Positions 1 through 64,000 of a DNA stretch of 64,000 nucleotides are shown here, one piece after another. Below the pieces are notes generated by a model. That model saw only the letters and a program-made list of their open reading frames with translations. It made no database searches and was not told where the DNA came from. Each line of letters starts with the position of its first letter. Positions within the stretch are counted from its first letter, which is position 1. A program made the position numbers and the translations under genes. This stretch comes from a virus. Where the stretch lies: positions 12,771-76,770 of IMG/VR virus record IMGVR_UViG_3300008107_005910. One strand, written 5' to 3'.

Positions 1-121
1 CCATGTTAAATTTATGTACAATTACATTATGTATTTCGTGTACTCTGTCTTCAATTACCATATATTTTTGAATTTTCTTTTTGGGAGCAAAGCCCAAATA
101 TCCTTCATAGTAATTATCCAC
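1..121 (-). CDS. partial hypothetical phage protein running off the left edge
   Basis: Hand translation from a GTG overlapping the upstream TAG gives MDNYYEGYLGFAPKKKIQKYMVIEDRVHEIHNVIVHKFNM..., open to position 1. Confidence 0.55.
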   Translation of the reverse strand, partial: MDNYYEGYLGFAPKKKIQKYMVIEDRVHEIHNVIVHKFNM

Positions 122-309
122 TATTGACCCCATGTCATTAAAAAGAAAAAATGATCTCTTTCATTTTCAAAGTAAATGGTTTGTCCGCCGATTGTTCCTT
201 TTATAAACCAACGTCCTTCACCAATTTTTTCATCGAGCCATTTTATAACATGTTCTGGTATAGAATAGTTTTCTACCTGTACTCCATGATATTCTTTATC
301 TGCTATCAT
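121..309 (-). CDS. small phage protein of the 'F-x-L-x-W' C-terminal family
   Basis: ORF ending FENERDHFFFLMTWG; tightly packed with neighbours. Confidence 0.7.
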   Translation of the reverse strand: MIADKEYHGVQVENYSIPEHVIKWLDEKIGEGRWFIKGTIGGQTIYFENERDHFFFLMTWGQ

Positions 310-312
310 TTA

Positions 313-639
313 TTAATAACCATGTCCTAGAATTTCATCGTCTGCTCGTATTATCTCAAATATGTCAGCATACTGTACAATTGGTTCCATATGAAACCCT
401 GTGCCCCAAACAGCCCAAACTTTTCTTTTATAAATTTTTCGCCACCAAGCATAATTTCCGGTAACCGTTTTAACAGGAATCCAAGCAAATATTTCATGCC
501 ATGGATAACAGTCACAACCATTTGTAATAATACTGGTAATTTTCATAGGACTCCATGTATCTGGGCTAAATTTTTCTACACCGTTAAGACTCATATTCCA
601 ACCTATACTTCTTCCCCACACTATTTTAATCATCGCCAA
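313..639 (-). CDS. hypothetical phage protein (FAWxPVK motif); true start may be downstream
   Basis: IFAWIPVKTVTGNYAWW resembles FAWLPTKMTSGKTIWL in 5712-5957. Confidence 0.6.
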   Translation of the reverse strand: MAMIKIVWGRSIGWNMSLNGVEKFSPDTWSPMKITSIITNGCDCYPWHEIFAWIPVKTVTGNYAWWRKIYKRKVWAVWGTGFHMEPIVQYADIFEIIRADDEILGHGY

Positions 640-896
640 TACTTTATTTGAAATAGTAAGAATTTTTTACTATCTGTTACTGTATAGTTGGCAGTATAAT
701 TGCCATCTGTATCAGTCTCCATGAGAAATCCATACTTTTTCTCTGCCCAATGATGTATGCTAAGTCTTACAGTTAAGTCATGTATACCCTTAAATTCTTC
801 CATATATTCTGGACGCATGGCATGTATTGACTGCCAATATTGATTTCGTTTATCAATAAATGATTGATTTAAATACTCTTCATTAGTCATGACCAT
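630..896 (-). CDS. small phage protein, F-x-L-[RK]-[WY]-like family
   Basis: Ends DSKKFLLFQIKYWR; overlaps neighbours in operon fashion. Confidence 0.65.
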   Translation of the reverse strand: MVMTNEEYLNQSFIDKRNQYWQSIHAMRPEYMEEFKGIHDLTVRLSIHHWAEKKYGFLMETDTDGNYTANYTVTDSKKFLLFQIKYWR

Positions 897-1147
897 CTTA
901 GTGCAAATAGCACTGCATCTTGTGATTTTTCAAACAGCCAAATATGTTCGTGAGCTCTATAATGTCCTGTTAAATTTTGTTCACGCCATTTGTGTAGTTC
1001 TACACCAGATACAGGTAAAAACTTATTTGGTAGTTCAATTCTTGTCCATCCTATCTCGACTAATAGATCAAATAAAATTTCTCTATCAATCTCTTCTTTT
1101 ATTTGTCTACCTAAATCTTCAGCAATAGTATCTTCTATGTAATCCAT
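887..1147 (-). CDS. small phage protein, F-x-L-R-W family
   Basis: Ends WLFEKSQDAVLFALRWS. Confidence 0.7.
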   Translation of the reverse strand: MDYIEDTIAEDLGRQIKEEIDREILFDLLVEIGWTRIELPNKFLPVSGVELHKWREQNLTGHYRAHEHIWLFEKSQDAVLFALRWS

Positions 1148-1148
1148 A

Positions 1149-1484
1149 TCATCTCCAACGCATTAGGAACCAAGTTCTATCTTTATCATTACGAAACCAA
1201 AAACGTCGATTGTTTTTATACCAACGCTGATCTGGCTCTGGAGCTGTTTTTTCCTCCCACATAGGAGAACCAGCTGACCCAAACGTATCTAAACACCATT
1301 GTTCCATTTCTTTCCAATTACCACCAATAGGTTCTACGCAGTAATATCTACTACCGTAGACTTTGCCTTCACTAAGTATTAACTCTTCTATTGGACGGTT
1401 ACACAAATCATCCATTAGCCGTTTGATAGCTTGATTAGTCCAATAACTTTTCCCTGCACCCCGTCCTGATAATATAACTTTCAT
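1149..1484 (-). CDS. small phage protein, F-x-L-R-W family
   Basis: MEQWCLDTFG...FWFRNDKDRTWFLMRWR. Confidence 0.7.
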   Translation of the reverse strand: MKVILSGRGAGKSYWTNQAIKRLMDDLCNRPIEELILSEGKVYGSRYYCVEPIGGNWKEMEQWCLDTFGSAGSPMWEEKTAPEPDQRWYKNNRRFWFRNDKDRTWFLMRWR

Positions 1485-1750
1485 TAACAGTCCTCATTGT
1501 CCAATGTATCATACAGTTTAGTATGGTATTTGAGCAAAAACATAGTTTTAAATTTTTCGTCGTAGAAATCTAAATGTATAAGAGTTTTGTACCTAACCAT
1601 TCCAGGTTCCCATGCAGTATGTTCTCTTGTGGTAAATCCTAATTTTCTACGCATTTTTTCTCTTATCATATAGATACTAGGTGGATGATCTCTTTTAATA
1701 TTTTCTAAGATTTCATTCCATTCTTTTTTAGTATAGATAAGGGGTTTCAT
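1484..1750 (-). CDS. small phage protein, F-x-L-K-Y family (start re-assigned to MKPLIYT at 1750)
   Basis: HLDFYDEKFKTMFLLKY; sigma70-like promoter immediately upstream of ATG 1750. Confidence 0.7.
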   Translation of the reverse strand: MKPLIYTKKEWNEILENIKRDHPPSIYMIREKMRRKLGFTTREHTAWEPGMVRYKTLIHLDFYDEKFKTMFLLKYHTKLYDTLDNEDC

Positions 1751-1755
1751 ACTAT

Positions 1756-1784
1756 ATTGTAGCAAAAACAAAAAGTTAAATCAA
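1756..1784 (-). promoter_or_regulatory. sigma70-like promoter TTGATT-17-TACAAT with extended -10 (TGn)
   Basis: Read on the minus strand; -10 lies 5 nt before ATG 1750. Confidence 0.55.
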
Positions 1785-2068
1785 GAACTCCAACGCAATA
1801 AAAATAATGTGATTTGTTCAGGATTTACAAAGCGAAACATATCCCAACTTGTTCGTACTCCGCAATTATTGGCATTGCACCAATTTTGTATTTCAGTGAT
1901 GACTTCATCTTTATAAGTTCCTCCGTCAACGATTCGCAATGTCAACGGTTTAACTTTTTCAAATTTCAAGTCCGTTGTCTTTGGCATATTGTGTAGCACG
2001 TTCTTCTTCATGTTTGTCACACAAAGTACGTATCCATCCTCTGCCTTGTCGAGTTCCAGGAGAGCCAC
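1781..2068 (-). CDS. small phage protein, F-x-L-R-W family (true start probably near 1969-1987)
   Basis: IQNWCNANNCGVRTSWDMFRFVNPEQITLFLLRWSS. Confidence 0.65.
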   Translation of the reverse strand: MALLELDKAEDGYVLCVTNMKKNVLHNMPKTTDLKFEKVKPLTLRIVDGGTYKDEVITEIQNWCNANNCGVRTSWDMFRFVNPEQITLFLLRWSS

Positions 2069-2390
2069 AACTTTCGCAAGTTACACCACTCATAGATTCT
2101 GCCATTGCAATTAGACCATGAATATAATCGTCACCGCCAGAGATATAAAAACGAAGTGTTCCAAACTTTTCTTTAACTTGTTTGACTACGACTTGTGTGA
2201 TAACTTCTTCGTTTTTATTTTTCCAATCAATATGACTTTGAATATTAGCACATAAATTATCAATTATATTAAACCAACCATCCCCACAGGTGAAACCCCA
2301 ACACATTGCAGTTTGAGACATTGGCAAGTCTCTTTCAAAAAACAGCTTTGGATACTTTTTACACAATAGTTCATCAAGCTCTTTTTTCAT
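1959..2390 (-). CDS. conserved phage protein (QVKEKFGTLRFY motif, C-terminal CxxC...CxxH)
   Basis: CGDGWF, VKEKFGTLRFY, TCESCG...LCDKH. Confidence 0.75.
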   Translation of the reverse strand: MKKELDELLCKKYPKLFFERDLPMSQTAMCWGFTCGDGWFNIIDNLCANIQSHIDWKNKNEEVITQVVVKQVKEKFGTLRFYISGGDDYIHGLIAMAESMSGVTCESCGSPGTRQGRGWIRTLCDKHEEERATQYAKDNGLEI

Positions 2391-2982
2391 GTTTCTTTTT
2401 TCCGTAATATCTTTTTGGTTTTTCAGATAATGTATTCACTCTATACATTTCTTTGTTCTGCCGTATGGATCTTTCAATTGCGGCATTAACTTCTTCTGGG
2501 GTTGGGTCGTAAATGTCTAATACTTCAGTAATCTCTGTTTTAGTTTCTTCAATGTCTACTATTGTATTTTCTGGTAAAAATTGAACTTTTTCAATTTGAG
2601 ATTCTGGTGGAATTTTTATACCAACTTTTCCTAAAAACTTTTTAGTTGCAATTTCTTGTCTAATTGATCTGTATGCACCAATAGGTCCTTTAGGATCTTG
2701 GCTTATCTGTTCCCATGTTCTAACTTCTAATAGAGGTTCAATTTCTGTTGGTATCTCAATAATATAAAATTCTATATCTTTGCTATATCCAGCGTGAGCC
2801 AAATCAAAAATATCAATTACCTTACCTTTAGACAATCTATCACCACCAAGATGTATCCACGCATCTTCATTTAATTCATATTGTTTTTTTATTTTCATAT
2901 CTCTCAGCACTATATTGCTAGTGCTATTAATCCTATATATGTTAAGTAGTGCATCAACTGATCTATTCCTAACCAAAACCAA
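2374..2982 (-). CDS. hypothetical protein (true start probably MKIKKQY near 2898)
   Basis: Long ORF; the annotated N-terminus overlaps the upstream gene. Confidence 0.6.
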   Translation of the reverse strand: MVLVRNRSVDALLNIYRINSTSNIVLRDMKIKKQYELNEDAWIHLGGDRLSKGKVIDIFDLAHAGYSKDIEFYIIEIPTEIEPLLEVRTWEQISQDPKGPIGAYRSIRQEIATKKFLGKVGIKIPPESQIEKVQFLPENTIVDIEETKTEITEVLDIYDPTPEEVNAAIERSIRQNKEMYRVNTLSEKPKRYYGKKKHEKRA

Positions 2983-3278
2983 AATGGTTCATCAGATGGT
3001 GTTAGGTTTCTGTTCTTGTTGATGTTCATTTTGGCCCAATCAATGTGATAGTGGACCACCCCGTCAATAAATGCCATCAATAACACTGATATAACGTCAG
3101 TAAAGACGGCATAAAAAACTAGACCAGTTAAAACAGCATGAACAAGAGAATGATATATACCCCACTTGGCTCCATAATTCCCTTTTTCCATTACCATGTT
3201 ATTGGTCTGAAAAACAAAATCAGCTAGAAAATGTTTTAATACTAGAAGAGTAAAAAGAGTTAGAATTGTAGATTCCAT
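2910..3278 (-). CDS. DUF3307-like membrane protein
   Basis: KHFLADFVFQ, HSLVH, HYHIDWAK, DQLMHY motifs with transmembrane segments. Confidence 0.8.
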   Translation of the reverse strand: MESTILTLFTLLVLKHFLADFVFQTNNMVMEKGNYGAKWGIYHSLVHAVLTGLVFYAVFTDVISVLLMAFIDGVVHYHIDWAKMNINKNRNLTPSDEPFWFWLGIDQLMHYLTYIGLIALAI

Positions 3279-3301
3279 AGAAGCCCCTGGGTTATGCCGT
3301 A

Positions 3302-3330
3302 ATTTTACAACAATGTCAAGTCAAAGTCAA
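3302..3330 (-). promoter_or_regulatory. sigma70-like promoter TTGACT-17-TAAAAT
   Basis: Read directly, upstream of the DUF3307-like gene. Confidence 0.55.
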
Positions 3331-3722
3331 CCTGGAAGCTCACCAGATTTTGCCAATTTAAGCATTAAGCTATAATGCTCGTAGGCTTTTTTGACTGCGG
3401 GGTATTTTTCCTTAAGATACTGCTCTTCTTCTTTTTGTTGCATCAAAGTTTCAAACATATTGTAATGACCCTTCTCTGCCATATTATTAAACACCTGCTG
3501 TTCAAATTTAGCAATTCTGTCTAATTCACTTTCAGCAATTTCCACTGTGTATAATGGTTCAGTTTCAAAAGTCATCCTATCAGATAGAAATTTATTGTAA
3601 TCATTTGAAAAAGCAAACATTTCTATATTTGCTTTACTTAAACGATGAGCACGTTTATTGGTGTCAATAACTTTAACACCGTGCCTACCAATAAAATCCC
3701 TTACTTCTTTACTTGGATTCAT
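3327..3722 (-). CDS. hypothetical phage protein (start MNPSKEV)
   Basis: C-terminal YPAVKKAYEHYSLMLKL resembles the C-terminus of 3709-4179. Confidence 0.7.
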   Translation of the reverse strand: MNPSKEVRDFIGRHGVKVIDTNKRAHRLSKANIEMFAFSNDYNKFLSDRMTFETEPLYTVEIAESELDRIAKFEQQVFNNMAEKGHYNMFETLMQQKEEEQYLKEKYPAVKKAYEHYSLMLKLAKSGELPG

Positions 3723-4179
3723 CTTCGTCTTTTCTTTCTTCACACAATGCTTCTAACATCTTATAATGCTTGTATGCTTTTTGTAATGCTTCATATTGTT
3801 CTAATTTTTTAGGATCTGGAACAAGTATTGCTAATCTACGTTCTAATGTTTCCATCCACTCACTTAAATCTTTGCCTTTAACTTTGATGTTGCCTTTAAA
3901 TTCAGCATCACCTTCAACGCTAATACCTGGATTGGTTGTTGTAGTAATATATGGAGTTGTGCTCCAAGTACCGTTAGAAATAGTGTAACTAGAACCTGAT
4001 GTTGTACTTACTGGTAGTGAATATGTGTTGTAAGTTGAATTATAAGTTGACATGTCAATTGTACCAATTGAATCCCAACCTGTATTTAATGTTATTGTAT
4101 CAACACTAGATCCGCCACTAATATGATCACTGCCTAAATCAATTGTTATATCTTTTATATCAAGATCTTTATCATCCAT
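3709..4179 (-). CDS. hypothetical phage protein with Ser/Thr-rich linker
   Basis: LERRLAILVPDPKKLEQYEALQKAYKHYKMLEAL. Confidence 0.7.
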   Translation of the reverse strand: MDDKDLDIKDITIDLGSDHISGGSSVDTITLNTGWDSIGTIDMSTYNSTYNTYSLPVSTTSGSSYTISNGTWSTTPYITTTTNPGISVEGDAEFKGNIKVKGKDLSEWMETLERRLAILVPDPKKLEQYEALQKAYKHYKMLEALCEERKDEDESK

Positions 4180-4414
4180 TTAACACCTCATTGTTGGTTA
4201 GATACTGTTTTAATTCAGTAAAGCCGCCAATGAGTTTTTCGTCTAAGAAGATTTGTGGAACCGAACGTGCTGTTGGAACTGATTCTAGTAAATCTTCCTT
4301 GGTGTAGCCATCACCAATTTTCTTTTCTGTGTATTCAATACCTTTTGATTTCAATAACGCCTTTGCTTGGTCGCAGTAAGGACAGTTATATTTGCTCCAA
4401 ACGATTGCTTTCAT
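4172..4414 (-). CDS. grx: glutaredoxin
   Basis: CPYC active site, SVPQIF, IGGF; adjacent to RNR genes. Confidence 0.95.
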   Translation of the reverse strand: MKAIVWSKYNCPYCDQAKALLKSKGIEYTEKKIGDGYTKEDLLESVPTARSVPQIFLDEKLIGGFTELKQYLTNNEVLNG

Positions 4415-4416
4415 TT

Positions 4417-4602
4417 TTATACCTTTATCTCTCTCGGTGTACCCACTACAGCACCTTTGCCATACTGAGCTTGCAATAATTTTTTAGCCATAGCTGAAGT
4501 GGTAGATTGTGTGATAGTTTTTATTTGTAACACACTACCGTTATCCTGTTTGACTCTTATTATTGCTTCAAACGATTTGATAATATCAGAGGCTCGTACC
4601 AT
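4417..4602 (-). CDS. hypothetical protein
   Basis: Fills the operon gap; AKKLLQAQYG; SD-like AAGGA upstream. Confidence 0.65.
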   Translation of the reverse strand: MVRASDIIKSFEAIIRVKQDNGSVLQIKTITQSTTSAMAKKLLQAQYGKGAVVGTPREIKV

Positions 4603-4614
4603 TTGTTTTCCTTA

Positions 4615-5715
4615 TTATAACGCAGGCAATGCGTTATAGTCAATGCCTTCACTCATAACACCAATTACATAATTGGTACTTTCACTTTCCTGTAAGGCAG
4701 TTTGTTTCTTGCTAGTGTCACTATGTTTGTTAAACCAAGGAATAGGAGTACTCTTTGGTGATGTATTCCAGTATTTAATGCCAATCTGTTTTAAAGCATC
4801 AGATGCTGTATAATCAACAAAGTCTTTTAAGATGTTAGCATTAAGACCAATCACAGGGCCCTTTTGGAAAAGGTAATCTGCCCAGGCTTTTTCTTCACGA
4901 ATAACATCTCTATAAATCTGCAAAACTTGCTCTTGACATTCTTGTGCAATTTTGGAAAAACGCGGATCTTCTTTAACAACTTGATTAATCAAATAAGCAG
5001 TCCAACCTTTGTGTAATAGTTCGTCTTGCAGAATCAAGCTAATGATGTTTCCGTTACCAATAAAAATCTTATTCTCTACCATAGCAAGACTAGTAGCAAA
5101 TGAAACCATAAAGCGGAATGCTTCTAATGCGTAACTCGCATGTAAAGCGAGCCAAATGGCCTTGATATGAACCTCTTCAGGTACCACTTCGCCAAGCTCT
5201 TTCCTGCTGTTGATGATATGCAACTCATCGTAATAACGTCCAATACTTGATGCCATATCGACAATTTCTTTAGTGTCATGGATTGTGTTGAATACTTCTT
5301 TGGGTACATTATATATGTTCCTAATGATGTGACTGTAACTACGACTATGAATGTTAGTTTCAAAAAATGTCCAGTTATAAACCAATGCTTCTAATTCTGG
5401 GAGAGAGACTACAGGGGCAAATACTTGGCTTGGTCCTCGACCTTGCAAACTATCTAGTGCTGTTTGACGCAAAAGGTTTGAAGTGAAGATATGCTTAACT
5501 GCTTCACTAGCATCTTTAAAATCGTTAGCATCTTTACTCAATGTAATTTCTTCCGGGACCCAAAAGAACCCACGTGCTGTTGTTTCAAAGTCTGCAATCT
5601 TTTTATACTTTACTTCTTCAAAACGCTGAATAGTAACTGGACCTGCTGGGTCTAGAAACATCTTGCGGTTTAGGTAGTCTGTCTTTGTGTTTAAGTTATA
5701 TTGTTGTTTACTCAT
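4615..5715 (-). CDS. nrdB: ribonucleotide reductase class Ia beta subunit
   Basis: FFWVPEE, LDSLQGRGP, ETNIHSRSY (Tyr radical), LEAFRFMVSF, DELLH, C-terminal QESESTNY. Confidence 0.96.
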   Translation of the reverse strand: MSKQQYNLNTKTDYLNRKMFLDPAGPVTIQRFEEVKYKKIADFETTARGFFWVPEEITLSKDANDFKDASEAVKHIFTSNLLRQTALDSLQGRGPSQVFAPVVSLPELEALVYNWTFFETNIHSRSYSHIIRNIYNVPKEVFNTIHDTKEIVDMASSIGRYYDELHIINSRKELGEVVPEEVHIKAIWLALHASYALEAFRFMVSFATSLAMVENKIFIGNGNIISLILQDELLHKGWTAYLINQVVKEDPRFSKIAQECQEQVLQIYRDVIREEKAWADYLFQKGPVIGLNANILKDFVDYTASDALKQIGIKYWNTSPKSTPIPWFNKHSDTSKKQTALQESESTNYVIGVMSEGIDYNALPAL

Positions 5716-5957
5716 TGTTTATCCTGTTTTGTTAGTGTTGGATCATTCCAAATATTTCTATTATATACAACTGACTCTTTTAAAAGTCTCCAAGTTTTTT
5801 CTTGCGGTGTTTCAGTCCATTCAAAAAATAAACTATTCATTGGCGGTCTACCAGTTGACTCGTCATATAAATTACGATGAAGGATATATGACTTTAGCCA
5901 TATTGTTTTCCCACTGGTCATTTTAGTAGGTAACCAAGCAAACTTAATATTTTCCAC
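5712..5957 (-). CDS. hypothetical protein (FAWLP motif)
   Basis: Overlap-coupled within the nrd operon. Confidence 0.65.
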   Translation of the reverse strand: MENIKFAWLPTKMTSGKTIWLKSYILHRNLYDESTGRPPMNSLFFEWTETPQEKTWRLLKESVVYNRNIWNDPTLTKQDKQ

Positions 5958-6567
5958 TAGCTAATACTATTTTACAAATATGCTCTAATCTTTCAATATG
6001 CTCGTAAGCACGCCATGGACTAGTATCAATTGCTACAACACCGTGACCTTTAATTCCTACGATATCATAGTCAATGTTGCCGTAGTGGTCTAACTTTAGA
6101 TTTTCGTGGCAACGATCTGCAAGCTCTTGACTGATAGGGGGAACATCGCCTACATTTGGCGCAACCTTAGTATAACGACTTAGTTCTGGAAAACTATCAA
6201 CAATGGTGCTCAAGTCAATGCCGGCGTGCATGGCAGCAACACAATATGTAGGATGCACATGTACAACAACCCTAACATCATTGCTGTGCTGACCCATGTT
6301 TTTTTGTAGGCCAAAGTGTAAAGGAATCTCGCCACTTGGTTTTAATGCACTACTGATTTCAGTATAAGGTTCGTCACGCCACATCAAACTACTAACAATC
6401 TTAATCTTCTTAAATTGATCAGGTTGTAGTGTTTGTTTACGTACACCGCTAGGTGTAATATAAAAGTGATCACGGTCGTGATGGCGGATACTGACATTAC
6501 CATCACGACTAGTAATCCAGTTACGCTTGTAAGCGTCTACCATAATATCACATATCGTCTCTAGCAT
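5944..6567 (-). CDS. class II aldolase/adducin family protein
   Basis: GNVSIR, YITPSG, PSGEIPLH, HVHPTY, GHGVVA metal-binding motifs. Confidence 0.9.
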   Translation of the reverse strand: MLETICDIMVDAYKRNWITSRDGNVSIRHHDRDHFYITPSGVRKQTLQPDQFKKIKIVSSLMWRDEPYTEISSALKPSGEIPLHFGLQKNMGQHSNDVRVVVHVHPTYCVAAMHAGIDLSTIVDSFPELSRYTKVAPNVGDVPPISQELADRCHENLKLDHYGNIDYDIVGIKGHGVVAIDTSPWRAYEHIERLEHICKIVLASGKY

Positions 6568-7099
6568 TTATATGATCCCAATTAATTATTTTCCATTGAT
6601 TTTCTAAATATTTCTTTTTATCTGCTTGGTAATCCAATGCCCAGGCATGTTCCCACCAGTCTATTAATAATACAATATCTTTTTTGATTTCATGATTTTT
6701 AATAGTTTTTATTTTGCCACTTTTACTAAGATAGACCCAACCACTGCCTTGTATACTCATTGCTTCTTTTAAAAATTCATCTTTAAAATCATTAAAAGAT
6801 TTAAAATGTTTGTTAATAAATTCTTCTATTTTACCAGTTGGAACATTTTTATTATTTGGTGATTGATATTGTTGAAACAATATATTGTGCAAAAATACAC
6901 CAGCTTCATTAAAAAATGCATCGCCTTCTCTTTTATTATATCTTTCAGCGTAGGTCTTTGCTAATTTTTCATAATGATAATTTAACGTGTCTTCTGATAT
7001 ACAAGGATTTAGATCTTGTTTTTTATAAGGTAAAGGTTTAATAGATAGTTTATCACTCCTACCTTCTGTTATGAATCCTTTTATGAAGTCATAACTCAT
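6548..7099 (-). CDS. sod: Fe/Mn superoxide dismutase
   Basis: LPY..DLNP, NYHY, FLHN, QGSGW, DWWEHAW. Confidence 0.88.
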   Translation of the reverse strand: MSYDFIKGFITEGRSDKLSIKPLPYKKQDLNPCISEDTLNYHYEKLAKTYAERYNKREGDAFFNEAGVFLHNILFQQYQSPNNKNVPTGKIEEFINKHFKSFNDFKDEFLKEAMSIQGSGWVYLSKSGKIKTIKNHEIKKDIVLLIDWWEHAWALDYQADKKKYLENQWKIINWDHINARDDM

Positions 7100-9426
7100 A
7101 GTTTACATGCCTCACAATCTTCGTCTAATTCTTCTTGATGATAGCCGTTAACATAAGTCCCTAGTGCAGGTGCTACTTCTTCTTGCACTTTACTTCCTGC
7201 TTTATTAATTAGACTGTAGTAGAATGTTTTCAATCCCCACATGTGTGCCTGCATTAAATTCTTAGCAATCAATGTAGTTGGAACTTTTCTATCTGGAAAG
7301 TGTGCAGGATTGTAGAATGTATTTGTACTAATACTTTGATCTACATAGGCTGCTAATACTGACGCAGTCTTTAGATAACCGTCACAGTCTTTCTGTTCCC
7401 ACATTAACTGATACTTATTTTTTAATTTTTGATATTCAGGAACAACTTGTGTAAATGAGCCTGCTTTACTTTCTTTAGTTGAGATCAAGCTCATAGGCAT
7501 TTCTATTCCATTAGTACTATTAATAACAACACTACTAGACTCAACTGGAGCAATAGCCATAAGAGTAGCATTTCGTACACCATGTTCTTTCATCTCCTTA
7601 CGTAAGGTTTCCCAGTCAAGCTCAGGAGTAAAGTCTGCCAGTTCATTAACACCTTTAGAACGTGACTCCCATGGGAAAATGCCTTGGCCGTATCGGGTAT
7701 GTGAGCTATGCTGACAAGCACCTCTTTCTTTGGCCAATTCAACAGTTGCTTCTGTTAGATAGAACGCTTGATGTTCCATCCAACTCTTAACTTCTTGTAG
7801 TGCATCTTTCTCACCGTACTTGTGTCCACGTTTAGCATGCCAATAGGCAAGATTAGTAACACCAATACCTAGAGGTTGGATTTCATCATTACTGAGTTTA
7901 GATTGTATTGATAAAAAGTCTTGGTAGTCCAATATATTGCAAAGGCTACGCTGAAGAATACGGCAAGCGCGACGCATGTCTTCCGGATTACGGAAAGCAC
8001 CCCAGTTGATTGATCCCAACGTGCATAAAGCGATACGACCAGAATCGTCATCCAAACGTTTAAAGGGCTTAGTAGGTAGTAAAATTTCACAGCAAAGGTT
8101 ACTCTGATAAATGGTATGATATTCAGGATCGAAAGGACCTTGATTCATCACGTTGTCAATAAACACTAGATAGATACGTCCAGTGTCAGTTCTTTCTTTT
8201 AGTATACCGCTTTTAAATACTTCCTCAGCACTCATAGTCTTCTTACGAAGGCCGGCTTGCTTCTCATATTTGACATATAATTCTTCAAATAACTTAGTAT
8301 CCTTGTAGAAAGCCTCGTACAAATCAGGTACTTCATTAGGATCAAAGAAAGTAATATTTTCTTGATTTTTAAAACGACGCCAAAAGAACGCTGATAATAC
8401 AACTCCGTAGTCCATGTGTCTAACGCGAGTTTCTTCAGTTCCTTGATTGTTCTTAAGGACAATAAGATCGTCAAACTGATGATGCCAAATAGGATAGAAA
8501 ACTGTAGCAGATGCGTTTCTAATACCACCTTGACTGCAACTCCTTAAATCACCAAACCATTTCTTTAAAAATGGAATCATGCCAGTGTGCATGATTTCTC
8601 CACCTCTAATAGGACTACCTAGAGGACGTAAACGACCAATTTCTAAACCTATGCCAGCACGTTTACTAGCATACTTAGCCATCATTTCGCCACTAGCAAA
8701 AATGGAGTCAAGATCATCATCACTGCGAATGAGTACACAACTACTGAACTGCTTAGTGGGAGTGCCAAGCCCAGCAAGAACAGGAGTAGCGAGAGTAAAT
8801 AGACCGTCAGAAGCCGCATTGTAGTATTCCTTTATATAACGCATACGAGCACTATTAGGCTCTTCTTTATGGAACACAGTAGCAGCCGCTACCATGTAAC
8901 GTATTTGTGGGGTCTCATAAATTTCTTTTGTAGCACGATTACGTACTAGATATTTTTCAATTAGTTGTTCAATAGCCGCATAAGAATATTCTTCATCCTT
9001 ATCATGCTCCAACATATCATTCATTTTTTCCCAATCTTCTTCTGTGTACCACTGTAGAAGTTCTGGAGTATATAAACCAATATCTATATTTTTCTTAACT
9101 ATTTCGTAGATGTGTGGGACTTGATAATCACCATACACATCTTTACGTAACATACTTAATCTTTGTTTTCCTGCAACATATTGATAGTTGGTGTGTCCAA
9201 TGTCTGGGTTGTGTTCAATGTCAATTAAATCAACGATAGCCCTTAATGTGATCTCATCTATTTCTTTTGTTGTAATTCCGTTGTAGAAATGCGGCTGTGC
9301 TTTGATTTCAATCATTGACTGACTTACATCTGCTATCCCTGCACATACTTTAGCTACCTGTGCCTGCCACTTCTCTATCAGTAACGGTTCCTTGCTTCCA
9401 TTTCTCTTTGTTACTGTGATGGTCAT
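7096..9426 (-). CDS. nrdA: ribonucleotide reductase class Ia alpha subunit with ATP cone
   Basis: VTKRNG ATP cone, TPTKQFSSC, SQGGIR, SNLCCEI, APVESSS, LKTFYY, C-terminal CEACKL. Confidence 0.97.
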   Translation of the reverse strand: MTITVTKRNGSKEPLLIEKWQAQVAKVCAGIADVSQSMIEIKAQPHFYNGITTKEIDEITLRAIVDLIDIEHNPDIGHTNYQYVAGKQRLSMLRKDVYGDYQVPHIYEIVKKNIDIGLYTPELLQWYTEEDWEKMNDMLEHDKDEEYSYAAIEQLIEKYLVRNRATKEIYETPQIRYMVAAATVFHKEEPNSARMRYIKEYYNAASDGLFTLATPVLAGLGTPTKQFSSCVLIRSDDDLDSIFASGEMMAKYASKRAGIGLEIGRLRPLGSPIRGGEIMHTGMIPFLKKWFGDLRSCSQGGIRNASATVFYPIWHHQFDDLIVLKNNQGTEETRVRHMDYGVVLSAFFWRRFKNQENITFFDPNEVPDLYEAFYKDTKLFEELYVKYEKQAGLRKKTMSAEEVFKSGILKERTDTGRIYLVFIDNVMNQGPFDPEYHTIYQSNLCCEILLPTKPFKRLDDDSGRIALCTLGSINWGAFRNPEDMRRACRILQRSLCNILDYQDFLSIQSKLSNDEIQPLGIGVTNLAYWHAKRGHKYGEKDALQEVKSWMEHQAFYLTEATVELAKERGACQHSSHTRYGQGIFPWESRSKGVNELADFTPELDWETLRKEMKEHGVRNATLMAIAPVESSSVVINSTNGIEMPMSLISTKESKAGSFTQVVPEYQKLKNKYQLMWEQKDCDGYLKTASVLAAYVDQSISTNTFYNPAHFPDRKVPTTLIAKNLMQAHMWGLKTFYYSLINKAGSKVQEEVAPALGTYVNGYHQEELDEDCEACKL

Positions 9427-9491
9427 TCTATCGCCTCTGTCTTTATTAGATTTTTTATTTATGGTAAAGAAATTTCTCTACCAAGCAATTT

Positions 9492-9917
9492 TTACTTGTA
9501 GTCTGGCAATGGTGTTGCCGTTTGTAGCACTAACTCTTCCGGTAATTCTAACTCTTCTACCACTTCTCCGTATCGGTAGTTAAGTATTTTATTATCGATG
9601 CAACATGTATTATATACTGTTTTATTTGATGTGTCTAGATAGGTCCGTATCTCAATTTGACTTTCATTAAAACGCTTAGTTAATTTTAGCGTGTGCCCAA
9701 TCATCAAATTGATGGTTAAATCATTATATTTTCCATCTTTGATGATTTGCCAAGGGTCGGGCCAAGTATCAACTCGATATGGGTCTAGATGTTTATTTAC
9801 CAAAGGAGCCATAGACCAAAACTTGATTGTATCTTCAATTGGGCTATGGCTCTCTTCTAATTTATTTCTAAATTTTTTCCAAATGGTAAATTGTTTTTCG
9901 TAACTATTTTGAAACAC
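9492..9917 (-). CDS. hypothetical phage protein (DPY...WPDPWQII)
   Basis: Full ORF following the structural gene. Confidence 0.7.
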   Translation of the reverse strand: MFQNSYEKQFTIWKKFRNKLEESHSPIEDTIKFWSMAPLVNKHLDPYRVDTWPDPWQIIKDGKYNDLTINLMIGHTLKLTKRFNESQIEIRTYLDTSNKTVYNTCCIDNKILNYRYGEVVEELELPEELVLQTATPLPDYK

Positions 9918-9927
9918 TTATTTCCTA

Positions 9928-11691
9928 TTATACAAACGCTCGATAGCTGTTAACTATAGTAACCTTATATGTGATTGATGCTTCACCGCCTGGACCTGTA
10001 GGATTAGAATATCTAACAATCAAAGTAGGACGATCCTCAACGCTTTCATCCAATGTTGTTGGATTTATCTTTACTGATGGAAGGTTACTCACTGTTGCAT
10101 AAAATTGTACATTACCACCTATACCATTTCCAATTGTTTCTGTTATACCATAATATACAAAGTCATCATCAAGTGTTGGTTTAATTATTCCACTTGCCAT
10201 GTCTGGGTGTACAGAAATAGTAAGTGTTCCTACTCTATAGAGATCGTTTGACGATTTTCTTATAACATAGTCTATGATTATTTTTGAAGATGACCAAGCA
10301 GGTGTCTTAAGTAAAATTTTTGGAGTTACAACAGGTGTACTATCCAATAATGCCAACGATCTTGAAGGATATGAAACATTGTTTATTCCTAAAACATCTG
10401 GCAAGTAAGCGACTAATCTACTTGGTGAACTAGTTTTGTTTGAATCAATATCAATTATAGAGATATTTCTTTGAAAATAATCACCGTTACTATAACTATT
10501 TGAAATTCCAAAATCTATAACTGGAGTAGTTGGCTGACTTTGTTCAGCACTATTATTTCCTACATCATAAAATTTATTATTCAAACTTCTATGTCCGCTA
10601 CTTGAAGAATTATTGAAAACTTTAAAAGCTTCTGCATCAACTTTATCAAAAGTACAATTTTCTACAACATAGTCCTGTGGACCAAAATTTTGACCAACAG
10701 TGTTAGTACTAGTTTTTGCTAAGGTCAAGCCTCTAAATAAATTAATAAATGAGCACTGATTAAAAGTCAATTTATTTGAATCATAATCACAATAGATAGC
10801 ATGAGCAATTTTTGTAAACTTACAGTCAGTGAAAAGAACATTGTCAGTGGTCACTGCGCCAAGTCCTCTTATTAGGATAGCACTACTAGAGCCAGCAATA
10901 ACAGGACTTATTTCTTCTCCGTCACCATTTTCCCATGTGCCAACAAACTTACATTTGTTAAAATGACTATCTCTTAGACAATCAATAAATGCAATAGGGG
11001 TTTGATTGGATATTGCAGGATCACGTTGTAGTGTTACTCCCTCAACATATACATTGCTAGGAGCATTATCACTATTCATAAATTCAAACTTTTGATATGT
11101 ACCAGGAGTACTTGATGTAGCCACAGTTTGAAATATTGGTTGAGAAGGAGCTATCTGATATATGATTGTGTTATCAGGACCATCACCAATTAAATTAAGA
11201 TTAGATGGCACATAAAGAGCTGAACTAATTTTATAAATGCCTGCTGGAATTCTCAATTTAATATGACTTCTAGCTGAAGTTTTATTAATAGAATTTAGAT
11301 ATAACTGATCTATTGCACGTTGTAATGCGGCAGTGTCGTCAGTACCAATGCCGTTAGAAAAATCGCCTTGAGCACCAAAATCTCTAACACTTGCGATGTC
11401 ATCTAGTTTTTGTTGTAGACTTCTACTATATGGTGCATTACTATCAACACCTGTTTGAAGAACACCATCAGAATAGGTATATGCGCCTAGAAGACCAAAT
11501 ATATTACTGCGTTCAGTAAGTATTTCTGTATTACCAACAAATGGAGAGCCTTCGCTAACGGAACCATTTCCAATATAAAGTTGTTGGGTATCTACAGCCC
11601 AACCAAATTCTCCACCACTTAACTGCGGTAAATTAGTTTGATTCTTTCTGCCCCTACGGACTTGAATTTTTGATATTTGCACAACGGCCAT
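9928..11691 (-). CDS. virion tail/baseplate protein with N-terminal Mtd-like domain and pectate-lyase-3-type beta-helix
   Basis: KIQVRRG...GEFGWAVDTQQLYIGNG; VRDFGAQGD...DDTAALQRAID, IPAGIYKI; repeated xCxFxx beta-helix rungs. Confidence 0.8.
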   Translation of the reverse strand: MAVVQISKIQVRRGRKNQTNLPQLSGGEFGWAVDTQQLYIGNGSVSEGSPFVGNTEILTERSNIFGLLGAYTYSDGVLQTGVDSNAPYSRSLQQKLDDIASVRDFGAQGDFSNGIGTDDTAALQRAIDQLYLNSINKTSARSHIKLRIPAGIYKISSALYVPSNLNLIGDGPDNTIIYQIAPSQPIFQTVATSSTPGTYQKFEFMNSDNAPSNVYVEGVTLQRDPAISNQTPIAFIDCLRDSHFNKCKFVGTWENGDGEEISPVIAGSSSAILIRGLGAVTTDNVLFTDCKFTKIAHAIYCDYDSNKLTFNQCSFINLFRGLTLAKTSTNTVGQNFGPQDYVVENCTFDKVDAEAFKVFNNSSSSGHRSLNNKFYDVGNNSAEQSQPTTPVIDFGISNSYSNGDYFQRNISIIDIDSNKTSSPSRLVAYLPDVLGINNVSYPSRSLALLDSTPVVTPKILLKTPAWSSSKIIIDYVIRKSSNDLYRVGTLTISVHPDMASGIIKPTLDDDFVYYGITETIGNGIGGNVQFYATVSNLPSVKINPTTLDESVEDRPTLIVRYSNPTGPGGEASITYKVTIVNSYRAFV

Positions 11692-11726
11692 AGTAAGATA
11701 TCCTTTAATTAAAGATATTTATCTGC

Positions 11727-12458
11727 TTAGCCTTGATGATAGTTCTTGTAGTAGTCCTCAACTTTATTAAGCCAAAGATCTTCATATCTTGCAAAATCTT
11801 GGGGCAAAAGATCAAATTGTTGATAGGTTTCTCCGCCTATTTTAACAGGATCATCACCTCTACTGCACATGAATACTACACCCCTACGAATGTTAGTTCC
11901 ATATACTTCGTTGTGTGCCAATATATATGCTGTTAATTGTAAAAAATAATCTTCTACCCATTCGCGCTTTTTGGGTTTATTAGTTTGCTTATGATCCATT
12001 ACAGCTGGTTCACCATCGTAAACACCAACTAAGTCTGTAGTTCCAGAATACAACCCTGGAAAATAAAGACTTTGTTCCATAGCCCAAACTTCATTTACTT
12101 TGCTCAAACCATTGTTAATGATTTGATCCGCCATGGCATTTGCTTTAACATGTACTGGATTATTGCCGGGCATACGTTCAACACCAGCTAAAAATCTTTC
12201 AATGTTAGAGTGCATGGCAGTACCAACACCACTAGCTTCTTTAGTTATTTGTTTTGCATTTTCTTCACCAACACGTTTACGCCATTCATTCAAATGCGTC
12301 ATATCCTTGGTAGCTCCAAGAATTGTTGTTACGCTTGGTGTAGTATCTCCGTCTGGAGTTTGATATACTCTTTTTCCATTTAAATTAATTTGAACACAAT
12401 TTTTATACTGTATTCTTTCAATAAAAGGTGGAGGCTGTATTATTGTTATATTATCCAT
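11727..12458 (-). CDS. PD-(D/E)XK exonuclease (T4-like phage family)
   Basis: PSVTTIL, GTAMH, E...YSGTTDLVG, DHKQT, QLTAY. Confidence 0.88.
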   Translation of the reverse strand: MDNITIIQPPPFIERIQYKNCVQINLNGKRVYQTPDGDTTPSVTTILGATKDMTHLNEWRKRVGEENAKQITKEASGVGTAMHSNIERFLAGVERMPGNNPVHVKANAMADQIINNGLSKVNEVWAMEQSLYFPGLYSGTTDLVGVYDGEPAVMDHKQTNKPKKREWVEDYFLQLTAYILAHNEVYGTNIRRGVVFMCSRGDDPVKIGGETYQQFDLLPQDFARYEDLWLNKVEDYYKNYHQG

Positions 12459-12464
12459 ATAACC

Positions 12465-12493
12465 ATTATAAATGATTTAGGTTAATTTGTCAA
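12465..12493 (-). promoter_or_regulatory. consensus sigma70 promoter TTGACA-17-TATAAT
   Basis: Perfect consensus; -10 ends 6 nt before ATG 12458. Confidence 0.85.
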
Positions 12494-12859
12494 GCCAGCT
12501 TGAGCGGCTGAGCTTGCGGCTTGTTGTGTTGTTTTGGATATACCTTGATCAGTCTTTTCAAGGTCTGGTTGGTCTGGTAAAGTTTCTTTTGGAGGTTCTT
12601 TACTGGTGTTTAGAGTAACACTACTACCATCATAATTTCTAATTAGCTGCCTTAGAGCTGGACTTTTTTCAACTGCCTGATCAATGATGTTACGATTCAC
12701 AGAACCGTAACTACCAGATCTTTGTAATAATTGACTTAGTGCTTCATAACTGATTTTTGCTACACTATCTTCTTTGTCGTACTTGTTTAAAGATAGTTGT
12801 AGCAAATTTTCTAAATCACCAATGAAGTCTTCGCCTTGATCAAATTCACGTAATAGCAT
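12482..12859 (-). CDS. hypothetical (putative virion/prohead) protein
   Basis: ORF with MLLREF start, in a late-gene block. Confidence 0.65.
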   Translation of the reverse strand: MLLREFDQGEDFIGDLENLLQLSLNKYDKEDSVAKISYEALSQLLQRSGSYGSVNRNIIDQAVEKSPALRQLIRNYDGSSVTLNTSKEPPKETLPDQPDLEKTDQGISKTTQQAASSAAQAGLTN

Positions 12860-13611
12860 TAGCGAGACAATTTAAACATTAAACTATTGCCTTCTGTGAT
12901 AGATGGCATACGGAACTGACGGCTTTCACGCTTTTCACGGCCAGCAACTTCATCACCACCTGCGGCTGCATCACTTGCTCCAAATTCATCAGCACCAACG
13001 TCTGCTTCTAAATCATTTGCAAATTCGTCACCTGTAGGTTCTGCCATATCTGCGGCAGGCTCTGCACCAATTGTTTCTGGATTACCTTCACCAGTTAAAA
13101 CATTAACACCTGCTTCAACGGCTGAACGTGTAGTTTGTAAATGATCCATTGCGGCCTGTAGTGCAGGAGTAACAATAGCGCCAAACTCCTCAGCGGCTTG
13201 ATCACCTAATGTATCTTTAATATCATCAGCAAGTGCAACCATTGTTTTAGTCATCATAGAACCAACATCTTCTAACATGTTCTTGATTTTGTTCTGCATG
13301 TCAATTGCGGCTTGCACCACACCTGCTTGCTTTGGATCAACTGCTTCAGCAATAGCAGATGCACGTTCTTCTAAATGTTGATTGATAACATCTAAAATCA
13401 TTCGATCACGATTGTAGTTTTCGTTTTCAACGTTTTCGTTGAAACGTCCTGTACTTTCCTGCTGACTTAGTTTAGTACGAATCTTGTTACGGAAATCCTC
13501 TAACTGCTCAGTAGTGTATTTGTCCAAATTGATCTTGGATCCATATCTTTTAGTGAAGCTTTCGCTTAAAAACTTAGCTGTCACTGGCTTGTTAAAATCT
13601 GTAGTTTTCAT
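12859..13611 (-). CDS. putative prohead core/scaffold-like acidic protein
   Basis: Coiled-coil helices, acidic Ala/Asp/Glu-rich tail, L/I-x-E sites; TAAATA upstream. Confidence 0.5.
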   Translation of the reverse strand: MKTTDFNKPVTAKFLSESFTKRYGSKINLDKYTTEQLEDFRNKIRTKLSQQESTGRFNENVENENYNRDRMILDVINQHLEERASAIAEAVDPKQAGVVQAAIDMQNKIKNMLEDVGSMMTKTMVALADDIKDTLGDQAAEEFGAIVTPALQAAMDHLQTTRSAVEAGVNVLTGEGNPETIGAEPAADMAEPTGDEFANDLEADVGADEFGASDAAAGGDEVAGREKRESRQFRMPSITEGNSLMFKLSR

Positions 13612-13629
13612 AGGGGTGTCCTAAATTTA

Positions 13630-14124
13630 TTATGAGTATTTATTAGATTTCTCAATGCTTCTTAGGGAGTTGAGTAACCTTGAATACGAAATGTTCAAAG
13701 AATCCATGTGGTTTTTATGTTTAAGTCTAGATTCTGTTAGTCTTATGTGATAGTGCTGTATACCAAACAAGTCTTTCTTTTTCAAAGAACTAGTAAAACG
13801 CTGTTCAAACAATGTTTTATCAAAGTCTGCAACGCCTGCATATCTGTCATCAGATAGCCATTCGTTCTTAACAGTTCTTCCAGAAGCCAGTGCATTAGCT
13901 ATAAGCACGGCTGTTTGCAAATAATACAAATTAGAGTATACTTTTTCCTCAAACTTATTATACACTGTATAACCAGTATTTTCAAGTACAATTTCGTAAT
14001 TCTCTAATTTAATTCCACGATCAGTTTTCATTGGAACAATGATTCCTTGAGAACGTAGGTTTTCTTTAACTTTATTTTTTAAAGTTTGAAGTTTTTGTAT
14101 TAGAGCACGTTCTTCTTTAATCAT
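13630..14124 (-). CDS. hypothetical protein
   Basis: ORF in packed operon. Confidence 0.65.
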   Translation of the reverse strand: MIKEERALIQKLQTLKNKVKENLRSQGIIVPMKTDRGIKLENYEIVLENTGYTVYNKFEEKVYSNLYYLQTAVLIANALASGRTVKNEWLSDDRYAGVADFDKTLFEQRFTSSLKKKDLFGIQHYHIRLTESRLKHKNHMDSLNISYSRLLNSLRSIEKSNKYS

Positions 14125-14408
14125 TGCTGTTTCTTTGCTTGTTCGTATTGTTGTACTGCTAGAGCTGCCTGAGCTTGTTGCTCTTCAGCATCATCCATTG
14201 CAACGGCTGTTTGTGCTGCCTGCTGACTTGCCCCTGCTACGGCCTGTGCTATTTGAGGAAGAGCCATAGCAATGGCTGTTCCTGGATCTGGTGGCGGAGC
14301 AACTCCTGGAACCAACGGCAAAGCCTTTTTAATCTTAGTTCCAATAGGCCTGTCCGCTAAACGATTAGCATGTACTAGTTTTTCTGATATTATTTCGTGC
14401 CAACGCAT
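14121..14408 (-). CDS. putative internal head protein (MRWHEIISE N-terminus; Ala/Gln-rich)
   Basis: N-terminal motif shared with several other ORFs in the window. Confidence 0.55.
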   Translation of the reverse strand: MRWHEIISEKLVHANRLADRPIGTKIKKALPLVPGVAPPPDPGTAIAMALPQIAQAVAGASQQAAQTAVAMDDAEEQQAQAALAVQQYEQAKKQQ

Positions 14409-14410
14409 AT

Positions 14411-14641
14411 TTAAAACTTCATTAAAATTACGATAATAGTACTTATGACACCAGCAACAACTGTACCTGCTGTGCCAATCATAACTTTAGTCATGCTATG
14501 CTGGCTATCCTGTATAGTTTGAGCTAAACTGCTTACCTTGGTTTCGATACTACTTAGACGCTTTTCTAGCGAATCGTATCGAGATGCACATAATTCTACA
14601 TGCAACTCTAAATTATCCTTCTCCAGCTCTTTTGTAGACAT
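14411..14641 (-). CDS. coiled-coil protein with C-terminal transmembrane helix
   Basis: LELHVELCASRY..LEKRL; hydrophobic C-terminus. Confidence 0.7.
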   Translation of the reverse strand: MSTKELEKDNLELHVELCASRYDSLEKRLSSIETKVSSLAQTIQDSQHSMTKVMIGTAGTVVAGVISTIIVILMKF

Positions 14642-14668
14642 CGACGCTCTCCAAATTATTAGTATTAT

Positions 14669-15034
14669 TTATTTGACAATGCTCACAAAAGTATTGGGGT
14701 GATTGCCTTTTGTTGTAATAATTGCCTGTTTTTGCTGTTTTACTTCATCTAAACCAGTCAAAATAGGCACTTGATGCAGGTCTTCTTTGAGTAATCCCAA
14801 AGGATCAACATCTGTAGCATACACAGCATCTCTATCTGTTTCCACCACCATGGTCCAACGATCTTTATCAAATTTTGGGGGATCTACTATTGTAAAGTTT
14901 GATCTCAGTCCTAAGACTTGATGAAACGTCATGTAATTTTTAAATTGATTAAACTGTTTTTCTGTACCGTGCTCTTGACGTTTTACACCTGTATCAGTTA
15001 TGTCAATTGTCGTGCTAATCTGAATTCTTTCCAT
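14669..15034 (-). CDS. hypothetical virion-associated protein
   Basis: TTIDITDTG...VPILTGLDE; TAAATA 5 nt upstream. Confidence 0.65.
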   Translation of the reverse strand: MERIQISTTIDITDTGVKRQEHGTEKQFNQFKNYMTFHQVLGLRSNFTIVDPPKFDKDRWTMVVETDRDAVYATDVDPLGLLKEDLHQVPILTGLDEVKQQKQAIITTKGNHPNTFVSIVK

Positions 15035-15052
15035 GTGTATATTTAACGGCCA

Positions 15053-15085
15053 AAAAGAAAGGGCCCTTATAAAAAGAGCCCTTCT
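15053..15085 (-). terminator. rho-independent terminator
   Basis: Minus strand AAGGGCTCTT...AAGGGCCCTT hairpin followed by TCTTTTT. Confidence 0.65.
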
Positions 15086-15102
15086 ATTAGCTTACGTTAA
15101 AA

Positions 15103-15426
15103 TTAAGCTGGGTTCTGATCAAAATCAGCTACTAGTGCCATTGTTGTATTAGCTTGACCGCGATATGTAGCACCTGGTGTTAATACACCAGTACCTTGTA
15201 CAGCGACATAAACTGTGTCAGTTACACCAGCTTCAAAAGCTGTGATACCTGCTACTGTCACTGCGTCATCTACTCCTTTTGTGCCACCTGCTGTTAACAA
15301 TTGAATCATTTCGTTCAATTCAGCTTGTGTCATATCTGTGTTTGCTAAACTAATGATGCGAGTACGTGGGCCTAGACCGTTACCTGCTTTAACTGCGTAA
15401 TTAACTGCTGTAATTCCTGCTGACAT
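15103..15426 (-). CDS. putative small structural protein (start MSAGITAV)
   Basis: TAAGGAG SD before ATG 15426; Ala/Gly/Thr-rich; own promoter and terminator. Confidence 0.7.
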   Translation of the reverse strand: MSAGITAVNYAVKAGNGLGPRTRIISLANTDMTQAELNEMIQLLTAGGTKGVDDAVTVAGITAFEAGVTDTVYVAVQGTGVLTPGATYRGQANTTMALVADFDQNPA

Positions 15427-15517
15427 AATTTTTCTCCTTAATCGTATGTCACATACCACGCTCCGTGGTTTGTTACTATTATTTATAAAGCTAAGGAAAA
15501 ATCAGGGGAAATAGGGA

Positions 15518-15817
15518 TTATTTGGGATCTTTTGCATTGCCCTCAATAATTTTGAGAGTTCTAGCGGTTTCTTTACTGTCGCGAATTTTACGTATACCAC
15601 GTGTGAACTTGCTGGGGTCAGCACTGCGTATACTATTAATAAAACGCTTTTCTAATTCAAATGCAGTTTCAGGATCAAACTGCTCTTTAATTAGAGATAT
15701 TAAATTTACTGCTGAGTCAATTATATGGTTTGCACGACTCTCAATGACACTTTCTGTATGTTTCTTAGCGGCAAACTCATTTAATTCTTCTAGCAGACTC
15801 TTCGTCGAACGTTTCAT
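15518..15817 (-). CDS. conserved phage protein (KSLLEEL...RFINSIRSADPSKFTRG)
   Basis: ORF with TAAATA upstream. Confidence 0.7.
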   Translation of the reverse strand: MKRSTKSLLEELNEFAAKKHTESVIESRANHIIDSAVNLISLIKEQFDPETAFELEKRFINSIRSADPSKFTRGIRKIRDSKETARTLKIIEGNAKDPK

Positions 15818-15978
15818 TAATTATTTCCCTTTAAAATATTTAACCGTTTTTGTAGTATAGCAGTTTTTTTGTAAGAAATCTAGCCAGTACCTTATTGTGC
15901 GATGCCACATGTACTTTACTAAATACTCAGTAGAAACACTGAGTTACTACACACATTATATACACACGGAGAATAATA

Positions 15979-16158
15979 ATGAAAACAGTATCACAAAAGA
16001 TGCTAGTCATCTTAGAACGTTTGGCAGAAATGTTTCCAGACAGCTCATATCAATCACGCTTGGATTATTATCTAAGTACTAAAGGCATTACCGATGCCGC
16101 ACAACTCGAAAAATACATCAACGAGTTTAACTATTCTCACAAGGAACAATATCTATGA
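15979..16158 (+). CDS. 59-aa protein missed by the ORF track, DUF3563-like
   Basis: MKTVSQKMLVILERLAEMFPDSSYQSRLDYYLSTKGITDAAQLEKYINEFNYSHKEQYL; GGAG SD upstream. Confidence 0.7.
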   Translation: MKTVSQKMLVILERLAEMFPDSSYQSRLDYYLSTKGITDAAQLEKYINEFNYSHKEQYL

Positions 16159-16274
16159 AAATGATCATTAATTATATTTGGTCCGTAATGGATTCATTTG
16201 GTCGAGCTCGTGCCGCTAGTTACTTTGCTCGTATTGGCGATTACGAATCAGCTAGACGTGTAATGGCCGAATAA
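16155..16274 (+). CDS. 39-aa small protein missed by the ORF track
   Basis: ATGA-coupled; MKMIINYIWSVMDSFGRARAASYFARIGDYESARRVMAE. Confidence 0.6.
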   Translation: MKMIINYIWSVMDSFGRARAASYFARIGDYESARRVMAE

Positions 16275-16293
16275 GTTTTAAAGTAAATAAGCC

Positions 16294-16869
16294 ATGCAGT
16301 TGGTTTATATACATGGTGCTAATGCTACCAGTGAAAGTTTTAATTACATCAAAAGTAAGTTGGGCTCTGGCATCAATATAGATTATGACAGTCGAAATGG
16401 ATTTGAAAATAATCTAAATGATATGATTAAACAGCTATCTGGTGTCAAGGACATAGCATTTGTAGCACACAGTTTGGGCGGTATCTATAGTTTACACATT
16501 GCCAATACTTTGCCAAAACAAGTATTGGGTGCAGTAACATTAAGCACTCCTTACGGTGGGGCTGAAGTAGCTGATTATGCTCAATACTTTTTACCGTTTA
16601 GTAGATTGATGCGTGATATTGGTCCCAGCAGTTGGGCTATGAAACAGGCTAATAAAATTAAAATACAACATCCATGGACTAATATTGTTACCGTAAAGGG
16701 GCAGAGTCCATTTATGTTGGCGCATAACGACGGTGTTGTAACCATTGCCAGTCAAAAATATCATGAAGATATGGAATTAGTAGAAGTAGGGTATAATCAC
16801 TACGAAGTAGTTCTTAGTGATGAAGTGGTAGAGATTATTAAGGAACGAGTAAAAAAGTTCAAGAAATAA
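16294..16869 (+). CDS. alpha/beta hydrolase (esterase/lipase family)
   Basis: YIHGA oxyanion, AHSLGG nucleophile, STPYGG, NDGVV, NHY. Confidence 0.9.
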   Translation: MQLVYIHGANATSESFNYIKSKLGSGINIDYDSRNGFENNLNDMIKQLSGVKDIAFVAHSLGGIYSLHIANTLPKQVLGAVTLSTPYGGAEVADYAQYFLPFSRLMRDIGPSSWAMKQANKIKIQHPWTNIVTVKGQSPFMLAHNDGVVTIASQKYHEDMELVEVGYNHYEVVLSDEVVEIIKERVKKFKK

Positions 16870-16870
16870 G

Positions 16871-16899
16871 TTGCTTTTAAGTAACTAGGCATATATAAT
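16871..16899 (+). promoter_or_regulatory. sigma70-like promoter TTGCTT-17-TATAAT
   Basis: Read directly, upstream of 16923. Confidence 0.65.
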
Positions 16900-16922
16900 A
16901 GTACACATACACGGGAGACACT

Positions 16923-17129
16923 ATGTTTATCACACCAGAACAAGTAATCAAAACAATTCAAGACGCCAAGCGCACCGCTGTCAACACAGTTGTGTTTAAC
17001 GACACTGTCAAACAAAGCCTACATGCTTATATTGACGCACAAGAACAATACGCCAAAGAAATAACAAAATTATCTTTTGACATTACTACTGCGATGTTGA
17101 AAGTTCCGTTTGCATTTGCAAACAAATAA
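16923..17129 (+). CDS. phasin-like small helical protein
   Basis: Amphipathic helices IKTIQDAKRTAVNTVV...YIDAQEQYAK; GGGAG SD. Confidence 0.5.
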   Translation: MFITPEQVIKTIQDAKRTAVNTVVFNDTVKQSLHAYIDAQEQYAKEITKLSFDITTAMLKVPFAFANK

Positions 17130-17163
17130 GCAGTAAAGACATACACACATAAAGGAGAAAAAT

Positions 17164-17430
17164 ATGTCAGATTTTACACCAAAACTACCAGAAGTTAAAT
17201 TTAACAAGAACGGTTATGAAATCCGTACAGACATCCTAAAGATGGCTAAGGATCTAATCAGCGATGACTTCCATGTCAAATTTTCAGGTTGGGAAATGAC
17301 TGCGAAACGTGACGAGAAGACTGGTCAGATTGTAACCACAGTTGGCATGCCAGAGCATCCAGGCCTTGAAAAAGTTCTTGAGACTGCTGAAAAAATGTAC
17401 GCATTTGTTAACAGCGGCGCAAAGAAATAA
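17164..17430 (+). CDS. conserved phage protein (NGYEIRTDILKMAKD...AEKMYAFV)
   Basis: AAGGAG SD; complete ORF followed by a terminator. Confidence 0.75.
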   Translation: MSDFTPKLPEVKFNKNGYEIRTDILKMAKDLISDDFHVKFSGWEMTAKRDEKTGQIVTTVGMPEHPGLEKVLETAEKMYAFVNSGAKK

Positions 17431-17476
17431 TTAAAAACTAGCATAGCTATCAAGTAGGTTGATACTATAAAAACAC

Positions 17477-17501
17477 AAAAGCCACCCTAGGGTGGCTTTT
17501 T
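17477..17501. terminator. bidirectional rho-independent terminator
   Basis: AAAAGCCACCCTAGGGTGGCTTTTT perfect palindrome between convergent genes. Confidence 0.85.
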
Positions 17502-17519
17502 GTTTGAATACTAAATTAA

Positions 17520-18236
17520 TTATTGGTTGTCAAGTGTAACTGTAGTATTCAATACGGCTGATCCAAATGTCCACTTAGCAGTTGCGCCACTAGCGAACTG
17601 TGCGCCAGCAGAACTGGTACCACCCCAAACGTTTGCGGCTGGAACCAATGTACACTTACGATTACTAATCTTTGTAACAAAATATGTACCGCCTGCGCTG
17701 TCAGTTGCTCTAATGCTCATTTGTCCATCAGCTAGATTTTCAGTAGCAACAAGTTTTAAAATTGCTGTGCCATCTGCTGTCTGTACTTTGAAACGACGTG
17801 AGCCTACTTGCTTAATAACATCTCCAGCTGTGTTATCACTACCGCCAGGAATTTGTGCTTCACACATCAACCCATTTTGACGAGCAGTACCACTAGATGT
17901 TAAAGTAGCAACAGGGGTAGCACTTCCAGATCCTCCTGCAACACTACCGTTGAAAGTAATAGTTGGAGCACTTGTGTAACCAGAACCTGCTGATACAACT
18001 TCCACTGTATAAGCAGTTGCGCCAGTAACTATAACTCTTAGTACTGGTTTAGCTCCGCCTGCAACGTTAGGAGCACCAATTTGTGCCGCTGGAATTGGAT
18101 ATGTACCGTTTACTAGATCAGCCAATGTGCCAGCTGGAGCTGTTACGCTGGCGATGCTTTCTCCGCCTACGTTTGCTGTGCCAAAATCTTGATAGTTAGT
18201 ATTGGCAAAATATTTTTTGTTTAATGGACGTCCCAT
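17520..18236 (-). CDS. putative virion structural protein
   Basis: MGRPLNKKYF; Gly/Ala/Thr-rich; GSGYTSAPTITF; TAAGGAG SD. Confidence 0.7.
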   Translation of the reverse strand: MGRPLNKKYFANTNYQDFGTANVGGESIASVTAPAGTLADLVNGTYPIPAAQIGAPNVAGGAKPVLRVIVTGATAYTVEVVSAGSGYTSAPTITFNGSVAGGSGSATPVATLTSSGTARQNGLMCEAQIPGGSDNTAGDVIKQVGSRRFKVQTADGTAILKLVATENLADGQMSIRATDSAGGTYFVTKISNRKCTLVPAANVWGGTSSAGAQFASGATAKWTFGSAVLNTTVTLDNQ

Positions 18237-18317
18237 TTGTTTTCTCCTTATGTTGACGTTCTAGGTCATACGCTGTGGGTACAGCATAAACTTGCCCTAT
18301 GCAAGCTGACTGTATAT

Positions 18318-19019
18318 TTACCTAACTTTGGCTAATTTTAAAAAGGATAATATGCGTATATAAATCCAACCTATATCTAGCTCAAACCAACGTTGTTTGA
18401 ACTTGGCATTGGCACCATCTGCGTGATGATTATTATGTAGTTCTTCTCCGCCAATCCAAATAGCCCAAGGTATTAAATTGCGACTAGTATCTTTAGTATC
18501 AGTGTTACGATACCCAACCCAGTGTGCTAGACCGTTAATAACGCCTGCGGCCCAAAATGGAATCCATAACATCTGAATACCCCAAATGACTAGTCCCCAC
18601 CCACCAAAAAGAACAAGGTTTATAACCAAAAGTATCATTATGCCTAAACGACTATGTGGGGTATATATGGCTTTTTCAATCCAATCATTTGGGGTTCCAA
18701 CTCCTAGCTTTTCCACCATCTCTACATCTTTACTGGCTTTGTGATACAATCCTGCGCCACCAAATAATACACGCCAAATACCGTATACTTGTGGACTATG
18801 TGGATCTAATTCAGTATCACTGGCTTGATGATGTTTTCGGTGAATAGCAACCCATTGCTTAGTAACCATACCTGTTGTTAGCCATAACCAAAAACGCATG
18901 AAATGGTTAACTGCTGGATGGAATGTTACTGCTTTGTGTGTTTGTCCTCTATGCAAATATAGGGTAACACACGCTATAGTGATTTGTACCATCACCAAGG
19001 TATAGATAATTTCTAACAT
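18318..19019 (-). CDS. membrane fatty acid (delta-9-type) desaturase
   Basis: His boxes HRGQTH, HRKHH, HNNHH; transmembrane segments. Confidence 0.93.
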   Translation of the reverse strand: MLEIIYTLVMVQITIACVTLYLHRGQTHKAVTFHPAVNHFMRFWLWLTTGMVTKQWVAIHRKHHQASDTELDPHSPQVYGIWRVLFGGAGLYHKASKDVEMVEKLGVGTPNDWIEKAIYTPHSRLGIMILLVINLVLFGGWGLVIWGIQMLWIPFWAAGVINGLAHWVGYRNTDTKDTSRNLIPWAIWIGGEELHNNHHADGANAKFKQRWFELDIGWIYIRILSFLKLAKVR

Positions 19020-19027
19020 AGAAGTAT

Positions 19028-19672
19028 TTACTTCTGAGTTAGCTGATTAACAAATTCTAATAAGAGCTCGTGATGACGTTTTTCGTGCCAATGCTTGGGC
19101 ATCCAGGAATGATAATCATACCAAAACTTCTCACTTTCTGGATGGCATCCTATTAAACCTATACGATTTTGTATAATTGCCATGGGATCACCGTTAGCAT
19201 AGGTAGCAATAGTTTCAAATTTATTGTTATTACCAACTAAGGCGCAACCATCATAAAAAAACATCCTTTCAGGATGCCCGTTCCATACAACATCTATTGC
19301 TTTAGCATGTGGACGACGTGTATCTGTATTTGGTCTAGTAATGTATTGTACAGCATCCACTTCATCTAAAATATCAAAGTAATAACTACCAGCCCAGTAA
19401 GCACCCATACAAATTCCAAGATAGTATCCGCCCCTACCAACAAAATTTAATATCTTTTGTTTGTTGGCTTTTAAAAGTCTATGCCAAGTTTCGCTATCGC
19501 CTTCACCTCCAGGAAAAGCTACTATATCTACATCATCAAAAAATACGTCCTCAACTTCTCTGAATCCAAAGATTTTAAAGTTGTAGTGTTGACCCAACGC
19601 CTGTATTATACCATTGCCACATTGTACTGAGCATTTGGGGTCATGCAAAAATAATGCGATTGTAGGTTTCAT
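19028..19672 (-). CDS. BPL_N / class I glutamine-amidotransferase-like protein
   Basis: FPGGEG, YLGICMGAYWA, GCHPES. Confidence 0.85.
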   Translation of the reverse strand: MKPTIALFLHDPKCSVQCGNGIIQALGQHYNFKIFGFREVEDVFFDDVDIVAFPGGEGDSETWHRLLKANKQKILNFVGRGGYYLGICMGAYWAGSYYFDILDEVDAVQYITRPNTDTRRPHAKAIDVVWNGHPERMFFYDGCALVGNNNKFETIATYANGDPMAIIQNRIGLIGCHPESEKFWYDYHSWMPKHWHEKRHHELLLEFVNQLTQK

Positions 19673-19687
19673 TTTAATTAAAAATGC

Positions 19688-19781
19688 TCACTTAGAACGC
19701 CATTCCGGGGCACGACTCCCATAACGTTCTGCCCAGCAGCCGGGCACACCTATGTAACGATAACGTCCTAAGGTAGGTGTT
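19688..19781 (-). ncRNA. candidate structured RNA of unknown class (three adjacent stems)
   Basis: GC-rich intergenic stretch; stems ACACCUA/UAGGUGU, GCCCGG/CUGGGC, AGAACGUUAU/AUGGCGUUCU; G-U pairs work only on the minus strand. Confidence 0.5.
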
Positions 19782-20107
19782 TATACGCTAAAACTACTTC
19801 CACATCCACAAGTAGTTTGTGCGTTTGGATTCCTTATTACAAATTGACTTCCGTCTAGGTCATCTTTGTAATCAATTTCAGCGCCTTGAAGATATTGCAT
19901 ACTCATACTGTCAATTAACAATTTATAGTTGTTATTCAACGGAATTTCAAAATCGTCTTCGTTTTGTTCCTCATCAAACGTAAAACCATAACTAAAACCA
20001 CTGCAACCCCCGCCTTGTACAAATGTACGTAATGCTAGGTTGGGATTATTTTCTTCTGCTAGTAAATCTAAAACTTTTGTTTTTGCTGACTCTGTAATGT
20101 TAATCAT
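19781..20107 (-). CDS. erpA: Fe-S cluster insertion protein ErpA (A-type carrier)
   Basis: [11 protein letters not shown] and [14 protein letters not shown]. Confidence 0.93.
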
Positions 20108-20195
20108 AATATATTCCTGCTAGTCCGCAGCCAAATCTTGCCAAACCTTCAATCAAATCTTCAATGAGGACTGTAAGGATTTCGCGGGCGGTCAT
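20100..20195 (-). CDS. 31-aa small ORF
   Basis: GAGGAGG SD; [31 protein letters not shown]; stop overlaps the erpA start region. Confidence 0.5.
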
Positions 20196-20238
20196 AACCA
20201 TCCTCCTCTGGGTAAACTGGATATTCGTTTGGGTTCAT
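20161..20238 (-). CDS. 25-aa small ORF
   Basis: TAATG-coupled to the nuclease gene; [25 protein letters not shown]. Confidence 0.4.
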   Translation of the reverse strand: MNPNEYPVYPEEDGYDRPRNPYSPH

Positions 20239-20672
20239 TAATTACACCAACTTTGTTTTGCTTCACCAAAGTATTCTCGAGCAAAGCCGTTACGTATTAG
20301 TTCTGCACGTAGACTTTGACCGTCTAAAATCATATCACCTAGTACACGACCGCCAAATTTATCCCATCCATAAAGAACAACTTGACGTTTGAGTGATTTA
20401 GCCACAGCATTTTTAGTAAAAGCAGTTGCGGCCTGTCCTCGCTGATCTTCACTGGGACACTGTGCTCTATGTCCTTTTTCAGGCGTATCTACCCCGTAGA
20501 CTCTAACTGCTAATTCTGGTTTAAGTGGGGCGGGAAGAAATGGCGCACTAATTACCACAGTGTCTCCGTCATTAACACGTATGATTTGTGCATCGTATAT
20601 GACCCCTTGTGGGGTTTTTTGTGCCAGTGCCAAAGTTGGCACTAATAATAATATTGCTAACAATTTTTTCAT
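20238..20672 (-). CDS. secreted staphylococcal-nuclease-like (thermonuclease) protein
   Basis: Signal peptide; DGDTV, RVYGVDTPE, DKFGGRVLG. Confidence 0.9.
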   Translation of the reverse strand: MKKLLAILLLVPTLALAQKTPQGVIYDAQIIRVNDGDTVVISAPFLPAPLKPELAVRVYGVDTPEKGHRAQCPSEDQRGQAATAFTKNAVAKSLKRQVVLYGWDKFGGRVLGDMILDGQSLRAELIRNGFAREYFGEAKQSWCN

Positions 20673-20699
20673 AATTGACCCTAAAATTAACTCTTGTAT

Positions 20700-21323
20700 T
20701 TATATTGTCTTTTCTGTGTATTCTGCTCTTTGCCAATTTAACAAATACTGTGCTTTCCAGTGATTCTGATCAAATCCTTTTAAATTCTCCCATTGATCTC
20801 GTTGTTGCCAAATCCTTTTGGCTGCATCAATCCAATCAGTGTGTCTTACAGTCCATTCAAAATCCACCATACGATTTTTGAAATATTCATAATCACAATG
20901 ATCATACTCTATATGTAGCACTTCATAGACTGTGCCGTCTTCTGCGACAGAATCTAGCGCAAAATCAAAACCCCATTTGCGTTTTGTTTTTAATAACAAG
21001 TCAACTTGTGGAAAATGGGGTTTCAGTTCAAATAATTGCTTGGCAGCATCCTGATCATAGTCACACCTGCATAAAAATATACTGTGATCTAAAATTAAGG
21101 GAATATTTGAATATTCTAATTCAAACCAAGGTTCCTGCCAACAGTGATGATTTAATATAGGATAGTTGATGGGATAGTCCATAGCTGAATAAAACTTTTG
21201 TTCAGCTAAATTTAATTCAAATCCGTCCTTGTCATAATATTGAAAATCTAATGGTTCTAATATTTCAACACTCTTTGTACAACTTGGATTTGACATCAGT
21301 GATACATCAAATCTACGAAACAT
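20700..21323 (-). CDS. hypothetical phage protein
   Basis: 207-aa ORF; YDKDGFEL, KWGFDFALD. Confidence 0.7.
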   Translation of the reverse strand: MFRRFDVSLMSNPSCTKSVEILEPLDFQYYDKDGFELNLAEQKFYSAMDYPINYPILNHHCWQEPWFELEYSNIPLILDHSIFLCRCDYDQDAAKQLFELKPHFPQVDLLLKTKRKWGFDFALDSVAEDGTVYEVLHIEYDHCDYEYFKNRMVDFEWTVRHTDWIDAAKRIWQQRDQWENLKGFDQNHWKAQYLLNWQRAEYTEKTI

Positions 21324-21344
21324 TATGGCGTCTAACTTTCTATT

Positions 21345-21728
21345 TTAATCAAAGTTTCCTAACATGCGTTTTTGTTCAATGTCATTTTTTCTAGCGTAAT
21401 CATCAATGGCCAATGCTAATTGAAAATCTAATATGGTCAAACCTTCGACATCAAATGTAGTTGTTTCTACAGTGACCTCAGCAACATCTTGTGTGACTTT
21501 GGCAAAATGATCTAATTTTTCAGATAGGTCATTAATATGTTCAATGAACTCTTCAGCTTGTCTATGATCCTGTGCCACATATTGAGCTTTAAGTATGCGA
21601 TGATCTAACATTTCCCAATCAGGTAAAAATTTAGACTTTAAATCGTTCAATGATTCCTTATTAGGGATGAACTCTTCTAGACTATTAGATCTAAATTTAC
21701 CTTCTATAATATCAATCCATTGTCTCAT
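21345..21728 (-). CDS. pterin-4-alpha-carbinolamine dehydratase-like protein with N-terminal extension
   Basis: LPDW...EKLDHFA...TTFDVEGLTILDFQLALAID (the canonical HHP and THD residues are altered). Confidence 0.7.
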   Translation of the reverse strand: MRQWIDIIEGKFRSNSLEEFIPNKESLNDLKSKFLPDWEMLDHRILKAQYVAQDHRQAEEFIEHINDLSEKLDHFAKVTQDVAEVTVETTTFDVEGLTILDFQLALAIDDYARKNDIEQKRMLGNFD

Positions 21729-22147
21729 TGTGTTCTGTCCTTGTTGTCTATGGCCCCACCTGTAACCCAGGCTGTACAGCTACGATCACCAGCACATTTA
21801 AAATGTAAAAAGTTACAGTAGCCTAGATCAGCTTTATGTATCGTTGCCATAGCGTCTGTTTCTTTACTGTCACCTTTGATTCCATCTTCAATACACTGCC
21901 ACATCTTATCACTGACATCAAAAGCCGCACAGTTGCCACACTTCATTGTACGAGCAGTTTTTTCTGTAATACCCCAACGTTTGGCAGCATCCTTCCAATA
22001 TGACTCTGATTCGTCTGGATTAGCAGGCCCATAGTAATATTCGTCTATGGCTTTCTGACGATTCTTTAAGTTGACATCTAGATCATGTGTAGCAATAGGA
22101 CAGCCTTTGTTGGCCGCTTCTAAAATAGTTATATATTTTCTCATCAT
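21725..22147 (-). CDS. Cys-rich conserved phage protein
   Basis: CPIAT, YGPANP, CGNCAAF, GYC..LHFKCA..RSC.AW. Confidence 0.7.
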   Translation of the reverse strand: MMRKYITILEAANKGCPIATHDLDVNLKNRQKAIDEYYYGPANPDESESYWKDAAKRWGITEKTARTMKCGNCAAFDVSDKMWQCIEDGIKGDSKETDAMATIHKADLGYCNFLHFKCAGDRSCTAWVTGGAIDNKDRTQ

Positions 22148-23457
22148 AGTTCATCCCATCCTATAGCCCAGCATTGTTGAGTTGAGTTAGTAGTTGTAGT
22201 TACAGCAATAAGAAACTCGTAATTTACACCTGTGAATGTGTTACGTTCTAACTGAAACTTAAAAGGAAATCCAGCCAGTGATGGTGCTATACTAGCCTGA
22301 TTAGTGGCTATAACATACCCTTCATCAATCAGCCTACCGTTAGTATAACTAGTGGGTGTTAGGTTGTATTCTACTGAAGATGTTGTGCCAGTGTCTTGCC
22401 ATTCGCCGCCAGTGGTGATAGCCTGCTGTATAATAAAATATTGATAATTGGCTCCAGTTAATGGAGCAAAACTAAAATTAGTAGGCACTACTATAGCGTT
22501 ATTTCTTCCTGCTTTGAGTCTTATACTGATCATAGGGACAGCAGTGTTGACCTGTGCTTGGTTAGTAGTTCTTGGTGCGGTTATGTTATGGCCAATAACT
22601 CTGGGGCGACCTATGAGTTCATAGCCGCCTTCTGATATCACAGATTGGCAGATAAATTTTAGTGTGTCGCTGACGCCTGTAGCACTGGTATTTTCTATCT
22701 CATAGCGAATGGGCAGTCGTGCTGTACCCATATAGGTTGTAGTTATGCCAGCGTTGTTAGCATGATCCCATCTATGGCAGGGTATAAACTGTCCGTTTAT
22801 TACAAAGCCCATAGTCACTGATCCTACACCTAACCATTCTAAGTTGATATAAAGTATCTGTGATGTGGCTAGATCTAATACAATCTTATCTGCATCTGTG
22901 CCGTCTAATTTACTGATGTTCCAATCTTCTTTGGCAATGCGTGTGGTTTGTAAACTACCGCTAGAACTACTTCTTCGTACAAAGTAAACATTTGTGCCAT
23001 CTTGTTCTAGATAGAAACCATTTTCAGTATCAAAGTATCCCACACGCTGTCTCAGTCCTGCGCGGGACTGTGCCATACAGAATGTTTCTAATACTAATAA
23101 ACTCTTACCTGGTTGGTAAGCAAACGCTCTTGTACTTTCTCTATAGACCTTGCTTCCATTAGAACCATCCACAGTCATTGCTAACGCACTCGAGTCAGAG
23201 TTGTGTTGTGTAGTTCCGCCACTGGCTGTAAAATTAACAAAACCGTCGACGTTGTCATAGTACTTGCTGGAGTTGTCAAATAAGGTAAACGGTTCGCTGG
23301 TACGAAAGCGACCAAATGCATCAGTGGCTGTAGGACCTAAAGTGGTTCTAAGTATTGGTCTGCCTAAAACATCATACTGCATAGCATGATGCAAGTCGCT
23401 TAGGTTAGGTTCCCAAGGATGTACATAATTGGTACTATTAGGATGTAATATTGGCAT
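22144..23457 (-). CDS. putative virion structural protein (beta-rich)
   Basis: DAFGRFRTSEPFTLFD, YQPGKS, EWLGVG, LPIRYEIEN; Thr/Ser/Gly-rich. Confidence 0.7.
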   Translation of the reverse strand: MPILHPNSTNYVHPWEPNLSDLHHAMQYDVLGRPILRTTLGPTATDAFGRFRTSEPFTLFDNSSKYYDNVDGFVNFTASGGTTQHNSDSSALAMTVDGSNGSKVYRESTRAFAYQPGKSLLVLETFCMAQSRAGLRQRVGYFDTENGFYLEQDGTNVYFVRRSSSSGSLQTTRIAKEDWNISKLDGTDADKIVLDLATSQILYINLEWLGVGSVTMGFVINGQFIPCHRWDHANNAGITTTYMGTARLPIRYEIENTSATGVSDTLKFICQSVISEGGYELIGRPRVIGHNITAPRTTNQAQVNTAVPMISIRLKAGRNNAIVVPTNFSFAPLTGANYQYFIIQQAITTGGEWQDTGTTSSVEYNLTPTSYTNGRLIDEGYVIATNQASIAPSLAGFPFKFQLERNTFTGVNYEFLIAVTTTTNSTQQCWAIGWDEL

Positions 23458-23458
23458 A

Positions 23459-23671
23459 TTAAGGAGTTGTGTTCCAAGGACGACCTGGTTGTAAACCGCC
23501 TACGTTAGGATTATCAACTACAGCGTTATCATCGTATTGTGTTGGCAACTCCGTTATATCATAAGTTGCTCTAGGGTTTCCATCTGCGGCTCTATCTATT
23601 GCCGCTTGATCCAATTTAGCTTTTTGTCGCAACTCTCTAGTTGCTAATTGTGCAATTCCATTAGCTGACAT
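23459..23671 (-). CDS. small virion-type protein (start MSANGIA)
   Basis: LPTQY...NPNVGGLQPGRPW. Confidence 0.65.
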   Translation of the reverse strand: MSANGIAQLATRELRQKAKLDQAAIDRAADGNPRATYDITELPTQYDDNAVVDNPNVGGLQPGRPWNTTP

Positions 23672-23963
23672 GTTGTGTTCCTGGATACATTGAAATACTA
23701 TCTGTCCTAATATCTGCAGGATGCTTTGGGGCATTAGTTCCGCCACCTGCTTTAATAGTAACAGTTTCTATACTGGCAATAGCATCTGCTGGACTGTTAT
23801 CGTAGGTGCCTGATTTAGCATCTACTAGATCAGAAATCTGATCAAATCTACGTGTTTCGTCATCATAGAACTCTTCAGCTGAAGGATTCTCTTTGCCAAT
23901 TTCTTGTGTTTCGACTTGATCTATCAAATCTAAAACACCCCTAATAATTTCTGTTGCTCGCAT
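23661..23963 (-). CDS. putative internal head protein (start MRATEII)
   Basis: Shared N-terminal motif; AGGGTNAPKHPADIR; TAAATA upstream. Confidence 0.65.
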   Translation of the reverse strand: MRATEIIRGVLDLIDQVETQEIGKENPSAEEFYDDETRRFDQISDLVDAKSGTYDNSPADAIASIETVTIKAGGGTNAPKHPADIRTDSISMYPGTQHVS

Positions 23964-23983
23964 ATTCTTACCCCTAGACATCG

Positions 23984-23998
23984 TATTTAGCGTAAATA
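23984..23998. promoter_or_regulatory. back-to-back TAAATA late-promoter-like elements (TATTTA-gcg-TAAATA)
   Basis: Palindromic pair between divergent genes 23963(-) and 24007(+). Confidence 0.6.
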
Positions 23999-24006
23999 TT
24001 AACACT

Positions 24007-24555
24007 ATGAAACCAGTGTTGATGATACACGAAATCAAAGAAGAATTCTTTGATTTACCCTTAGAAAACTACATTCTAACATTTGATGACGGGCTTTACA
24101 GCCAGTATCACTACTACCCACGCTTCAAAGAAATACCCACTGAAAAGATATATTTCATCAGTTCAGGAATAATTTGTAATGGATCACAAAGTACAGAATT
24201 CCCTGCTTGTCACATCGCCCACGATAAAGCATTTCAAGGAAACTTTGAAGATTACATGACTTTAGATCAAATTAAAGAATTAATGAAGGATCCATTAGTT
24301 AGTATTGGTGGGCATAGTCATGTACATAAAAATCTAAAAGAACTAACAAAAGTAACGCATAGAGCCATGCACGTTATGAACGACACTAAACTCATGATGA
24401 ATTGGTTCAAAGAAAATTTAAACTTTACTCCAACTAAATTTTGTTTCCCTTACAATGATGACAACGATGGTTTTTACGTGCCTGTTTTAAAGTCAGTGGG
24501 CTTTACAGAATTTTACGGCAAAGAACGATTGGCTATTGAAAACGTTGCCAATTAA
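24007..24555 (+). CDS. polysaccharide deacetylase (CE4/NodB) family protein
   Basis: LTFDDG, GGHSHVH, FCFPY. Confidence 0.85.
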   Translation: MKPVLMIHEIKEEFFDLPLENYILTFDDGLYSQYHYYPRFKEIPTEKIYFISSGIICNGSQSTEFPACHIAHDKAFQGNFEDYMTLDQIKELMKDPLVSIGGHSHVHKNLKELTKVTHRAMHVMNDTKLMMNWFKENLNFTPTKFCFPYNDDNDGFYVPVLKSVGFTEFYGKERLAIENVAN

Positions 24556-24739
24556 TCTTATTCCAAAGTCTTTCATGTAGATAATACAAAATAGTATTTG
24601 CTATCAGTTGTATTACTGCGATAGTACCTGCTATAGTTAAGTCACTGGATATAAGCCAGCTGATTAAAAAAGTAGAACCACTTCCAGTTAATCGCCAGCT
24701 TATTGTTTTAACTATACTACGACGTGGACTTTCATTCAA
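24533..24739 (-). CDS. DUF2061-like small membrane protein
   Basis: RSIVKTISWR...YYLHERLW. Confidence 0.8.
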   Translation of the reverse strand: MNESPRRSIVKTISWRLTGSGSTFLISWLISSDLTIAGTIAVIQLIANTILYYLHERLWNKINWQRFQ

Positions 24740-25523
24740 GTCCCATCTCCTTACGAATCTTTGTAGCACTTATGTTAGTGATACTTTCATCAAATGTTTC
24801 TTGTTCTATTTTATACCCAACGTCTCTACCATACGTGATGTTAGTAATATTAGGAACTAACATAACTTGAAACTGTCCTTGATAAATTGGTTCAAGGTCA
24901 CGTTTAATATTACGCACAACTTGGAAAAAGTCAAACGGATTGCTTCCTTGCCATCCTTGGCAATCCCTCACCATGATACACACTTGACCAGTCTTAGCGA
25001 TAGCACGTTCAAATAAGGCGCGATGTCCTTTATGCCATGGTTGCCAACGTCCTAACATTTGTACAGTTTCTTTCTTGTTGTCCCAACGTGGACGTCTACG
25101 ATTGTCAATTATGTGTTCAGCAATAAAGTCTACCCATTTTTCTGCCCACTGCTCTGTAATACGAAAATCATAAATCTCAGGTTCTACGAACATCTTGTTA
25201 GTGTCTTCGTAACGTCCTTCATCTATAGTGTCTACCCATATAGTCCAGTCAGCTTTAAAGTTATTACGCATTTCGACCAATGGAGCAACAAAGTCTACAA
25301 TACAATAATCTGTGTTACTTGTGTCGGCCAATTCACGCATGCGGTGACTTTGTCTAATACGACCTTCACGACTAAAATCCCAATCGTCAAAATGTCTACG
25401 AACTTCATCAGCGTTAAGCCATCCCACAGTTTTTTCGTATCCTTCTAAACGTTTTTTCAAACGTTCTGCTAGATATGTTTTTCCAGCTCCTGGCAATCCC
25501 ATAATTAAAATTCTTTGTGTCAT
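24732..25523 (-). CDS. adenylylsulfate-kinase-like domain fused to a cytidylyltransferase-like domain
   Basis: GLPGAGKT, NADEVR, DFSREGR; GRWQPWHKGH, YGRDVGY, ISATKIR. Confidence 0.85.
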   Translation of the reverse strand: MTQRILIMGLPGAGKTYLAERLKKRLEGYEKTVGWLNADEVRRHFDDWDFSREGRIRQSHRMRELADTSNTDYCIVDFVAPLVEMRNNFKADWTIWVDTIDEGRYEDTNKMFVEPEIYDFRITEQWAEKWVDFIAEHIIDNRRRPRWDNKKETVQMLGRWQPWHKGHRALFERAIAKTGQVCIMVRDCQGWQGSNPFDFFQVVRNIKRDLEPIYQGQFQVMLVPNITNITYGRDVGYKIEQETFDESITNISATKIRKEMGLE

Positions 25524-25579
25524 AATAGATGCATCCTTTGATTTATTTATTGGTGATAACTGCGTACATAAATATTTCC

Positions 25580-27100
25580 ATGAATCATTGTTTAATTTTT
25601 GGTGTTACCAACGGCGGAATTTTTAGAGCTACTGGTGCTCATAGAATCGCTAATCATCTTAGACTTCAGGGTTGGGACTGTGAAGTTGTAGATTTTATTG
25701 AATATTGGTCGTTTGATCAAATAAAAGAACTATTATTATCTAGGGTTAATGAGAATACAAAGTTCTTTGGTTTCTCTATTACATTTAATCTAACAAAAAA
25801 TGAACAATTATTGTTAAATTTGGTTAATTGGGCAAAGGAAAAATGGCCTAATCTGAAATTTATTTCAGGCGGTCATAGCGTTCCTTTTTTCCCTGCACCA
25901 TTTGATTATCACATAATGAGTTATGCTGAATTTGCACTAGATGAATTATTAAAATGGTTATTTTCAAATGGTGTAACTCCGGTATTTGATCCATTGCTTA
26001 AGAAAGGCAACATGGAGGTTATTAATGCTACAGTACACCTTCCTTCTCATCCATTTCCTGAAGCAGTTATAAAATATGAGCCAAGAGATTTTATGACTCC
26101 TACAGATCATGGAGTTATAGAATTCAGCAGGGGTTGTATTTTCCAATGTAAATTTTGTAACTTTCCTGTCTTAGGCGTTAGAGGAGATTATACCAGATCA
26201 GCAGAAAGTGTCTATGAACAAATGATGTTTAATTATGACAATTATGGCGTACAAGATTACGGAGTAAGCGACGAGACATTCAATGACCGTACTGAGAAAA
26301 TTGCAAAATTTGCAGATGTAGTTGAAAAACTACCTTGGAAACCATATTTTAGTGCATTTATTCGTGCTGACTTGTTGATATCAAGACCTAGAGATAGAGA
26401 AGAACTTTTAAGACTTGGGTTACACGCACACCTGTATGGTATAGAGTCGTTTAACGCACAATCTTTAAAATACATTGGAAAAGGTATGGCTCCAGATAGG
26501 CTTAAAGAAGGTCTTATCGATGTAAGAAACTATTTTAAAAAACATATTGGACATAGATTTCGAGCATCAATTAATTTGATAGCTGGGTTACCTCATGAAA
26601 CACTTGAAACTATGGAAGAAACTTGTCAGTGGATACACAAAAATTGGTTAGATCAAACTGTTACTTGCCAGCCTTTACGAATTAATAAAGACGACGAGCC
26701 GCGACCATCGATCGTTGATGAATCATATGATACATTAGGGTATATTGAAATGACACCTGAAGAGCAATATGCGGCAATCAATTCTAGAGACGGAGAAGCA
26801 TGGGTTCATTTAGAATATGGTCATTTTGAACTTCTTGAAAGAAATCGCATATGGAAAAATGAACATATGAATTGGTATCAAGCTGTGTCATATTCTGCTA
26901 AAATTAATGGGGGTGGAAAGAAATTTGGAAACATTGAAAAAGTTTATCCATTACACATGCCTCTAGTTTATTCAGATAAGTTTGGTAATATATTGACCAC
27001 AGATGAAAAATTAAAACTATATGGAAAGAAAACTAGGGAAGCTGAAGAAGGCGCAAGGGTATACATACAAAATTATATATCTAAAAAATTAAGTCTTTAA
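25580..27100 (+). CDS. cobalamin-binding-type radical SAM protein (start re-assigned to MNHCLIF)
   Basis: SRGCIFQCKFCNF, DETFND, GIESF, IAGLPHET; N-terminal B12-binding-like domain (..ISGG). Confidence 0.85.
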   Translation: MNHCLIFGVTNGGIFRATGAHRIANHLRLQGWDCEVVDFIEYWSFDQIKELLLSRVNENTKFFGFSITFNLTKNEQLLLNLVNWAKEKWPNLKFISGGHSVPFFPAPFDYHIMSYAEFALDELLKWLFSNGVTPVFDPLLKKGNMEVINATVHLPSHPFPEAVIKYEPRDFMTPTDHGVIEFSRGCIFQCKFCNFPVLGVRGDYTRSAESVYEQMMFNYDNYGVQDYGVSDETFNDRTEKIAKFADVVEKLPWKPYFSAFIRADLLISRPRDREELLRLGLHAHLYGIESFNAQSLKYIGKGMAPDRLKEGLIDVRNYFKKHIGHRFRASINLIAGLPHETLETMEETCQWIHKNWLDQTVTCQPLRINKDDEPRPSIVDESYDTLGYIEMTPEEQYAAINSRDGEAWVHLEYGHFELLERNRIWKNEHMNWYQAVSYSAKINGGGKKFGNIEKVYPLHMPLVYSDKFGNILTTDEKLKLYGKKTREAEEGARVYIQNYISKKLSL

Positions 27101-27101
27101 T

Positions 27102-27785
27102 ATGTCTATACATTTTCCCTACGTTCCAGCAACTTATCGTAATATACCTAAAACGGGAACTACCAGCTTTAAATGGTGGTCTAGAGACAATATAAAAAAT
27201 TGTGAAATATTAGAAGACCCTTCTAGGATTTATAATATGCAACATTTGTCTTTAGAAGAGATTCAACAAAAGTGGCCAAACTACGGAACAACTTTTACAT
27301 TTGTACGAAATCCATTTGATAGAATGGTCAGTATATTTCATCACGTAGGCCAAGATGCCGAGGCACGAATTAAACAGCGTCCACTAGGCGGTACAAAAGA
27401 ACAGTACGGAGTCAAACAAGAAGAACTAGACTCTATACCAATTGAAATTGATATTAAAGTTTTACAAGTTTATAGGAAGGGATTTGATCACTGGGTACAT
27501 TCAGACTTTGTACCAAATTACAATGATTCTCTAAATTCTTTGCTACATCAAAAAGAAAGTCAGATGTATTGGCTTAATAATGTAGTGCCTGATATTGTTA
27601 TTAAAATTGAAGAAGTTAATCAAAAGTTTAATCTATTACAAGACTTACTTGAATGCCATGTTCCTTTCATACATATAAACAAAAGTGAACACAAGCCTTA
27701 CAAAGAGTATTATAACGAGTCAACTAAAAAGATAGTAAGAGATCTATTTAAAGATGACCTTGACGCTTTCAACTACGATTTTTAA
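27102..27785 (+). CDS. sulfotransferase (Sulfotransfer_2 family)
   Basis: IPKTGTTS (5'-PSB), FVRNPFDRMVS (3'-PB), DLDAFNYDF. Confidence 0.85.
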   Translation: MSIHFPYVPATYRNIPKTGTTSFKWWSRDNIKNCEILEDPSRIYNMQHLSLEEIQQKWPNYGTTFTFVRNPFDRMVSIFHHVGQDAEARIKQRPLGGTKEQYGVKQEELDSIPIEIDIKVLQVYRKGFDHWVHSDFVPNYNDSLNSLLHQKESQMYWLNNVVPDIVIKIEEVNQKFNLLQDLLECHVPFIHINKSEHKPYKEYYNESTKKIVRDLFKDDLDAFNYDF

Positions 27786-28426
27786 CGTCTAGAAAAAACA
27801 AGTTGGAAAGCTTCTGCATAGTTAACACCAATTTGTGTTCCCCTAAACTTTGCTCTAGTTTCCATTGATTCAATACTACGTGCATCAGGGTATTGATAAG
27901 TTTCAGTTTGATACAAGTCCAATGCTTGCTTCTTTATATTAATAAAATCCCCAACATCAACAAAGATGTTTGGTTCAAATGTAGGTTGTACTTTATAGAA
28001 AGACCAATCTGAGCTGGCTGGTATTTCACAGAAGTACAATTCTTTAATAGTGGATTGTGGTTTGGGTCTACAAGCAACCATTGTTGCTTCTGCTACTACC
28101 CTGTGATCTTGATGTATGTCTGAAATACTGTGTGTATATACTACATCAGGTTTCATTTGGGCAATGATACTTTCAAGTTTATGAATAGTGGGTTGAGCAG
28201 TTAAAGCCAAATCAGGAACATTGTGGATTGTCCCTGTCGCACCAAATAGTTTACAGGCTTCATAAAACGATTTAACTCGTTGACTTGATACATTTTCATT
28301 GCCTGGACGTGCTCCATTGCACAATGAAAAGACATGCACATCATTGTCTAAAGAAAGTTTAGCAATAGTCCCACCTGGACCAAAACTCTCATCGTCGGGG
28401 TGTGCAAAAATAAACATTATTTTCAT
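27782..28426 (-). CDS. PIG-L/LmbE family deacetylase
   Basis: AHPDDE, THS..DIHQDH, AEAF. Confidence 0.92.
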   Translation of the reverse strand: MKIMFIFAHPDDESFGPGGTIAKLSLDNDVHVFSLCNGARPGNENVSSQRVKSFYEACKLFGATGTIHNVPDLALTAQPTIHKLESIIAQMKPDVVYTHSISDIHQDHRVVAEATMVACRPKPQSTIKELYFCEIPASSDWSFYKVQPTFEPNIFVDVGDFINIKKQALDLYQTETYQYPDARSIESMETRAKFRGTQIGVNYAEAFQLVFSRR

Positions 28427-29346
28427 AACATATCCTTGATAATATCATCAAGATTATTAATAGGAAGATATTTAATATGCTGTTTAATTTTTGATAAATC
28501 TGGTATGCGAACGTTAATATCACCGTGATTAGATGAGAAAGCTTCTTCATAAGGAACACGAGTAATTTTACTTGATGAGTTACTCAGTGCTATGACACGC
28601 TCTGCTAGATCATTGATTGTTATAGGACTATCATTACCAATATTAAACAACTCGCCATTAATAGTTGATACTTTGACCAGTGCGTCTACTGCATCATTAA
28701 CGTGACAGAAACAACGTATTTGTTGGCCGCTTCCGTATACAACAAGGTCTTTTCCTTCCTTTGCGGCTTGCACAAATCTTGGCAGTACCATTCCGTAATC
28801 ACCAAGTTGGCCAGGCCCAACTACATTAAAAAATCTAACTATTGTAAATGGACATCCGCTTGCTCTAAGCATGAACTCCATCATTAACTTACTGGTAGCA
28901 TAACCCCAACGAAGTTTACTACTTGGGCCTATGCTGGCATTTGCTTCTTCGTAAAATGGTCCGTCACCATATACTTCACTGGTGCTTGAAAAAACTACAT
29001 GTTTTTTTGCACGTTGAAATAATGGCAACAATTTGTTGTTCAAAGCAACATTGTTAAACAGTGTTTCACTAGGATGTTTATCTATATATTCAACACCAAC
29101 GCTTCCTGCAAGATGGAATATCCTATGATTTTTACTGAATAATTTTAAAAGTTCATTGTCTTCCATTGTGGTAATGTCAGCTTCAATAAAATCAAATAAA
29201 TTTTTATATTCAGAAAAATCATCTACATTAATTTTAGAAGTTTTTAAATTATCAATAATGGTTACACGTTCTTGTCTTGTTTTAAGAAGTCTGTGTGCTA
29301 GGTGCTGGCCTATGAAGCCCGCGCCTCCCAGTAGTAAATTGTTCAT
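28423..29346 (-). CDS. NAD-dependent NDP-sugar epimerase/dehydratase
   Basis: GGAGFIG, SSTSEVYG, YATSK, RFFNVVGP, RCFCHV. Confidence 0.92.
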   Translation of the reverse strand: MNNLLLGGAGFIGQHLAHRLLKTRQERVTIIDNLKTSKINVDDFSEYKNLFDFIEADITTMEDNELLKLFSKNHRIFHLAGSVGVEYIDKHPSETLFNNVALNNKLLPLFQRAKKHVVFSSTSEVYGDGPFYEEANASIGPSSKLRWGYATSKLMMEFMLRASGCPFTIVRFFNVVGPGQLGDYGMVLPRFVQAAKEGKDLVVYGSGQQIRCFCHVNDAVDALVKVSTINGELFNIGNDSPITINDLAERVIALSNSSSKITRVPYEEAFSSNHGDINVRIPDLSKIKQHIKYLPINNLDDIIKDML

Positions 29347-29899
29347 AAATATCACCTAAAGTAATAATTTCCGTGTTAAATTGATCTAATCTAGACATTG
29401 CTTCAACCACATCACTGATGTGAGCAATGTAATGCAACTTGTTTGGTTGAGCAGGTTTGTATGCAGTACCTTTAATACAGCGCATAATAAATGCATCATC
29501 GTGCATACCTTCTCCGTATACAGATGGTAATCTATAATTGATGCAGTCAATATCGCTATGTAAAAGATAAATTTCCATACACCGCTTTGCTACATTATAC
29601 GCTCCTTGGGCAGTATCTGCAATATCAAATACGCCAAAAGTTGAAGCATTAATAAATGTTGCGGAAGGACAAATCATCATGGCTTTACGTGTACTATCTA
29701 AAATAGTATCCATAACGCCTATGGTATTATCAGTAATAGTCTTAGTTGTGCTAGGACATGCTAAGTGATAAATCCTGTCACAATTTACTTGCTCAAAGTT
29801 CTTGGATATTTGAATTACTTCAAAGCCATCTAATTCTAACTGTTTAATAAGGTGCTTACCAATAAATCCTGTTGATCCCGTGATGGCAACTTTTTGCAT
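29282..29899 (-). CDS. short NAD-dependent epimerase/reductase
   Basis: TGSTGFIG, YHLA, YNVAK, RLPSVYG. Confidence 0.85.
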   Translation of the reverse strand: MQKVAITGSTGFIGKHLIKQLELDGFEVIQISKNFEQVNCDRIYHLACPSTTKTITDNTIGVMDTILDSTRKAMMICPSATFINASTFGVFDIADTAQGAYNVAKRCMEIYLLHSDIDCINYRLPSVYGEGMHDDAFIMRCIKGTAYKPAQPNKLHYIAHISDVVEAMSRLDQFNTEIITLGDIYEQFTTGRRGLHRPAPSTQTS

Positions 29900-30702
29900 A
29901 TGATCCTTTCTATATCTTTTAAATTCTGTGCGAAATTTTCTGCGTTCTTGTAAATTTGATCAGCATAGTGCTCTGTTCTACTCTTGTGAACTTCTATTGA
30001 TACTAATAGTGTTTGTAATTCATTTTCATTAAAAAGCTCTAACTTTGTCTCTTTTTCTTTATATGTATCTGATAACATAGACATCATCAAAATTACACTA
30101 ACATTAAAATTTTTATAGTAGAACAAAAATGCTTGGTACCCTGTAAATTTAAAACCTGTATCTGTTTTTTTAATTCGATTACAGTCAAAACAACGAAAAA
30201 TATCCCCATACTCAAATAAAATATCATCAGTTGATGGCATCATATAACTTGGGGTGTAATCAAAAATAATCTTATTATAACTCAGTTGTTCTTCTTTAGT
30301 TAACTGTTGTTTAAAAGGAAGTATATGTGCATTGAGTTCCTTAATTTGTTGATCCATTAATAAACAATCATCATAAGACAATTTCCCTAAATCAGGATAG
30401 TAAGGCATGTTTTCATAAAACCAAAGTTGGTCATCAACTTCAATAATTTTTACAATTGATTTCTCAAAAACATCAATTGGATTTTCCTCTAACCACTTGT
30501 CTAATTTATCTAATACAATATATCTAGCTTGATTGTTTTCAGTTATAGCACAAAAATTTATAAATCTATCTTTTACTTTTATAATGTAATCGTAAAATAA
30601 TGGATCTTCATAGACGTAATAATATTCAACATCAATTGATGGAATATCAACAGCTTTTAACAATTTAAAGAACTTTAACTTTTCCAAGGCGCAGTATCCC
30701 AA
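29836..30702 (-). CDS. hypothetical protein
   Basis: 288-aa ORF in the operon; no recognised motif. Confidence 0.6.
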   Translation of the reverse strand: MGYCALEKLKFFKLLKAVDIPSIDVEYYYVYEDPLFYDYIIKVKDRFINFCAITENNQARYIVLDKLDKWLEENPIDVFEKSIVKIIEVDDQLWFYENMPYYPDLGKLSYDDCLLMDQQIKELNAHILPFKQQLTKEEQLSYNKIIFDYTPSYMMPSTDDILFEYGDIFRCFDCNRIKKTDTGFKFTGYQAFLFYYKNFNVSVILMMSMLSDTYKEKETKLELFNENELQTLLVSIEVHKSRTEHYADQIYKNAENFAQNLKDIERIICKKLPSRDQQDLLVSTLLNS

Positions 30703-31151
30703 CCCAGTCTAATATAACGAACTCCTTTTTGTTGTAGTCCTTCTTTGACTGTTCTAATGAATGTGGATGTATCAATTGGGTCATACAACGGTATCCCCAA
30801 TGCTTCCATTAGTTTGCTGTCGTCATCCAATAAATGCCCTCTCCCGCAGATACTGTAACATCCGTTTGCGCCCGCATTAACAAAAAGTATGCTTCCATAA
30901 TTTTCTGCCCATCCTTTGATGTTAAGTTTAATTTGTTCGTATGCTTTGTATATTACAAATCCAGCAACTCCGTATATAATAACACGTTTACCTTGACTGG
31001 CAAGACCTGCGGCAATATTGACCATGTTAGGCTCTTGAACACCACAATTAATAATGTTATAATTGCTGTCAGTCCACTTCCACATGTCGCAATGAAGAAA
31101 ATATACTTCTCCTGGATAGCGATTTAAAAATTTATGTAAGGTTTCTCTCAT
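30675..31151 (-). CDS. transketolase pyrimidine-binding half (short)
   Basis: NCGVQEPNMVNIAAGLA, KAYEQIK, GRGH, YIRLG. Confidence 0.85.
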   Translation of the reverse strand: MRETLHKFLNRYPGEVYFLHCDMWKWTDSNYNIINCGVQEPNMVNIAAGLASQGKRVIIYGVAGFVIYKAYEQIKLNIKGWAENYGSILFVNAGANGCYSICGRGHLLDDDSKLMEALGIPLYDPIDTSTFIRTVKEGLQQKGVRYIRLGWDTAPWKS

Positions 31152-32409
31152 CTTCTAACCATTTGTAAAATTCTTTTCCTCGCTGGATATCAATTAACTC
31201 TTGTGGATTGACTGCATCCTTGGGTCTAGTAACGTCACTTCTAAATCCTGATAATACATAGTCCCAAGCTTCAGCTGGGAAAATATCTATCTCTTTCCAA
31301 TCCTCTACTGGCGCATTTTTATACAAGTCCCAATACTCGTTTGATCTCTTTGAATATTTGTAGTGAGCAATAATAAAATTCATAACACCATCAAACTCAT
31401 CATTGGTTTGTTGATTATATTCTTGTTCAGTTAAGTTGCCATCAATGTAACTTGTTATTCTTTTTAATGCAGAAGTTGTCAAATATAATCCAGTTGATTC
31501 AATTGGTTCAATAAATGCTGAGCATAATCCAATTGCTACAACATTATCTTTCATGTGTACTTTGTTGCGCCCAGTACGCATACGAACAGTACCAATTTTG
31601 TTTCTATCAACTATTAAATGAAACTTATGTTGTATGTACTCAATAAACTCGTCCATGACATCAAACTTGTCACAATGCACGTAACCAACTGCCAGCTGAT
31701 CGCCTAGTGGAATATTCCAAATCCATCCGCTATTTGCGGCTTTGAATATCGAATATGGTACACATTGATTCTGTTTGTCAGTATAAGGATGTCTAAAAAC
31801 CAACGCTTTATTATTAGGAACTTTGTCTGATATCTCAACAAAGTTGTCGTCCCAATTAGTCAACAGCTTTTTAAATCCTGTTGAGTCAATAACTAAATCA
31901 AAGCCTGTGACATCATCAACTGTTGCATCTTTACGTATGATGGTTAAATTTTTAAATTGTCCAACAAGTGTGTCCATGTACTTTAATATATCAGATGCTC
32001 TAAAGTGTACGGAGATATCTTTATATTCATAAATGTTATCTGGAACTTTATTAATGGACATCATTCTATCAAGGCTACTGCTATTGTATTTGTCAGTTTG
32101 TCCAATACCAAATGGGAAAGTAAACTTTTCACCTTCTTGATTAAAACCGTCAAATACAATACCTAACTTCAAAGTACCGTTGCAATGCTTAATGATATCT
32201 GCATGACTTATTCCTAAGTCATTTAAAAAATGCGACACATCAGGTATCAGTGCTTCGCCAACTCCAATTGGACTATTCTCTTCTGGATATGTCCAAACGA
32301 TCTCCTTATCTGGATATTGTTTGGCTAGATAAAAAGCGGTTAGATATCCTGAAGTTCCTGCACCAACGATTGCAATTCTTCTAATGTTTCTATTTTCCTG
32401 TAGTGCCAT
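31132..32409 (-). CDS. flavin-dependent tryptophan-halogenase family protein
   Basis: GAGTSG, IGVGEA, TLKLGI (catalytic Lys), GWIWNIP, FIEPIESTG. Confidence 0.88.
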   Translation of the reverse strand: MALQENRNIRRIAIVGAGTSGYLTAFYLAKQYPDKEIVWTYPEENSPIGVGEALIPDVSHFLNDLGISHADIIKHCNGTLKLGIVFDGFNQEGEKFTFPFGIGQTDKYNSSSLDRMMSINKVPDNIYEYKDISVHFRASDILKYMDTLVGQFKNLTIIRKDATVDDVTGFDLVIDSTGFKKLLTNWDDNFVEISDKVPNNKALVFRHPYTDKQNQCVPYSIFKAANSGWIWNIPLGDQLAVGYVHCDKFDVMDEFIEYIQHKFHLIVDRNKIGTVRMRTGRNKVHMKDNVVAIGLCSAFIEPIESTGLYLTTSALKRITSYIDGNLTEQEYNQQTNDEFDGVMNFIIAHYKYSKRSNEYWDLYKNAPVEDWKEIDIFPAEAWDYVLSGFRSDVTRPKDAVNPQELIDIQRGKEFYKWLEDERNLT

Positions 32410-33056
32410 TTTTTGTTATTCTCTTCCATTTGCTTTACACCCTTACCTTTTACTGTCTTACAAAAAACAATATTAGGAAGTGCATCAGTTTTGTTTACAA
32501 ATACTTTTTCTAACTCGTCTCTATTGTGTCCGTCAACTATTTGCGTCCACCAACCATAATGTCTACACAAGTTAATAACAGGTTCAATTTTTAATATAGT
32601 ATCTATATTACCAGTTACTTGTGAATTATTGTAATCAACAGTTACAAATACATTTTTAATTTGATTGTGTCCAATGAATTGTAATGCTTCTAATGTATTT
32701 CCCATTTGCAAACAAGCATCACTTAGATTTACCCAAACTTGTTTACTAGTGGACATTGCAATACCAATTGCTACTCCAAGAGCATTGCCCATTGTTTCTT
32801 CGCCGTAGTCCACAAACGAAACTTCATCGTGTTTAACTCCAACACTGAGTTGCTCAATATTTGTTACATACTGTAAGTCTTGCCAAACAAGATAGTATGC
32901 TTGTGCTCCAAAGGGTTTACCAATTACAATGTAATCGTCAATACTAACAATACCTTTTGAAAATAGTATGTCAACATAGTCAAGCATACTTAATGCACTT
33001 GCTATGTGGCTTAGTTTATTTTCAAATGAGTATTCTAGTAAACGTTTTCGATTCAT
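32340..33056 (-). CDS. transketolase N-terminal ThDP-binding half
   Basis: SHIASALS, MGNALGVAIG, SDACLQMGN...DYNN, VDGHN, TVKGKGV, WHY. Confidence 0.85.
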   Translation of the reverse strand: MNRKRLLEYSFENKLSHIASALSMLDYVDILFSKGIVSIDDYIVIGKPFGAQAYYLVWQDLQYVTNIEQLSVGVKHDEVSFVDYGEETMGNALGVAIGIAMSTSKQVWVNLSDACLQMGNTLEALQFIGHNQIKNVFVTVDYNNSQVTGNIDTILKIEPVINLCRHYGWWTQIVDGHNRDELEKVFVNKTDALPNIVFCKTVKGKGVKQMEENNKKWHYRKIETLEELQSLVQELQDI

Positions 33057-34081
33057 TTAAACGGCTTCCTTGGCAAATAAAAATCACCGCCGCAGTAATC
33101 CCAACGACATTTAGTTCCAGAATTAAACAGTACATTCATTTTGGTAACAGCCAATCTATCATTCACTAAATTAGTATATGGTGTTTCAGGTATACATTCT
33201 CTTAGATAATTGGTCATGTGTATGCCGCAGTTAAAAACATTACCATCACCATTAATGGTAATGCTACGTGTTCCAGCGGCACAGTGCCAACCTCTATTAT
33301 CAACACCTTTTTTAAATAAATCATTAGTGTTGTACATTACACCGTCAATACAATAAAGTTGTTCAGTCTTATTGTATTTGTTGTAAAATTCAATATGACG
33401 TTTTGATGTTTCTTCATTATATGCGTAATGACAAAACCCATAAATCATTTCACTATTAATAATCTTATCATAGGTTAAACACTCTTTAACGTAATCATAA
33501 AATTCGTCAATATGCTCTTCTGGAATATTTTCTAACATAACATCAAAGTTATGTATGGCAACGCCTAACTCTTTAATTCTATTAAAATTTTGTTTGAATG
33601 AGGACAGTTTGTTAGTTCGATCTTTTAATTCTAAATAGTGTAGAGATACATTGAACTGTTCACATAGTGGTAGCAACTCTTCTAACAGCTCTGTTTTAAA
33701 TGTTAGATTAGTTTGCATTTCATTATATGCTGTTATACCTGTCTCAGAACTCTTTTTCTTCACATATTTTAATATATCAATTACTTTGGGATGTCTAGTT
33801 GCCTCACCGCCGTGATAGTAAAACATCACACTATTAAATTTGTTCTTTTGAAAAAATTCAAAAAGTTTGTCAATACTAGTAATAATGTCTTCGTACTTGT
33901 AATGTCGTCCTGAATGCCAATGGCAATAATTACAATGCAAGTCGCAAGCTTCTGTAATTCTAAATGTTACATTGTACTCAGCATTGTACCCACCATGGTC
34001 ATTTACCTGTACTATTTTATATGATTCTATTGGCTTTATCTCGCCAACTTTCATTTCTTCTTTAGTTGTTATTTTTGTCAT
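33053..34081 (-). CDS. radical SAM protein with Twitch/SPASM-like C-terminus
   Basis: CDLHCNYC, HGGEAT; CAAG...CG...CRWDYC. Confidence 0.88.
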   Translation of the reverse strand: MTKITTKEEMKVGEIKPIESYKIVQVNDHGGYNAEYNVTFRITEACDLHCNYCHWHSGRHYKYEDIITSIDKLFEFFQKNKFNSVMFYYHGGEATRHPKVIDILKYVKKKSSETGITAYNEMQTNLTFKTELLEELLPLCEQFNVSLHYLELKDRTNKLSSFKQNFNRIKELGVAIHNFDVMLENIPEEHIDEFYDYVKECLTYDKIINSEMIYGFCHYAYNEETSKRHIEFYNKYNKTEQLYCIDGVMYNTNDLFKKGVDNRGWHCAAGTRSITINGDGNVFNCGIHMTNYLRECIPETPYTNLVNDRLAVTKMNVLFNSGTKCRWDYCGGDFYLPRKPFK

Positions 34082-34668
34082 TATATGACCATCCTAGTAC
34101 CAGTTACATCTAACTCAATGTAGCTTAAACCTTTTATGGTTGGTACATTTATAATTTGTTTTGCGGCAATTAATGGATCTACTGCTTGATCAATATGACT
34201 TAGGTTACCTGTAAGTTTTGTTCTAACAAACCCAGGATGAACCAATTGCCAATTAATGTGTTCAAATTGTTTTGACAGTTCCATCACTCCCATGTTTAAT
34301 GCCGCCTTGCTCATTCGATAATATATAGAAGCAGTATCAGCTGAGATTACATTGCCTTTAGTCAATGCACCAAGTATACTTGTTAATACAACAATCTTGT
34401 CGTTAACATGCGGAGCAATATACTGTAAAAACTCAATGCTTCGCGTTGCATTAACTTCCATTGTTTCATCTGCTTCAGTTGATATACCAATACAATAATA
34501 TACTTTTGAAAACTTGTTTTGGAATACGGGCCAACTACTCTTATCTTTAATATCTAACTGTATAAATTTAGAATCAGTCCTTCTACTCGTACCAAGTGCA
34601 TCAGGCAATAATTCATGTATTGCTTTGCCAATGCCGCTGTCAACACCAATAACAATATCCTTAATCAT
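34081..34668 (-). CDS. short-chain dehydrogenase/reductase
   Basis: GVDSGIG, YRMSKAALN, HPGFVRT. Confidence 0.88.
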   Translation of the reverse strand: MIKDIVIGVDSGIGKAIHELLPDALGTSRRTDSKFIQLDIKDKSSWPVFQNKFSKVYYCIGISTEADETMEVNATRSIEFLQYIAPHVNDKIVVLTSILGALTKGNVISADTASIYYRMSKAALNMGVMELSKQFEHINWQLVHPGFVRTKLTGNLSHIDQAVDPLIAAKQIINVPTIKGLSYIELDVTGTRMVI

Positions 34669-35299
34669 TTTTCTTCTGCAATTTCATAAGTACATCCATA
34701 CCTCGATAGCTTACATCAAAAGCCAATGACAAACGAGGGACTTCTGTTTTATTTGGACGAACACCATGTTTGAGCCAACTAGGGAATAGTATCAATTCTC
34801 CTGTTCGTGTTGATATCTCTTGGCAATTTTGTGATAACTTATGTTCATCGTCTTGTGGCAAAGTAGATGCTAATGCTTCGTTAGGATCTTGAAAGTATAT
34901 GTTTCCTTGCTCATCGGATTCTTTATACACATAAAAACAACCTGATATAAAATAAGGGCTATGGTTGTGCATAATTGCATGACCACCATTATTATATTTG
35001 TTTGCCCAAGAGTAGTGTATGCCAGGACTTTGTACCAATCCCAATTCTTTCCAATATACTTCAATGTGTTGATTAATAAAATCCCAAACGTCAGATAATA
35101 TTTTTTCTTTGTGCAAGAACAACATTCCATTGGTACTTGTGCTTATTTCCTTACCTGTGCCTGAAAGCTCTGCGTAGGTAGCCGTATCTTTATCAAACTG
35201 ATGAAAGAATGGTTCAAGCCTGCGCATAAAATCCACATGATCATAATCAGGCATTGTTGCTCTATATATTCGTGTAGGAAATAAATTCACTATGGACAT
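34661..35299 (-). CDS. 2OG-Fe(II) oxygenase (TIGR02466-like)
   Basis: WAN, HNH, SGCFYV, LILFPSWLKHGV, RLSLAF. Confidence 0.85.
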   Translation of the reverse strand: MSIVNLFPTRIYRATMPDYDHVDFMRRLEPFFHQFDKDTATYAELSGTGKEISTSTNGMLFLHKEKILSDVWDFINQHIEVYWKELGLVQSPGIHYSWANKYNNGGHAIMHNHSPYFISGCFYVYKESDEQGNIYFQDPNEALASTLPQDDEHKLSQNCQEISTRTGELILFPSWLKHGVRPNKTEVPRLSLAFDVSYRGMDVLMKLQKKND

Positions 35300-35305
35300 G
35301 ATACA

Positions 35306-36262
35306 TTATAACACATTTGGGTTATAAAACACAAGAAATTGTGGAACAAACCAAACTTGCTTGGCAAACTTATGGAACATCCAGAATCCCTCAAATGTGC
35401 CTTCTGGATAATCTGATGGAACAAACAGTATCCTAGATTTCAATGTTTGTAGAGTTGGCCTTAATTTATTAAAAGTTCCTCGAATATGTATTTCATCTAG
35501 TTTGGAGATTTTACCACTATAGAACTTATCCTTAGAATCTGTTTCAGCTTCGTTGAACTCTGCACCCTTGTACACATGATACAAATCGTCTTGTTTGCCT
35601 AACCATATGCCAACCTCAACCAATTGGTCAAACAACTCTCTAACCTGTTCTACTGTAGTAAACTTATAGTCGTCATTATAAACAAAATTTTGATGGTAAT
35701 CTAATAAGTTATTAGCATTATCAAACTCCATATCAGACTGCGCTTTTAACTTATCAAACTCGCCATCACGTTGCTTTTCAACCCAATCATTCCAAATAAA
35801 GAACATAAAGCCGTCAGACTTATGTCCGTTATAAATGCTCCATTTCATTCTATGAAATATAGTTTTACAAAAACAATTTAATTGATAGGTAAACTCTACT
35901 ACATCAATGTATCCATTGCCATCCTTGTGTAGCATTGTTTCCATAACAATACCATCATAAAAAGGAATATTCCATTCCTGTAAATGTTTAAAACTTTCTC
36001 TGTCGTAAGGATTATCAGTTACAGGCGGATTGCCAAAGTCTTGACGTTTGCCTTCTTCAGCTAATGTTCTGTCAATTACTTTGTTTACTTCTGCTATCTT
36101 CTTAGGGTTAGCAACATATACTCTAGGTCTTATTTGATACCCTGGATACTTTGCAGATAGTGTTTCAGACCTATTGCTTCTTCTTTCAACTAAGAAATCA
36201 ATAATGCTTCCAAACTCTCCGCCTCTTAGATATTCATCACTATCTACATCATATACTTTCAT
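35306..36262 (-). CDS. hypothetical protein
   Basis: 318-aa ORF; no recognised motif. Confidence 0.7.
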   Translation of the reverse strand: MKVYDVDSDEYLRGGEFGSIIDFLVERRSNRSETLSAKYPGYQIRPRVYVANPKKIAEVNKVIDRTLAEEGKRQDFGNPPVTDNPYDRESFKHLQEWNIPFYDGIVMETMLHKDGNGYIDVVEFTYQLNCFCKTIFHRMKWSIYNGHKSDGFMFFIWNDWVEKQRDGEFDKLKAQSDMEFDNANNLLDYHQNFVYNDDYKFTTVEQVRELFDQLVEVGIWLGKQDDLYHVYKGAEFNEAETDSKDKFYSGKISKLDEIHIRGTFNKLRPTLQTLKSRILFVPSDYPEGTFEGFWMFHKFAKQVWFVPQFLVFYNPNVL

Positions 36263-36938
36263 TTAATATCTCCTGTAAGGACAAAGGCTGATAGCCTAAC
36301 TCCTTAAATACATTTCCTGGTAGCCTTGGATCATTGTGGCAGTTAATAAAACTTGTATTTAGACTACTAAAAATATTGTTAAATTGATCTACCATTTCTG
36401 CTGTAATACTACTGCGTTTAAGGACTACAGATTCATAGCGTGTAATCAAATTATTGTAGTTGTTATGTACAGTTGGACAATTAAATTTTTGCCCCATAAA
36501 TTCAAACTTGCCATTTTTGATTATGTCCTCAAACTTTAAAGTCGTTACATAATCTAATTTAGACAACGTAATACTATCAATAACTGATGAAGTTGTTACT
36601 GGTGTTACATAATCTAATCCAACTGGTAACTCGTCATCTTCAAACAAATCATCAATCCCAGTCAAATAAGACACTGTTGGGTGTCTAATTATATTCAATA
36701 TTTGAACATCATAATCTTTACGTAGTTGATCTAAGAACACGCGACTAAATGTTCCACCAATTGCTTGACATTGTTCTAAAGTATCATAGTCTTGTTTATA
36801 CTCAACTTCCGTTAACATTCCTAAGTCAACTCTAGGCAAAGAAAAGTTATTATAGCAATGCAAGTAAGACGCAACTGGACTAATTTCTTTTGCAAAGAAC
36901 TTGTGTTTGATCCCAGGAAGACCACTCACTACAATCAC
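36249..36938 (-). CDS. degenerate P-loop/sulfotransferase-fold-like protein (paralogue of 42026-43027)
   Basis: IVVSGLPG, GTFSRVF, NIIRHP, LKFEDI, ELGYQP. Confidence 0.55.
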   Translation of the reverse strand: MIVVSGLPGIKHKFFAKEISPVASYLHCYNNFSLPRVDLGMLTEVEYKQDYDTLEQCQAIGGTFSRVFLDQLRKDYDVQILNIIRHPTVSYLTGIDDLFEDDELPVGLDYVTPVTTSSVIDSITLSKLDYVTTLKFEDIIKNGKFEFMGQKFNCPTVHNNYNNLITRYESVVLKRSSITAEMVDQFNNIFSSLNTSFINCHNDPRLPGNVFKELGYQPLSLQEILNESI

Positions 36939-37750
36939 TCTAAACTCCTTTGTACAAATTTCATTAGCTCACCATAATACTCATCGTCTTTCATTTCTCT
37001 ACCAGTAATTTTAAAACTACGAACTCCCATCTCTTTTAGTCTACGCATTGCTGGTGGCTCTATATCCATTTCTTCATACTTGCTGTCCTTATCTGGATTA
37101 AACTTAGGCAACCAACATTCTTCTACTTCACGACTGTATGGACGTCTTGCTGTGTTCTCATCAGCAATGGCTTTGAAGTGTTCATCAAAATATTTACAGC
37201 CCCAGACGCAGGTGTCGTTCAACATTACTTCCCATTTGGTTTTATCAAGCTCATTGGATCTAGGATCAAAGATATGTTCAAAACGTGGGACTATCCAGTC
37301 GTACTTAGTTTCTAGTTCCTTGTACCAGGAAATGTCTGAATCCTGTAATGGAATGTTTAGTCTGCCCATTCCAGTTATACTGTATATTAAATCATACTTG
37401 GGAAAATTATCACGCACATATTGACGTAGACTGTCATTAACAATAATAAGGGCATTGCCTTCCCTGTGAAACTTTTCTAGTAATTCATTACCTAATGGAT
37501 CAGTTAAATCAATATTATGATTACTAAAAGTTAGAGCTATGCTTACACCTTTACTGTAGTAATAATTGATAAGAGCATCACTATAATAAACATCTCTATT
37601 GATTCTTCCGCCGTTCCAATCACATTTGTTAATACCATCGTAGACAACTAACTCGTTAGTATCAACTAAGTTGTGACTTAGGAACTTAACAAGTGGAATT
37701 GATTTACTGAATGCGCCTGCTAATAGATATCTCATTACATTAAAAAGCAT
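36935..37750 (-). CDS. peptidase U32-like (Fe-S) protein
   Basis: WNGGR, LNDTCVWGC...H...C, FKITGRE. Confidence 0.7.
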   Translation of the reverse strand: MLFNVMRYLLAGAFSKSIPLVKFLSHNLVDTNELVVYDGINKCDWNGGRINRDVYYSDALINYYYSKGVSIALTFSNHNIDLTDPLGNELLEKFHREGNALIIVNDSLRQYVRDNFPKYDLIYSITGMGRLNIPLQDSDISWYKELETKYDWIVPRFEHIFDPRSNELDKTKWEVMLNDTCVWGCKYFDEHFKAIADENTARRPYSREVEECWLPKFNPDKDSKYEEMDIEPPAMRRLKEMGVRSFKITGREMKDDEYYGELMKFVQRSLE

Positions 37751-38484
37751 TTGTCTTTAGGACAAATACCATCCGTTTTAATTCTGTAGCAACAATTATA
37801 TAGTTGCAAGTTTGGTCCATACAAAAAGTATTTGTCTTTGTATAAACAAGTTTTGCCTTTAGTTGTGAAGTTAGGATTAGCCCACAACTCTGAGCGTGAC
37901 TCACCTAAACGTTTCTCGTCTTCAAATTGTATTATGTTTTTAAGTTTACTATCGTTTTTGAGTTGATTGAACTTGTCTAATATTGTATTGCTCACTCCAT
38001 CACCAAAATCTGTAATGGGAGTCAAATACACTTCTGAAGTTTGTGCAAGCTCTTTAACTTTGAAGTAATAGATTAAAGCATTCTCTTGGCTGTACATGAT
38101 ATCGTATCTACGTACATTATGCTGTGACTGCATTACTTCGTACAGTTCTTCAATGGACATTTCACTAGGATGTATACTTGCCTGCATTGTGAATGGCTGT
38201 TGAATTCCTTTAATTACTTTAACACTATACGGACTTAGATTAGTTTGTATTACGAATGGAACGTTCAACTCGTTAAAGCATTGTATAATATATTCAATGT
38301 CAGGATGCACAAACGGCTCTCCACCAAATACAAACACTTCCACGTTAGGATATGTTTCCCCTAACATCTTAACAAAGTTACGTATAGTTTCTCTATCTAA
38401 GTTGGGATAGATGCTTTTGTCCAAGTTGGTACAATAAAAACAACCGTAGTTGCATTTCATTGTAATTTCCCATTCAACTTGCAT
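37735..38484 (-). CDS. radical SAM protein
   Basis: CNYGCFYC, FGGEPF, QTN; C-terminal C...CC...CPKDKC. Confidence 0.88.
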   Translation of the reverse strand: MQVEWEITMKCNYGCFYCTNLDKSIYPNLDRETIRNFVKMLGETYPNVEVFVFGGEPFVHPDIEYIIQCFNELNVPFVIQTNLSPYSVKVIKGIQQPFTMQASIHPSEMSIEELYEVMQSQHNVRRYDIMYSQENALIYYFKVKELAQTSEVYLTPITDFGDGVSNTILDKFNQLKNDSKLKNIIQFEDEKRLGESRSELWANPNFTTKGKTCLYKDKYFLYGPNLQLYNCCYRIKTDGICPKDKCFLM

Positions 38485-39376
38485 TTTTCACCTTTAGTTG
38501 TTTTAACAATCCATCACAATTACATGCCTTGTGTGGGCATATCATTGGTACAGTTTTTGTTATATTCTTAAAGTAGTCTGGGTTATCTATCAAACTTGTA
38601 CGTTTGCCATCCAAACAAAACTTAATAACTCCTCCGTATACATCTACTTCGTAATTATTGTTGTAGCAACTCCAACCTTGAAAATTAGTTAAACCTTGAT
38701 TGAAGACTTGATAATCATTAAACACATCATCGTCATATACTAAATCTTTTTCAAAATCTTCTAAGAATTTGAAGTACTCCCAAAAGTCTTCTCTGTAATG
38801 AAACAATGTGTGTACATCCTTTCCGTATATAAAATGTGGGTGTATTTTCAATCCTTCAATGCCTGCACAAATCTCAAACATCTCTTTGATAAGCGGCCAC
38901 AATTTCTTGTCGTGATGTAACATTATATTGACTTTACATTTATATCCACGACTCAACATTAATTTCATATTAGCAATGAATCTATCCCTGTTGGTACAAT
39001 CAGCAGGATGATAACTGAACAAAAATGCTATCTTGTCATATTGTGGATGACTAGTAAAATCTCTCTCAGCATTGGTTACTACGTATACCCATTTGAACTT
39101 GTCAATTGCATGTAGTCTGTCCATTATGTAATAGTAATGAGGACTTAGTGTTGGCTCTCCGCCCAACAATCCTAAATTGAAATTCAAACTGCTACGACTT
39201 AAAGAATCAATGACAGCATCAACAACTTCACGCTTGCCCATTTGTCCCCATTTTTCTGCATACTCATTACGAGCGTAACAGTAAGAACAGTTTAATTGGC
39301 ATATGGTTAAGACATCCCAATGCACATTAATGTGATCAGGATCTTGATCTATGTGATGTTGCTTTGAATACTTCAC
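38474..39376 (-). CDS. radical SAM protein
   Basis: CQLNCSYC, LGGEPT, SYH; C-terminal C...C...CPHKACNC. Confidence 0.88.
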   Translation of the reverse strand: MKYSKQHHIDQDPDHINVHWDVLTICQLNCSYCYARNEYAEKWGQMGKREVVDAVIDSLSRSSLNFNLGLLGGEPTLSPHYYYIMDRLHAIDKFKWVYVVTNAERDFTSHPQYDKIAFLFSYHPADCTNRDRFIANMKLMLSRGYKCKVNIMLHHDKKLWPLIKEMFEICAGIEGLKIHPHFIYGKDVHTLFHYREDFWEYFKFLEDFEKDLVYDDDVFNDYQVFNQGLTNFQGWSCYNNNYEVDVYGGVIKFCLDGKRTSLIDNPDYFKNITKTVPMICPHKACNCDGLLKQLKVKNAS

Positions 39377-40032
39377 TGATACTCCTTTAAGAAATCCATA
39401 GATACAATAACATCTAATTCTTTCTTTGTTCCTTCAAACGAAATATTGTCGCCACCATCTATTGTTTGATAAAATAATACTTTGTTTAATGTAAGAACTT
39501 GTTTTGAATGTTTGGCTGCAAACATTACTAAATTAATGTCGTTGTGTACATTATTATCCATTGGGAATGGAAAATGTTCAATTACTTTACGTTTAAAAAT
39601 AAACTGTGATAATTGCAAGTGCTCTAAATTAAGATTAGATACAAATTCCTCTGGTGTAAGTAGCGCATCATTAAACAAGCGCATGAATGTTAGCTTGTCG
39701 TCTGTATTATATGTTGGACAGTAGTTACCAGCAATGATATCTGCAACTAAGGGGACTTCAAAGTTCTTTACTAGATAGTCATCATCTTCTAAAAAGTATA
39801 CATACTCGCCTGAAGCTTTTGATAAAAGGAATTGATAGACTTTAGATAGATTATCAAACTTATTAAAATAATAAGTTATGTTAGGATGGTAGTCTTCTGG
39901 AATCACATCATCACTATCATTATTGACTATGATCTCTACGTTGTTATTGTCAAGCAATAGACGTGCAGATTTCAAACAGCGTTTGAATAACTCTGGACGT
40001 TTATGTGTAGGTATCAATATGCTTAGTTTCAT
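39373..40032 (-). CDS. glycosyltransferase family 2
   Basis: LSILIPTHKRP, GEYVYFLEDDD. Confidence 0.88.
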   Translation of the reverse strand: MKLSILIPTHKRPELFKRCLKSARLLLDNNNVEIIVNNDSDDVIPEDYHPNITYYFNKFDNLSKVYQFLLSKASGEYVYFLEDDDYLVKNFEVPLVADIIAGNYCPTYNTDDKLTFMRLFNDALLTPEEFVSNLNLEHLQLSQFIFKRKVIEHFPFPMDNNVHNDINLVMFAAKHSKQVLTLNKVLFYQTIDGGDNISFEGTKKELDVIVSMDFLKEYQ

Positions 40033-41096
40033 TTTTTTAAATAAAAGTTTACTTCTTTAATTTTTTCACCTGGTTCTGGATAAAATTCTTCATCCATTTC
40101 CTTTTTAATTCCATCACAAATATAAAAATGTTTACAAGTTACACAACTTAAATCTTTACGATAAAATCTTTCTCTATGACTGGCGGCTTCTTTATACGCC
40201 ATTTTAACTTTCTCTTCCTCAGTATATGGTCTGCTTACATCCATTTCTTGATTGTAGGTTTCGCGATTCCAATCTCTAACATCATATATGTGTTGAAATA
40301 TATTATACTGATATTGTTCATAACCCTTCATATAGCAGTACGGAGTATATCGAACAATTATTTCAATTTCCTTATCTAATTTATCAATACATTTTTTAAT
40401 ACCGTCAGTTAAATCAGATAGACTTAAATTGCTAAAGTCTTCTTCATTGTTCTCAAGCCAATAATTTAATGTAATAAAATTAACAGCTACTGGCTTAATT
40501 GAATTAATTAGGTCTGCATAAACATTTTCAAGTTGATGATAATTTCTAGAATAAACTGTACAATTGATTCTAACAATCATTCCCAATTCTTGTGCGTTTT
40601 TTATTCCTTGTAATATTTTTTCATATGATCCTGGACGATTAGTAATTGCCTCATGTGTTTCTTTGGTAGGCCCATGTAAGCTGAACAATATCTCTTTTAA
40701 TCCATGTTCCTTACTCTTACGTAAGTGATTCATATTGGCAAAAGTTCCGCCATGGCTTAGACAACTAATACTGGTAAATCTTTCATTACAGTAATCTAAA
40801 ATTTTAAACCAATCAGGACTCATGGAACTTTCGCCGCCGCTTAAATCAACTTCAGTAATGCCGTAATCATACAAATAGTCAATCCTCTTTTTGACCACTT
40901 CCCATGGAGTTTTTTGATCTAGTATATCCCTATAATAACAAAATTCACAATCATAATTACATAACGGACCAGTGTCTAATCTAGACCTATTACATCTAGT
41001 AGATTTAAAATCATAATTTAATCCAGACACACTCAACTGTTGTAAGTCGTGTTGTACAGGAGATTGTTTTGTAAAAGATATTTTACTTTCTTTCAT
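40029..41096 (-). CDS. radical SAM protein with C-terminal Cys cluster
   Basis: CNYDCEFC, SGGE, FSLHG; CVTCKHFYICDG. Confidence 0.88.
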   Translation of the reverse strand: MKESKISFTKQSPVQHDLQQLSVSGLNYDFKSTRCNRSRLDTGPLCNYDCEFCYYRDILDQKTPWEVVKKRIDYLYDYGITEVDLSGGESSMSPDWFKILDYCNERFTSISCLSHGGTFANMNHLRKSKEHGLKEILFSLHGPTKETHEAITNRPGSYEKILQGIKNAQELGMIVRINCTVYSRNYHQLENVYADLINSIKPVAVNFITLNYWLENNEEDFSNLSLSDLTDGIKKCIDKLDKEIEIIVRYTPYCYMKGYEQYQYNIFQHIYDVRDWNRETYNQEMDVSRPYTEEEKVKMAYKEAASHRERFYRKDLSCVTCKHFYICDGIKKEMDEEFYPEPGEKIKEVNFYLKK

Positions 41097-42022
41097 GTTA
41101 TGAACTCTTTAACATATTTGATAAAATCATCGTTATCTGTCAATAATAATGAATTAATGTCTTTTGAAATATCTTCTCGCCTTCTTTCAACGCCACCGCA
41201 GACATAATCAATATCATATATCACTTCCTTACCATAAACTGCACACTCAACAATAAACCTTGGGCTACAATCTCCTTTATCTGGTGTAGCAGTATATATG
41301 TAGGTATCAAAGTTTTCAAATATATTTTTGATTGGCGCTTGAGCAACAATCACATTGTCGCTTGCTATCGTTTTGTAGATGTGAGGTTCATTAGTAAGTA
41401 CTAGATATTTGTCAAATTGATATTTAGATAAAACATTTTTCAAATCATTAATTGATAATGCTCTACAGTTAGTAGTTAGGTAGAGAAGTGCTGTATTAGT
41501 TTTTATTAGTTGTGGATGATGATATTTTGACCAAAGTATCTTTTTGACATAGTCTATTACTTTGATATTAATGTTATCATATCTCTCAGGATATAACTTA
41601 AAATCCTGCATGACATGAGCATGTTTGATTGTTTTGTGATTATGGAAGCTACTGAAGTCGTCTTCACTACACCTTAGTAAAAACATATTTTCAGTATAGA
41701 AGACACAACTTAAGAATCGCCAACTGCCATCAACAACACAGACATTGTTTGCCATAACAATTTTAGGCACAGCACACTCAAACGTGTCTTCTTGTATTTT
41801 TACAAATTCGTCTTCTGTGAAACTATATTTGTCTTTGACCGCAGTTAAAAATAAATCTTTGCTAGTACGGTCAGTTAACAAAATGCAGGAATTAATTCCA
41901 TTGATAGAACTTATGTAATAATAGTCGATGAGTTCATACAAGTGGCCACTGACACCATGCTGGCATTCAAAAGAAGTGGTGAAGACGAGATCGTACTTCT
42001 TTAGATCGACTATTTTGGACAT
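41093..42022 (-). CDS. hypothetical protein, possibly GT-B glycosyltransferase-like
   Basis: HGVSGH N-terminus; FDTYIY...SPRFIVECAVYGKEVI resembles the GT-B 'EA...G.PVI' motif. Confidence 0.45.
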   Translation of the reverse strand: MSKIVDLKKYDLVFTTSFECQHGVSGHLYELIDYYYISSINGINSCILLTDRTSKDLFLTAVKDKYSFTEDEFVKIQEDTFECAVPKIVMANNVCVVDGSWRFLSCVFYTENMFLLRCSEDDFSSFHNHKTIKHAHVMQDFKLYPERYDNINIKVIDYVKKILWSKYHHPQLIKTNTALLYLTTNCRALSINDLKNVLSKYQFDKYLVLTNEPHIYKTIASDNVIVAQAPIKNIFENFDTYIYTATPDKGDCSPRFIVECAVYGKEVIYDIDYVCGGVERRREDISKDINSLLLTDNDDFIKYVKEFIT

Positions 42023-42025
42023 CTG

Positions 42026-43027
42026 TCACTCCTTTGGAGCGAAGATTTGTTCAAGAGTGATTGGGGTGTAACCTAAAGAAACAAGCAAAGAATCTGAAAG
42101 ATGTGGGAGTGGACGATTGTATTCTTTTTCTAATTCTTCTCTAAATCTAGAATATGCTGAACATATTCCTTCAACTGCGTCAACATCCACGTAGTCTAAA
42201 TTTAAATTTTCTTTTTCCCACACAGATATTATTCCGTTGTAATCTGCATATCCTTCAGGCATCTGAATTTTGTGATTTTCAATCTCAACGTAACCACTCT
42301 TTAATATATCTTCAAATTTAATAGATGTTACGTCAGTGAGTTGGTTTAGTGTATATGCGTTAACTGCTGACCTAATTGCTCTTATTCGATTTCTCTCTGG
42401 AGACATTGTAGGATTTTTTTCATAATACGAAGGTTTATTTTCGTTGAAGTATGTAACTACGGAAGGGTGTCTTATGATATTGTACACCTTTACATTTTGC
42501 TCACCTATGTCTCTTTTTATTAAATCAATAAATGCTTTTGAAAAAGAACCATTTACAACATGTACATTAGATGGTCTATTTCTATAGTAATTTAAAAAGT
42601 CTTGATAACCGTGTGCAAAACTATGATACTGTATTGGAGTATCCCATTCATAGGCGCTAGTATCTATACCAAGATCATATTCTATATCAACAAAAATAGT
42701 TTCAAAACTTGAAGGATTATTTGTCATGTCTAAAAATAATCTATCATACAAGTCGTCAGCTTCTGTAAAAATAGACAACCCGTCCTCGCCGCTAAGAAGT
42801 GTTGTTAGTTCTCGATTTTTTGTATCATAAACAACTTCATTTTGTGCATTGAATATTTGAAAAGGATGAGCTATATATGACTTACCATCGTCAGATTCTG
42901 CAAATTCTGCATCAAACGTAACAGTGTGTCCATTTTTCAAATTAAAGACTGGATTCATAGCGCAAAAAACTTTTTTTGCGATATAATTTTTATTAATTGA
43001 TTCTAGACCACTAATAATGACTAACAT
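42026..43027 (-). CDS. degenerate P-loop/sulfotransferase-fold-like protein (paralogue of 36249-36938)
   Basis: IISGLES, GSFSKAF, NIIRHP, IKFEDI, SLGYTP. Confidence 0.55.
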   Translation of the reverse strand: MLVIISGLESINKNYIAKKVFCAMNPVFNLKNGHTVTFDAEFAESDDGKSYIAHPFQIFNAQNEVVYDTKNRELTTLLSGEDGLSIFTEADDLYDRLFLDMTNNPSSFETIFVDIEYDLGIDTSAYEWDTPIQYHSFAHGYQDFLNYYRNRPSNVHVVNGSFSKAFIDLIKRDIGEQNVKVYNIIRHPSVVTYFNENKPSYYEKNPTMSPERNRIRAIRSAVNAYTLNQLTDVTSIKFEDILKSGYVEIENHKIQMPEGYADYNGIISVWEKENLNLDYVDVDAVEGICSAYSRFREELEKEYNRPLPHLSDSLLVSLGYTPITLEQIFAPKE

Positions 43028-43031
43028 CCAA

Positions 43032-43439
43032 TTATTTCCTTAGATAAGACTCAACAATCAAATTAACTGCGTCCTCATCATTTTGATTTGGCAGTCTTTT
43101 TAATTTGTTTATAATATCAAAATACTGTTCTTTTTTATCTTCTAAAATTTTAATTTCGTCTTTTAAAGTGATGTATTTTTCTAAATCTGCAATCAATGAC
43201 TCGTCATTAAGTTCAATGATTTTAATATAACATTCTTCTTTATTATCATCTGTGATTGCAATGCCTTTACTTAAAAATTTATTGTTTAACATCATTAAAG
43301 ACACGAAGTCAATTAATTTAAAAGTTAAAAGGTCATCACCAAAATAACCACGGGCCTTAGTTTTAACTGCCCATGCCGCTTTTCCTGCATAAGTTGATCT
43401 GTCAATACCTTCTATTTCTTTTTTATTACTGTCATCCAT
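43032..43439 (-). CDS. hypothetical helical protein (start MDDSNKK)
   Basis: ATG directly after the TAA of the S74 frame. Confidence 0.7.
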   Translation of the reverse strand: MDDSNKKEIEGIDRSTYAGKAAWAVKTKARGYFGDDLLTFKLIDFVSLMMLNNKFLSKGIAITDDNKEECYIKIIELNDESLIADLEKYITLKDEIKILEDKKEQYFDIINKLKRLPNQNDEDAVNLIVESYLRK

Positions 43440-43440
43440 C

Positions 43441-43873
43441 TTAAGCCTCAATCATTTTTACTGGTAATTTTGAATAGTTTACTTGATAATAACCGTTTGA
43501 ATCTTTACTTAGTGCATCTTCATATTTGGTGCCTAAAAGTTCTTGAGCCATAACACCAATATAAGTCTTAGCAGTGTTCCAAACGTAAGAGAAGGAATAA
43601 ACATTTAAGCCTTCAACAATGTCAACAAGTTTGATAGATGTCTTTAATCTAATATCACTAATTTAAATCGGCAGCTTCAATCAAACCAGTAAATCTAGCT
43701 TGAACTACAGGTGCGGCGGTGCTTCCTCGTCTAACACGTTCTAAATTGACTGCGGTTTCAATTTCTCTAAATTTGGTAGTTGTAACTTGTACTCCGGCTG
43801 CAACTGCTGGCAAAAAATAAATTACAGCATCTGATCCAGGATTGGTACCAAATGTATTAATGACTTTTGGCAT
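43441..43873 (-). pseudogene. interrupted gene: 71-aa N-terminal segment plus out-of-frame peptidase S74 (intramolecular chaperone autoprocessing) domain
   Basis: 43873-43658 has a GAGGAG SD; 43659-43441 reads SDIRLKTSIKLVDIVEGLNVYSFSYVWNTAKTYIGVMAQELLGTKYEDALVKDSNGYYQVNYSKLPVKMIEA* with no start codon of its own; junction GAT TTA AAT T AGT GAT. Confidence 0.8.
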
Positions 43874-43886
43874 TACGTTGCTCCTC

Positions 43887-44276
43887 TTATATCTCTTTGT
43901 TCAAGAACTCTAAGTTCTGTTTAGCACTATTTTGAGCAACAAACTTTTCATAATCGTCTAAATCAGAAGAGGCAGTTATAAAATCGAGAGTCTCTTCGTC
44001 TGGTGCTTTAGTAAAATTCATGTTTCCGTTTTCTACGGCTTGTTTTTCCAAAATGCTCAAAACTAATTCTTCCAATGAAAAACCCAAAATGCCTGTAACA
44101 ATTTGGATTTTTTCGCTTACATCCATATTTTTTGTTTCAGCAACATGTTTGGCTGCTTTGATAATGTTTATTGACATACCAAAGCCTTCCATGAAGACGT
44201 ATCCAACATCTTGATTCTCTTTCTCGATTTCCTTAATCAAATCATAAATTTGACCCATTTTTTCTTCAATCGCCAT
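43887..44276 (-). CDS. hypothetical acidic accessory protein
   Basis: ORF in the rSAM operon. Confidence 0.7.
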   Translation of the reverse strand: MAIEEKMGQIYDLIKEIEKENQDVGYVFMEGFGMSINIIKAAKHVAETKNMDVSEKIQIVTGILGFSLEELVLSILEKQAVENGNMNFTKAPDEETLDFITASSDLDDYEKFVAQNSAKQNLEFLNKEI

Positions 44277-45156
44277 TTTTTAATTCCTTGTCTTTAAAAT
44301 CGTGAAAACGCGGCGCATTTTCGTAATTACCATATGTTGTGACGTTGCCTTCATCAGTGAAATACGTTTTTAACTGCTTTCGCTCCCCGCATCCGTTGCA
44401 CATATCGCAAAATAGTTCACAAATAGGGGTTTTTATGCTGTTATTTATCCAATCATCTCTGAGCTGATTTTTAATCCTATCTAGGGTTTTCACATCGTTT
44501 TCGTCAATTTGTTCCCAAACTACAGATGTTATCAATCTAACTGGCTTGAAGGTTTTAATGATTCTTGTCATATCTTCATAAAGATGATTGATATTAAGTT
44601 TGTGTATGGTATATCTTATTCTAAATTTCACCCTATTTTGATTTAATTTAGATAAAACTTTAATTATGGTTGTAGTACTATCCATACCATTGTGGAAAAT
44701 CCTATCGCCATTTCCCACACCGTCAAAGCTCACGTCTATGCTCAACTGTCCGCTCTTATAAAAGAAATTATTTTTAACCCTGTTAATAAATCTTTGACTT
44801 AAAAATCTTAAACCATTTGTGGTTAAATTAAAATGTACATTCTTTTTCTTAAGATATGCGTATGACATAGCGTAACAGACATTGTCCCATTCTAAAGTGG
44901 CCTCTCCACCAAATAGTACTATTAATGTTTGTCTGTCTGGATCCAATTCTCTTTCCAAGATAGCATCAATGCTTTTTTCAATATCTTCCTTAGTCATGAT
45001 CTGTGGAGGACGACCTGGCAGATCTTCGTAACAATAGGTGCAGGCTAAATTACACTTATTTGTAAAATATAAAACATTAACTGCTGAACCTTCAAAAGTA
45101 GGTTTCTCTGTTTTATCACCTACATAAAATTCATAAGGAAAGGCCGTATCTGTCAT
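44266..45156 (-). CDS. radical SAM protein (anSME/peptide-maturase-like) with short Cys tail
   Basis: CNLACTYC, FGGEAT, TTNG, VSFDG; CELFCDMCNGC. Confidence 0.9.
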   Translation of the reverse strand: MTDTAFPYEFYVGDKTEKPTFEGSAVNVLYFTNKCNLACTYCYEDLPGRPPQIMTKEDIEKSIDAILERELDPDRQTLIVLFGGEATLEWDNVCYAMSYAYLKKKNVHFNLTTNGLRFLSQRFINRVKNNFFYKSGQLSIDVSFDGVGNGDRIFHNGMDSTTTIIKVLSKLNQNRVKFRIRYTIHKLNINHLYEDMTRIIKTFKPVRLITSVVWEQIDENDVKTLDRIKNQLRDDWINNSIKTPICELFCDMCNGCGERKQLKTYFTDEGNVTTYGNYENAPRFHDFKDKELKNGD

Positions 45157-45422
45157 TGTCTAGCCTTTGCTTCTTTTACAATGTGAGCAACATTATCTAA
45201 GAATTTTACGTAATCAAATTTATATTCAAACAAGTGGCCTGCTTCATTCCTGTAATCAACATAATGATTGTCTACTTTTGCCTTGCCTTTTTTTGCTTCT
45301 TCAATTTGTTGTTGTAAATTATCAATAGTTAAAACAGTATCGCTCTTATGCTCAACTGGCTGCATTTCTACTTTAACAGGAATGGCAGCTATGCTTTTAT
45401 AAGTTTTTTTTAATTCTTGCAT
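45153..45422 (-). CDS. hypothetical accessory protein
   Basis: Overlap-coupled between two rSAM genes. Confidence 0.65.
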   Translation of the reverse strand: MQELKKTYKSIAAIPVKVEMQPVEHKSDTVLTIDNLQQQIEEAKKGKAKVDNHYVDYRNEAGHLFEYKFDYVKFLDNVAHIVKEAKARQ

Positions 45423-46537
45423 TTTTGCACATCCTTTGAATCAGAAGCACCTTCACTGAGCCAATGAACAATGAGGTCTTGAAATACTGGCTCATCTCGA
45501 CATTCATCTACTACACGCATTGCTTGTTCGTAAGTGATGTGGAAAATTTCACAAATACTATCTAAAGGTTTGTTGTCGTTCATTATTTGACTGTAAGTAC
45601 AACCTGCATTACATACTTGTTTTAGATCACAAGGTTGGCACTTGTCAAAAGTTTTTGGATTAAACTTGTCTTGATAATATTTGAAATTATAATTGTCGTC
45701 CATGAGCATGATTTTCTTACTAGCAAATCTAGCACATGGATAAAACTCGCCGCTACTCATCAAAACACCACCGTGTGTTCCTGCAAAACAACCAAATGGT
45801 CTTTTACCTTTTACTAGTCCGTATATAGAATCTAATATTGCCAGTCTAAGGAAACCAACACTACATGATACACCTTGTTTTAACTTTTCAATATAACAGT
45901 CAGTTAGTCTAACTAATTCAGTTTTGAAAAATCTAATATCATCAGCAGTCCAAACATCGTCTCTAACAATACTAAAGTCTGGATGTGGGATACCCCAATC
46001 TAAAAGAAACTCAAAATTTTCTTTCATGTCTTTGGTATTGCCTGGCCAAATCATAACCTTACATCCATTTGCTAGATCTTTTATTAGATGTTTTTTGTGC
46101 TCGTATAAGTCTAAGATTCCATTAAACAACTCTCCAGTTTCTGGATTAGTGTTTTCAAGTAAGGGAAGTAATGGTCTGCTTTCGTTTGAACTCATTCCAT
46201 CAAAGCTCCAACTTATTCCTATTCCAGATTCTTTGATAAATTTAAACTTATCATCATCTATCATAGTTAAATTAGAGATAATGTTTATTCCTTTACATCT
46301 AGGATCTTTGGTTAATATTGGAGTTGCATGTTTGATCAATTCCCAATTTAATAAAGGCTCTCCTCCAAAAAAACTAACAAAGAAATCCTTTTGTCCAGAA
46401 CGATCCATTAATTCAAATAGTTTTGGTAAAGATTCATCAAATGTTTCTTTGGTCATCCAAGTAGGACGATTTGCCACATAACAATAAGGACATCCCAAAT
46501 TACATTTTTCAGTAACGCTAATTTCTAATACAAACAT
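45410..46537 (-). CDS. radical SAM/SPASM peptide-maturase-like protein
   Basis: CNLGCPYC, FFGGEPLL, SFDG; SPASM CFAG...PC...CQPC....VCNAGC...C. Confidence 0.92.
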   Translation of the reverse strand: MFVLEISVTEKCNLGCPYCYVANRPTWMTKETFDESLPKLFELMDRSGQKDFFVSFFGGEPLLNWELIKHATPILTKDPRCKGINIISNLTMIDDDKFKFIKESGIGISWSFDGMSSNESRPLLPLLENTNPETGELFNGILDLYEHKKHLIKDLANGCKVMIWPGNTKDMKENFEFLLDWGIPHPDFSIVRDDVWTADDIRFFKTELVRLTDCYIEKLKQGVSCSVGFLRLAILDSIYGLVKGKRPFGCFAGTHGGVLMSSGEFYPCARFASKKIMLMDDNYNFKYYQDKFNPKTFDKCQPCDLKQVCNAGCTYSQIMNDNKPLDSICEIFHITYEQAMRVVDECRDEPVFQDLIVHWLSEGASDSKDVQKCKN

Positions 46538-46546
46538 ATCGTCTCC

Positions 46547-47653
46547 TTATGCTGTACATTGTTCAGCGTGAATCTTAATAACAGGCTTTTTGTATGTGTT
46601 CATTGCAGTTCTTAGAGCATGATGAACTACTTCGTTTGTCTTAAAAACTTTACATACTTGCCAATTAGAAGTATGATCACTCCACTTTTCTAAATAAGTT
46701 TCTTTCTCTGATTTTTCAAACGTGGCTGCATTACACTTCATGCAAAATTGGCTATCGCAACTCATACAATCCAAAGGTTGATTTTTTAGTGCATCTTTAT
46801 ACATTGCACTTCGTTCTTGTATAAGTTCATCTATGTTAGGTGTTGTATTAATATTACCCATAACATGTGCATGTGATTCTTTATACATACAACCATGGCA
46901 AGGACTAATATCTCCGTTTAGGTCAACACTAACATATTTGATTCCAGCTGAACATAGCGGTCTACTCTGTTGGAACCAAGCAAAAACTTCTGGTTTTAGT
47001 TTATTGGTGTAAATGTATTTTGCAATTTTTGCCAATCCCTGTTTGAGCACTTCAAGTTTTGGATAAAATTCTTCTTCAGTTAATTGGCTGTAAAGGTCTG
47101 GAGTGGGGAAATATGAACCTGTAAGTTCATATACATCTAGGAATGCTTCATATATCAAGTGAAAGTTTTCAGCAGTTAAAACAGATTTCATTCTAACATT
47201 CAATCCATTTTCTCTAGCAGCCAAGAAATTAGCCTTTACTAGTTCAGAGCTTACGTTTCCTGATTTGTCTACTCTAGTTCTATCATTGACGGCCTTACCA
47301 TCATAAGATATTTGGAACTGTAGTCTTTCACCTAATTCTTTTGTTAGAGCAACTAGTTCTTTCATATACTTTCTTAAATATACACCATTGGTATAAAAGA
47401 AGAAACTATAATTAGAATCATGTTTATATTTTTCTATGACGCCTTTACAAAATTCCCAATTAATAAAAGGTTCACCGCCCCAAAAATAAATTTCTCTTTT
47501 TGGGTCTGAGAGTTTACTCATAAACTCTTCAATGTTGTCTAGGGTTACGGAAGTGTTTTCTTCATATGCTGTTGATAGGCCGCATTCATAGCCTTCAGAA
47601 CAGTAAGTACAAGCCAGATTGCACGTACTGGTTACGTTGATGTCAATTATCAT
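46547..47653 (-). CDS. radical SAM/SPASM peptide-maturase-like protein
   Basis: CNLACTYC, FWGGEPF, YTNG, ISYDG; SPASM CSAG...PCHGC...CMSC...FCMKC...C. Confidence 0.92.
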   Translation of the reverse strand: MIIDINVTSTCNLACTYCSEGYECGLSTAYEENTSVTLDNIEEFMSKLSDPKREIYFWGGEPFINWEFCKGVIEKYKHDSNYSFFFYTNGVYLRKYMKELVALTKELGERLQFQISYDGKAVNDRTRVDKSGNVSSELVKANFLAARENGLNVRMKSVLTAENFHLIYEAFLDVYELTGSYFPTPDLYSQLTEEEFYPKLEVLKQGLAKIAKYIYTNKLKPEVFAWFQQSRPLCSAGIKYVSVDLNGDISPCHGCMYKESHAHVMGNINTTPNIDELIQERSAMYKDALKNQPLDCMSCDSQFCMKCNAATFEKSEKETYLEKWSDHTSNWQVCKVFKTNEVVHHALRTAMNTYKKPVIKIHAEQCTA

Positions 47654-47700
47654 ATTTTTCCTTAGTATTTTTTAAACGCCCACCGCTGGGCTAATGTTAT

Positions 47701-48441
47701 TTAGCTTCTATATTTTTGGTTTATTTCGAGTACGGATTTAAGCAATTCTACGTCAAATTCTTTAACTAATGCTTCTGTATCTTTAGGTAAGCAAGGTCCA
47801 CCAAAACCACGCTCACCATCGGGGCCTGGGACTTGAAAGTGGTGTGTACCCATCCAAGGGTGATTTGCAAGTATGGATGTTACATGTGGCCACTTGACTC
47901 CTAACTGTTGGGCAACATCATACATCTGATTCATAAAGGTCACTTTGGTAGCATAAAAACTGTTCATGCAATACTTGGCCATTGCCGCAGTTTTGACATC
48001 AGTGAAGATTACTTTGTCCATATTGACAATGGACTGTGTTCTATAAATGTCGGCTAACTTGAAACCCTGTCTGTCATCATTGCAGCCAATTAAAACAAAT
48101 GGAGGATCAGTGAAATCAGTATTGGCAGTTGCCCTAGATAAAAACTCAGGATTGTAAACTATATTATACGGTACCAAGTAATCTGGAAGTATGGTACTCT
48201 TGACAACCACTATCCCAATGTATCCTGTAGATTCTATTCTATCTAAAACACTGGTCAAGATGCTATAATTGGTATCATTGGTTGGGGTGGGCACACAAAC
48301 AAAAATGGCGTCAGGTGCCTGTTTGCAAATATCTTCTACAGATATATCATTGTACTCTGGGTCTGAGCAGATGACTTGTGTTTTGGAGAATCCAAACTCC
48401 ACAGCCTTCCCCACCATACCATAACCAATAATACCAATCAT
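47701..48441 (-). CDS. UDP-glucose/GDP-mannose dehydrogenase family protein (lacks the C-terminal domain)
   Basis: GYGMVG, CVPTP, KST, YNPEFL, GFGGPCLPKD. Confidence 0.9.
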   Translation of the reverse strand: MIGIIGYGMVGKAVEFGFSKTQVICSDPEYNDISVEDICKQAPDAIFVCVPTPTNDTNYSILTSVLDRIESTGYIGIVVVKSTILPDYLVPYNIVYNPEFLSRATANTDFTDPPFVLIGCNDDRQGFKLADIYRTQSIVNMDKVIFTDVKTAAMAKYCMNSFYATKVTFMNQMYDVAQQLGVKWPHVTSILANHPWMGTHHFQVPGPDGERGFGGPCLPKDTEALVKEFDVELLKSVLEINQKYRS

Positions 48442-48458
48442 ATTTTCCCTTTATTATA

Positions 48459-48487
48459 ATAATAAACTCTTATTCAAACTCTGTCAA
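48459..48487 (-). promoter_or_regulatory. sigma70-like promoter TTGACA-17-TATTAT
   Basis: Read directly, upstream of the NDP-sugar dehydrogenase. Confidence 0.65.
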
Positions 48488-48519
48488 TAGACTTTATTTA
48501 AACAAGTAAATAACTGACT

Positions 48520-49710
48520 ATGATTAATAAAGAACCATTTGAAAAACTAATAGCGGATTTAAAAGACAGTGGCAAATATCGAGTTTTTAACGACATTGTA
48601 CGTGAAAACGGCAAGTTTCCAAATGCCATTTGGTACGGTCCTTATAACATTAAAAACATCGTAAATTGGTGCTCAAACGATTACCTAGGCATGGGTCAGC
48701 ACAAAGTTGTTATTGACGCAATGCACACTGCGTTGGATCAAACAGGGTCTGGTTCTGGAGGTACTCGAAACATTGGTGGGACTAGTCACTATCACGTAGC
48801 ATTAGAACACGAGATTGCCACGTTACATAAAAAACAAAAAGCAGTTCTTTTTTCAAGCGCCTATGTAGCCAACGAATGGACTCTAATCGCACTTGCTAAA
48901 ATTATTCCAAATATTGAATACATCAGCGACGAAAACAATCACAACAGTATGATTGTAGGTATTAGTCATAGTAAAGCCAAAAAAGTTATTTTCAAACACA
49001 ACGATATGGATGACTTAGAGCAGAAGCTAAAAATTAGTTTTGCTCAGGGTAACGTGCCTTGTGTTGTTTTTGAAAGCGTCTATAGTATGGACGGTGATGT
49101 TGGTCACATAAAAGATATTTGTAAATTAGCTAAAAAATACAAAGCTATTACCTATATTGATGAAGTACACGCAGTAGGGCTATATGGACAACGTGGCGCA
49201 GGCAAAGTAGAAGAGCTTGGACTAGAGTCAGAGATAGACATTATAAATGGAACATTAGGTAAAGCATTTGGGGTGCAGGGAGGTTACATTGCCTGCGATA
49301 GTATTGTTGCTGACGCAATACGTAGTATAGCCGCAGGCTTTATTTTTACAACAAGTATGAGTCCAGTTACATGTGCGGGTGCTTTGGCTGCAATCAAATA
49401 TTTAAAAGAGCACAATGAAATTAGAGACCGTCATCAAGAAAGAGCACAAAAATTGAAATTAGAATTAGTAAAAGCAGGACTTCCTCTTATGAGTTGTTCT
49501 ACTACACACATTGTTCCTGTTCTAGTTGGGGAAGCTAAAAAGTGTAAAGCAATGAGTGATGCATTATTAAATGATCACAACATATATGTTCAGCCAATTA
49601 ATTATCCTACTGTCAACGTTGGCACTGAGAGGTTGCGATTTGCTCCTACTCCGTTTCATGACGACGGGATGATTGAGGACTTGGTCAAAGCCCTCAAAAC
49701 ATTATTTTAA
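48520..49710 (+). CDS. hemA: 5-aminolevulinate synthase (PLP-dependent, C4/Shemin pathway)
   Basis: [64 protein letters not shown]. Confidence 0.95.
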
Positions 49711-50126
49711 ATATAGTTGTTGAACCAACCTATCTTCTTACCTTCAGCGATTCTGCGATCATGTTCCTCAACTGAACTAGGGTAACGCCAAGCCCAAATA
49801 GCTACAAGGGCCATAAAGATCGCAGTACTAATAACGCCAATTAGTTTTACTCCGCTTGTGTACATTAAGACCAAACTTAGACTCATCATGGCAAGCATGA
49901 AGTATTTCATTTTTTGTGGGAACACTCGCTTCTCTCCCCAGTTAGTTAGGAACGGTCCAAACAGTTTGTGATTATACAGCCAGGCGTGCATCTTAGGACT
50001 GCCTTTGGCAAAGCAGTAAGCAGAAAATACTACAAACGGACTGTAAGGTATACCAGGAGTAATGACTCCAATATAAGCCATACCTAGACTCAAAAATCCC
50101 AATAGTTTCCAAAATAATTTTTTCAT
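49707..50126 (-). CDS. YbaN/DUF454 inner membrane protein
   Basis: [12 protein letters not shown]...CFAKGS...WL..HKLFGP. Confidence 0.85.
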
Positions 50127-50221
50127 AATCTTAGTTATTATTTAGGTAATCTTTTACCTTGCTCTTTTGATAAATTTCTGTTAAAATTATCAAGGTAAAT
50201 ACGTTTTTAAATGAGGTTTTA

Positions 50222-50734
50222 ATGTCCGATTGTTTAATCCTAAATGCAGACTGCCAACCAGTTAGTCTACTCCCTGTGAGTACTATAACTTGGCAAGATG
50301 CTATTACCTATCTAGTTTTAGATAAGGCTGTTCCTTTGGAATGGCACGAAGACTGGGTAGTTCGTAGCTCAACCTGGGAAACTAAGGTTCCTGCCGTTAT
50401 GGTATTAAGAGATTACCAAAAGAGTAAAAGTTATGTTCGTTACAGTAAGTTTAACGTATTCCTACGTGACGATTATACTTGTCAATACTGCGGAACTGAA
50501 GTTAATAAGAAAACAGCGACATTGGATCACGTTTTACCAATCTCTCACGGTGGTAAGAGCGTTTGGGAAAATGCCACCTGTGCCTGTTCAAGGTGCAATG
50601 CTAACAAAGGTAATGACAAACGAATTAAGCCAAAGCGTAAGCCTTACAAGCCTTCCTATTGGGAACTTGTAGAAAAGCGTAAGAAGTTGCCTTTCCATAT
50701 ATCACATCCAAGTTGGGAGATGTATTTGGTATGA
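50222..50734 (+). CDS. HNH endonuclease
   Basis: RDDYTCQYCG, TLDHVLP..GG, CSRCNANK. Confidence 0.92.
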   Translation: MSDCLILNADCQPVSLLPVSTITWQDAITYLVLDKAVPLEWHEDWVVRSSTWETKVPAVMVLRDYQKSKSYVRYSKFNVFLRDDYTCQYCGTEVNKKTATLDHVLPISHGGKSVWENATCACSRCNANKGNDKRIKPKRKPYKPSYWELVEKRKKLPFHISHPSWEMYLV

Positions 50735-51018
50735 AGATGAAGTTATTGAATAATAATCCAATATTTGAACGACATAAAAAACAAATATTAGATATCATTG
50801 ACAGTAAGTCTGGAATGGTGGCAGCTAATGGCAAAGGCCTTTATCGGGAAATGCTATTAGCCGCTGAAGATTTGGATGGACTATTGGACCCTGCAAAAGG
50901 CGCAAGGCCTGATCCACACCTAGTTACTATCAAACGTGATGAGTTTCATAAAAGGTGTAGAGATATGGGTGTTTGGTTGGAAGAACACGCACCCAATTTA
51001 AAACTAACTTGGGATTAA
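50731..51018 (+). CDS. hypothetical protein
   Basis: ATGA-coupled to the HNH gene. Confidence 0.55.
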
Positions 51019-51230
51019 AGTCTTCGGCTTACCCGGCCCTTTGTTAAATCATAAGGGCTCATTTCAACTTGGACTCGGTCGCCTAGCAACACTTGAATTT
51101 TGTGTTGGCGCATTTTACCAGAGGTATATGCGTTGATGACCATTTTGTTTTCTAGTGCAACTTTAAAGGTTGCATTTGGAAGTAGTTCAACTACTTCGCC
51201 TTCAAGGACAATGACGTCTTCTTTTGCCAC
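51015..51230 (-). CDS. infA: translation initiation factor IF-1
   Basis: [23 protein letters not shown]...SGKMR...[17 protein letters not shown]. Confidence 0.96.
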
Positions 51231-51232
51231 GT

Positions 51233-51478
51233 TTAATTCTCTTTTCCTTTTAATCCATCCAGGACCAGTTGTTTTGCTCTTTTATCAAGCATCTCCCTTT
51301 CATTGGTCAAAAGAATTGGTGTCATAAGTTTAAGGTATTCCGTCAGTGCCTTTACTCCTTCATCAGTCCAATGACAGTAGTTGTGTCCAACACTACTGTA
51401 GTAAAAATATTTATTGTTATTCATTAGCTCATAGATACCTCCATATAAGGTATCTTTAATTGCTGTCTTATCCATCAT
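51233..51478 (-). CDS. hypothetical protein (start probably MMDKTAI)
   Basis: The longer ORF overlaps the ligase C-terminus by ~220 nt; this part does not overlap. Confidence 0.6.
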
Positions 51479-51491
51479 AATTGGTGCCCTT

Positions 51492-52808
51492 TCAAAGTTT
51501 CTCGCCAACTTCGAAGCCGCGGAAACGAAGGAATCTAGGGAATCGAAGGCTCCAAGCTTCTCCATCTTGCGCCTTAGTAGCCGCATCTGCACGGACTTCA
51601 ACAATCTGTCCCACAAGCGTGTCTTTGCTATCCCATAGCTCACGACGCAACTCATCACTATAACCACTACCCACGTTAACTCGGATAAATTTTCCATCAT
51701 CTTCACCTTCACAAATCAATGCACCCAAATTGTTTTCGTTCTTGGTTCCAACAGAACCTTCTTCAACTGCGACCACAGTCAAAGATACTTCAATAAATGG
51801 CTTTAGTTTTAACCAAGCCACTGAACGTTTGCACTCGTAGCCTGCTTCTGGATCTTTGAGCATGATACCTTCGTAGCCTCCAGCAATAGCCTGTGCATTG
51901 ATTTCTTTGTAACGAACTTGTCCAACCATAGTGTCCAAATCTACTTCCTCATAATCCAAACATTGGATATTAGGAGTAAAGTCGCCTGTAGATTCTTTCC
52001 ATTTGTTTAATTGTGCAATGCGATATGTTTGTGGCATGTCCCATCCACCTTTTTGGAAATTCTTCAAAGGCAAGTAATCAAACAAATGTAGTACAGCGTC
52101 ATTAGCCTGTACGTTGCTCTTACGATGTACTTGTTTCATAAGGTCTTGAAACGAGCTAGACATAACTTCACCGTCAAACACAGTTGCTTCTTTCAAATTG
52201 CCTGCGTACTTGGCAAACTGATCTGCAATATGTGGGAAGTTAACAAGCTCTTTGCCATTACGGCTGTACATATTAACAGTGCCGTTAGGGTAGACAATAG
52301 TGATAACACGCACACCATCCAGCTTAACTTCAATAAGCTTCTTGCTTGTTACTTTCTTTTCGTGTTTGGCGCTGTCGTGCGCCAGCTGACATTCAAACAA
52401 TGGAATGACAAACTCTTTGTTTTTAAGTTTCTTCGCTACATTGTTAATTGTACTTTCGCCAAAGCCTGCTTTAAAGTCCTTGGTAAGTATCCGTTTGTAC
52501 CAGCCGTTCCATTCATCTTGCTTGGCTGTTTTAAGGCAAAGTTCAATTGCGTCACGGGCGTCGTGACCAGTGAGTTCACGTTTGGCTAGTTTATCTGCTA
52601 GGTCTTTGAACACAGCCCATGGAAGACCCTGTCCATCTGGACCACCATGCGTGGGCACTTTCTTAACACCAAACGTAATAAAGGGACTTAGACAGAGCAA
52701 AGCACCTTCAAAAAATTCTTTATTATCTGCTTGCATCTGTTCTGCAATGATAGCCTCTTTGGCAAGACGGCTGTTATCTGCTTCTAGAGAGGCAATAATT
52801 TTGTGCAT
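51492..52808 (-). CDS. lig: ATP-dependent DNA ligase
   Basis: KLDGVR (adenylated Lys), FDGE, FD, EGIMLK, WLKLK, VGSG, LRFPRF. Confidence 0.95.
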   Translation of the reverse strand: MHKIIASLEADNSRLAKEAIIAEQMQADNKEFFEGALLCLSPFITFGVKKVPTHGGPDGQGLPWAVFKDLADKLAKRELTGHDARDAIELCLKTAKQDEWNGWYKRILTKDFKAGFGESTINNVAKKLKNKEFVIPLFECQLAHDSAKHEKKVTSKKLIEVKLDGVRVITIVYPNGTVNMYSRNGKELVNFPHIADQFAKYAGNLKEATVFDGEVMSSSFQDLMKQVHRKSNVQANDAVLHLFDYLPLKNFQKGGWDMPQTYRIAQLNKWKESTGDFTPNIQCLDYEEVDLDTMVGQVRYKEINAQAIAGGYEGIMLKDPEAGYECKRSVAWLKLKPFIEVSLTVVAVEEGSVGTKNENNLGALICEGEDDGKFIRVNVGSGYSDELRRELWDSKDTLVGQIVEVRADAATKAQDGEAWSLRFPRFLRFRGFEVGEKL

Positions 52809-52838
52809 TTTGGATTCCCAAATAGTTTCAATACTGTA

Positions 52839-52867
52839 ATTGTATTGGATTTACCTAGGAAAGTCAA
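52839..52867 (-). promoter_or_regulatory. sigma70-like promoter TTGACT-17-TACAAT
   Basis: Read directly, upstream of the ligase. Confidence 0.65.
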
Positions 52868-53112
52868 GTGGGAGGTACATCAATTTGAAGAACTGTTGCT
52901 TCAATGTTCTCTGGATTTACCAATTTGGCTGGCTGTTGTAGTAATGTAGCAAATTTGAGTTGGTGACTGTTGACCAATTTGCCTTTGTCGTTGTGCCAAT
53001 GTAAGAATAACCTACCTTTTGACTCTGGTATTAAGATTTTACCACTTTCAATTTGAATTTCTTCTTTTGGTTTAATTTTGATTGGCTTGTTAGAAAGTTC
53101 TTTGTACCACAT
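52864..53112 (-). CDS. hypothetical protein
   Basis: TAAATA a few nt upstream of the ATG. Confidence 0.6.
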   Translation of the reverse strand: MWYKELSNKPIKIKPKEEIQIESGKILIPESKGRLFLHWHNDKGKLVNSHQLKFATLLQQPAKLVNPENIEATVLQIDVPPT

Positions 53113-53155
53113 GCAATTATTTAAACTATAATTGAATGATCATTGAAGAAATTGA

Positions 53156-53389
53156 TTATTTGCCTTTACCATTGCGATCGCCACCAAGTGGGCCGCCGTA
53201 TTTGACATGTTTGATTTTCTTACCGTAGACTTGTTTGCCTTTTAACACTTTCTTATCGTGTCTTGGACGTAGGCCACGGGCAACACATTGACTTTGATCA
53301 CTGTTACCTAAATGTTTTGGACTTTTACAGACGTGAGTCGCAACAAAGCGTTCTTCTAAATCTTCGTTTGTAATTTCATGGAATCTCAT
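53156..53389 (-). CDS. basic putative internal head protein (MRFHEITNE)
   Basis: Shared N-terminal motif; Lys/Arg-rich. Confidence 0.6.
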   Translation of the reverse strand: MRFHEITNEDLEERFVATHVCKSPKHLGNSDQSQCVARGLRPRHDKKVLKGKQVYGKKIKHVKYGGPLGGDRNGKGK

Positions 53390-54141
53390 TTTGCCTTAGC
53401 CTTTCCTGCTTTCATATTAGCCATCCAATGCGCCAACTGTCCTTTTCTTCCGCCTTGTTTAGCAACTTTACGCAATGTATTTACACTGGCTTTAGTAGGA
53501 ACTCCATGACGTTTGCTGTCGCCTTTGTCTTGAGGATTTCGTCCGTCAGCAAAGTTTTCTGCTACATTAAACCTAGGATCAGTTTTTTGTCTTGGCATGC
53601 CTTTAGGTTGATTAGGATCAACAGGATCAATGTCAGTTGTTGTTAATCCTGTCTTTTTTAATGCGTTGATATATTTGTGCTCTTCTTCTTCGCTACCAAA
53701 ACTAAACATAGTGCTAGGAGGACCTTGGCCAAAATCGTGTTTACCAAGACCTTCTAAATCAGATATGTGCATGCCTAACTTATACCAATCATAAACATCA
53801 CTGACGTCTACTTTAACAGATCCTTGTGGCATAGTTGGTTTAGTTTCAGGTCCACGTGGTGTATCATTTGGATGATAATCTTCGTTACTGTCCCCAATAT
53901 TTTCTTCTACACCGCCATCGCCACTGTAGCCTGAGTCATATCCATACCATCCATATGGTCCAGGACCATAAGCGGCGTACTTAGGTTTACGTTTCTTTTT
54001 ACGTTCTTCTAATTCAACTTCTTCGTTTTTGTTTCTGCCCTGACAATGAGCACGTTGACTAAACCCTTTGGGATTAGAACAATTGATAGAACGTTTGTAC
54101 TTGTCGCTCCATTCTTCATTTATAAATTCATACGCTCTCAT
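53386..54141 (-). CDS. modular putative internal head protein (MRAYEFINE)
   Basis: Modules EWSDKYKRSINCSNPKGFSQRAHC and ENFADG...LAHWMANMKAGK separated by Glu sites. Confidence 0.65.
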   Translation of the reverse strand: MRAYEFINEEWSDKYKRSINCSNPKGFSQRAHCQGRNKNEEVELEERKKKRKPKYAAYGPGPYGWYGYDSGYSGDGGVEENIGDSNEDYHPNDTPRGPETKPTMPQGSVKVDVSDVYDWYKLGMHISDLEGLGKHDFGQGPPSTMFSFGSEEEEHKYINALKKTGLTTTDIDPVDPNQPKGMPRQKTDPRFNVAENFADGRNPQDKGDSKRHGVPTKASVNTLRKVAKQGGRKGQLAHWMANMKAGKAKAK

Positions 54142-54663
54142 TTAGTAACCTTTTCTAAGTCTGTCATATCTCATTTGATCTGTTGTACGTTTAGGATCAA
54201 ACGATGTTTGAAAAGGATCTTCAATTGGTGCTCGCCAACTGTTGGGATCAGCTCGATCTAGGTTAGTTCCGCCACCGCCTCGAGGAAGTCTAGGCGCAGG
54301 TATTGTCTTGACTGCTGACGGTTGTGACGCAGTTGTTCCAATATTTTGACTTCTAAATTCGTTGGGTGTTAATTTACGACCAGCTTTTTCATCAGCACTT
54401 AACATATCACCAATGCCAAGAAAGTTTCCAGCCCGTTGTTTGGCATTTTGTTGTTGAGACCATTTTTTCAAAGCCTCTTTATCAACTGGTTCCGTTTCTA
54501 ATGTACCGCCACTTAATATTTCTTTTCGTATCTGTTCAGGGCTTCGTTCAACTCCGCCTATTACTGGATGTTGTGGTTTTATTCCAGCGGCACGATTGGC
54601 ATCAATTTGTTTAAAAATTGTTTCGTAATCCAAAGCTTCATTTATAAATTCATATGCTCTCAT
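54142..54663 (-). CDS. putative internal head protein (MRAYEFINE)
   Basis: First 9 aa identical to 53386-54141. Confidence 0.6.
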   Translation of the reverse strand: MRAYEFINEALDYETIFKQIDANRAAGIKPQHPVIGGVERSPEQIRKEILSGGTLETEPVDKEALKKWSQQQNAKQRAGNFLGIGDMLSADEKAGRKLTPNEFRSQNIGTTASQPSAVKTIPAPRLPRGGGGTNLDRADPNSWRAPIEDPFQTSFDPKRTTDQMRYDRLRKGY

Positions 54664-55427
54664 TCACAGTTCCAACGACGTAATGCTTTGTTGATTGGGC
54701 TGTCTGGATCTCGTTTAGTCTTAGCACTTGCATGAGCTTTCTTCATACCGCTCATACGGGCACAGAAACTCTTACGACGTTTAGCACTCTTGCTACCCTT
54801 CTTTAACTTATTAGGCTTTGTAGTAACCGCTGTCTTTAGTTTACTGCCTGGATTCTCACGACGATATGCCTTGACAGCTTTACTACTCATTCCATCTGTC
54901 TTATCACTCTTATTGACCTTTTGCCAATCTTCTTTTAAAAATAATAATTGACTTGAAGCTGTCTCATATAAGACATCATCATCTAATGATTCAAAGTAAT
55001 TCCAAACTACATCTTCACTTGTGTTATTTTTGTCCGATAATCTTTGAACTAAACTTTCCATAGCTTCAAACATTTGTACAACTTCTGGGTCTTCTTCACG
55101 CTCTTCTTCTGACTTCATGTAATCCCAAACAGTTACTAACATTGATTTGGCCACTGCAATTTTTTCTTGGCACCACTCTGGAAGATTATCTCCTTCATGA
55201 ATTAGGTCATCAATGCCTTGGACGGCACGTTCTAATGTACTTAAATTATTATCAGCCATTCCTGCTTCATCGTCATATTCAGGATTAAAATTTTCATTGG
55301 CGTTAGGTACACAATTAGGAACTGTTTTACCATTCTTCTTTTTTGTACCTACAGGGTGATAACCTTTCCAACAAGGATTATCTTTTTTGTCTTCTAAACC
55401 TTCAATTAAAAACTCTGTAATTTTCAT
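54660..55427 (-). CDS. modular phage protein (PCWKGY...VPNCVP and RRKSFCARM...ALRRWNC modules)
   Basis: Modules typical of T4-like phage hypothetical proteins; MKITEFLIE start. Confidence 0.7.
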   Translation of the reverse strand: MKITEFLIEGLEDKKDNPCWKGYHPVGTKKKNGKTVPNCVPNANENFNPEYDDEAGMADNNLSTLERAVQGIDDLIHEGDNLPEWCQEKIAVAKSMLVTVWDYMKSEEEREEDPEVVQMFEAMESLVQRLSDKNNTSEDVVWNYFESLDDDVLYETASSQLLFLKEDWQKVNKSDKTDGMSSKAVKAYRRENPGSKLKTAVTTKPNKLKKGSKSAKRRKSFCARMSGMKKAHASAKTKRDPDSPINKALRRWNCE

Positions 55428-55439
55428 TTGTTATCCTAA

Positions 55440-58400
55440 TTAACCAATATTTAGTGAACGAACGATCTCGTACCAGTCTGTTCCGCCGTTAATGGTATAG
55501 AATTTGAAGAAGTCTTTCCTACCAATATTACTAGACATTGCACTTCCATTTGGTGCGTTTGCATTTATCCATCTAATGGAAGTGTTAGTAACACCAAATG
55601 TTGTTGGGGTACTAACTGCACAATGAAATACTACATTGACTTCAAAATAACCGTTATTAGGAACATTAGTAAATGCTATGTTATTAATTTGACTACTTCT
55701 ATTAACTTCATGGAAAGCTCCTTGACTGCAATCAATAGAAACATCAGTTCCAACGATTTGTATTCTACCACCAACAGTTCCTGGATTAACTGCTAAATTA
55801 ACTTTGTTAAACTTTGGACTTGCAGTTTGTCTAATATCCTGTGCAGTTGTTAAATGGAAAGTGCTTACGCCATCAGCAGTTGGTGTCCAAGTTAAACTTG
55901 GTCCAACATAAAAACTTAAATTAAGTTCGCCAGCAGGTAATCCAGCTCTTCCAAATAAAGTTTGACTAGTGGTGCCGTTAGATCCGCCATTATTATAAAC
56001 TAAAGGTAGTTGAGCTGTACCCGCTGTTGGCGAAGCAATAGCATTAACTGTTAATAAAGGTCTTACATTCTTTGCACTTGCATATTTGTTTTCTGAACCT
56101 TCACGTAGACTGTCTGTGCTATTGTTATAACTGAACACACCAGTTGATTGATTATATGATATCAAATTACCTGGACTTGCACCATCATTAGTAGTTGGTA
56201 ATGATAAACTTACGGTACTTCTAATTCTAGACTCAGTAGCAAACTTATTTGTAGTTCCGTCACTTAAACTATCTAAATTAAGATTGAAGGACCAAACACC
56301 TGTAGCTGATGTGTAACTAACAAAAGGTGTTCCTAATGTACCAATATTTGTTGTACTAACTGTAAATGAGTTTCTAGCTAAAGCACTTGAAAAATATTTG
56401 TTTGTTGTTCCTTCAGCTATAGCATCAGTTGTTGGTTTAGTAAATGTTAAAGCGCCTGTTACCCTGTCATAATTGAATACGTTTGTATCTGTAGAACTTA
56501 CGGTCAATGCAAATCTAGCTCTAGCATCTGTATAATATAAATTACTTGTACCTTCTGTAATGGTGTTAGTATTGGCATTAAATGTAAATGTAGTAATACC
56601 AGTTGCTGGATTATATGTTGAAACCAATGCTTGGCTAGCAGCCACTGTACCCAACTGCGTTACTGATACAGCCAAGGCACTGTTGACTCTACTACCACTG
56701 AAGTAATAAGGGCCTGCGGCACCTTCTGGAACGTTTGAAGTATTGGCTGCTAGAGTAAACTGTCCAGTACCAGTGTTATAGGTTAAAAGACCGCTTTGAC
56801 TTGTACTAGTTGCTAGTGTGATAGCAGAGCGAGCCAATGTCTCAGTAAAGAATCTATTAGTAACACCTTGACTTAAATTGTCACTGGTAGCATTAATTGT
56901 AATTTGTCCAGTACCTGCATTATAGCTGGCAAAGTTAGAGTTACCTGTTACGTTTACACTTATCGCATTACGAGCTAATGTGTTGGTATAAAACTTGTTA
57001 ACAGGACCTTCTTGTATTTCATCTGTAGTTGGTTTATTAAAAGTAAAGACACCAGTATTAAAGTTATAACTCAATACGTCCGTGTCATCTGACACTAGAC
57101 TTATTGCCGCACGAGCTCTAGAATTAGTAAACCATAAGTTACTTGGTGCAGGAGTACTACGTTCAAATATATCATCTGTGAATAGTGTGATGATACCTGT
57201 TTTAGTATTAACACTTTGTACTAGTGCAACTCCATCAACATATCGTTTATTGACTGCTATTAAATTATTGCTGGAAGCGTCAACTAGATAATTCAAAATT
57301 AAGGCACCACTCATTGTGCCGCCGCCAACAGATAACTTACCACTTAACGCAGTACTAACTGTTTGATAAAATAAAGTATCACCATTTATAGCATTTCCCA
57401 ATGCTTGAATGGTTGTTAAACCTGCAACAGGATTACCTGTGACAGAGGTTCTAACTGCATCAACATAATTCTTGTTGGCTATTTGTGTTCCTAAACTCTG
57501 TGCAGTTAGATCAGGAACACGTGGTGTACCTGTGAGTATTGGGCTTACACTTGGTGCGGCTCCTGTGATATCGCCCACACCTAAAACAACTGCACCGGCA
57601 TATCCGTTAACACTGGTAACAGCGCCACTTAGAGTAAAGCGACCTTGTACAGGATCATAGCCTAATCCAGAACCACTTGGAACATTGAATTGACTACGGA
57701 CAAAGTCTCCTAAGAAATTTGAATCTAAACTAAAGGTAAATGTATCTGTTGGGTCTGAATATGCAGATAAAATTCCGTTGGTGCTAACTGCTTTAAATGT
57801 TAATACTGTTCCAATGCCAATGGTTGCATTGTATCCTGGATTTAATGTTATCAAGTTACCCTGTACCTGCTGTACAGTTACACGACCTTGTATACCAGTT
57901 CCTGTTACATACCATCCAGTTTGTATGTTTGTACTATCAGCAACACTAACCTGTGCGGCACTTGTTCCAACACCAGTGGTGTTTAAAATTAAAGTTCCAC
58001 CAACAACAATGCTAAATCCTGCAGGTGTATAAACAGCAGGGCTAACTGTAAAGCTAGTTGCTCCCACAGTTTGTACTGTAACGTTCTGTGGGAAGCCAGT
58101 ACCTGCAACTGTTTGACCACTGGTAATGCCGCTGGTACTAGTAACAAAAATAGTAGAAACACTAGTGCTGTTACCAGCGGCTGTGGTAGTGACTGTTGTG
58201 CTATTTGGGTTGCCTAATTGGAACATCGTTGCCACAGCATTTTGAGCACGATCATTGGTAAAATATAAATTAGTACCCTCTGCCAAGTTAGTAGTTGTCT
58301 TGGTAGCTAGGGCTGTGTCAAATCTAGTTGAGGTCCAATATACGTTAGTGGTACCCTCATCCAAATCATCTGTTGTATGGTTAGCAATACTGGTAACTGT

Positions 58401-64000: not shown

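Follow-up and report, generated by a model that had tools for sequence, protein, structure and literature searches.

Part of the genome of a large T4-like phage is read here, with moderate confidence and on comparative sequence evidence, as a system for RiPP-like cross-linking of a fibre-type virion protein by three radical SAM enzymes (rSAM1-3), accompanied by an accessory decoration block. The window, i.e., the whole stretch of DNA that was analysed, comprised 64,000 nucleotides of the viral record IMGVR_UViG_3300008107_005910. The core of the proposed mechanism would consist of rSAM1-3 and a small fibre-type protein ending in four CTCNCNY heptads, followed by a Peptidase_S74 domain. The three enzymes would modify the heptad tract post-translationally, the favoured chemistry being ranthionine- or sactionine-type thioethers from Cys to Asn/Asp, Thr or Tyr, after which S74 would trimerise the protein and be released by self-cleavage, so that the modified tract forms the C-terminal tip of a virion appendage. 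In this lineage, an accessory block would probably assemble a sugar or other decoration and attach it. Its members are rSAM4-7, two glycosyltransferases (one GT-B, one GT2), a pair of sulfotransferase-like paralogues, a 2OG oxygenase and a halogenase, the transketolase-like halves, a UGDH-like protein, the epimerases and PIG-L. A narrower version, in which these phages staple and decorate the structural protein through rSAM1-3 thioethers, possibly interchain, in an S74-exposed (CTCNCNY)n triple-helix tip, to which an accessory pathway of ~15 kb adds sugar, sulfate or halogen, is possible, although we lean slightly against it.

The minus-strand operon comprised about 27 genes over ~21 kb (27782-48441) and represents one copy of a cassette that is conserved among large T4-like phages. 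An earlier, sequence-only reading of the window had described a co-oriented, overlap-coupled run with seven rSAM genes, and both points were borne out. The genes lie on one strand, mostly with overlaps of 1-16 nt, and all seven rSAM ORFs scored above the Pfam Radical_SAM cut-off (PF04055, 38-74 bits versus 29.5), each with one N-terminal CX3CX2C motif. The start of the run had been misplaced, since the TAAATA "element" near 47698 is the stop context GCT AAA TAA of the upstream gene. The operon extends past 47698 through a conserved UGDH-like gene, located directly 5' of rSAM1 and encoding N-terminal and central domains only, up to a promoter-like site (48487-48459) that is the likely operon start; it also extends downstream, to 27782. 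The features were:

48459-48487, minus strand: sigma-70-like promoter, TTGACA-17-TATTAT (11/12, consensus match only), in the divergent gap before the first gene
47701-48441, minus strand: short UDP-glucose/GDP-mannose dehydrogenase-like (UGDH-like) gene (Pfam, synteny)
46547-47653, minus strand: rSAM1, radical SAM and SPASM (Pfam), with 8 C-terminal Cys; best solved relative 5WGG
45410-46537, minus strand: rSAM2, radical SAM with canonical 7-Cys SPASM motif (motif, NCBIfam)
45153-45422, minus strand: s89, conserved small protein between rSAM2 and rSAM3 (synteny; no family)
44266-45156, minus strand: rSAM3, radical SAM with C-terminal CX3CX2CX2C cluster motif (Pfam, motif)
43887-44276, minus strand: s129, conserved small protein directly 5' of the putative substrate gene (no family)
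43658-43873, minus strand: 5' remnant (71 aa) of the Cys-heptad fibre-type gene, equal to residues 1-71 of the intact allele
43441-43659, minus strand: 3' remnant, Peptidase_S74 domain from SDIRLK on (Pfam, E 2.5e-7)
43032-43439, minus strand: s139, all-helical protein, always just 3' of the heptad gene
42026-43027, minus strand: u333, sulfotransferase-like by language-model features only (a lead); paralogue of 36249-36938
41093-42022, minus strand: u309, GT-B-fold glycosyltransferase-like (predicted fold, synteny)
40029-41096, minus strand: rSAM4 (Pfam); nearest solved relative the cytosylglucuronate decarboxylase BlsE (weak)
39373-40032, minus strand: GT2 glycosyltransferase (Pfam, above cut-off)
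38474-39376, minus strand: rSAM5 (Pfam)
37735-38484, minus strand: rSAM6 (Pfam)
36935-37750, minus strand: conserved 271-aa protein, with a sub-threshold U32 link only (Pfam)
36249-36938, minus strand: u229, u333 paralogue (27% identity, E 1e-20)
35306-36262, minus strand: u318, present in some relatives by gene comparison, no assignment
34661-35299, minus strand: 2OG-Fe(II) oxygenase (2OG-FeII_Oxy_5; Pfam, above cut-off)
34081-34668, minus strand: SDR-like fragment (Pfam, below cut-off)
33053-34081, minus strand: rSAM7 (Pfam)
32340-33056, minus strand: transketolase-N-like ThDP-binding protein (Pfam)
31132-32409, minus strand: flavin-dependent (Trp-type) halogenase (Pfam)
30675-31151, minus strand: transketolase pyrimidine-binding-like protein (weak Pfam match; 40% identical to CP220 gp141)
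27782-29899, minus strand: sugar-nucleotide end of the operon, coding for two NAD-dependent epimerase/dehydratases plus a PIG-L deacetylase (Pfam)

An S74 gene had been recognised in the sequence-only reading. The domain itself stood (PF13884, 31.3 bits versus a cut-off of 22, with the SDxRLK start), but the gene is only a remnant here, a 71-aa 5' ORF with the S74 domain one base out of frame. A contig-specific deletion of 284 nt between 43659 and 43660 removed the whole heptad tract and created the TAG at which the 5' remnant stops. In two independent metagenome assemblies of this phage, which are 98.5-99.3% identical, 284 extra bases were present exactly at this junction. The intact allele (L153:7581-8297, minus strand) encoded 238 aa, in which SDIRLK and an in-frame S74 domain at the extreme C-terminus follow four Cys heptads of consensus CTCNCNY. 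The heptad tract, the presumed real target, was not visible in the sequence-only reading because this contig lacks it. Heptad proteins were ~130-530 aa in length, the precursors measuring 205-530 aa; their N-terminal part is conserved, the Cys core lies towards the C-terminus, and the S74 end is predicted to remove itself by self-cleavage. Some relatives were devoid of S74 or retained only a 12-aa stub. The S74 and N-terminal parts of the heptad proteins matched virion and tail-fibre PHROGs, and in L033 and L036 three or four paralogous precursor genes lay in tandem.

The heptad tract was near-invariant in all of the best 120 homologues, with its synonymous sites free to vary. Conservation reached 100% for Cys, 91% for Asn4 (otherwise mainly Asp), 96% for Asn6 and 98% for Tyr, and position 2 accepted T, V, L, I or S. 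There were exactly four heptads in 105/120, and SDxRLK came immediately after the tract in 119/120. Searching IMG/VR with a back-translated (CTCNCNY)2 pattern matched 29 contigs, 21 of which were tested; every one of these bore 2-16 rSAM genes. Two or three rSAM genes of SPASM type lay 1-5 kb directly 5' of the repeat on the same strand in 20 contigs, the 21st (G002) having its contig end just before the repeat. Starting from the enzyme, a heptad array was found near 45/45 rSAM2 orthologues with usable flanks (at least 36% identity), and three further rSAM2 homologue loci without an array were all interrupted by contig ends. Synteny persisted down to 29-43% identity, and gene order with the S74 gene, whose loss the sequence-only reading had named as one of its refuting conditions, was conserved in the relatives. 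In the minimal module of G016, rSAM1-3 accompanied the heptad protein and no sugar gene could be recognised. The strictness with which rSAM1-3 keep synteny with the heptad gene points to a dedicated phage substrate.

The first two enzymes had been described as an rSAM/SPASM pair, and this was confirmed. rSAM1 matched Pfam SPASM (24.5 bits versus 21.5) with 8 C-terminal Cys, and rSAM2 carried an exact CX2CX5CX3C with flanking Cys, all invariant in 10 orthologues, SPASM being defined by a C-terminal 7-Cys motif (C...C, CX2CX5CX3C, C) that stands for two auxiliary 4Fe-4S clusters. The C-terminal Cys motif of rSAM3 was only CX3CX2CX2C. The top NCBIfam matches of rSAM1-3 were the thioether-forming SPASM maturases PapB, SCIFF, QhpD and DynA, all far below their cut-offs, and the best PDB match was CteB (5WGG/5WHY). 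Membership was taken as a score at or above the NCBI curated equivalog cut-off. For PapB (NF047865), to which rSAM2 had its best, full-length match, the three enzymes reached at best 122, 91 and 74 bits versus 340; the SCIFF maturase family (TIGR03974) gave 61.6 bits versus 425 and QhpD (TIGR03906) ~58-60 bits versus 453, which places rSAM1-3 outside every characterised maturase family. The CrpC-type family TIGR04463 was absent from the best 25 of the 55-60 NCBIfam families matched per protein, and no NCBIfam family of cofactor or nucleotide enzymes was matched at or above its cut-off by any of the seven rSAMs. No PqqD-like RiPP recognition element (RRE) was found in rSAM1-3, which begin at CX3CX2C (residues 11-12 in rSAM1 and rSAM2). 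As candidates for an RRE, s139 was predicted to be all-helical and had no PDB match, and s89 and s129 had zero Pfam matches even at E 5 in a search at the sequence level. The missing RRE and the low NCBIfam scores weaken the cross-linking explanation.

S74-tailed fibres typically finish in trimeric beta-structures, and beta-solenoids often contain Asn ladders and aromatic stacks. Both facts speak for an unmodified tract, forming a triple beta-helix tip whose Cys-lined core holds a metal, an Fe-S cluster or disulfides. The Asn ladder, Tyr stack and Cys-lined core would suit such a metal-binding or disulfide-bonded helix, and the tolerance at heptad position 2 resembles that of a packing residue. 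Alternatively, rSAM1-3 might introduce another change (epimerisation, methylation or hydroxylation), and their position outside any characterised family fits this view as well as the unmodified tract. We nevertheless consider both unlikely taken together, as a purely structural tract leaves the upstream rSAM pairing (20/21) and the arrays beside rSAM2 (45/45) unexplained, and the nearest characterised relatives of rSAM1-3 all form Cys thioethers.

Among the accessory genes, the GT2 and 2OG-Fe(II) oxygenase assignments made earlier both exceeded their Pfam cut-offs. The GT-B-like assignment of u309 was likewise upheld by an AF2 model (pLDDT 92) that matched GT-B glycosyltransferases only. The protein belonged to no sequence family, and Foldseek returned 11 matches at E ≤ 1e-3, all GT-B (probability 0.97-1.0, TM only 0.3-0.45), including SPY, NGT/HMW1C and OGT, so that protein glycosyltransferases are among its fold matches. 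One to three copies of u309 were present in all larger versions of the cassette. Two other assignments fell short: U32 scored 16.8 bits versus a Pfam cut-off of 22.4, over 32 residues only, and SDR 24 bits versus cut-offs of 26.6-27, over the C-terminal half only (profile positions 96-192). A U32 label was carried in the atlas by 16% of one neighbouring cluster, a lead only. The best reading of rSAM4-7, the glycosyltransferases and the sugar genes is that of an accessory tailoring block, missing in minimal versions, whose probable role is to make a sugar or other decoration and attach it. The tie of rSAM4-7 to the heptad protein is one of co-location only, and they are absent from the G016 module. 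The earlier idea of a pathway acting on a self-trimerising protein finds strong comparative genomic support for rSAM1-3, but not for all seven rSAMs together with the U32, 2OG and SDR proteins; G016 has rSAM1-3 only.

The operon might instead be mainly a sugar or glycan pathway, i.e., auxiliary metabolic genes for host surface remodelling or a small molecule, with the rSAMs acting on sugar nucleotides and the fibre gene as a bystander. It does contain a UGDH-like gene, two epimerase/dehydratases, PIG-L, GT2, GT-B, transketolase-like halves and sulfotransferase-like genes; BlsE, the closest solved relative of rSAM4 by a weak match, has a nucleotide sugar as its substrate, and in Campylobacter phage CP220 a block of rSAMs and nucleotide-sugar transferases lies apart from the heptad gene. 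We find this improbable for the operon as a whole, because G016 keeps rSAM1-3 and the heptad gene without a recognisable sugar gene and rSAM1-3 and the repeat are paired almost universally. A sugar pathway may fit the accessory half alone, and is then compatible with cross-linking by rSAM1-3.

Cultured phages of the CP220 group (Firehammervirus: CP220, CPt10, IBB_35) carried the same core parts dispersed over the genome, a scattering that weakens the cross-linking explanation. In CP220, rSAM1, rSAM2 and rSAM3 had the orthologues gp136, gp023 and gp099, and s139, the UGDH-like protein and the transketolase-like halves had the homologues gp015, gp019, and gp072 and gp141, respectively. The UGDH-like homologue adjoined the rSAM2 orthologue, gp015 was located next to the baseplate hub among baseplate genes, and gp141 was encoded beside the heptad-repeat protein gp140/CPT_0180 (534 aa, repeat mid-protein, without S74). 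This protein and the rSAM2 orthologue occurred together in the same 15 Firehammervirus records. The gp140 homologue of IBB_35 (gene 3-9) was detected in virions by mass spectrometry, with a coverage of only 2.6% (PMC3322345, Table S2). Of the two products offered in the sequence-only reading, a virion appendage or a secreted peptide, this favours the appendage.

The matured product might also be a RiPP-like effector, released or kept inside the cell and aimed, for example, at competitors or host defences, with the N-terminus as leader and S74 as follower protease. The conserved N-terminus, Cys-rich core and removable end resemble RiPP clusters in layout, as do the arrays of paralogous precursors in L033 and L036. 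We regard it as very unlikely given the homologue in purified virions, the size of the products with their matches to virion and tail-fibre PHROGs, and the s139 homologue among CP220 baseplate genes. In 2010, 11-12 rSAMs and a 21-bp intragenic repeat were recorded separately in CP220/CPt10 (PMC2853527). The proposal made then, that the rSAMs boost host metabolism at low oxygen with no dedicated phage substrate, came with no specific evidence (Timms et al., 2010; PMC2853527) and is highly improbable, as none of the seven rSAMs reaches a cofactor or nucleotide family cut-off and synteny with the heptads is strict.

Cross-linking of the heptad protein by rSAM1-3 can be compared with several known systems. 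The cassette is similar to PapB and CteB in its SPASM auxiliary-cluster motifs, and in its putative Cys-rich repeated targets with Asp, Asn or Thr acceptors; it differs in that their substrate is a peptide of ~40 aa, whereas the phage substrate would be a protein of at least 200 aa, and in having no N-terminal RRE. QhpD, an rSAM/SPASM enzyme of quinohemoprotein amine dehydrogenase maturation, cross-links Cys to Asp or Glu within a protein subunit (the QhpD/QhpC system), a context and substrate unrelated to the phage cassette. The intramolecular S74 chaperone of endosialidase tailspikes and phage fibres (PF13884) has the same SDxRLK start and C-terminal position; to our knowledge, known S74 fibres have neither a preceding Cys heptad tract nor accompanying rSAM enzymes. 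The Firehammervirus swarm, for which the published interpretation is host metabolic boosting, shares orthologues of rSAM1-3, s139, the UGDH-like and the transketolase-like proteins, but is dispersed rather than gathered in one operon. In Methanococcus voltae, the Cys-repeat protein CrpA receives its ranthionine links from CrpC (PMC13692751, 2026). There too, the SPASM rSAM gene adjoins that of a Cys-rich repeat protein and not of a short peptide, and CrpA combines a conserved N-terminal region with Cys repeats at its C-terminal end (PMC13692751). That system is archaeal and cellular, with one enzyme with a fused RRE and 17-residue C-X-X-Q/D repeats (PMC13692751), in contrast to the three RRE-less enzymes, 7-residue CTCNCNY repeats, virion-type protein and S74 self-cleaving end of the phage cassette.

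Taken together, the phage probably uses these enzymes to cross-link and decorate a structural protein of its own, and no description of such an rSAM modification by a phage was found in the literature searched. So far, rSAM thioether chemistry has been described for small peptide natural products and, only very recently, for a single archaeal protein. A cassette aimed at a fibre-type protein would carry this chemistry to virus particles and, if confirmed, would represent the first RiPP-type maturation of a virion component. Swarms of rSAM genes in marine T4-like genomes have reportedly been noted since 2017; the proposed system would explain swarms of 7-16 such genes in T4-like aquatic phages and in Campylobacter phages, the latter noted since 2010. 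Since cultured Campylobacter phages have all core parts and a heptad protein in their virions, mass spectrometry can address the question directly. If true, these phages may have tips, for receptor binding or stabilisation, that are covalently locked or chemically decorated.

The window's parent contig, a 76.8-kb IMG/VR viral sequence, was estimated by CheckV to be 22% complete; complete relatives were 202–214 kb and had terminal repeats. Its surroundings are phage genes (RNR, DNA ligase, virion proteins and endolysin), a T4-type uvsX was present in a relative, and no GenBank phage matched the region in megablast. The minus-strand run of genes described in the sequence-only reading was real but extended further at both ends than it had proposed, and all seven ORFs that it had called radical SAM (rSAM1–7) were above the Pfam cut-off and contained CX3CX2C.

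Features of the minus-strand run in the window, in order of transcription
48487–48459, minus: sigma-70-like promoter matching the consensus, upstream of the UGDH-like gene
47701–48441, minus: conserved UGDH-like gene, first of the run, behind that promoter
46547–47653, minus: rSAM1
45410–46537, minus: rSAM2
45153–45422, minus: s89, small conserved protein
44266–45156, minus: rSAM3
43887–44276, minus: s129, small conserved protein
43658–43873, minus: 71-aa ORF ending at TAG, 5′ part of the split S74 gene
43441–43659, minus: S74 remnant of the same gene
43032–43439, minus: s139, small conserved protein
42026–43027, minus: u333
41093–42022, minus: u309, GT-B-like protein
40029–41096, minus: rSAM4
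38474–39376, minus: rSAM5
37735–38484, minus: rSAM6
36249–36938, minus: u229
33053–34081, minus: rSAM7
beyond 33053 and down to 27782, minus: two transketolase-like halves, a flavin halogenase, two epimerase/dehydratases and a PIG-L deacetylase

The TAAATA element once placed at the head of the run turned out to be the sequence around the UGDH-like gene's stop codon, and a T4-type late promoter was discarded, with two copies of TATAAATA in the window where 8 were expected. Neither U32 nor SDR reached its threshold; the GT-B call for u309 was upheld by a confident structure model and a fold search. Between the UGDH-like gene and rSAM1, which are 47 nt apart, a small GC-rich hairpin (GCCCACCGCTGGGC) lies at 47678–47691; a terminator scan flagged it on the plus strand only. 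The transketolase-like halves (a ThDP-binding N part and a pyrimidine-binding part) are split by a full-length flavin-dependent halogenase gene (30675–33056, minus). Convergent with the operon end (25529–27785, plus) are an eighth radical SAM gene (523 aa, weak B12-binding-domain match) and then a Sulfotransfer_2 protein, both possible members of the operon's tailoring set.

The S74 domain recognized in the sequence-only reading is real, but its gene is split in the window, the domain being out of frame and 284 nt missing. One base out of frame with the 71-aa ORF, a 72-codon open frame begins exactly at SDIRLK and matches Peptidase_S74. Relatives encode at this position a protein of 208–316 aa (the heptad protein), whose C-terminal part has four heptads (CTCNCNY CTCNCNY CTCNCNY x CTCNCNY) followed directly by SDxRLK and S74, or by a stop codon. 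Aligned with these, the window copy covers the first ~100 columns (its 71 residues) and S74, without everything between. Exact 30-mers from the 5′ remnant had no match in metagenome and viral collections; one from the S74 part recovered L153 and L154, both metagenome contigs from this phage. Flanking the junction, L153 matches the window at 99.3% identity on one side and 98.5% on the other, with 284 extra bases exactly between 43659 and 43660, the sole indel across 13.9 kb. Its intact gene encodes 238 aa, the first 71 identical to the window's ORF and followed by 95 residues ending CVCNCNY CTCNCNY CTCDCNY S CTCQCNY T and then by in-frame SDIRLK; in L154, S74 runs directly into repeat-coding sequence. 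As both contigs are intact at the junction, the split is, on this sequence comparison, a deletion specific to the window's contig, reflecting either true variation or misassembly.

An old pseudogene, left by long-standing loss of the substrate gene, was rejected on account of the shift-free relatives and the intact in-frame gene in the same phage; private changes in rSAM1–3, counted leave-one-out, did not clearly indicate relaxed constraint, the outcome depending on tree position. Continuation of the 71-aa ORF into S74 through a programmed +1 frameshift at AAT-TAG was dismissed, since the shift occurs in no relative and the same phage has an in-frame intact gene. A search of the 76.8-kb contig for a second substrate found no other Cys-dense real ORF and a single S74 motif.

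Searches from both directions tied the repeat to the enzymes. A back-translated (CTCNCNY)2 pattern matched 29 viral contigs, 17 of which lie outside the close relatives, and radical SAM genes were found in 21/21 repeat contigs tested (2–16 per contig). Immediately upstream of the repeat, 1–5 kb away and in the same orientation, every repeat contig not cut there had two or three of these genes, with further ones downstream. A profile of rSAM2 orthologues retrieved 76 loci; a heptad array was nearby in all 45 with ≥36% identity and usable flanks, and the three at this identity without an array were all cut by contig ends. Each of rSAM1, rSAM2 and rSAM3 had orthologues throughout these phages, at identities as low as 29–43%, gene order being rearranged in distant clades. 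rSAM1–3 are very probably linked functionally to the heptad protein. An apparent rSAM1–substrate fusion in one relative's locus (L061) was rejected, as the two genes have a stop codon between them.

The smallest module, in the relative G016, comprised rSAM1–3, two small ORFs without assignment, a 381-aa heptad protein and one more unassigned ORF, with four unassigned ORFs upstream; no sugar gene was recognizable in the module and no other radical SAM gene on the contig. In several distant clades, as in the window's own, rSAM1–3 and the heptad gene are accompanied by s139, by between one and three GT-B genes, and by rSAM4, a GT2, rSAM5, rSAM6, a 271-aa protein, rSAM7, a 2OG oxygenase and a transketolase-like gene. 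Because of this distribution, rSAM1–3 plus the heptad protein are treated as the core and the remainder as a lineage-specific tailoring block, which, judging from co-location, probably glycosylates the heptad protein and perhaps sulfates or halogenates it. u333 and u229 are paralogues, and their sulfotransferase-like signal is a lead only.

SPASM Cys motifs were complete in rSAM1 and rSAM2, and rSAM3 had CX3CX2CX2C. The best family matches of the three were PapB, SCIFF, QhpD and DynA, thioether-forming or protein-crosslinking SPASM maturases, all far below curated cut-offs, and their best solved relative was 5WGG/5WHY, which is CteB. These entries are cited as CteB in PMC13692751. None of the three had an N-terminal RRE. 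The nearest solved relative of rSAM4 was BlsE, a nucleotide-sugar decarboxylase, and those of rSAM5–7 were weak or none. The sequence-only reading had named cofactor or nucleotide enzymes as the identity that would speak against it; 0/7 reached the cut-off of QueE, MoaA, NrdG or any other cofactor enzyme, so that this objection does not arise. No family was found for s89, s129 or s139. As an RRE or recognizable chaperone s139 was rejected, its predicted fold being an all-helical bundle with no PDB match; complex prediction with the heptad protein scored zero, which carries no weight for or against interaction.

Among GenBank phages, only 15 Campylobacter Firehammervirus records had an rSAM2 orthologue (34–35% identity, full length). 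CP220, which encodes 11 radical SAM proteins, has orthologues of rSAM1 (gp136), rSAM2 (gp023), rSAM3 (gp099), s139 (gp015, adjoining the baseplate hub), the UGDH-like protein (gp019) and the transketolase-like halves (gp072 and gp141). Searching for two adjacent heptads revealed CP220 gp140 (CPT_0180, 534 aa; L151:4933-6537), with seven C[LT]C[DN]CNY heptads mid-protein, which is present in the same 15 records. Beyond the heptads is a 200-aa C-terminal part with scattered CxC motifs (CTCNAN, CSCQGD, CRCNAN, CSCNVD, CVCDTN, CVCDIN), and the gene directly upstream is that of gp141, the pyrimidine-binding homologue. The annotation of gp140 in some records as 'N-acetylneuraminate pyruvate lyase' was supported by nothing here. 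A 'highly unusual' radical SAM count and a 21-bp intragenic repeat were both noted, and left unlinked, by Timms et al. (2010; PMC2853527). The IBB_35 homologue, gene 3-9 (1605 nt, 60.3 kDa), was among 38 virion proteins detected by MS/MS, at 2.6% coverage (PMC3322345). This only experimental datum favours a virion role, and the heptad protein is likely located in the virion.

Within a large protein collection the heptad protein family formed 669 clusters, and in the 120 best of these Cys was invariant, Asn4 was conserved in 91% (otherwise mainly Asp), Asn6 in 96% and Tyr in 98%; 105 had exactly four heptads and 119 had SDxRLK directly after. Synonymous positions of the tract were free to vary, indicating selection on the protein. 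The family profile had no match among PDB sequences. In two close relatives (L012:14184-14666 and L009:13306-13785) the gene ends right after the last CNCNY(S), and S74 gives way to an ORF of its own, 160 aa long, that has hydrophobic, membrane-like stretches. Two other loci, L033 (G007:C1:19644-21698) and L036 (G009:C1:60913-62460), have three or four paralogues in tandem with variable middles, mostly ending in a 12-aa S74 stub (SDEQLKSQVEYM) and not the full chaperone, which one L036 copy retains. Distant versions (L061:6230-6886 in G014, L039, L040 and L042) have additional N-terminal Cys-rich motifs, e.g., WTCTCNAHDG..WACACN, and up to about 9–20 heptads. Over its 207 kb, the relative G010 has 16 radical SAM genes.

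Known ranthionine systems use Asn/Asp and Thr as acceptors. With these residues in the repeat, and with three Cys per heptad and three core enzymes, the heptad tract would be the target of rSAM1–3, and thioether chemistry there is tentatively predicted. S74 would trimerize the protein and cleave at the Ser of SDxRLK, leaving a C-terminus ...CNCNY(x); in some relatives the ORF simply stops at this point, which supports such a mature end. The motif CNCNY was in no paper of the searchable literature, and no description of such a system was found in that on phage radical SAM enzymes, thioethers or RiPPs; the nearest precedent for the cassette is CrpC/CrpA. On balance we lean slightly toward the whole proposal, in which rSAM1–3 would modify the heptad tract, by favoured thioether chemistry, and S74 would then expose it as the tip of a virion appendage.

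What the first reader, a model, noticed from the sequence alone, without database searches (positions are those of the whole stretch)
43441..43873. Hidden self-cleaving S74 chaperone domain marks a probable precursor/substrate gene at the centre of the rSAM island
Seen: the 71-aa ORF (GAGGAG SD) stops at TAG 43658. One base out of frame, a 72-aa frame begins exactly at SDIRLK and continues ...YSFSY...IGVMAQE...GYYQVNYSKL*, with a stop two codons upstream and no start codon. Established: SDxRLK...G..AQE...V.Y is the peptidase S74 intramolecular chaperone of phage tailspikes and fibres, which drives trimerisation and releases itself via a Ser-Lys dyad. Inference: this is one gene, an N-terminal fibre-like leader, then a core, then a self-removing C-terminal domain. 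It lies just downstream of three maturase-type rSAMs and is the only small substrate-like gene with such a domain in the island. Neither piece contains Cys, and the junction drops straight onto the catalytic Ser. A core segment (possibly Cys/aromatic-rich and repetitive) therefore appears deleted or collapsed in assembly at about 43660.
Basis: partly seen in the sequence, partly recalled or inferred. Interest (0 to 1): 0.92.

Follow-up and report, generated by a model that had tools for sequence, protein, structure and literature searches.

The report
Deleted cysteine-repeat gene in phage cassette
This stretch is the wreck of a small phage gene: a 284-base internal deletion removed its cysteine-rich repeat core and put its self-removing end domain out of frame. 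Intact copies in related phages sit beside three radical-SAM enzymes that probably cross-link those cysteines, a modification I found in no paper on viruses.

Summary
The 71-aa ORF (43873-43658, minus strand) stops at TAG. One base later, in the +1 frame, a start-less 72-aa frame (43659-43441) is a true Peptidase_S74 chaperone domain (Pfam E 2.5e-7, above the cut-off).

Two syntenic metagenome contigs (99% and 90% nucleotide identity) confirm this. They carry one continuous 238-aa gene made of ORF71, then 95 residues ending in four CxCxCNY heptads, then the S74 domain. The window lacks exactly 284 nt, from base 2 of codon 72 to the end of codon 166. It is therefore a frameshifted, inactive copy.

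The truncated form occurs on this contig only, while intact forms occur on at least 25 contigs. I could not reach the reads, so whether this is a real deletion or an assembly error stays open.

The intact gene belongs to a phage-restricted family (278 clusters). In 24 of 29 non-redundant viral loci it lies within 5.5 kb of homologues of the window's PapB-like rSAM/SPASM genes. That it is a substrate for thioether cross-linking is inferred, not shown. The closest experimental precedent is CrpC/CrpA (2026). Earlier agents of this scan noted the same family in other genomes.

The parts
43658..43873 (-). N-terminal remnant of the broken gene. It holds codons 1-71 plus the first base of codon 72, and it ends at a TAG created by the deletion junction.
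   Evidence: It is 96% identical over its full length to residues 1-71 of the 238-aa protein P0001. DNA alignment A1.
43659..43660 (-). Deletion junction. 284 nt present in L017 (6266-6549) are absent between these two bases.
   Evidence: blastn shows L017:1-6265 matching window 49924-43660 and L017:6550-16765 matching 43659-33444. Alignment; codon arithmetic. No microhomology at the junction. The left breakpoint lies inside the 16-nt palindrome AATTTTTTAAAAAATT.
43441..43659 (-). Peptidase_S74 (intramolecular chaperone, auto-processing) domain remnant, 72 codons in the +1 frame, with no start codon. It equals residues 167-238 of the intact protein.
   Evidence: Pfam PF13884 E 2.5e-7, 31.3 bits against a cut-off of 22. 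PHROGs. In 29 intact homologues S167, D168, R170, L171 and K172 are invariant. The AF2 S74 part is confident and matches BFVD chaperone domains and the MyRF ICA domain.
43887..44276 (-). 129-aa helper ORF (o129) directly upstream of the substrate gene. All-helical and acidic, function unknown.
   Evidence: Conserved in this position in L017, L018, L052-L059, L069 and L084. Alignment A5. AF2 predicts it as all helices. No Pfam or NCBIfam family.
44266..45156 (-). Radical SAM enzyme rS296. CX3CX2C at residue 35 and one C-terminal four-Cys group.
   Evidence: Pfam Radical_SAM E 5.7e-12. Best NCBIfam match is PapB ranthipeptide maturase at 90.8 bits, below the 340 cut-off. Cys pattern.
45153..45422 (-). 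89-aa accessory ORF (o89) between two rSAM genes.
   Evidence: Homologues occupy the same position in related loci. No family hit.
45410..46537 (-). Radical SAM/SPASM enzyme rS375. CX3CX2C at residue 12 and the canonical CX2CX5CX3C SPASM motif at residue 300.
   Evidence: Matches the PapB model at 122 bits over positions 5-320 of 330, below the 340 cut-off.
46547..47653 (-). Radical SAM/SPASM enzyme rS368.
   Evidence: Pfam Radical_SAM E 1.8e-17 and SPASM PF13186 at 24.5 bits against a 21.5 cut-off. NCBIfam PapB is the best match at 74 bits.
43032..43451 (-). Conserved downstream partner ORF (o139, phrog_25260, unknown function). The likely start is the ATG at 43439.
   Evidence: It follows the Cys-repeat gene, or its S74-remainder ORF, in 18 of 29 non-redundant loci. 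PHROG hit E 4.4e-13. No Pfam, NCBIfam or Atlas lead.
40029..43027 (-). Rest of the conserved cassette: two ORFs of unknown function (333 aa and 309 aa) and a fourth radical SAM gene (rS355, 40029-41096).
   Evidence: The same order is seen in L017, L018, L052-L059, L069 and L084. phrog_27238 rSAM E 2.2e-86.

Best explanation
Shown: 43441-43873 is a single gene broken by a 284-nt internal deletion. The intact form is 238 aa and is present in near-identical phage contigs. It has a helical N-terminal domain (about residues 14-140), four CxCxCNY heptads (137-165), and immediately after them a 72-aa Peptidase_S74 domain starting at Ser167. The deletion runs from base 2 of codon 72 to the end of codon 166, so it removes the second half of the N-domain and every cysteine. 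It also creates a TAG and leaves the S74 domain in the +1 frame without a start codon. This copy can therefore make only a 71-aa fragment. All neighbouring genes are intact.

Inferred from conserved neighbourhood and family resemblance: in intact phages the three adjacent PapB-like radical SAM/SPASM enzymes act on the Cys heptads of the unfolded chain, most likely forming thioether cross-links. The S74 domain then drives trimerisation and cuts itself off at Ser167 through its Ser-Lys dyad, releasing a mature protein that ends in the modified repeat. That protein is probably a virion-associated fibre-type protein.

My odds: deletion derivative of the 238-aa gene, 0.97. Deletion real in the sampled phage rather than an assembly fault, about 0.75. 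Cys repeat is the rSAM substrate, about 0.65. Thioether chemistry, about 0.45.
For: Gene structure: P0001 and P0002 (238 aa) cover ORF71 at 96% and 73% identity and carry PF13884. L017 (99% nucleotide identity) and L018 (90%) have one continuous ORF in identical synteny. The only length difference across 16.7 kb is L017:6266-6549.

Family: the profile search finds 278 cluster representatives (176 at E<=1e-10), all with 3-18 CxCxCNY units. In 29 S74-bearing members the repeat Cys, the N and Y of the heptad, and S/D/R/L/K of SDxRLK are invariant.

Association with rSAMs: 24 of 29 non-redundant IMG/VR loci have homologues of rS368, rS375 or rS296 within 5.5 kb, and 17 have all three, usually directly upstream on the same strand. 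L020 has a SPASM C-terminus ORF directly upstream.

Enzyme type: CX3CX2C plus SPASM motifs are present, and PapB ranthipeptide maturase is the best NCBIfam match for all three.

Precedent: the SPASM rSAM enzyme CrpC installs ranthionine links on the Cys-repeat protein CrpA (PMC13692751).

Real deletion rather than repeat collapse: the breakpoints lie in unique sequence and share no k-mer. The left one is 200 nt upstream of the 21-nt repeats, which lie wholly inside the lost segment.
Against: No reads could be examined, so a faulty assembly is not excluded. The truncated 71-aa product is on record from this one contig only. No biochemical or proteomic datum shows that any member of the family is modified, trimeric, cleaved or present in virions. 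The rSAMs score far below the cut-offs of the PapB and CrpC families. No RRE-type recognition domain was found in the enzymes or in the small ORFs. AF2 models the repeat with pLDDT below 50. Five of 29 loci show no rSAM nearby; three of those five are cut by a contig end.
Confidence: 0.6

Rival explanations
1. Assembly artefact. The phage in the sample carries the intact 238-aa gene, and the 284-nt gap was introduced when the metagenome contig was built.
For: The truncated 71-aa ORF is known from one contig only, against at least 25 contigs with intact 238-aa forms. The gene holds 21-nt tandem repeats that do break assemblies: contig L019 starts inside them.
Against: The breakpoints lie in unique sequence with no shared word or microhomology. 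The left one is 200 nt away from the repeats, so a k-mer collapse between repeat copies cannot give this junction. The rest of the 16.7 kb aligns to L017 with only two 1-nt gaps.
Confidence: 0.22
2. Programmed +1 ribosomal frameshift at AAT-TAG-T. This would fuse the 71-aa ORF to the S74 domain as a functional 143-aa protein without a core.
For: The S74 frame starts exactly one base after the last sense codon, at a stop codon, which is a known context for +1 shifts. The fusion would read ...AADLN-SDIRLK.
Against: The two-frame arrangement is produced by a deletion that is absent from relatives at 99% and 90% identity, all of which have one continuous frame. It is seen on one contig only. The fusion would lack half of the N-domain and all heptads, which are the invariant part of the family.
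Confidence: 0.02
3. The Cys heptads of the intact protein are a metal- or iron-sulfur-binding module and not an rSAM substrate. One option is a trimeric core lined with Cys, comparable to the His-x-His iron sites of the T4 gp37 needle. Another is an Fe-S donor for the many rSAM enzymes of the island. Either way the gene neighbourhood would reflect shared cofactor needs.
For: CxCxC places three thiols on one face of a strand. The island encodes seven Fe-S enzymes. The S74 domain implies a trimer, in which such faces could meet. The comparison with T4 gp37 comes from my own knowledge.
Against: The N and Y of every heptad are as invariant as the Cys, which fits enzyme recognition or an acceptor residue better than metal binding. 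The partnership with three specific PapB-like SPASM enzymes is kept across very diverged phages, whereas the other rSAMs of the island vary.
Confidence: 0.15
4. The intact gene is a precursor of a released RiPP-like product (antimicrobial, signalling or metal-scavenging peptide). The S74 domain would serve only as a self-removing follower, and the product would not be a virion component.
For: The cassette logic is that of RiPP clusters: an N-terminal recognition part, a repetitive Cys core, SPASM maturases and a proteolytic release step. In this window the cassette lies among metabolic and glycan genes rather than in a clear structural module.
Against: S74 domains are known only at the ends of trimeric fibres and spikes and in MYRF, and cleavage removes the C-terminal domain, not the 140-residue N-domain. 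Some family members are embedded in long fibre-type proteins, for example P0137 with a Gly_rich_2 domain and the 682-aa P0066. In CP220 the homologue lies between tail tube and baseplate genes.
Confidence: 0.15

Closest known systems
Peptidase S74 / C-terminal intramolecular chaperone (auto-processing) domains of phage endosialidases, tailspikes and fibres, and of MYRF
   Same: The Pfam match is above the cut-off. The SDxRLK Ser-Lys dyad is invariant. In intact homologues the domain sits at the C-terminus directly after a repeat region. The fold model matches BFVD chaperone domains and the MyRF ICA domain.
   Different: It is a short 72-aa version. It follows a Cys heptad repeat instead of a known triple beta-helix. 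In many relatives it is split into a 12-residue stub on the substrate and a separate ORF carrying the rest. In this window it is out of frame and cannot be made.
CrpC/CrpA of Methanococcus voltae (Dieter et al. 2026, PMC13692751)
   Same: A SPASM radical SAM enzyme acts on a large protein, not a short peptide, with a C-terminal Cys-rich tandem repeat and an N-terminal part that aids engagement. The links installed are ranthionine thioethers.
   Different: The host is archaeal, not viral. There is one enzyme, it has an RRE, and it belongs to family TIGR04463. The window's rSAMs score 30 bits against that family's cut-off of 525. The repeat is 17 residues with CxxQ/D rather than CxCxCNY, and there is no self-cleaving domain.
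Ranthipeptide systems PapB/PapA (freyrasin) and CteB/CteA (SCIFF)
   Same: PapB is the best-scoring NCBIfam model for all three upstream rSAMs. CX3CX2C and SPASM auxiliary-cluster motifs are present. The putative substrate is encoded next to them and is rich in regularly spaced Cys.
   Different: Scores are 72-122 bits against a cut-off of 340, so these enzymes are not members. No RRE was found. The substrate is a 238-aa protein with a folded N-domain. Three paralogous enzymes occur per cassette. The setting is a phage.
Campylobacter phages CP220/CPt10/CP21 (Firehammervirus): 534-aa protein with an intragenic 21-bp repeat (CPT_0180, gp140; phrog_26958)
   Same: It carries six CxCxCNY heptads encoded by the 21-bp repeat. 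A homologue of rS368 lies 2.2 kb downstream. These phages are noted for 11-12 radical SAM genes of unknown purpose.
   Different: It is a much longer protein with the repeat in the middle and no S74 domain. Only one of the three rSAM types is nearby. The published papers note the repeat and the rSAM genes but draw no link between them.

Membership tests
Peptidase_S74 (PF13884) intramolecular chaperone domain | Profile match above Pfam's gathering score | tested here: met
   31.3 bits against a cut-off of 22, E 2.5e-7, for window:43444-43659:-. The same domain scores 28.2 bits in intact P0001.
Peptidase_S74 (PF13884) intramolecular chaperone domain | Catalytic Ser-Lys dyad in the SDxRLK motif at the domain start | tested here: met
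   SDIRLK is at the first six codons of the +1 frame. S, D, R, L and K are invariant in 29 homologues.
Peptidase_S74 (PF13884) intramolecular chaperone domain | Translated as the C-terminal end of a longer protein | tested here: not met
   In this window the domain is in the +1 frame, with a stop two codons upstream and no start codon. The feature is met in L017, L018, P0001 and P0002.
Peptidase_S74 (PF13884) intramolecular chaperone domain | Trimerisation of the upstream part and autoproteolytic release | not testable with these tools
   This needs protein work. The one complex prediction gave no verdict (see Tried and rejected).
CxCxCNY-repeat phage protein family (phrog_26958 in part; no Pfam or NCBIfam model) | At least three tandem CxCxC[ND]Y heptads after an N-terminal part with the ER.RRG motif | tested here: not met
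   The window copy keeps the ER.RRG part (ORF71) but has no heptad and no Cys. No CxCxC heptad gene occurs anywhere in the window, and no second family match in the 76.8-kb record. Intact relatives have four heptads.
PapB-family ranthipeptide maturases (NF047865) | Score over the curated cut-off (340 bits) | tested here: not met
   122, 90 and 72-74 bits for the three upstream rSAMs. PapB is the best model for each but far below the cut-off.
Radical SAM/SPASM peptide or protein maturases (general class) | CX3CX2C radical SAM motif plus a C-terminal SPASM auxiliary-cluster Cys motif | tested here: met
   CX3CX2C is present in all three. rS375 has CX2CX5CX3C with flanking Cys. rS368 matches Pfam SPASM at 24.5 bits (cut-off 21.5). 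rS296 has only one four-Cys group.
Radical SAM/SPASM peptide or protein maturases (general class) | RiPP recognition element (PqqD-like RRE), fused or stand-alone | tested here: inconclusive
   The radical SAM motif starts at residue 11-12 in rS368 and rS375 and at residue 35 in rS296, which leaves little or no room for an N-terminal RRE. o89, o129 and o139 give no Pfam or NCBIfam hit. o129 is predicted all-helical. A divergent RRE is not excluded.
TIGR04463 (CrpC-type rSAM acting on Cys-rich proteins) | Score over the curated cut-off (525 bits) | tested here: not met
   The best match in the record is 30 bits.
Programmed +1 ribosomal frameshift gene | The two-frame arrangement is conserved in relatives | tested here: not met
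   All relatives with the same flanks have one continuous frame. The junction is unique to this contig.

The most novel reading that the evidence does not exclude
Large phages, from uncultured aquatic jumbo phages to Campylobacter phages of the CP220 group, use a dedicated set of radical SAM/SPASM enzymes to cross-link the cysteine heptads of one of their own trimeric, self-processing, fibre-type proteins. This would be an enzymatic RiPP-style maturation of a virus particle protein. The S74 chaperone in this system can be fused, split off as a shared separate subunit, or absent. The window would then be a natural knock-out of the substrate in an otherwise intact cassette.
Probability: 0.45. 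Interest if true: 0.8.

Novelty: new variant of a known kind. Interest (0 to 1): 0.6.

Why it matters
If the inference holds, it gives a concrete substrate for the radical SAM gene clusters of large phages. Those clusters were noted as 'highly unusual' in Campylobacter phages in 2010 and have not been explained since. It would also extend enzymatic thioether stapling from short peptides and one archaeal protein to viral proteins, and it would show a new use for the S74 self-cleaving chaperone, including a naturally split form. For this window in particular, the copy is broken. It is useful as a natural deletion variant, since the cassette is intact and only the substrate is lost, and as a warning for annotation: both fragments would be called separately or missed. 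The experiments are simple, namely co-expression plus mass spectrometry, and a cultured relative exists.

Tried and rejected
- megablast of the region against the phage records found nothing.
- tblastn of ORF71, and of the N-terminal part plus core, against cultured phages found nothing useful.
- The search for related loci with ORF71 alone found nothing in IMG/VR.
- Complex prediction with three copies of the 238-aa protein gave 'no answer' (score 0.00). This is no evidence either way.
- Foldseek against the PDB gave no match for the whole model.
- VIA-align wide gave only generic helical matches for the N-domain, best Z 6.4.
- The ESM Atlas gave no lead for o139.
- No Pfam or NCBIfam family exists for the repeat proteins or the small ORFs.
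- Stop-codon read-through or another genetic code was rejected for the window: the 0 frame after the TAG runs into TGA and TAG at once. It was also rejected for the split S74 in L021, where three stops of two kinds are followed by a Shine-Dalgarno sequence and an ATG.
- An intron or intein at the junction was rejected. Nothing is inserted in the window, and the segment missing from it is conserved coding sequence in relatives.
- Repeat collapse was rejected as the cause of the gap.
- Literature searches for phage + rSAM + Cys-rich/tail fibre, SPASM + RiPP + virion, the motif itself, and intramolecular chaperone + radical SAM found no paper describing this system.

Full report
**What is in the sequence.** On the minus strand, a GAGGAG lies 8 nt upstream of the ATG at 43873. 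The ATG opens a 71-codon ORF that ends ...AADLN, followed by TAG at 43660-43658. Starting at 43659, inside that stop codon and in the +1 frame, 72 sense codons read SDIRLK...GVMAQE...VNYSKLPVKMIEA up to the TAA at 43443-43441. In this frame a TAA lies two codons upstream and there is no start codon. Neither piece contains Cys. The +1 frame matches Pfam Peptidase_S74 at E 2.5e-7 and 31.3 bits, above the gathering score of 22. It also matches the C-terminal ends of PHROG virion and tail-fibre families. It is the only S74 match in the record. That record is an IMG/VR contig of 76,770 bases which CheckV rates 22% complete, so it is a fragment of a very large phage genome.

**One gene, with a piece missing.** A search restricted to longer proteins found two 238-aa proteins that cover the 71-aa ORF end to end (96% and 73% identity) and carry PF13884. 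Both have ORF71, then 95 residues, then the S74 domain. The 95 residues end in four heptads of the form CxCxCNY (12 Cys), and the last heptad runs straight into SDIRLK. Two metagenome contigs hold this gene in identical synteny with the window: L017 (98.5-99.3% nucleotide identity) and L018 (about 90%). Over 16.7 kb the only length difference of note is that L017:6266-6549, 284 nt, is absent from the window between 43660 and 43659. In codon terms the loss runs from the second base of codon 72 to the last base of codon 166. The retained T of codon 72 plus the AG of the Ser167 codon make the TAG. The S74 domain is left one base out of frame.

**Real deletion or assembly fault?** The junction has no microhomology. 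The 21-nt tandem repeats that encode the heptads (L017:6465-6547) lie wholly inside the lost segment, 200 nt from the left breakpoint, so a collapse between repeat copies cannot produce this junction. The left breakpoint falls inside a perfect 16-nt AT palindrome. An imperfect 10-nt inverted repeat brackets the lost segment. Both are possible aids to a deletion, but this is speculation. On the other side, the 71-aa product is on record from this one contig only, while intact 238-aa forms of the same 90% cluster are on at least 25 contigs from four sources. The tools for reads and for encoding contigs were not available. I put about 0.75 on a real deletion in the sampled phage and about 0.2 on an assembly fault. 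Either way the sequence as held encodes no functional copy. There is no second Cys-repeat gene in the 76.8 kb. All neighbouring genes have the same lengths as in L017.

**Rejected readings of the junction.** A programmed +1 frameshift is very unlikely. The two-frame arrangement is created by the deletion, is not shared by relatives, and would give a protein lacking the invariant part of the family. Read-through or another genetic code fails, because the 0 frame meets TGA and TAG immediately.

**The family.** A profile of the N-terminal part and core found 278 cluster representatives (176 at E<=1e-10) among 1.84 billion proteins. Every one of the 150 best listed except a single 2,251-aa protein combines an N-terminal part bearing an ER.RRG motif with 3 to 18 CxCxC[ND]Y heptads. 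In 29 members with a full S74 domain, three things are invariant: the Cys of the last three heptads, the Asn and Tyr of the second and fourth heptads, and S, D, R, L, K of SDxRLK. C-termini fall into classes.
- About 35 of 150 have the full 72-aa S74 domain.
- About 40 end exactly 12 residues after the Ser, as SDxRLKxxIxY[LMF] then stop.
- The rest have neither, and some of those are cut by contig ends.

In L021, L066, L069, L071, L078 and L083 the remainder of the S74 domain is a separate ORF just downstream of the stub-bearing gene or genes. In L021 that ORF has its own ribosome-binding site. Some loci hold two to four tandem paralogues, for example L069 with four stubs and one remainder ORF, and L056 with stub, full, stub. 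The family has no Pfam or NCBIfam model. Its only library entry is phrog_26958, 'unknown function'. Among representative genomes of 185,579 prokaryotic species only six loci were found, all on MAG contigs, so the family looks phage-restricted.

**Link to radical SAM enzymes.** In the window the gene follows, on the same strand, rS368, rS375, an 89-aa ORF, rS296 and a 129-aa ORF. It is followed by a conserved 139-aa ORF, two unknown ORFs and a fourth rSAM. Of 39 IMG/VR loci with a family member (29 non-redundant), 24 have a homologue of at least one of the three upstream rSAMs within 5.5 kb. Seventeen have all three, normally directly upstream in the same order. Three of the five exceptions are cut by a contig end. 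The short contig L020 shows a SPASM-type C-terminus ORF immediately upstream of its member. All three enzymes carry CX3CX2C. rS375 has the canonical CX2CX5CX3C SPASM motif and rS368 matches Pfam SPASM. For each, the best NCBIfam model is the PapB ranthipeptide maturase, at 72-122 bits against a cut-off of 340. They are therefore relatives of thioether-forming maturases and not members of that family. They are not members of CrpC's family TIGR04463 either. No RRE was found.

**Structure.** An AF2 model of the intact protein from a 29-row alignment has mean pLDDT 80. It gives a confident helical N-domain (residues 14-140), a confident S74 domain (168-238) and an unmodelled repeat (142-167, pLDDT below 50). 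The S74 part matches BFVD 'intramolecular chaperone auto-processing' proteins and the MyRF ICA domain. The N-domain has no clear relative. The deletion in the window removes the second half of this N-domain as well as the repeat, so the 71-aa remnant is half a domain.

**How the intact system most likely works (inferred).** The three SPASM enzymes modify the Cys heptads, most likely forming thioether cross-links. The invariant Asn and Tyr are candidates for acceptor or recognition residues. The S74 domain then drives trimer formation and removes itself at Ser167. The mature protein would end in the modified repeat. The S74 domain, the embedding of repeats in long fibre-type proteins (P0137 with Gly_rich_2, P0066), and the position of the CP220 homologue between tail tube and baseplate genes all point to a virion-associated protein. 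None of this is shown. Rival readings (metal-binding core, released RiPP-like product) are listed with their tests.

**What is known.**
- The closest experimental precedent is CrpC/CrpA of Methanococcus voltae, where a SPASM rSAM installs ranthionine links on a Cys-repeat protein (PMC13692751).
- Cultured relatives exist. The 534-aa protein of Campylobacter phages CP220, CPt10 and CP21 carries six heptads encoded by the '21 bp repeat motif' that Timms et al. 2010 noted inside CPT_0180. Those phages are known for 11-12 rSAM genes of unexplained purpose. Neither that paper nor the IBB_35 proteome paper links the two.
- My literature searches found no description of the system in viruses.
- Earlier agents of this scan reported the same family in at least 13 other genomes. 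What this window adds is the deleted copy.

**Verdict.** The element here is a broken copy of a gene from an undescribed, conserved phage cassette. I rate it a new variant of a known kind (SPASM-rSAM maturation of Cys-repeat proteins combined with an S74 self-cleaving chaperone). Interest is moderate to high for the system and lower for this inactivated copy.

Noticed in passing
L021:2-601 + 662-1111; L069:7971-10535 + 10520-10798; L071:7839-8516 + 8527-8811; L078:7560-8171 + 8156-8461; L083:7629-8186 + 8187-8507; L066:5505-5795: The S74 domain is naturally split. The repeat protein ends exactly 12 residues after the catalytic Ser (SDxRLKxxIxY[LMF] then stop), and a separate downstream ORF encodes the rest of the domain. 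In L069 one remainder ORF follows four stub-bearing paralogues. This suggests a chaperone/peptidase subunit that acts in trans and is shared.
   Followed up: partly
L056:7389-9446; L069:7971-10535; L063:7290-8438; L070:7860-9004; L077:7944-9166: There are tandem arrays of two to four paralogous Cys-heptad genes within one rSAM cassette. In L056 only the middle paralogue has a full S74 domain.
   Followed up: partly
L091 (Campylobacter phage CP220, NC_027997.1) 7001-8605 and 10811-11980: The '21 bp repeat' gene of CP220/CPt10 (534 aa, hypothetical; annotated in CP21 as N-acetylneuraminate pyruvate lyase) encodes six CxCxCNY heptads. It lies in the tail module, 2.2 kb from a homologue of the window's rS368. 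It offers a cultured system for testing.
   Followed up: partly
P0135 (520 aa): After the heptads, this member continues with a stretch beginning CFLAGTPVL that by eye resembles the start of a Hint/intein-type self-splicing domain. That would be a second kind of self-removing end. Pfam gave no hit, so this is unconfirmed.
   Followed up: partly
L017:6262-6277 (corresponds to window 43660-43663 and the lost segment): The left deletion breakpoint lies inside a perfect 16-nt palindrome, AATTTTTTAAAAAATT. A 10-nt imperfect inverted repeat (L017:6239-6248 and 6571-6580) brackets the lost 284 nt.
   Followed up: no
window 33053-48441: The island holds seven CX3CX2C radical SAM genes, starting at 46547, 45410, 44266, 40029, 38474, 37735 and 33053. 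It also holds a GT2 glycosyltransferase (39373-40032) and a truncated-looking UDP-glucose dehydrogenase (47701-48441). A divergent class I/II aminotransferase-fold gene follows at 48520-49710.
   Followed up: partly
L084:7926-8525: This member, in a cassette otherwise like the window's, ends directly after the fourth heptad (...CNCNY then stop). About 440 nt without an evident ORF follow before the o139 homologue. No S74 or stub was detected.
   Followed up: partly
L094-L099 (genome contigs): The only six family matches among representative prokaryotic genomes are on MAG contigs labelled Thermoplasmata, Alphaproteobacteria, Anaeromicropila, Chloroflexota and 'uncultured bacterium'. These are probably binned viral contigs or prophages. 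I did not examine them.
   Followed up: no
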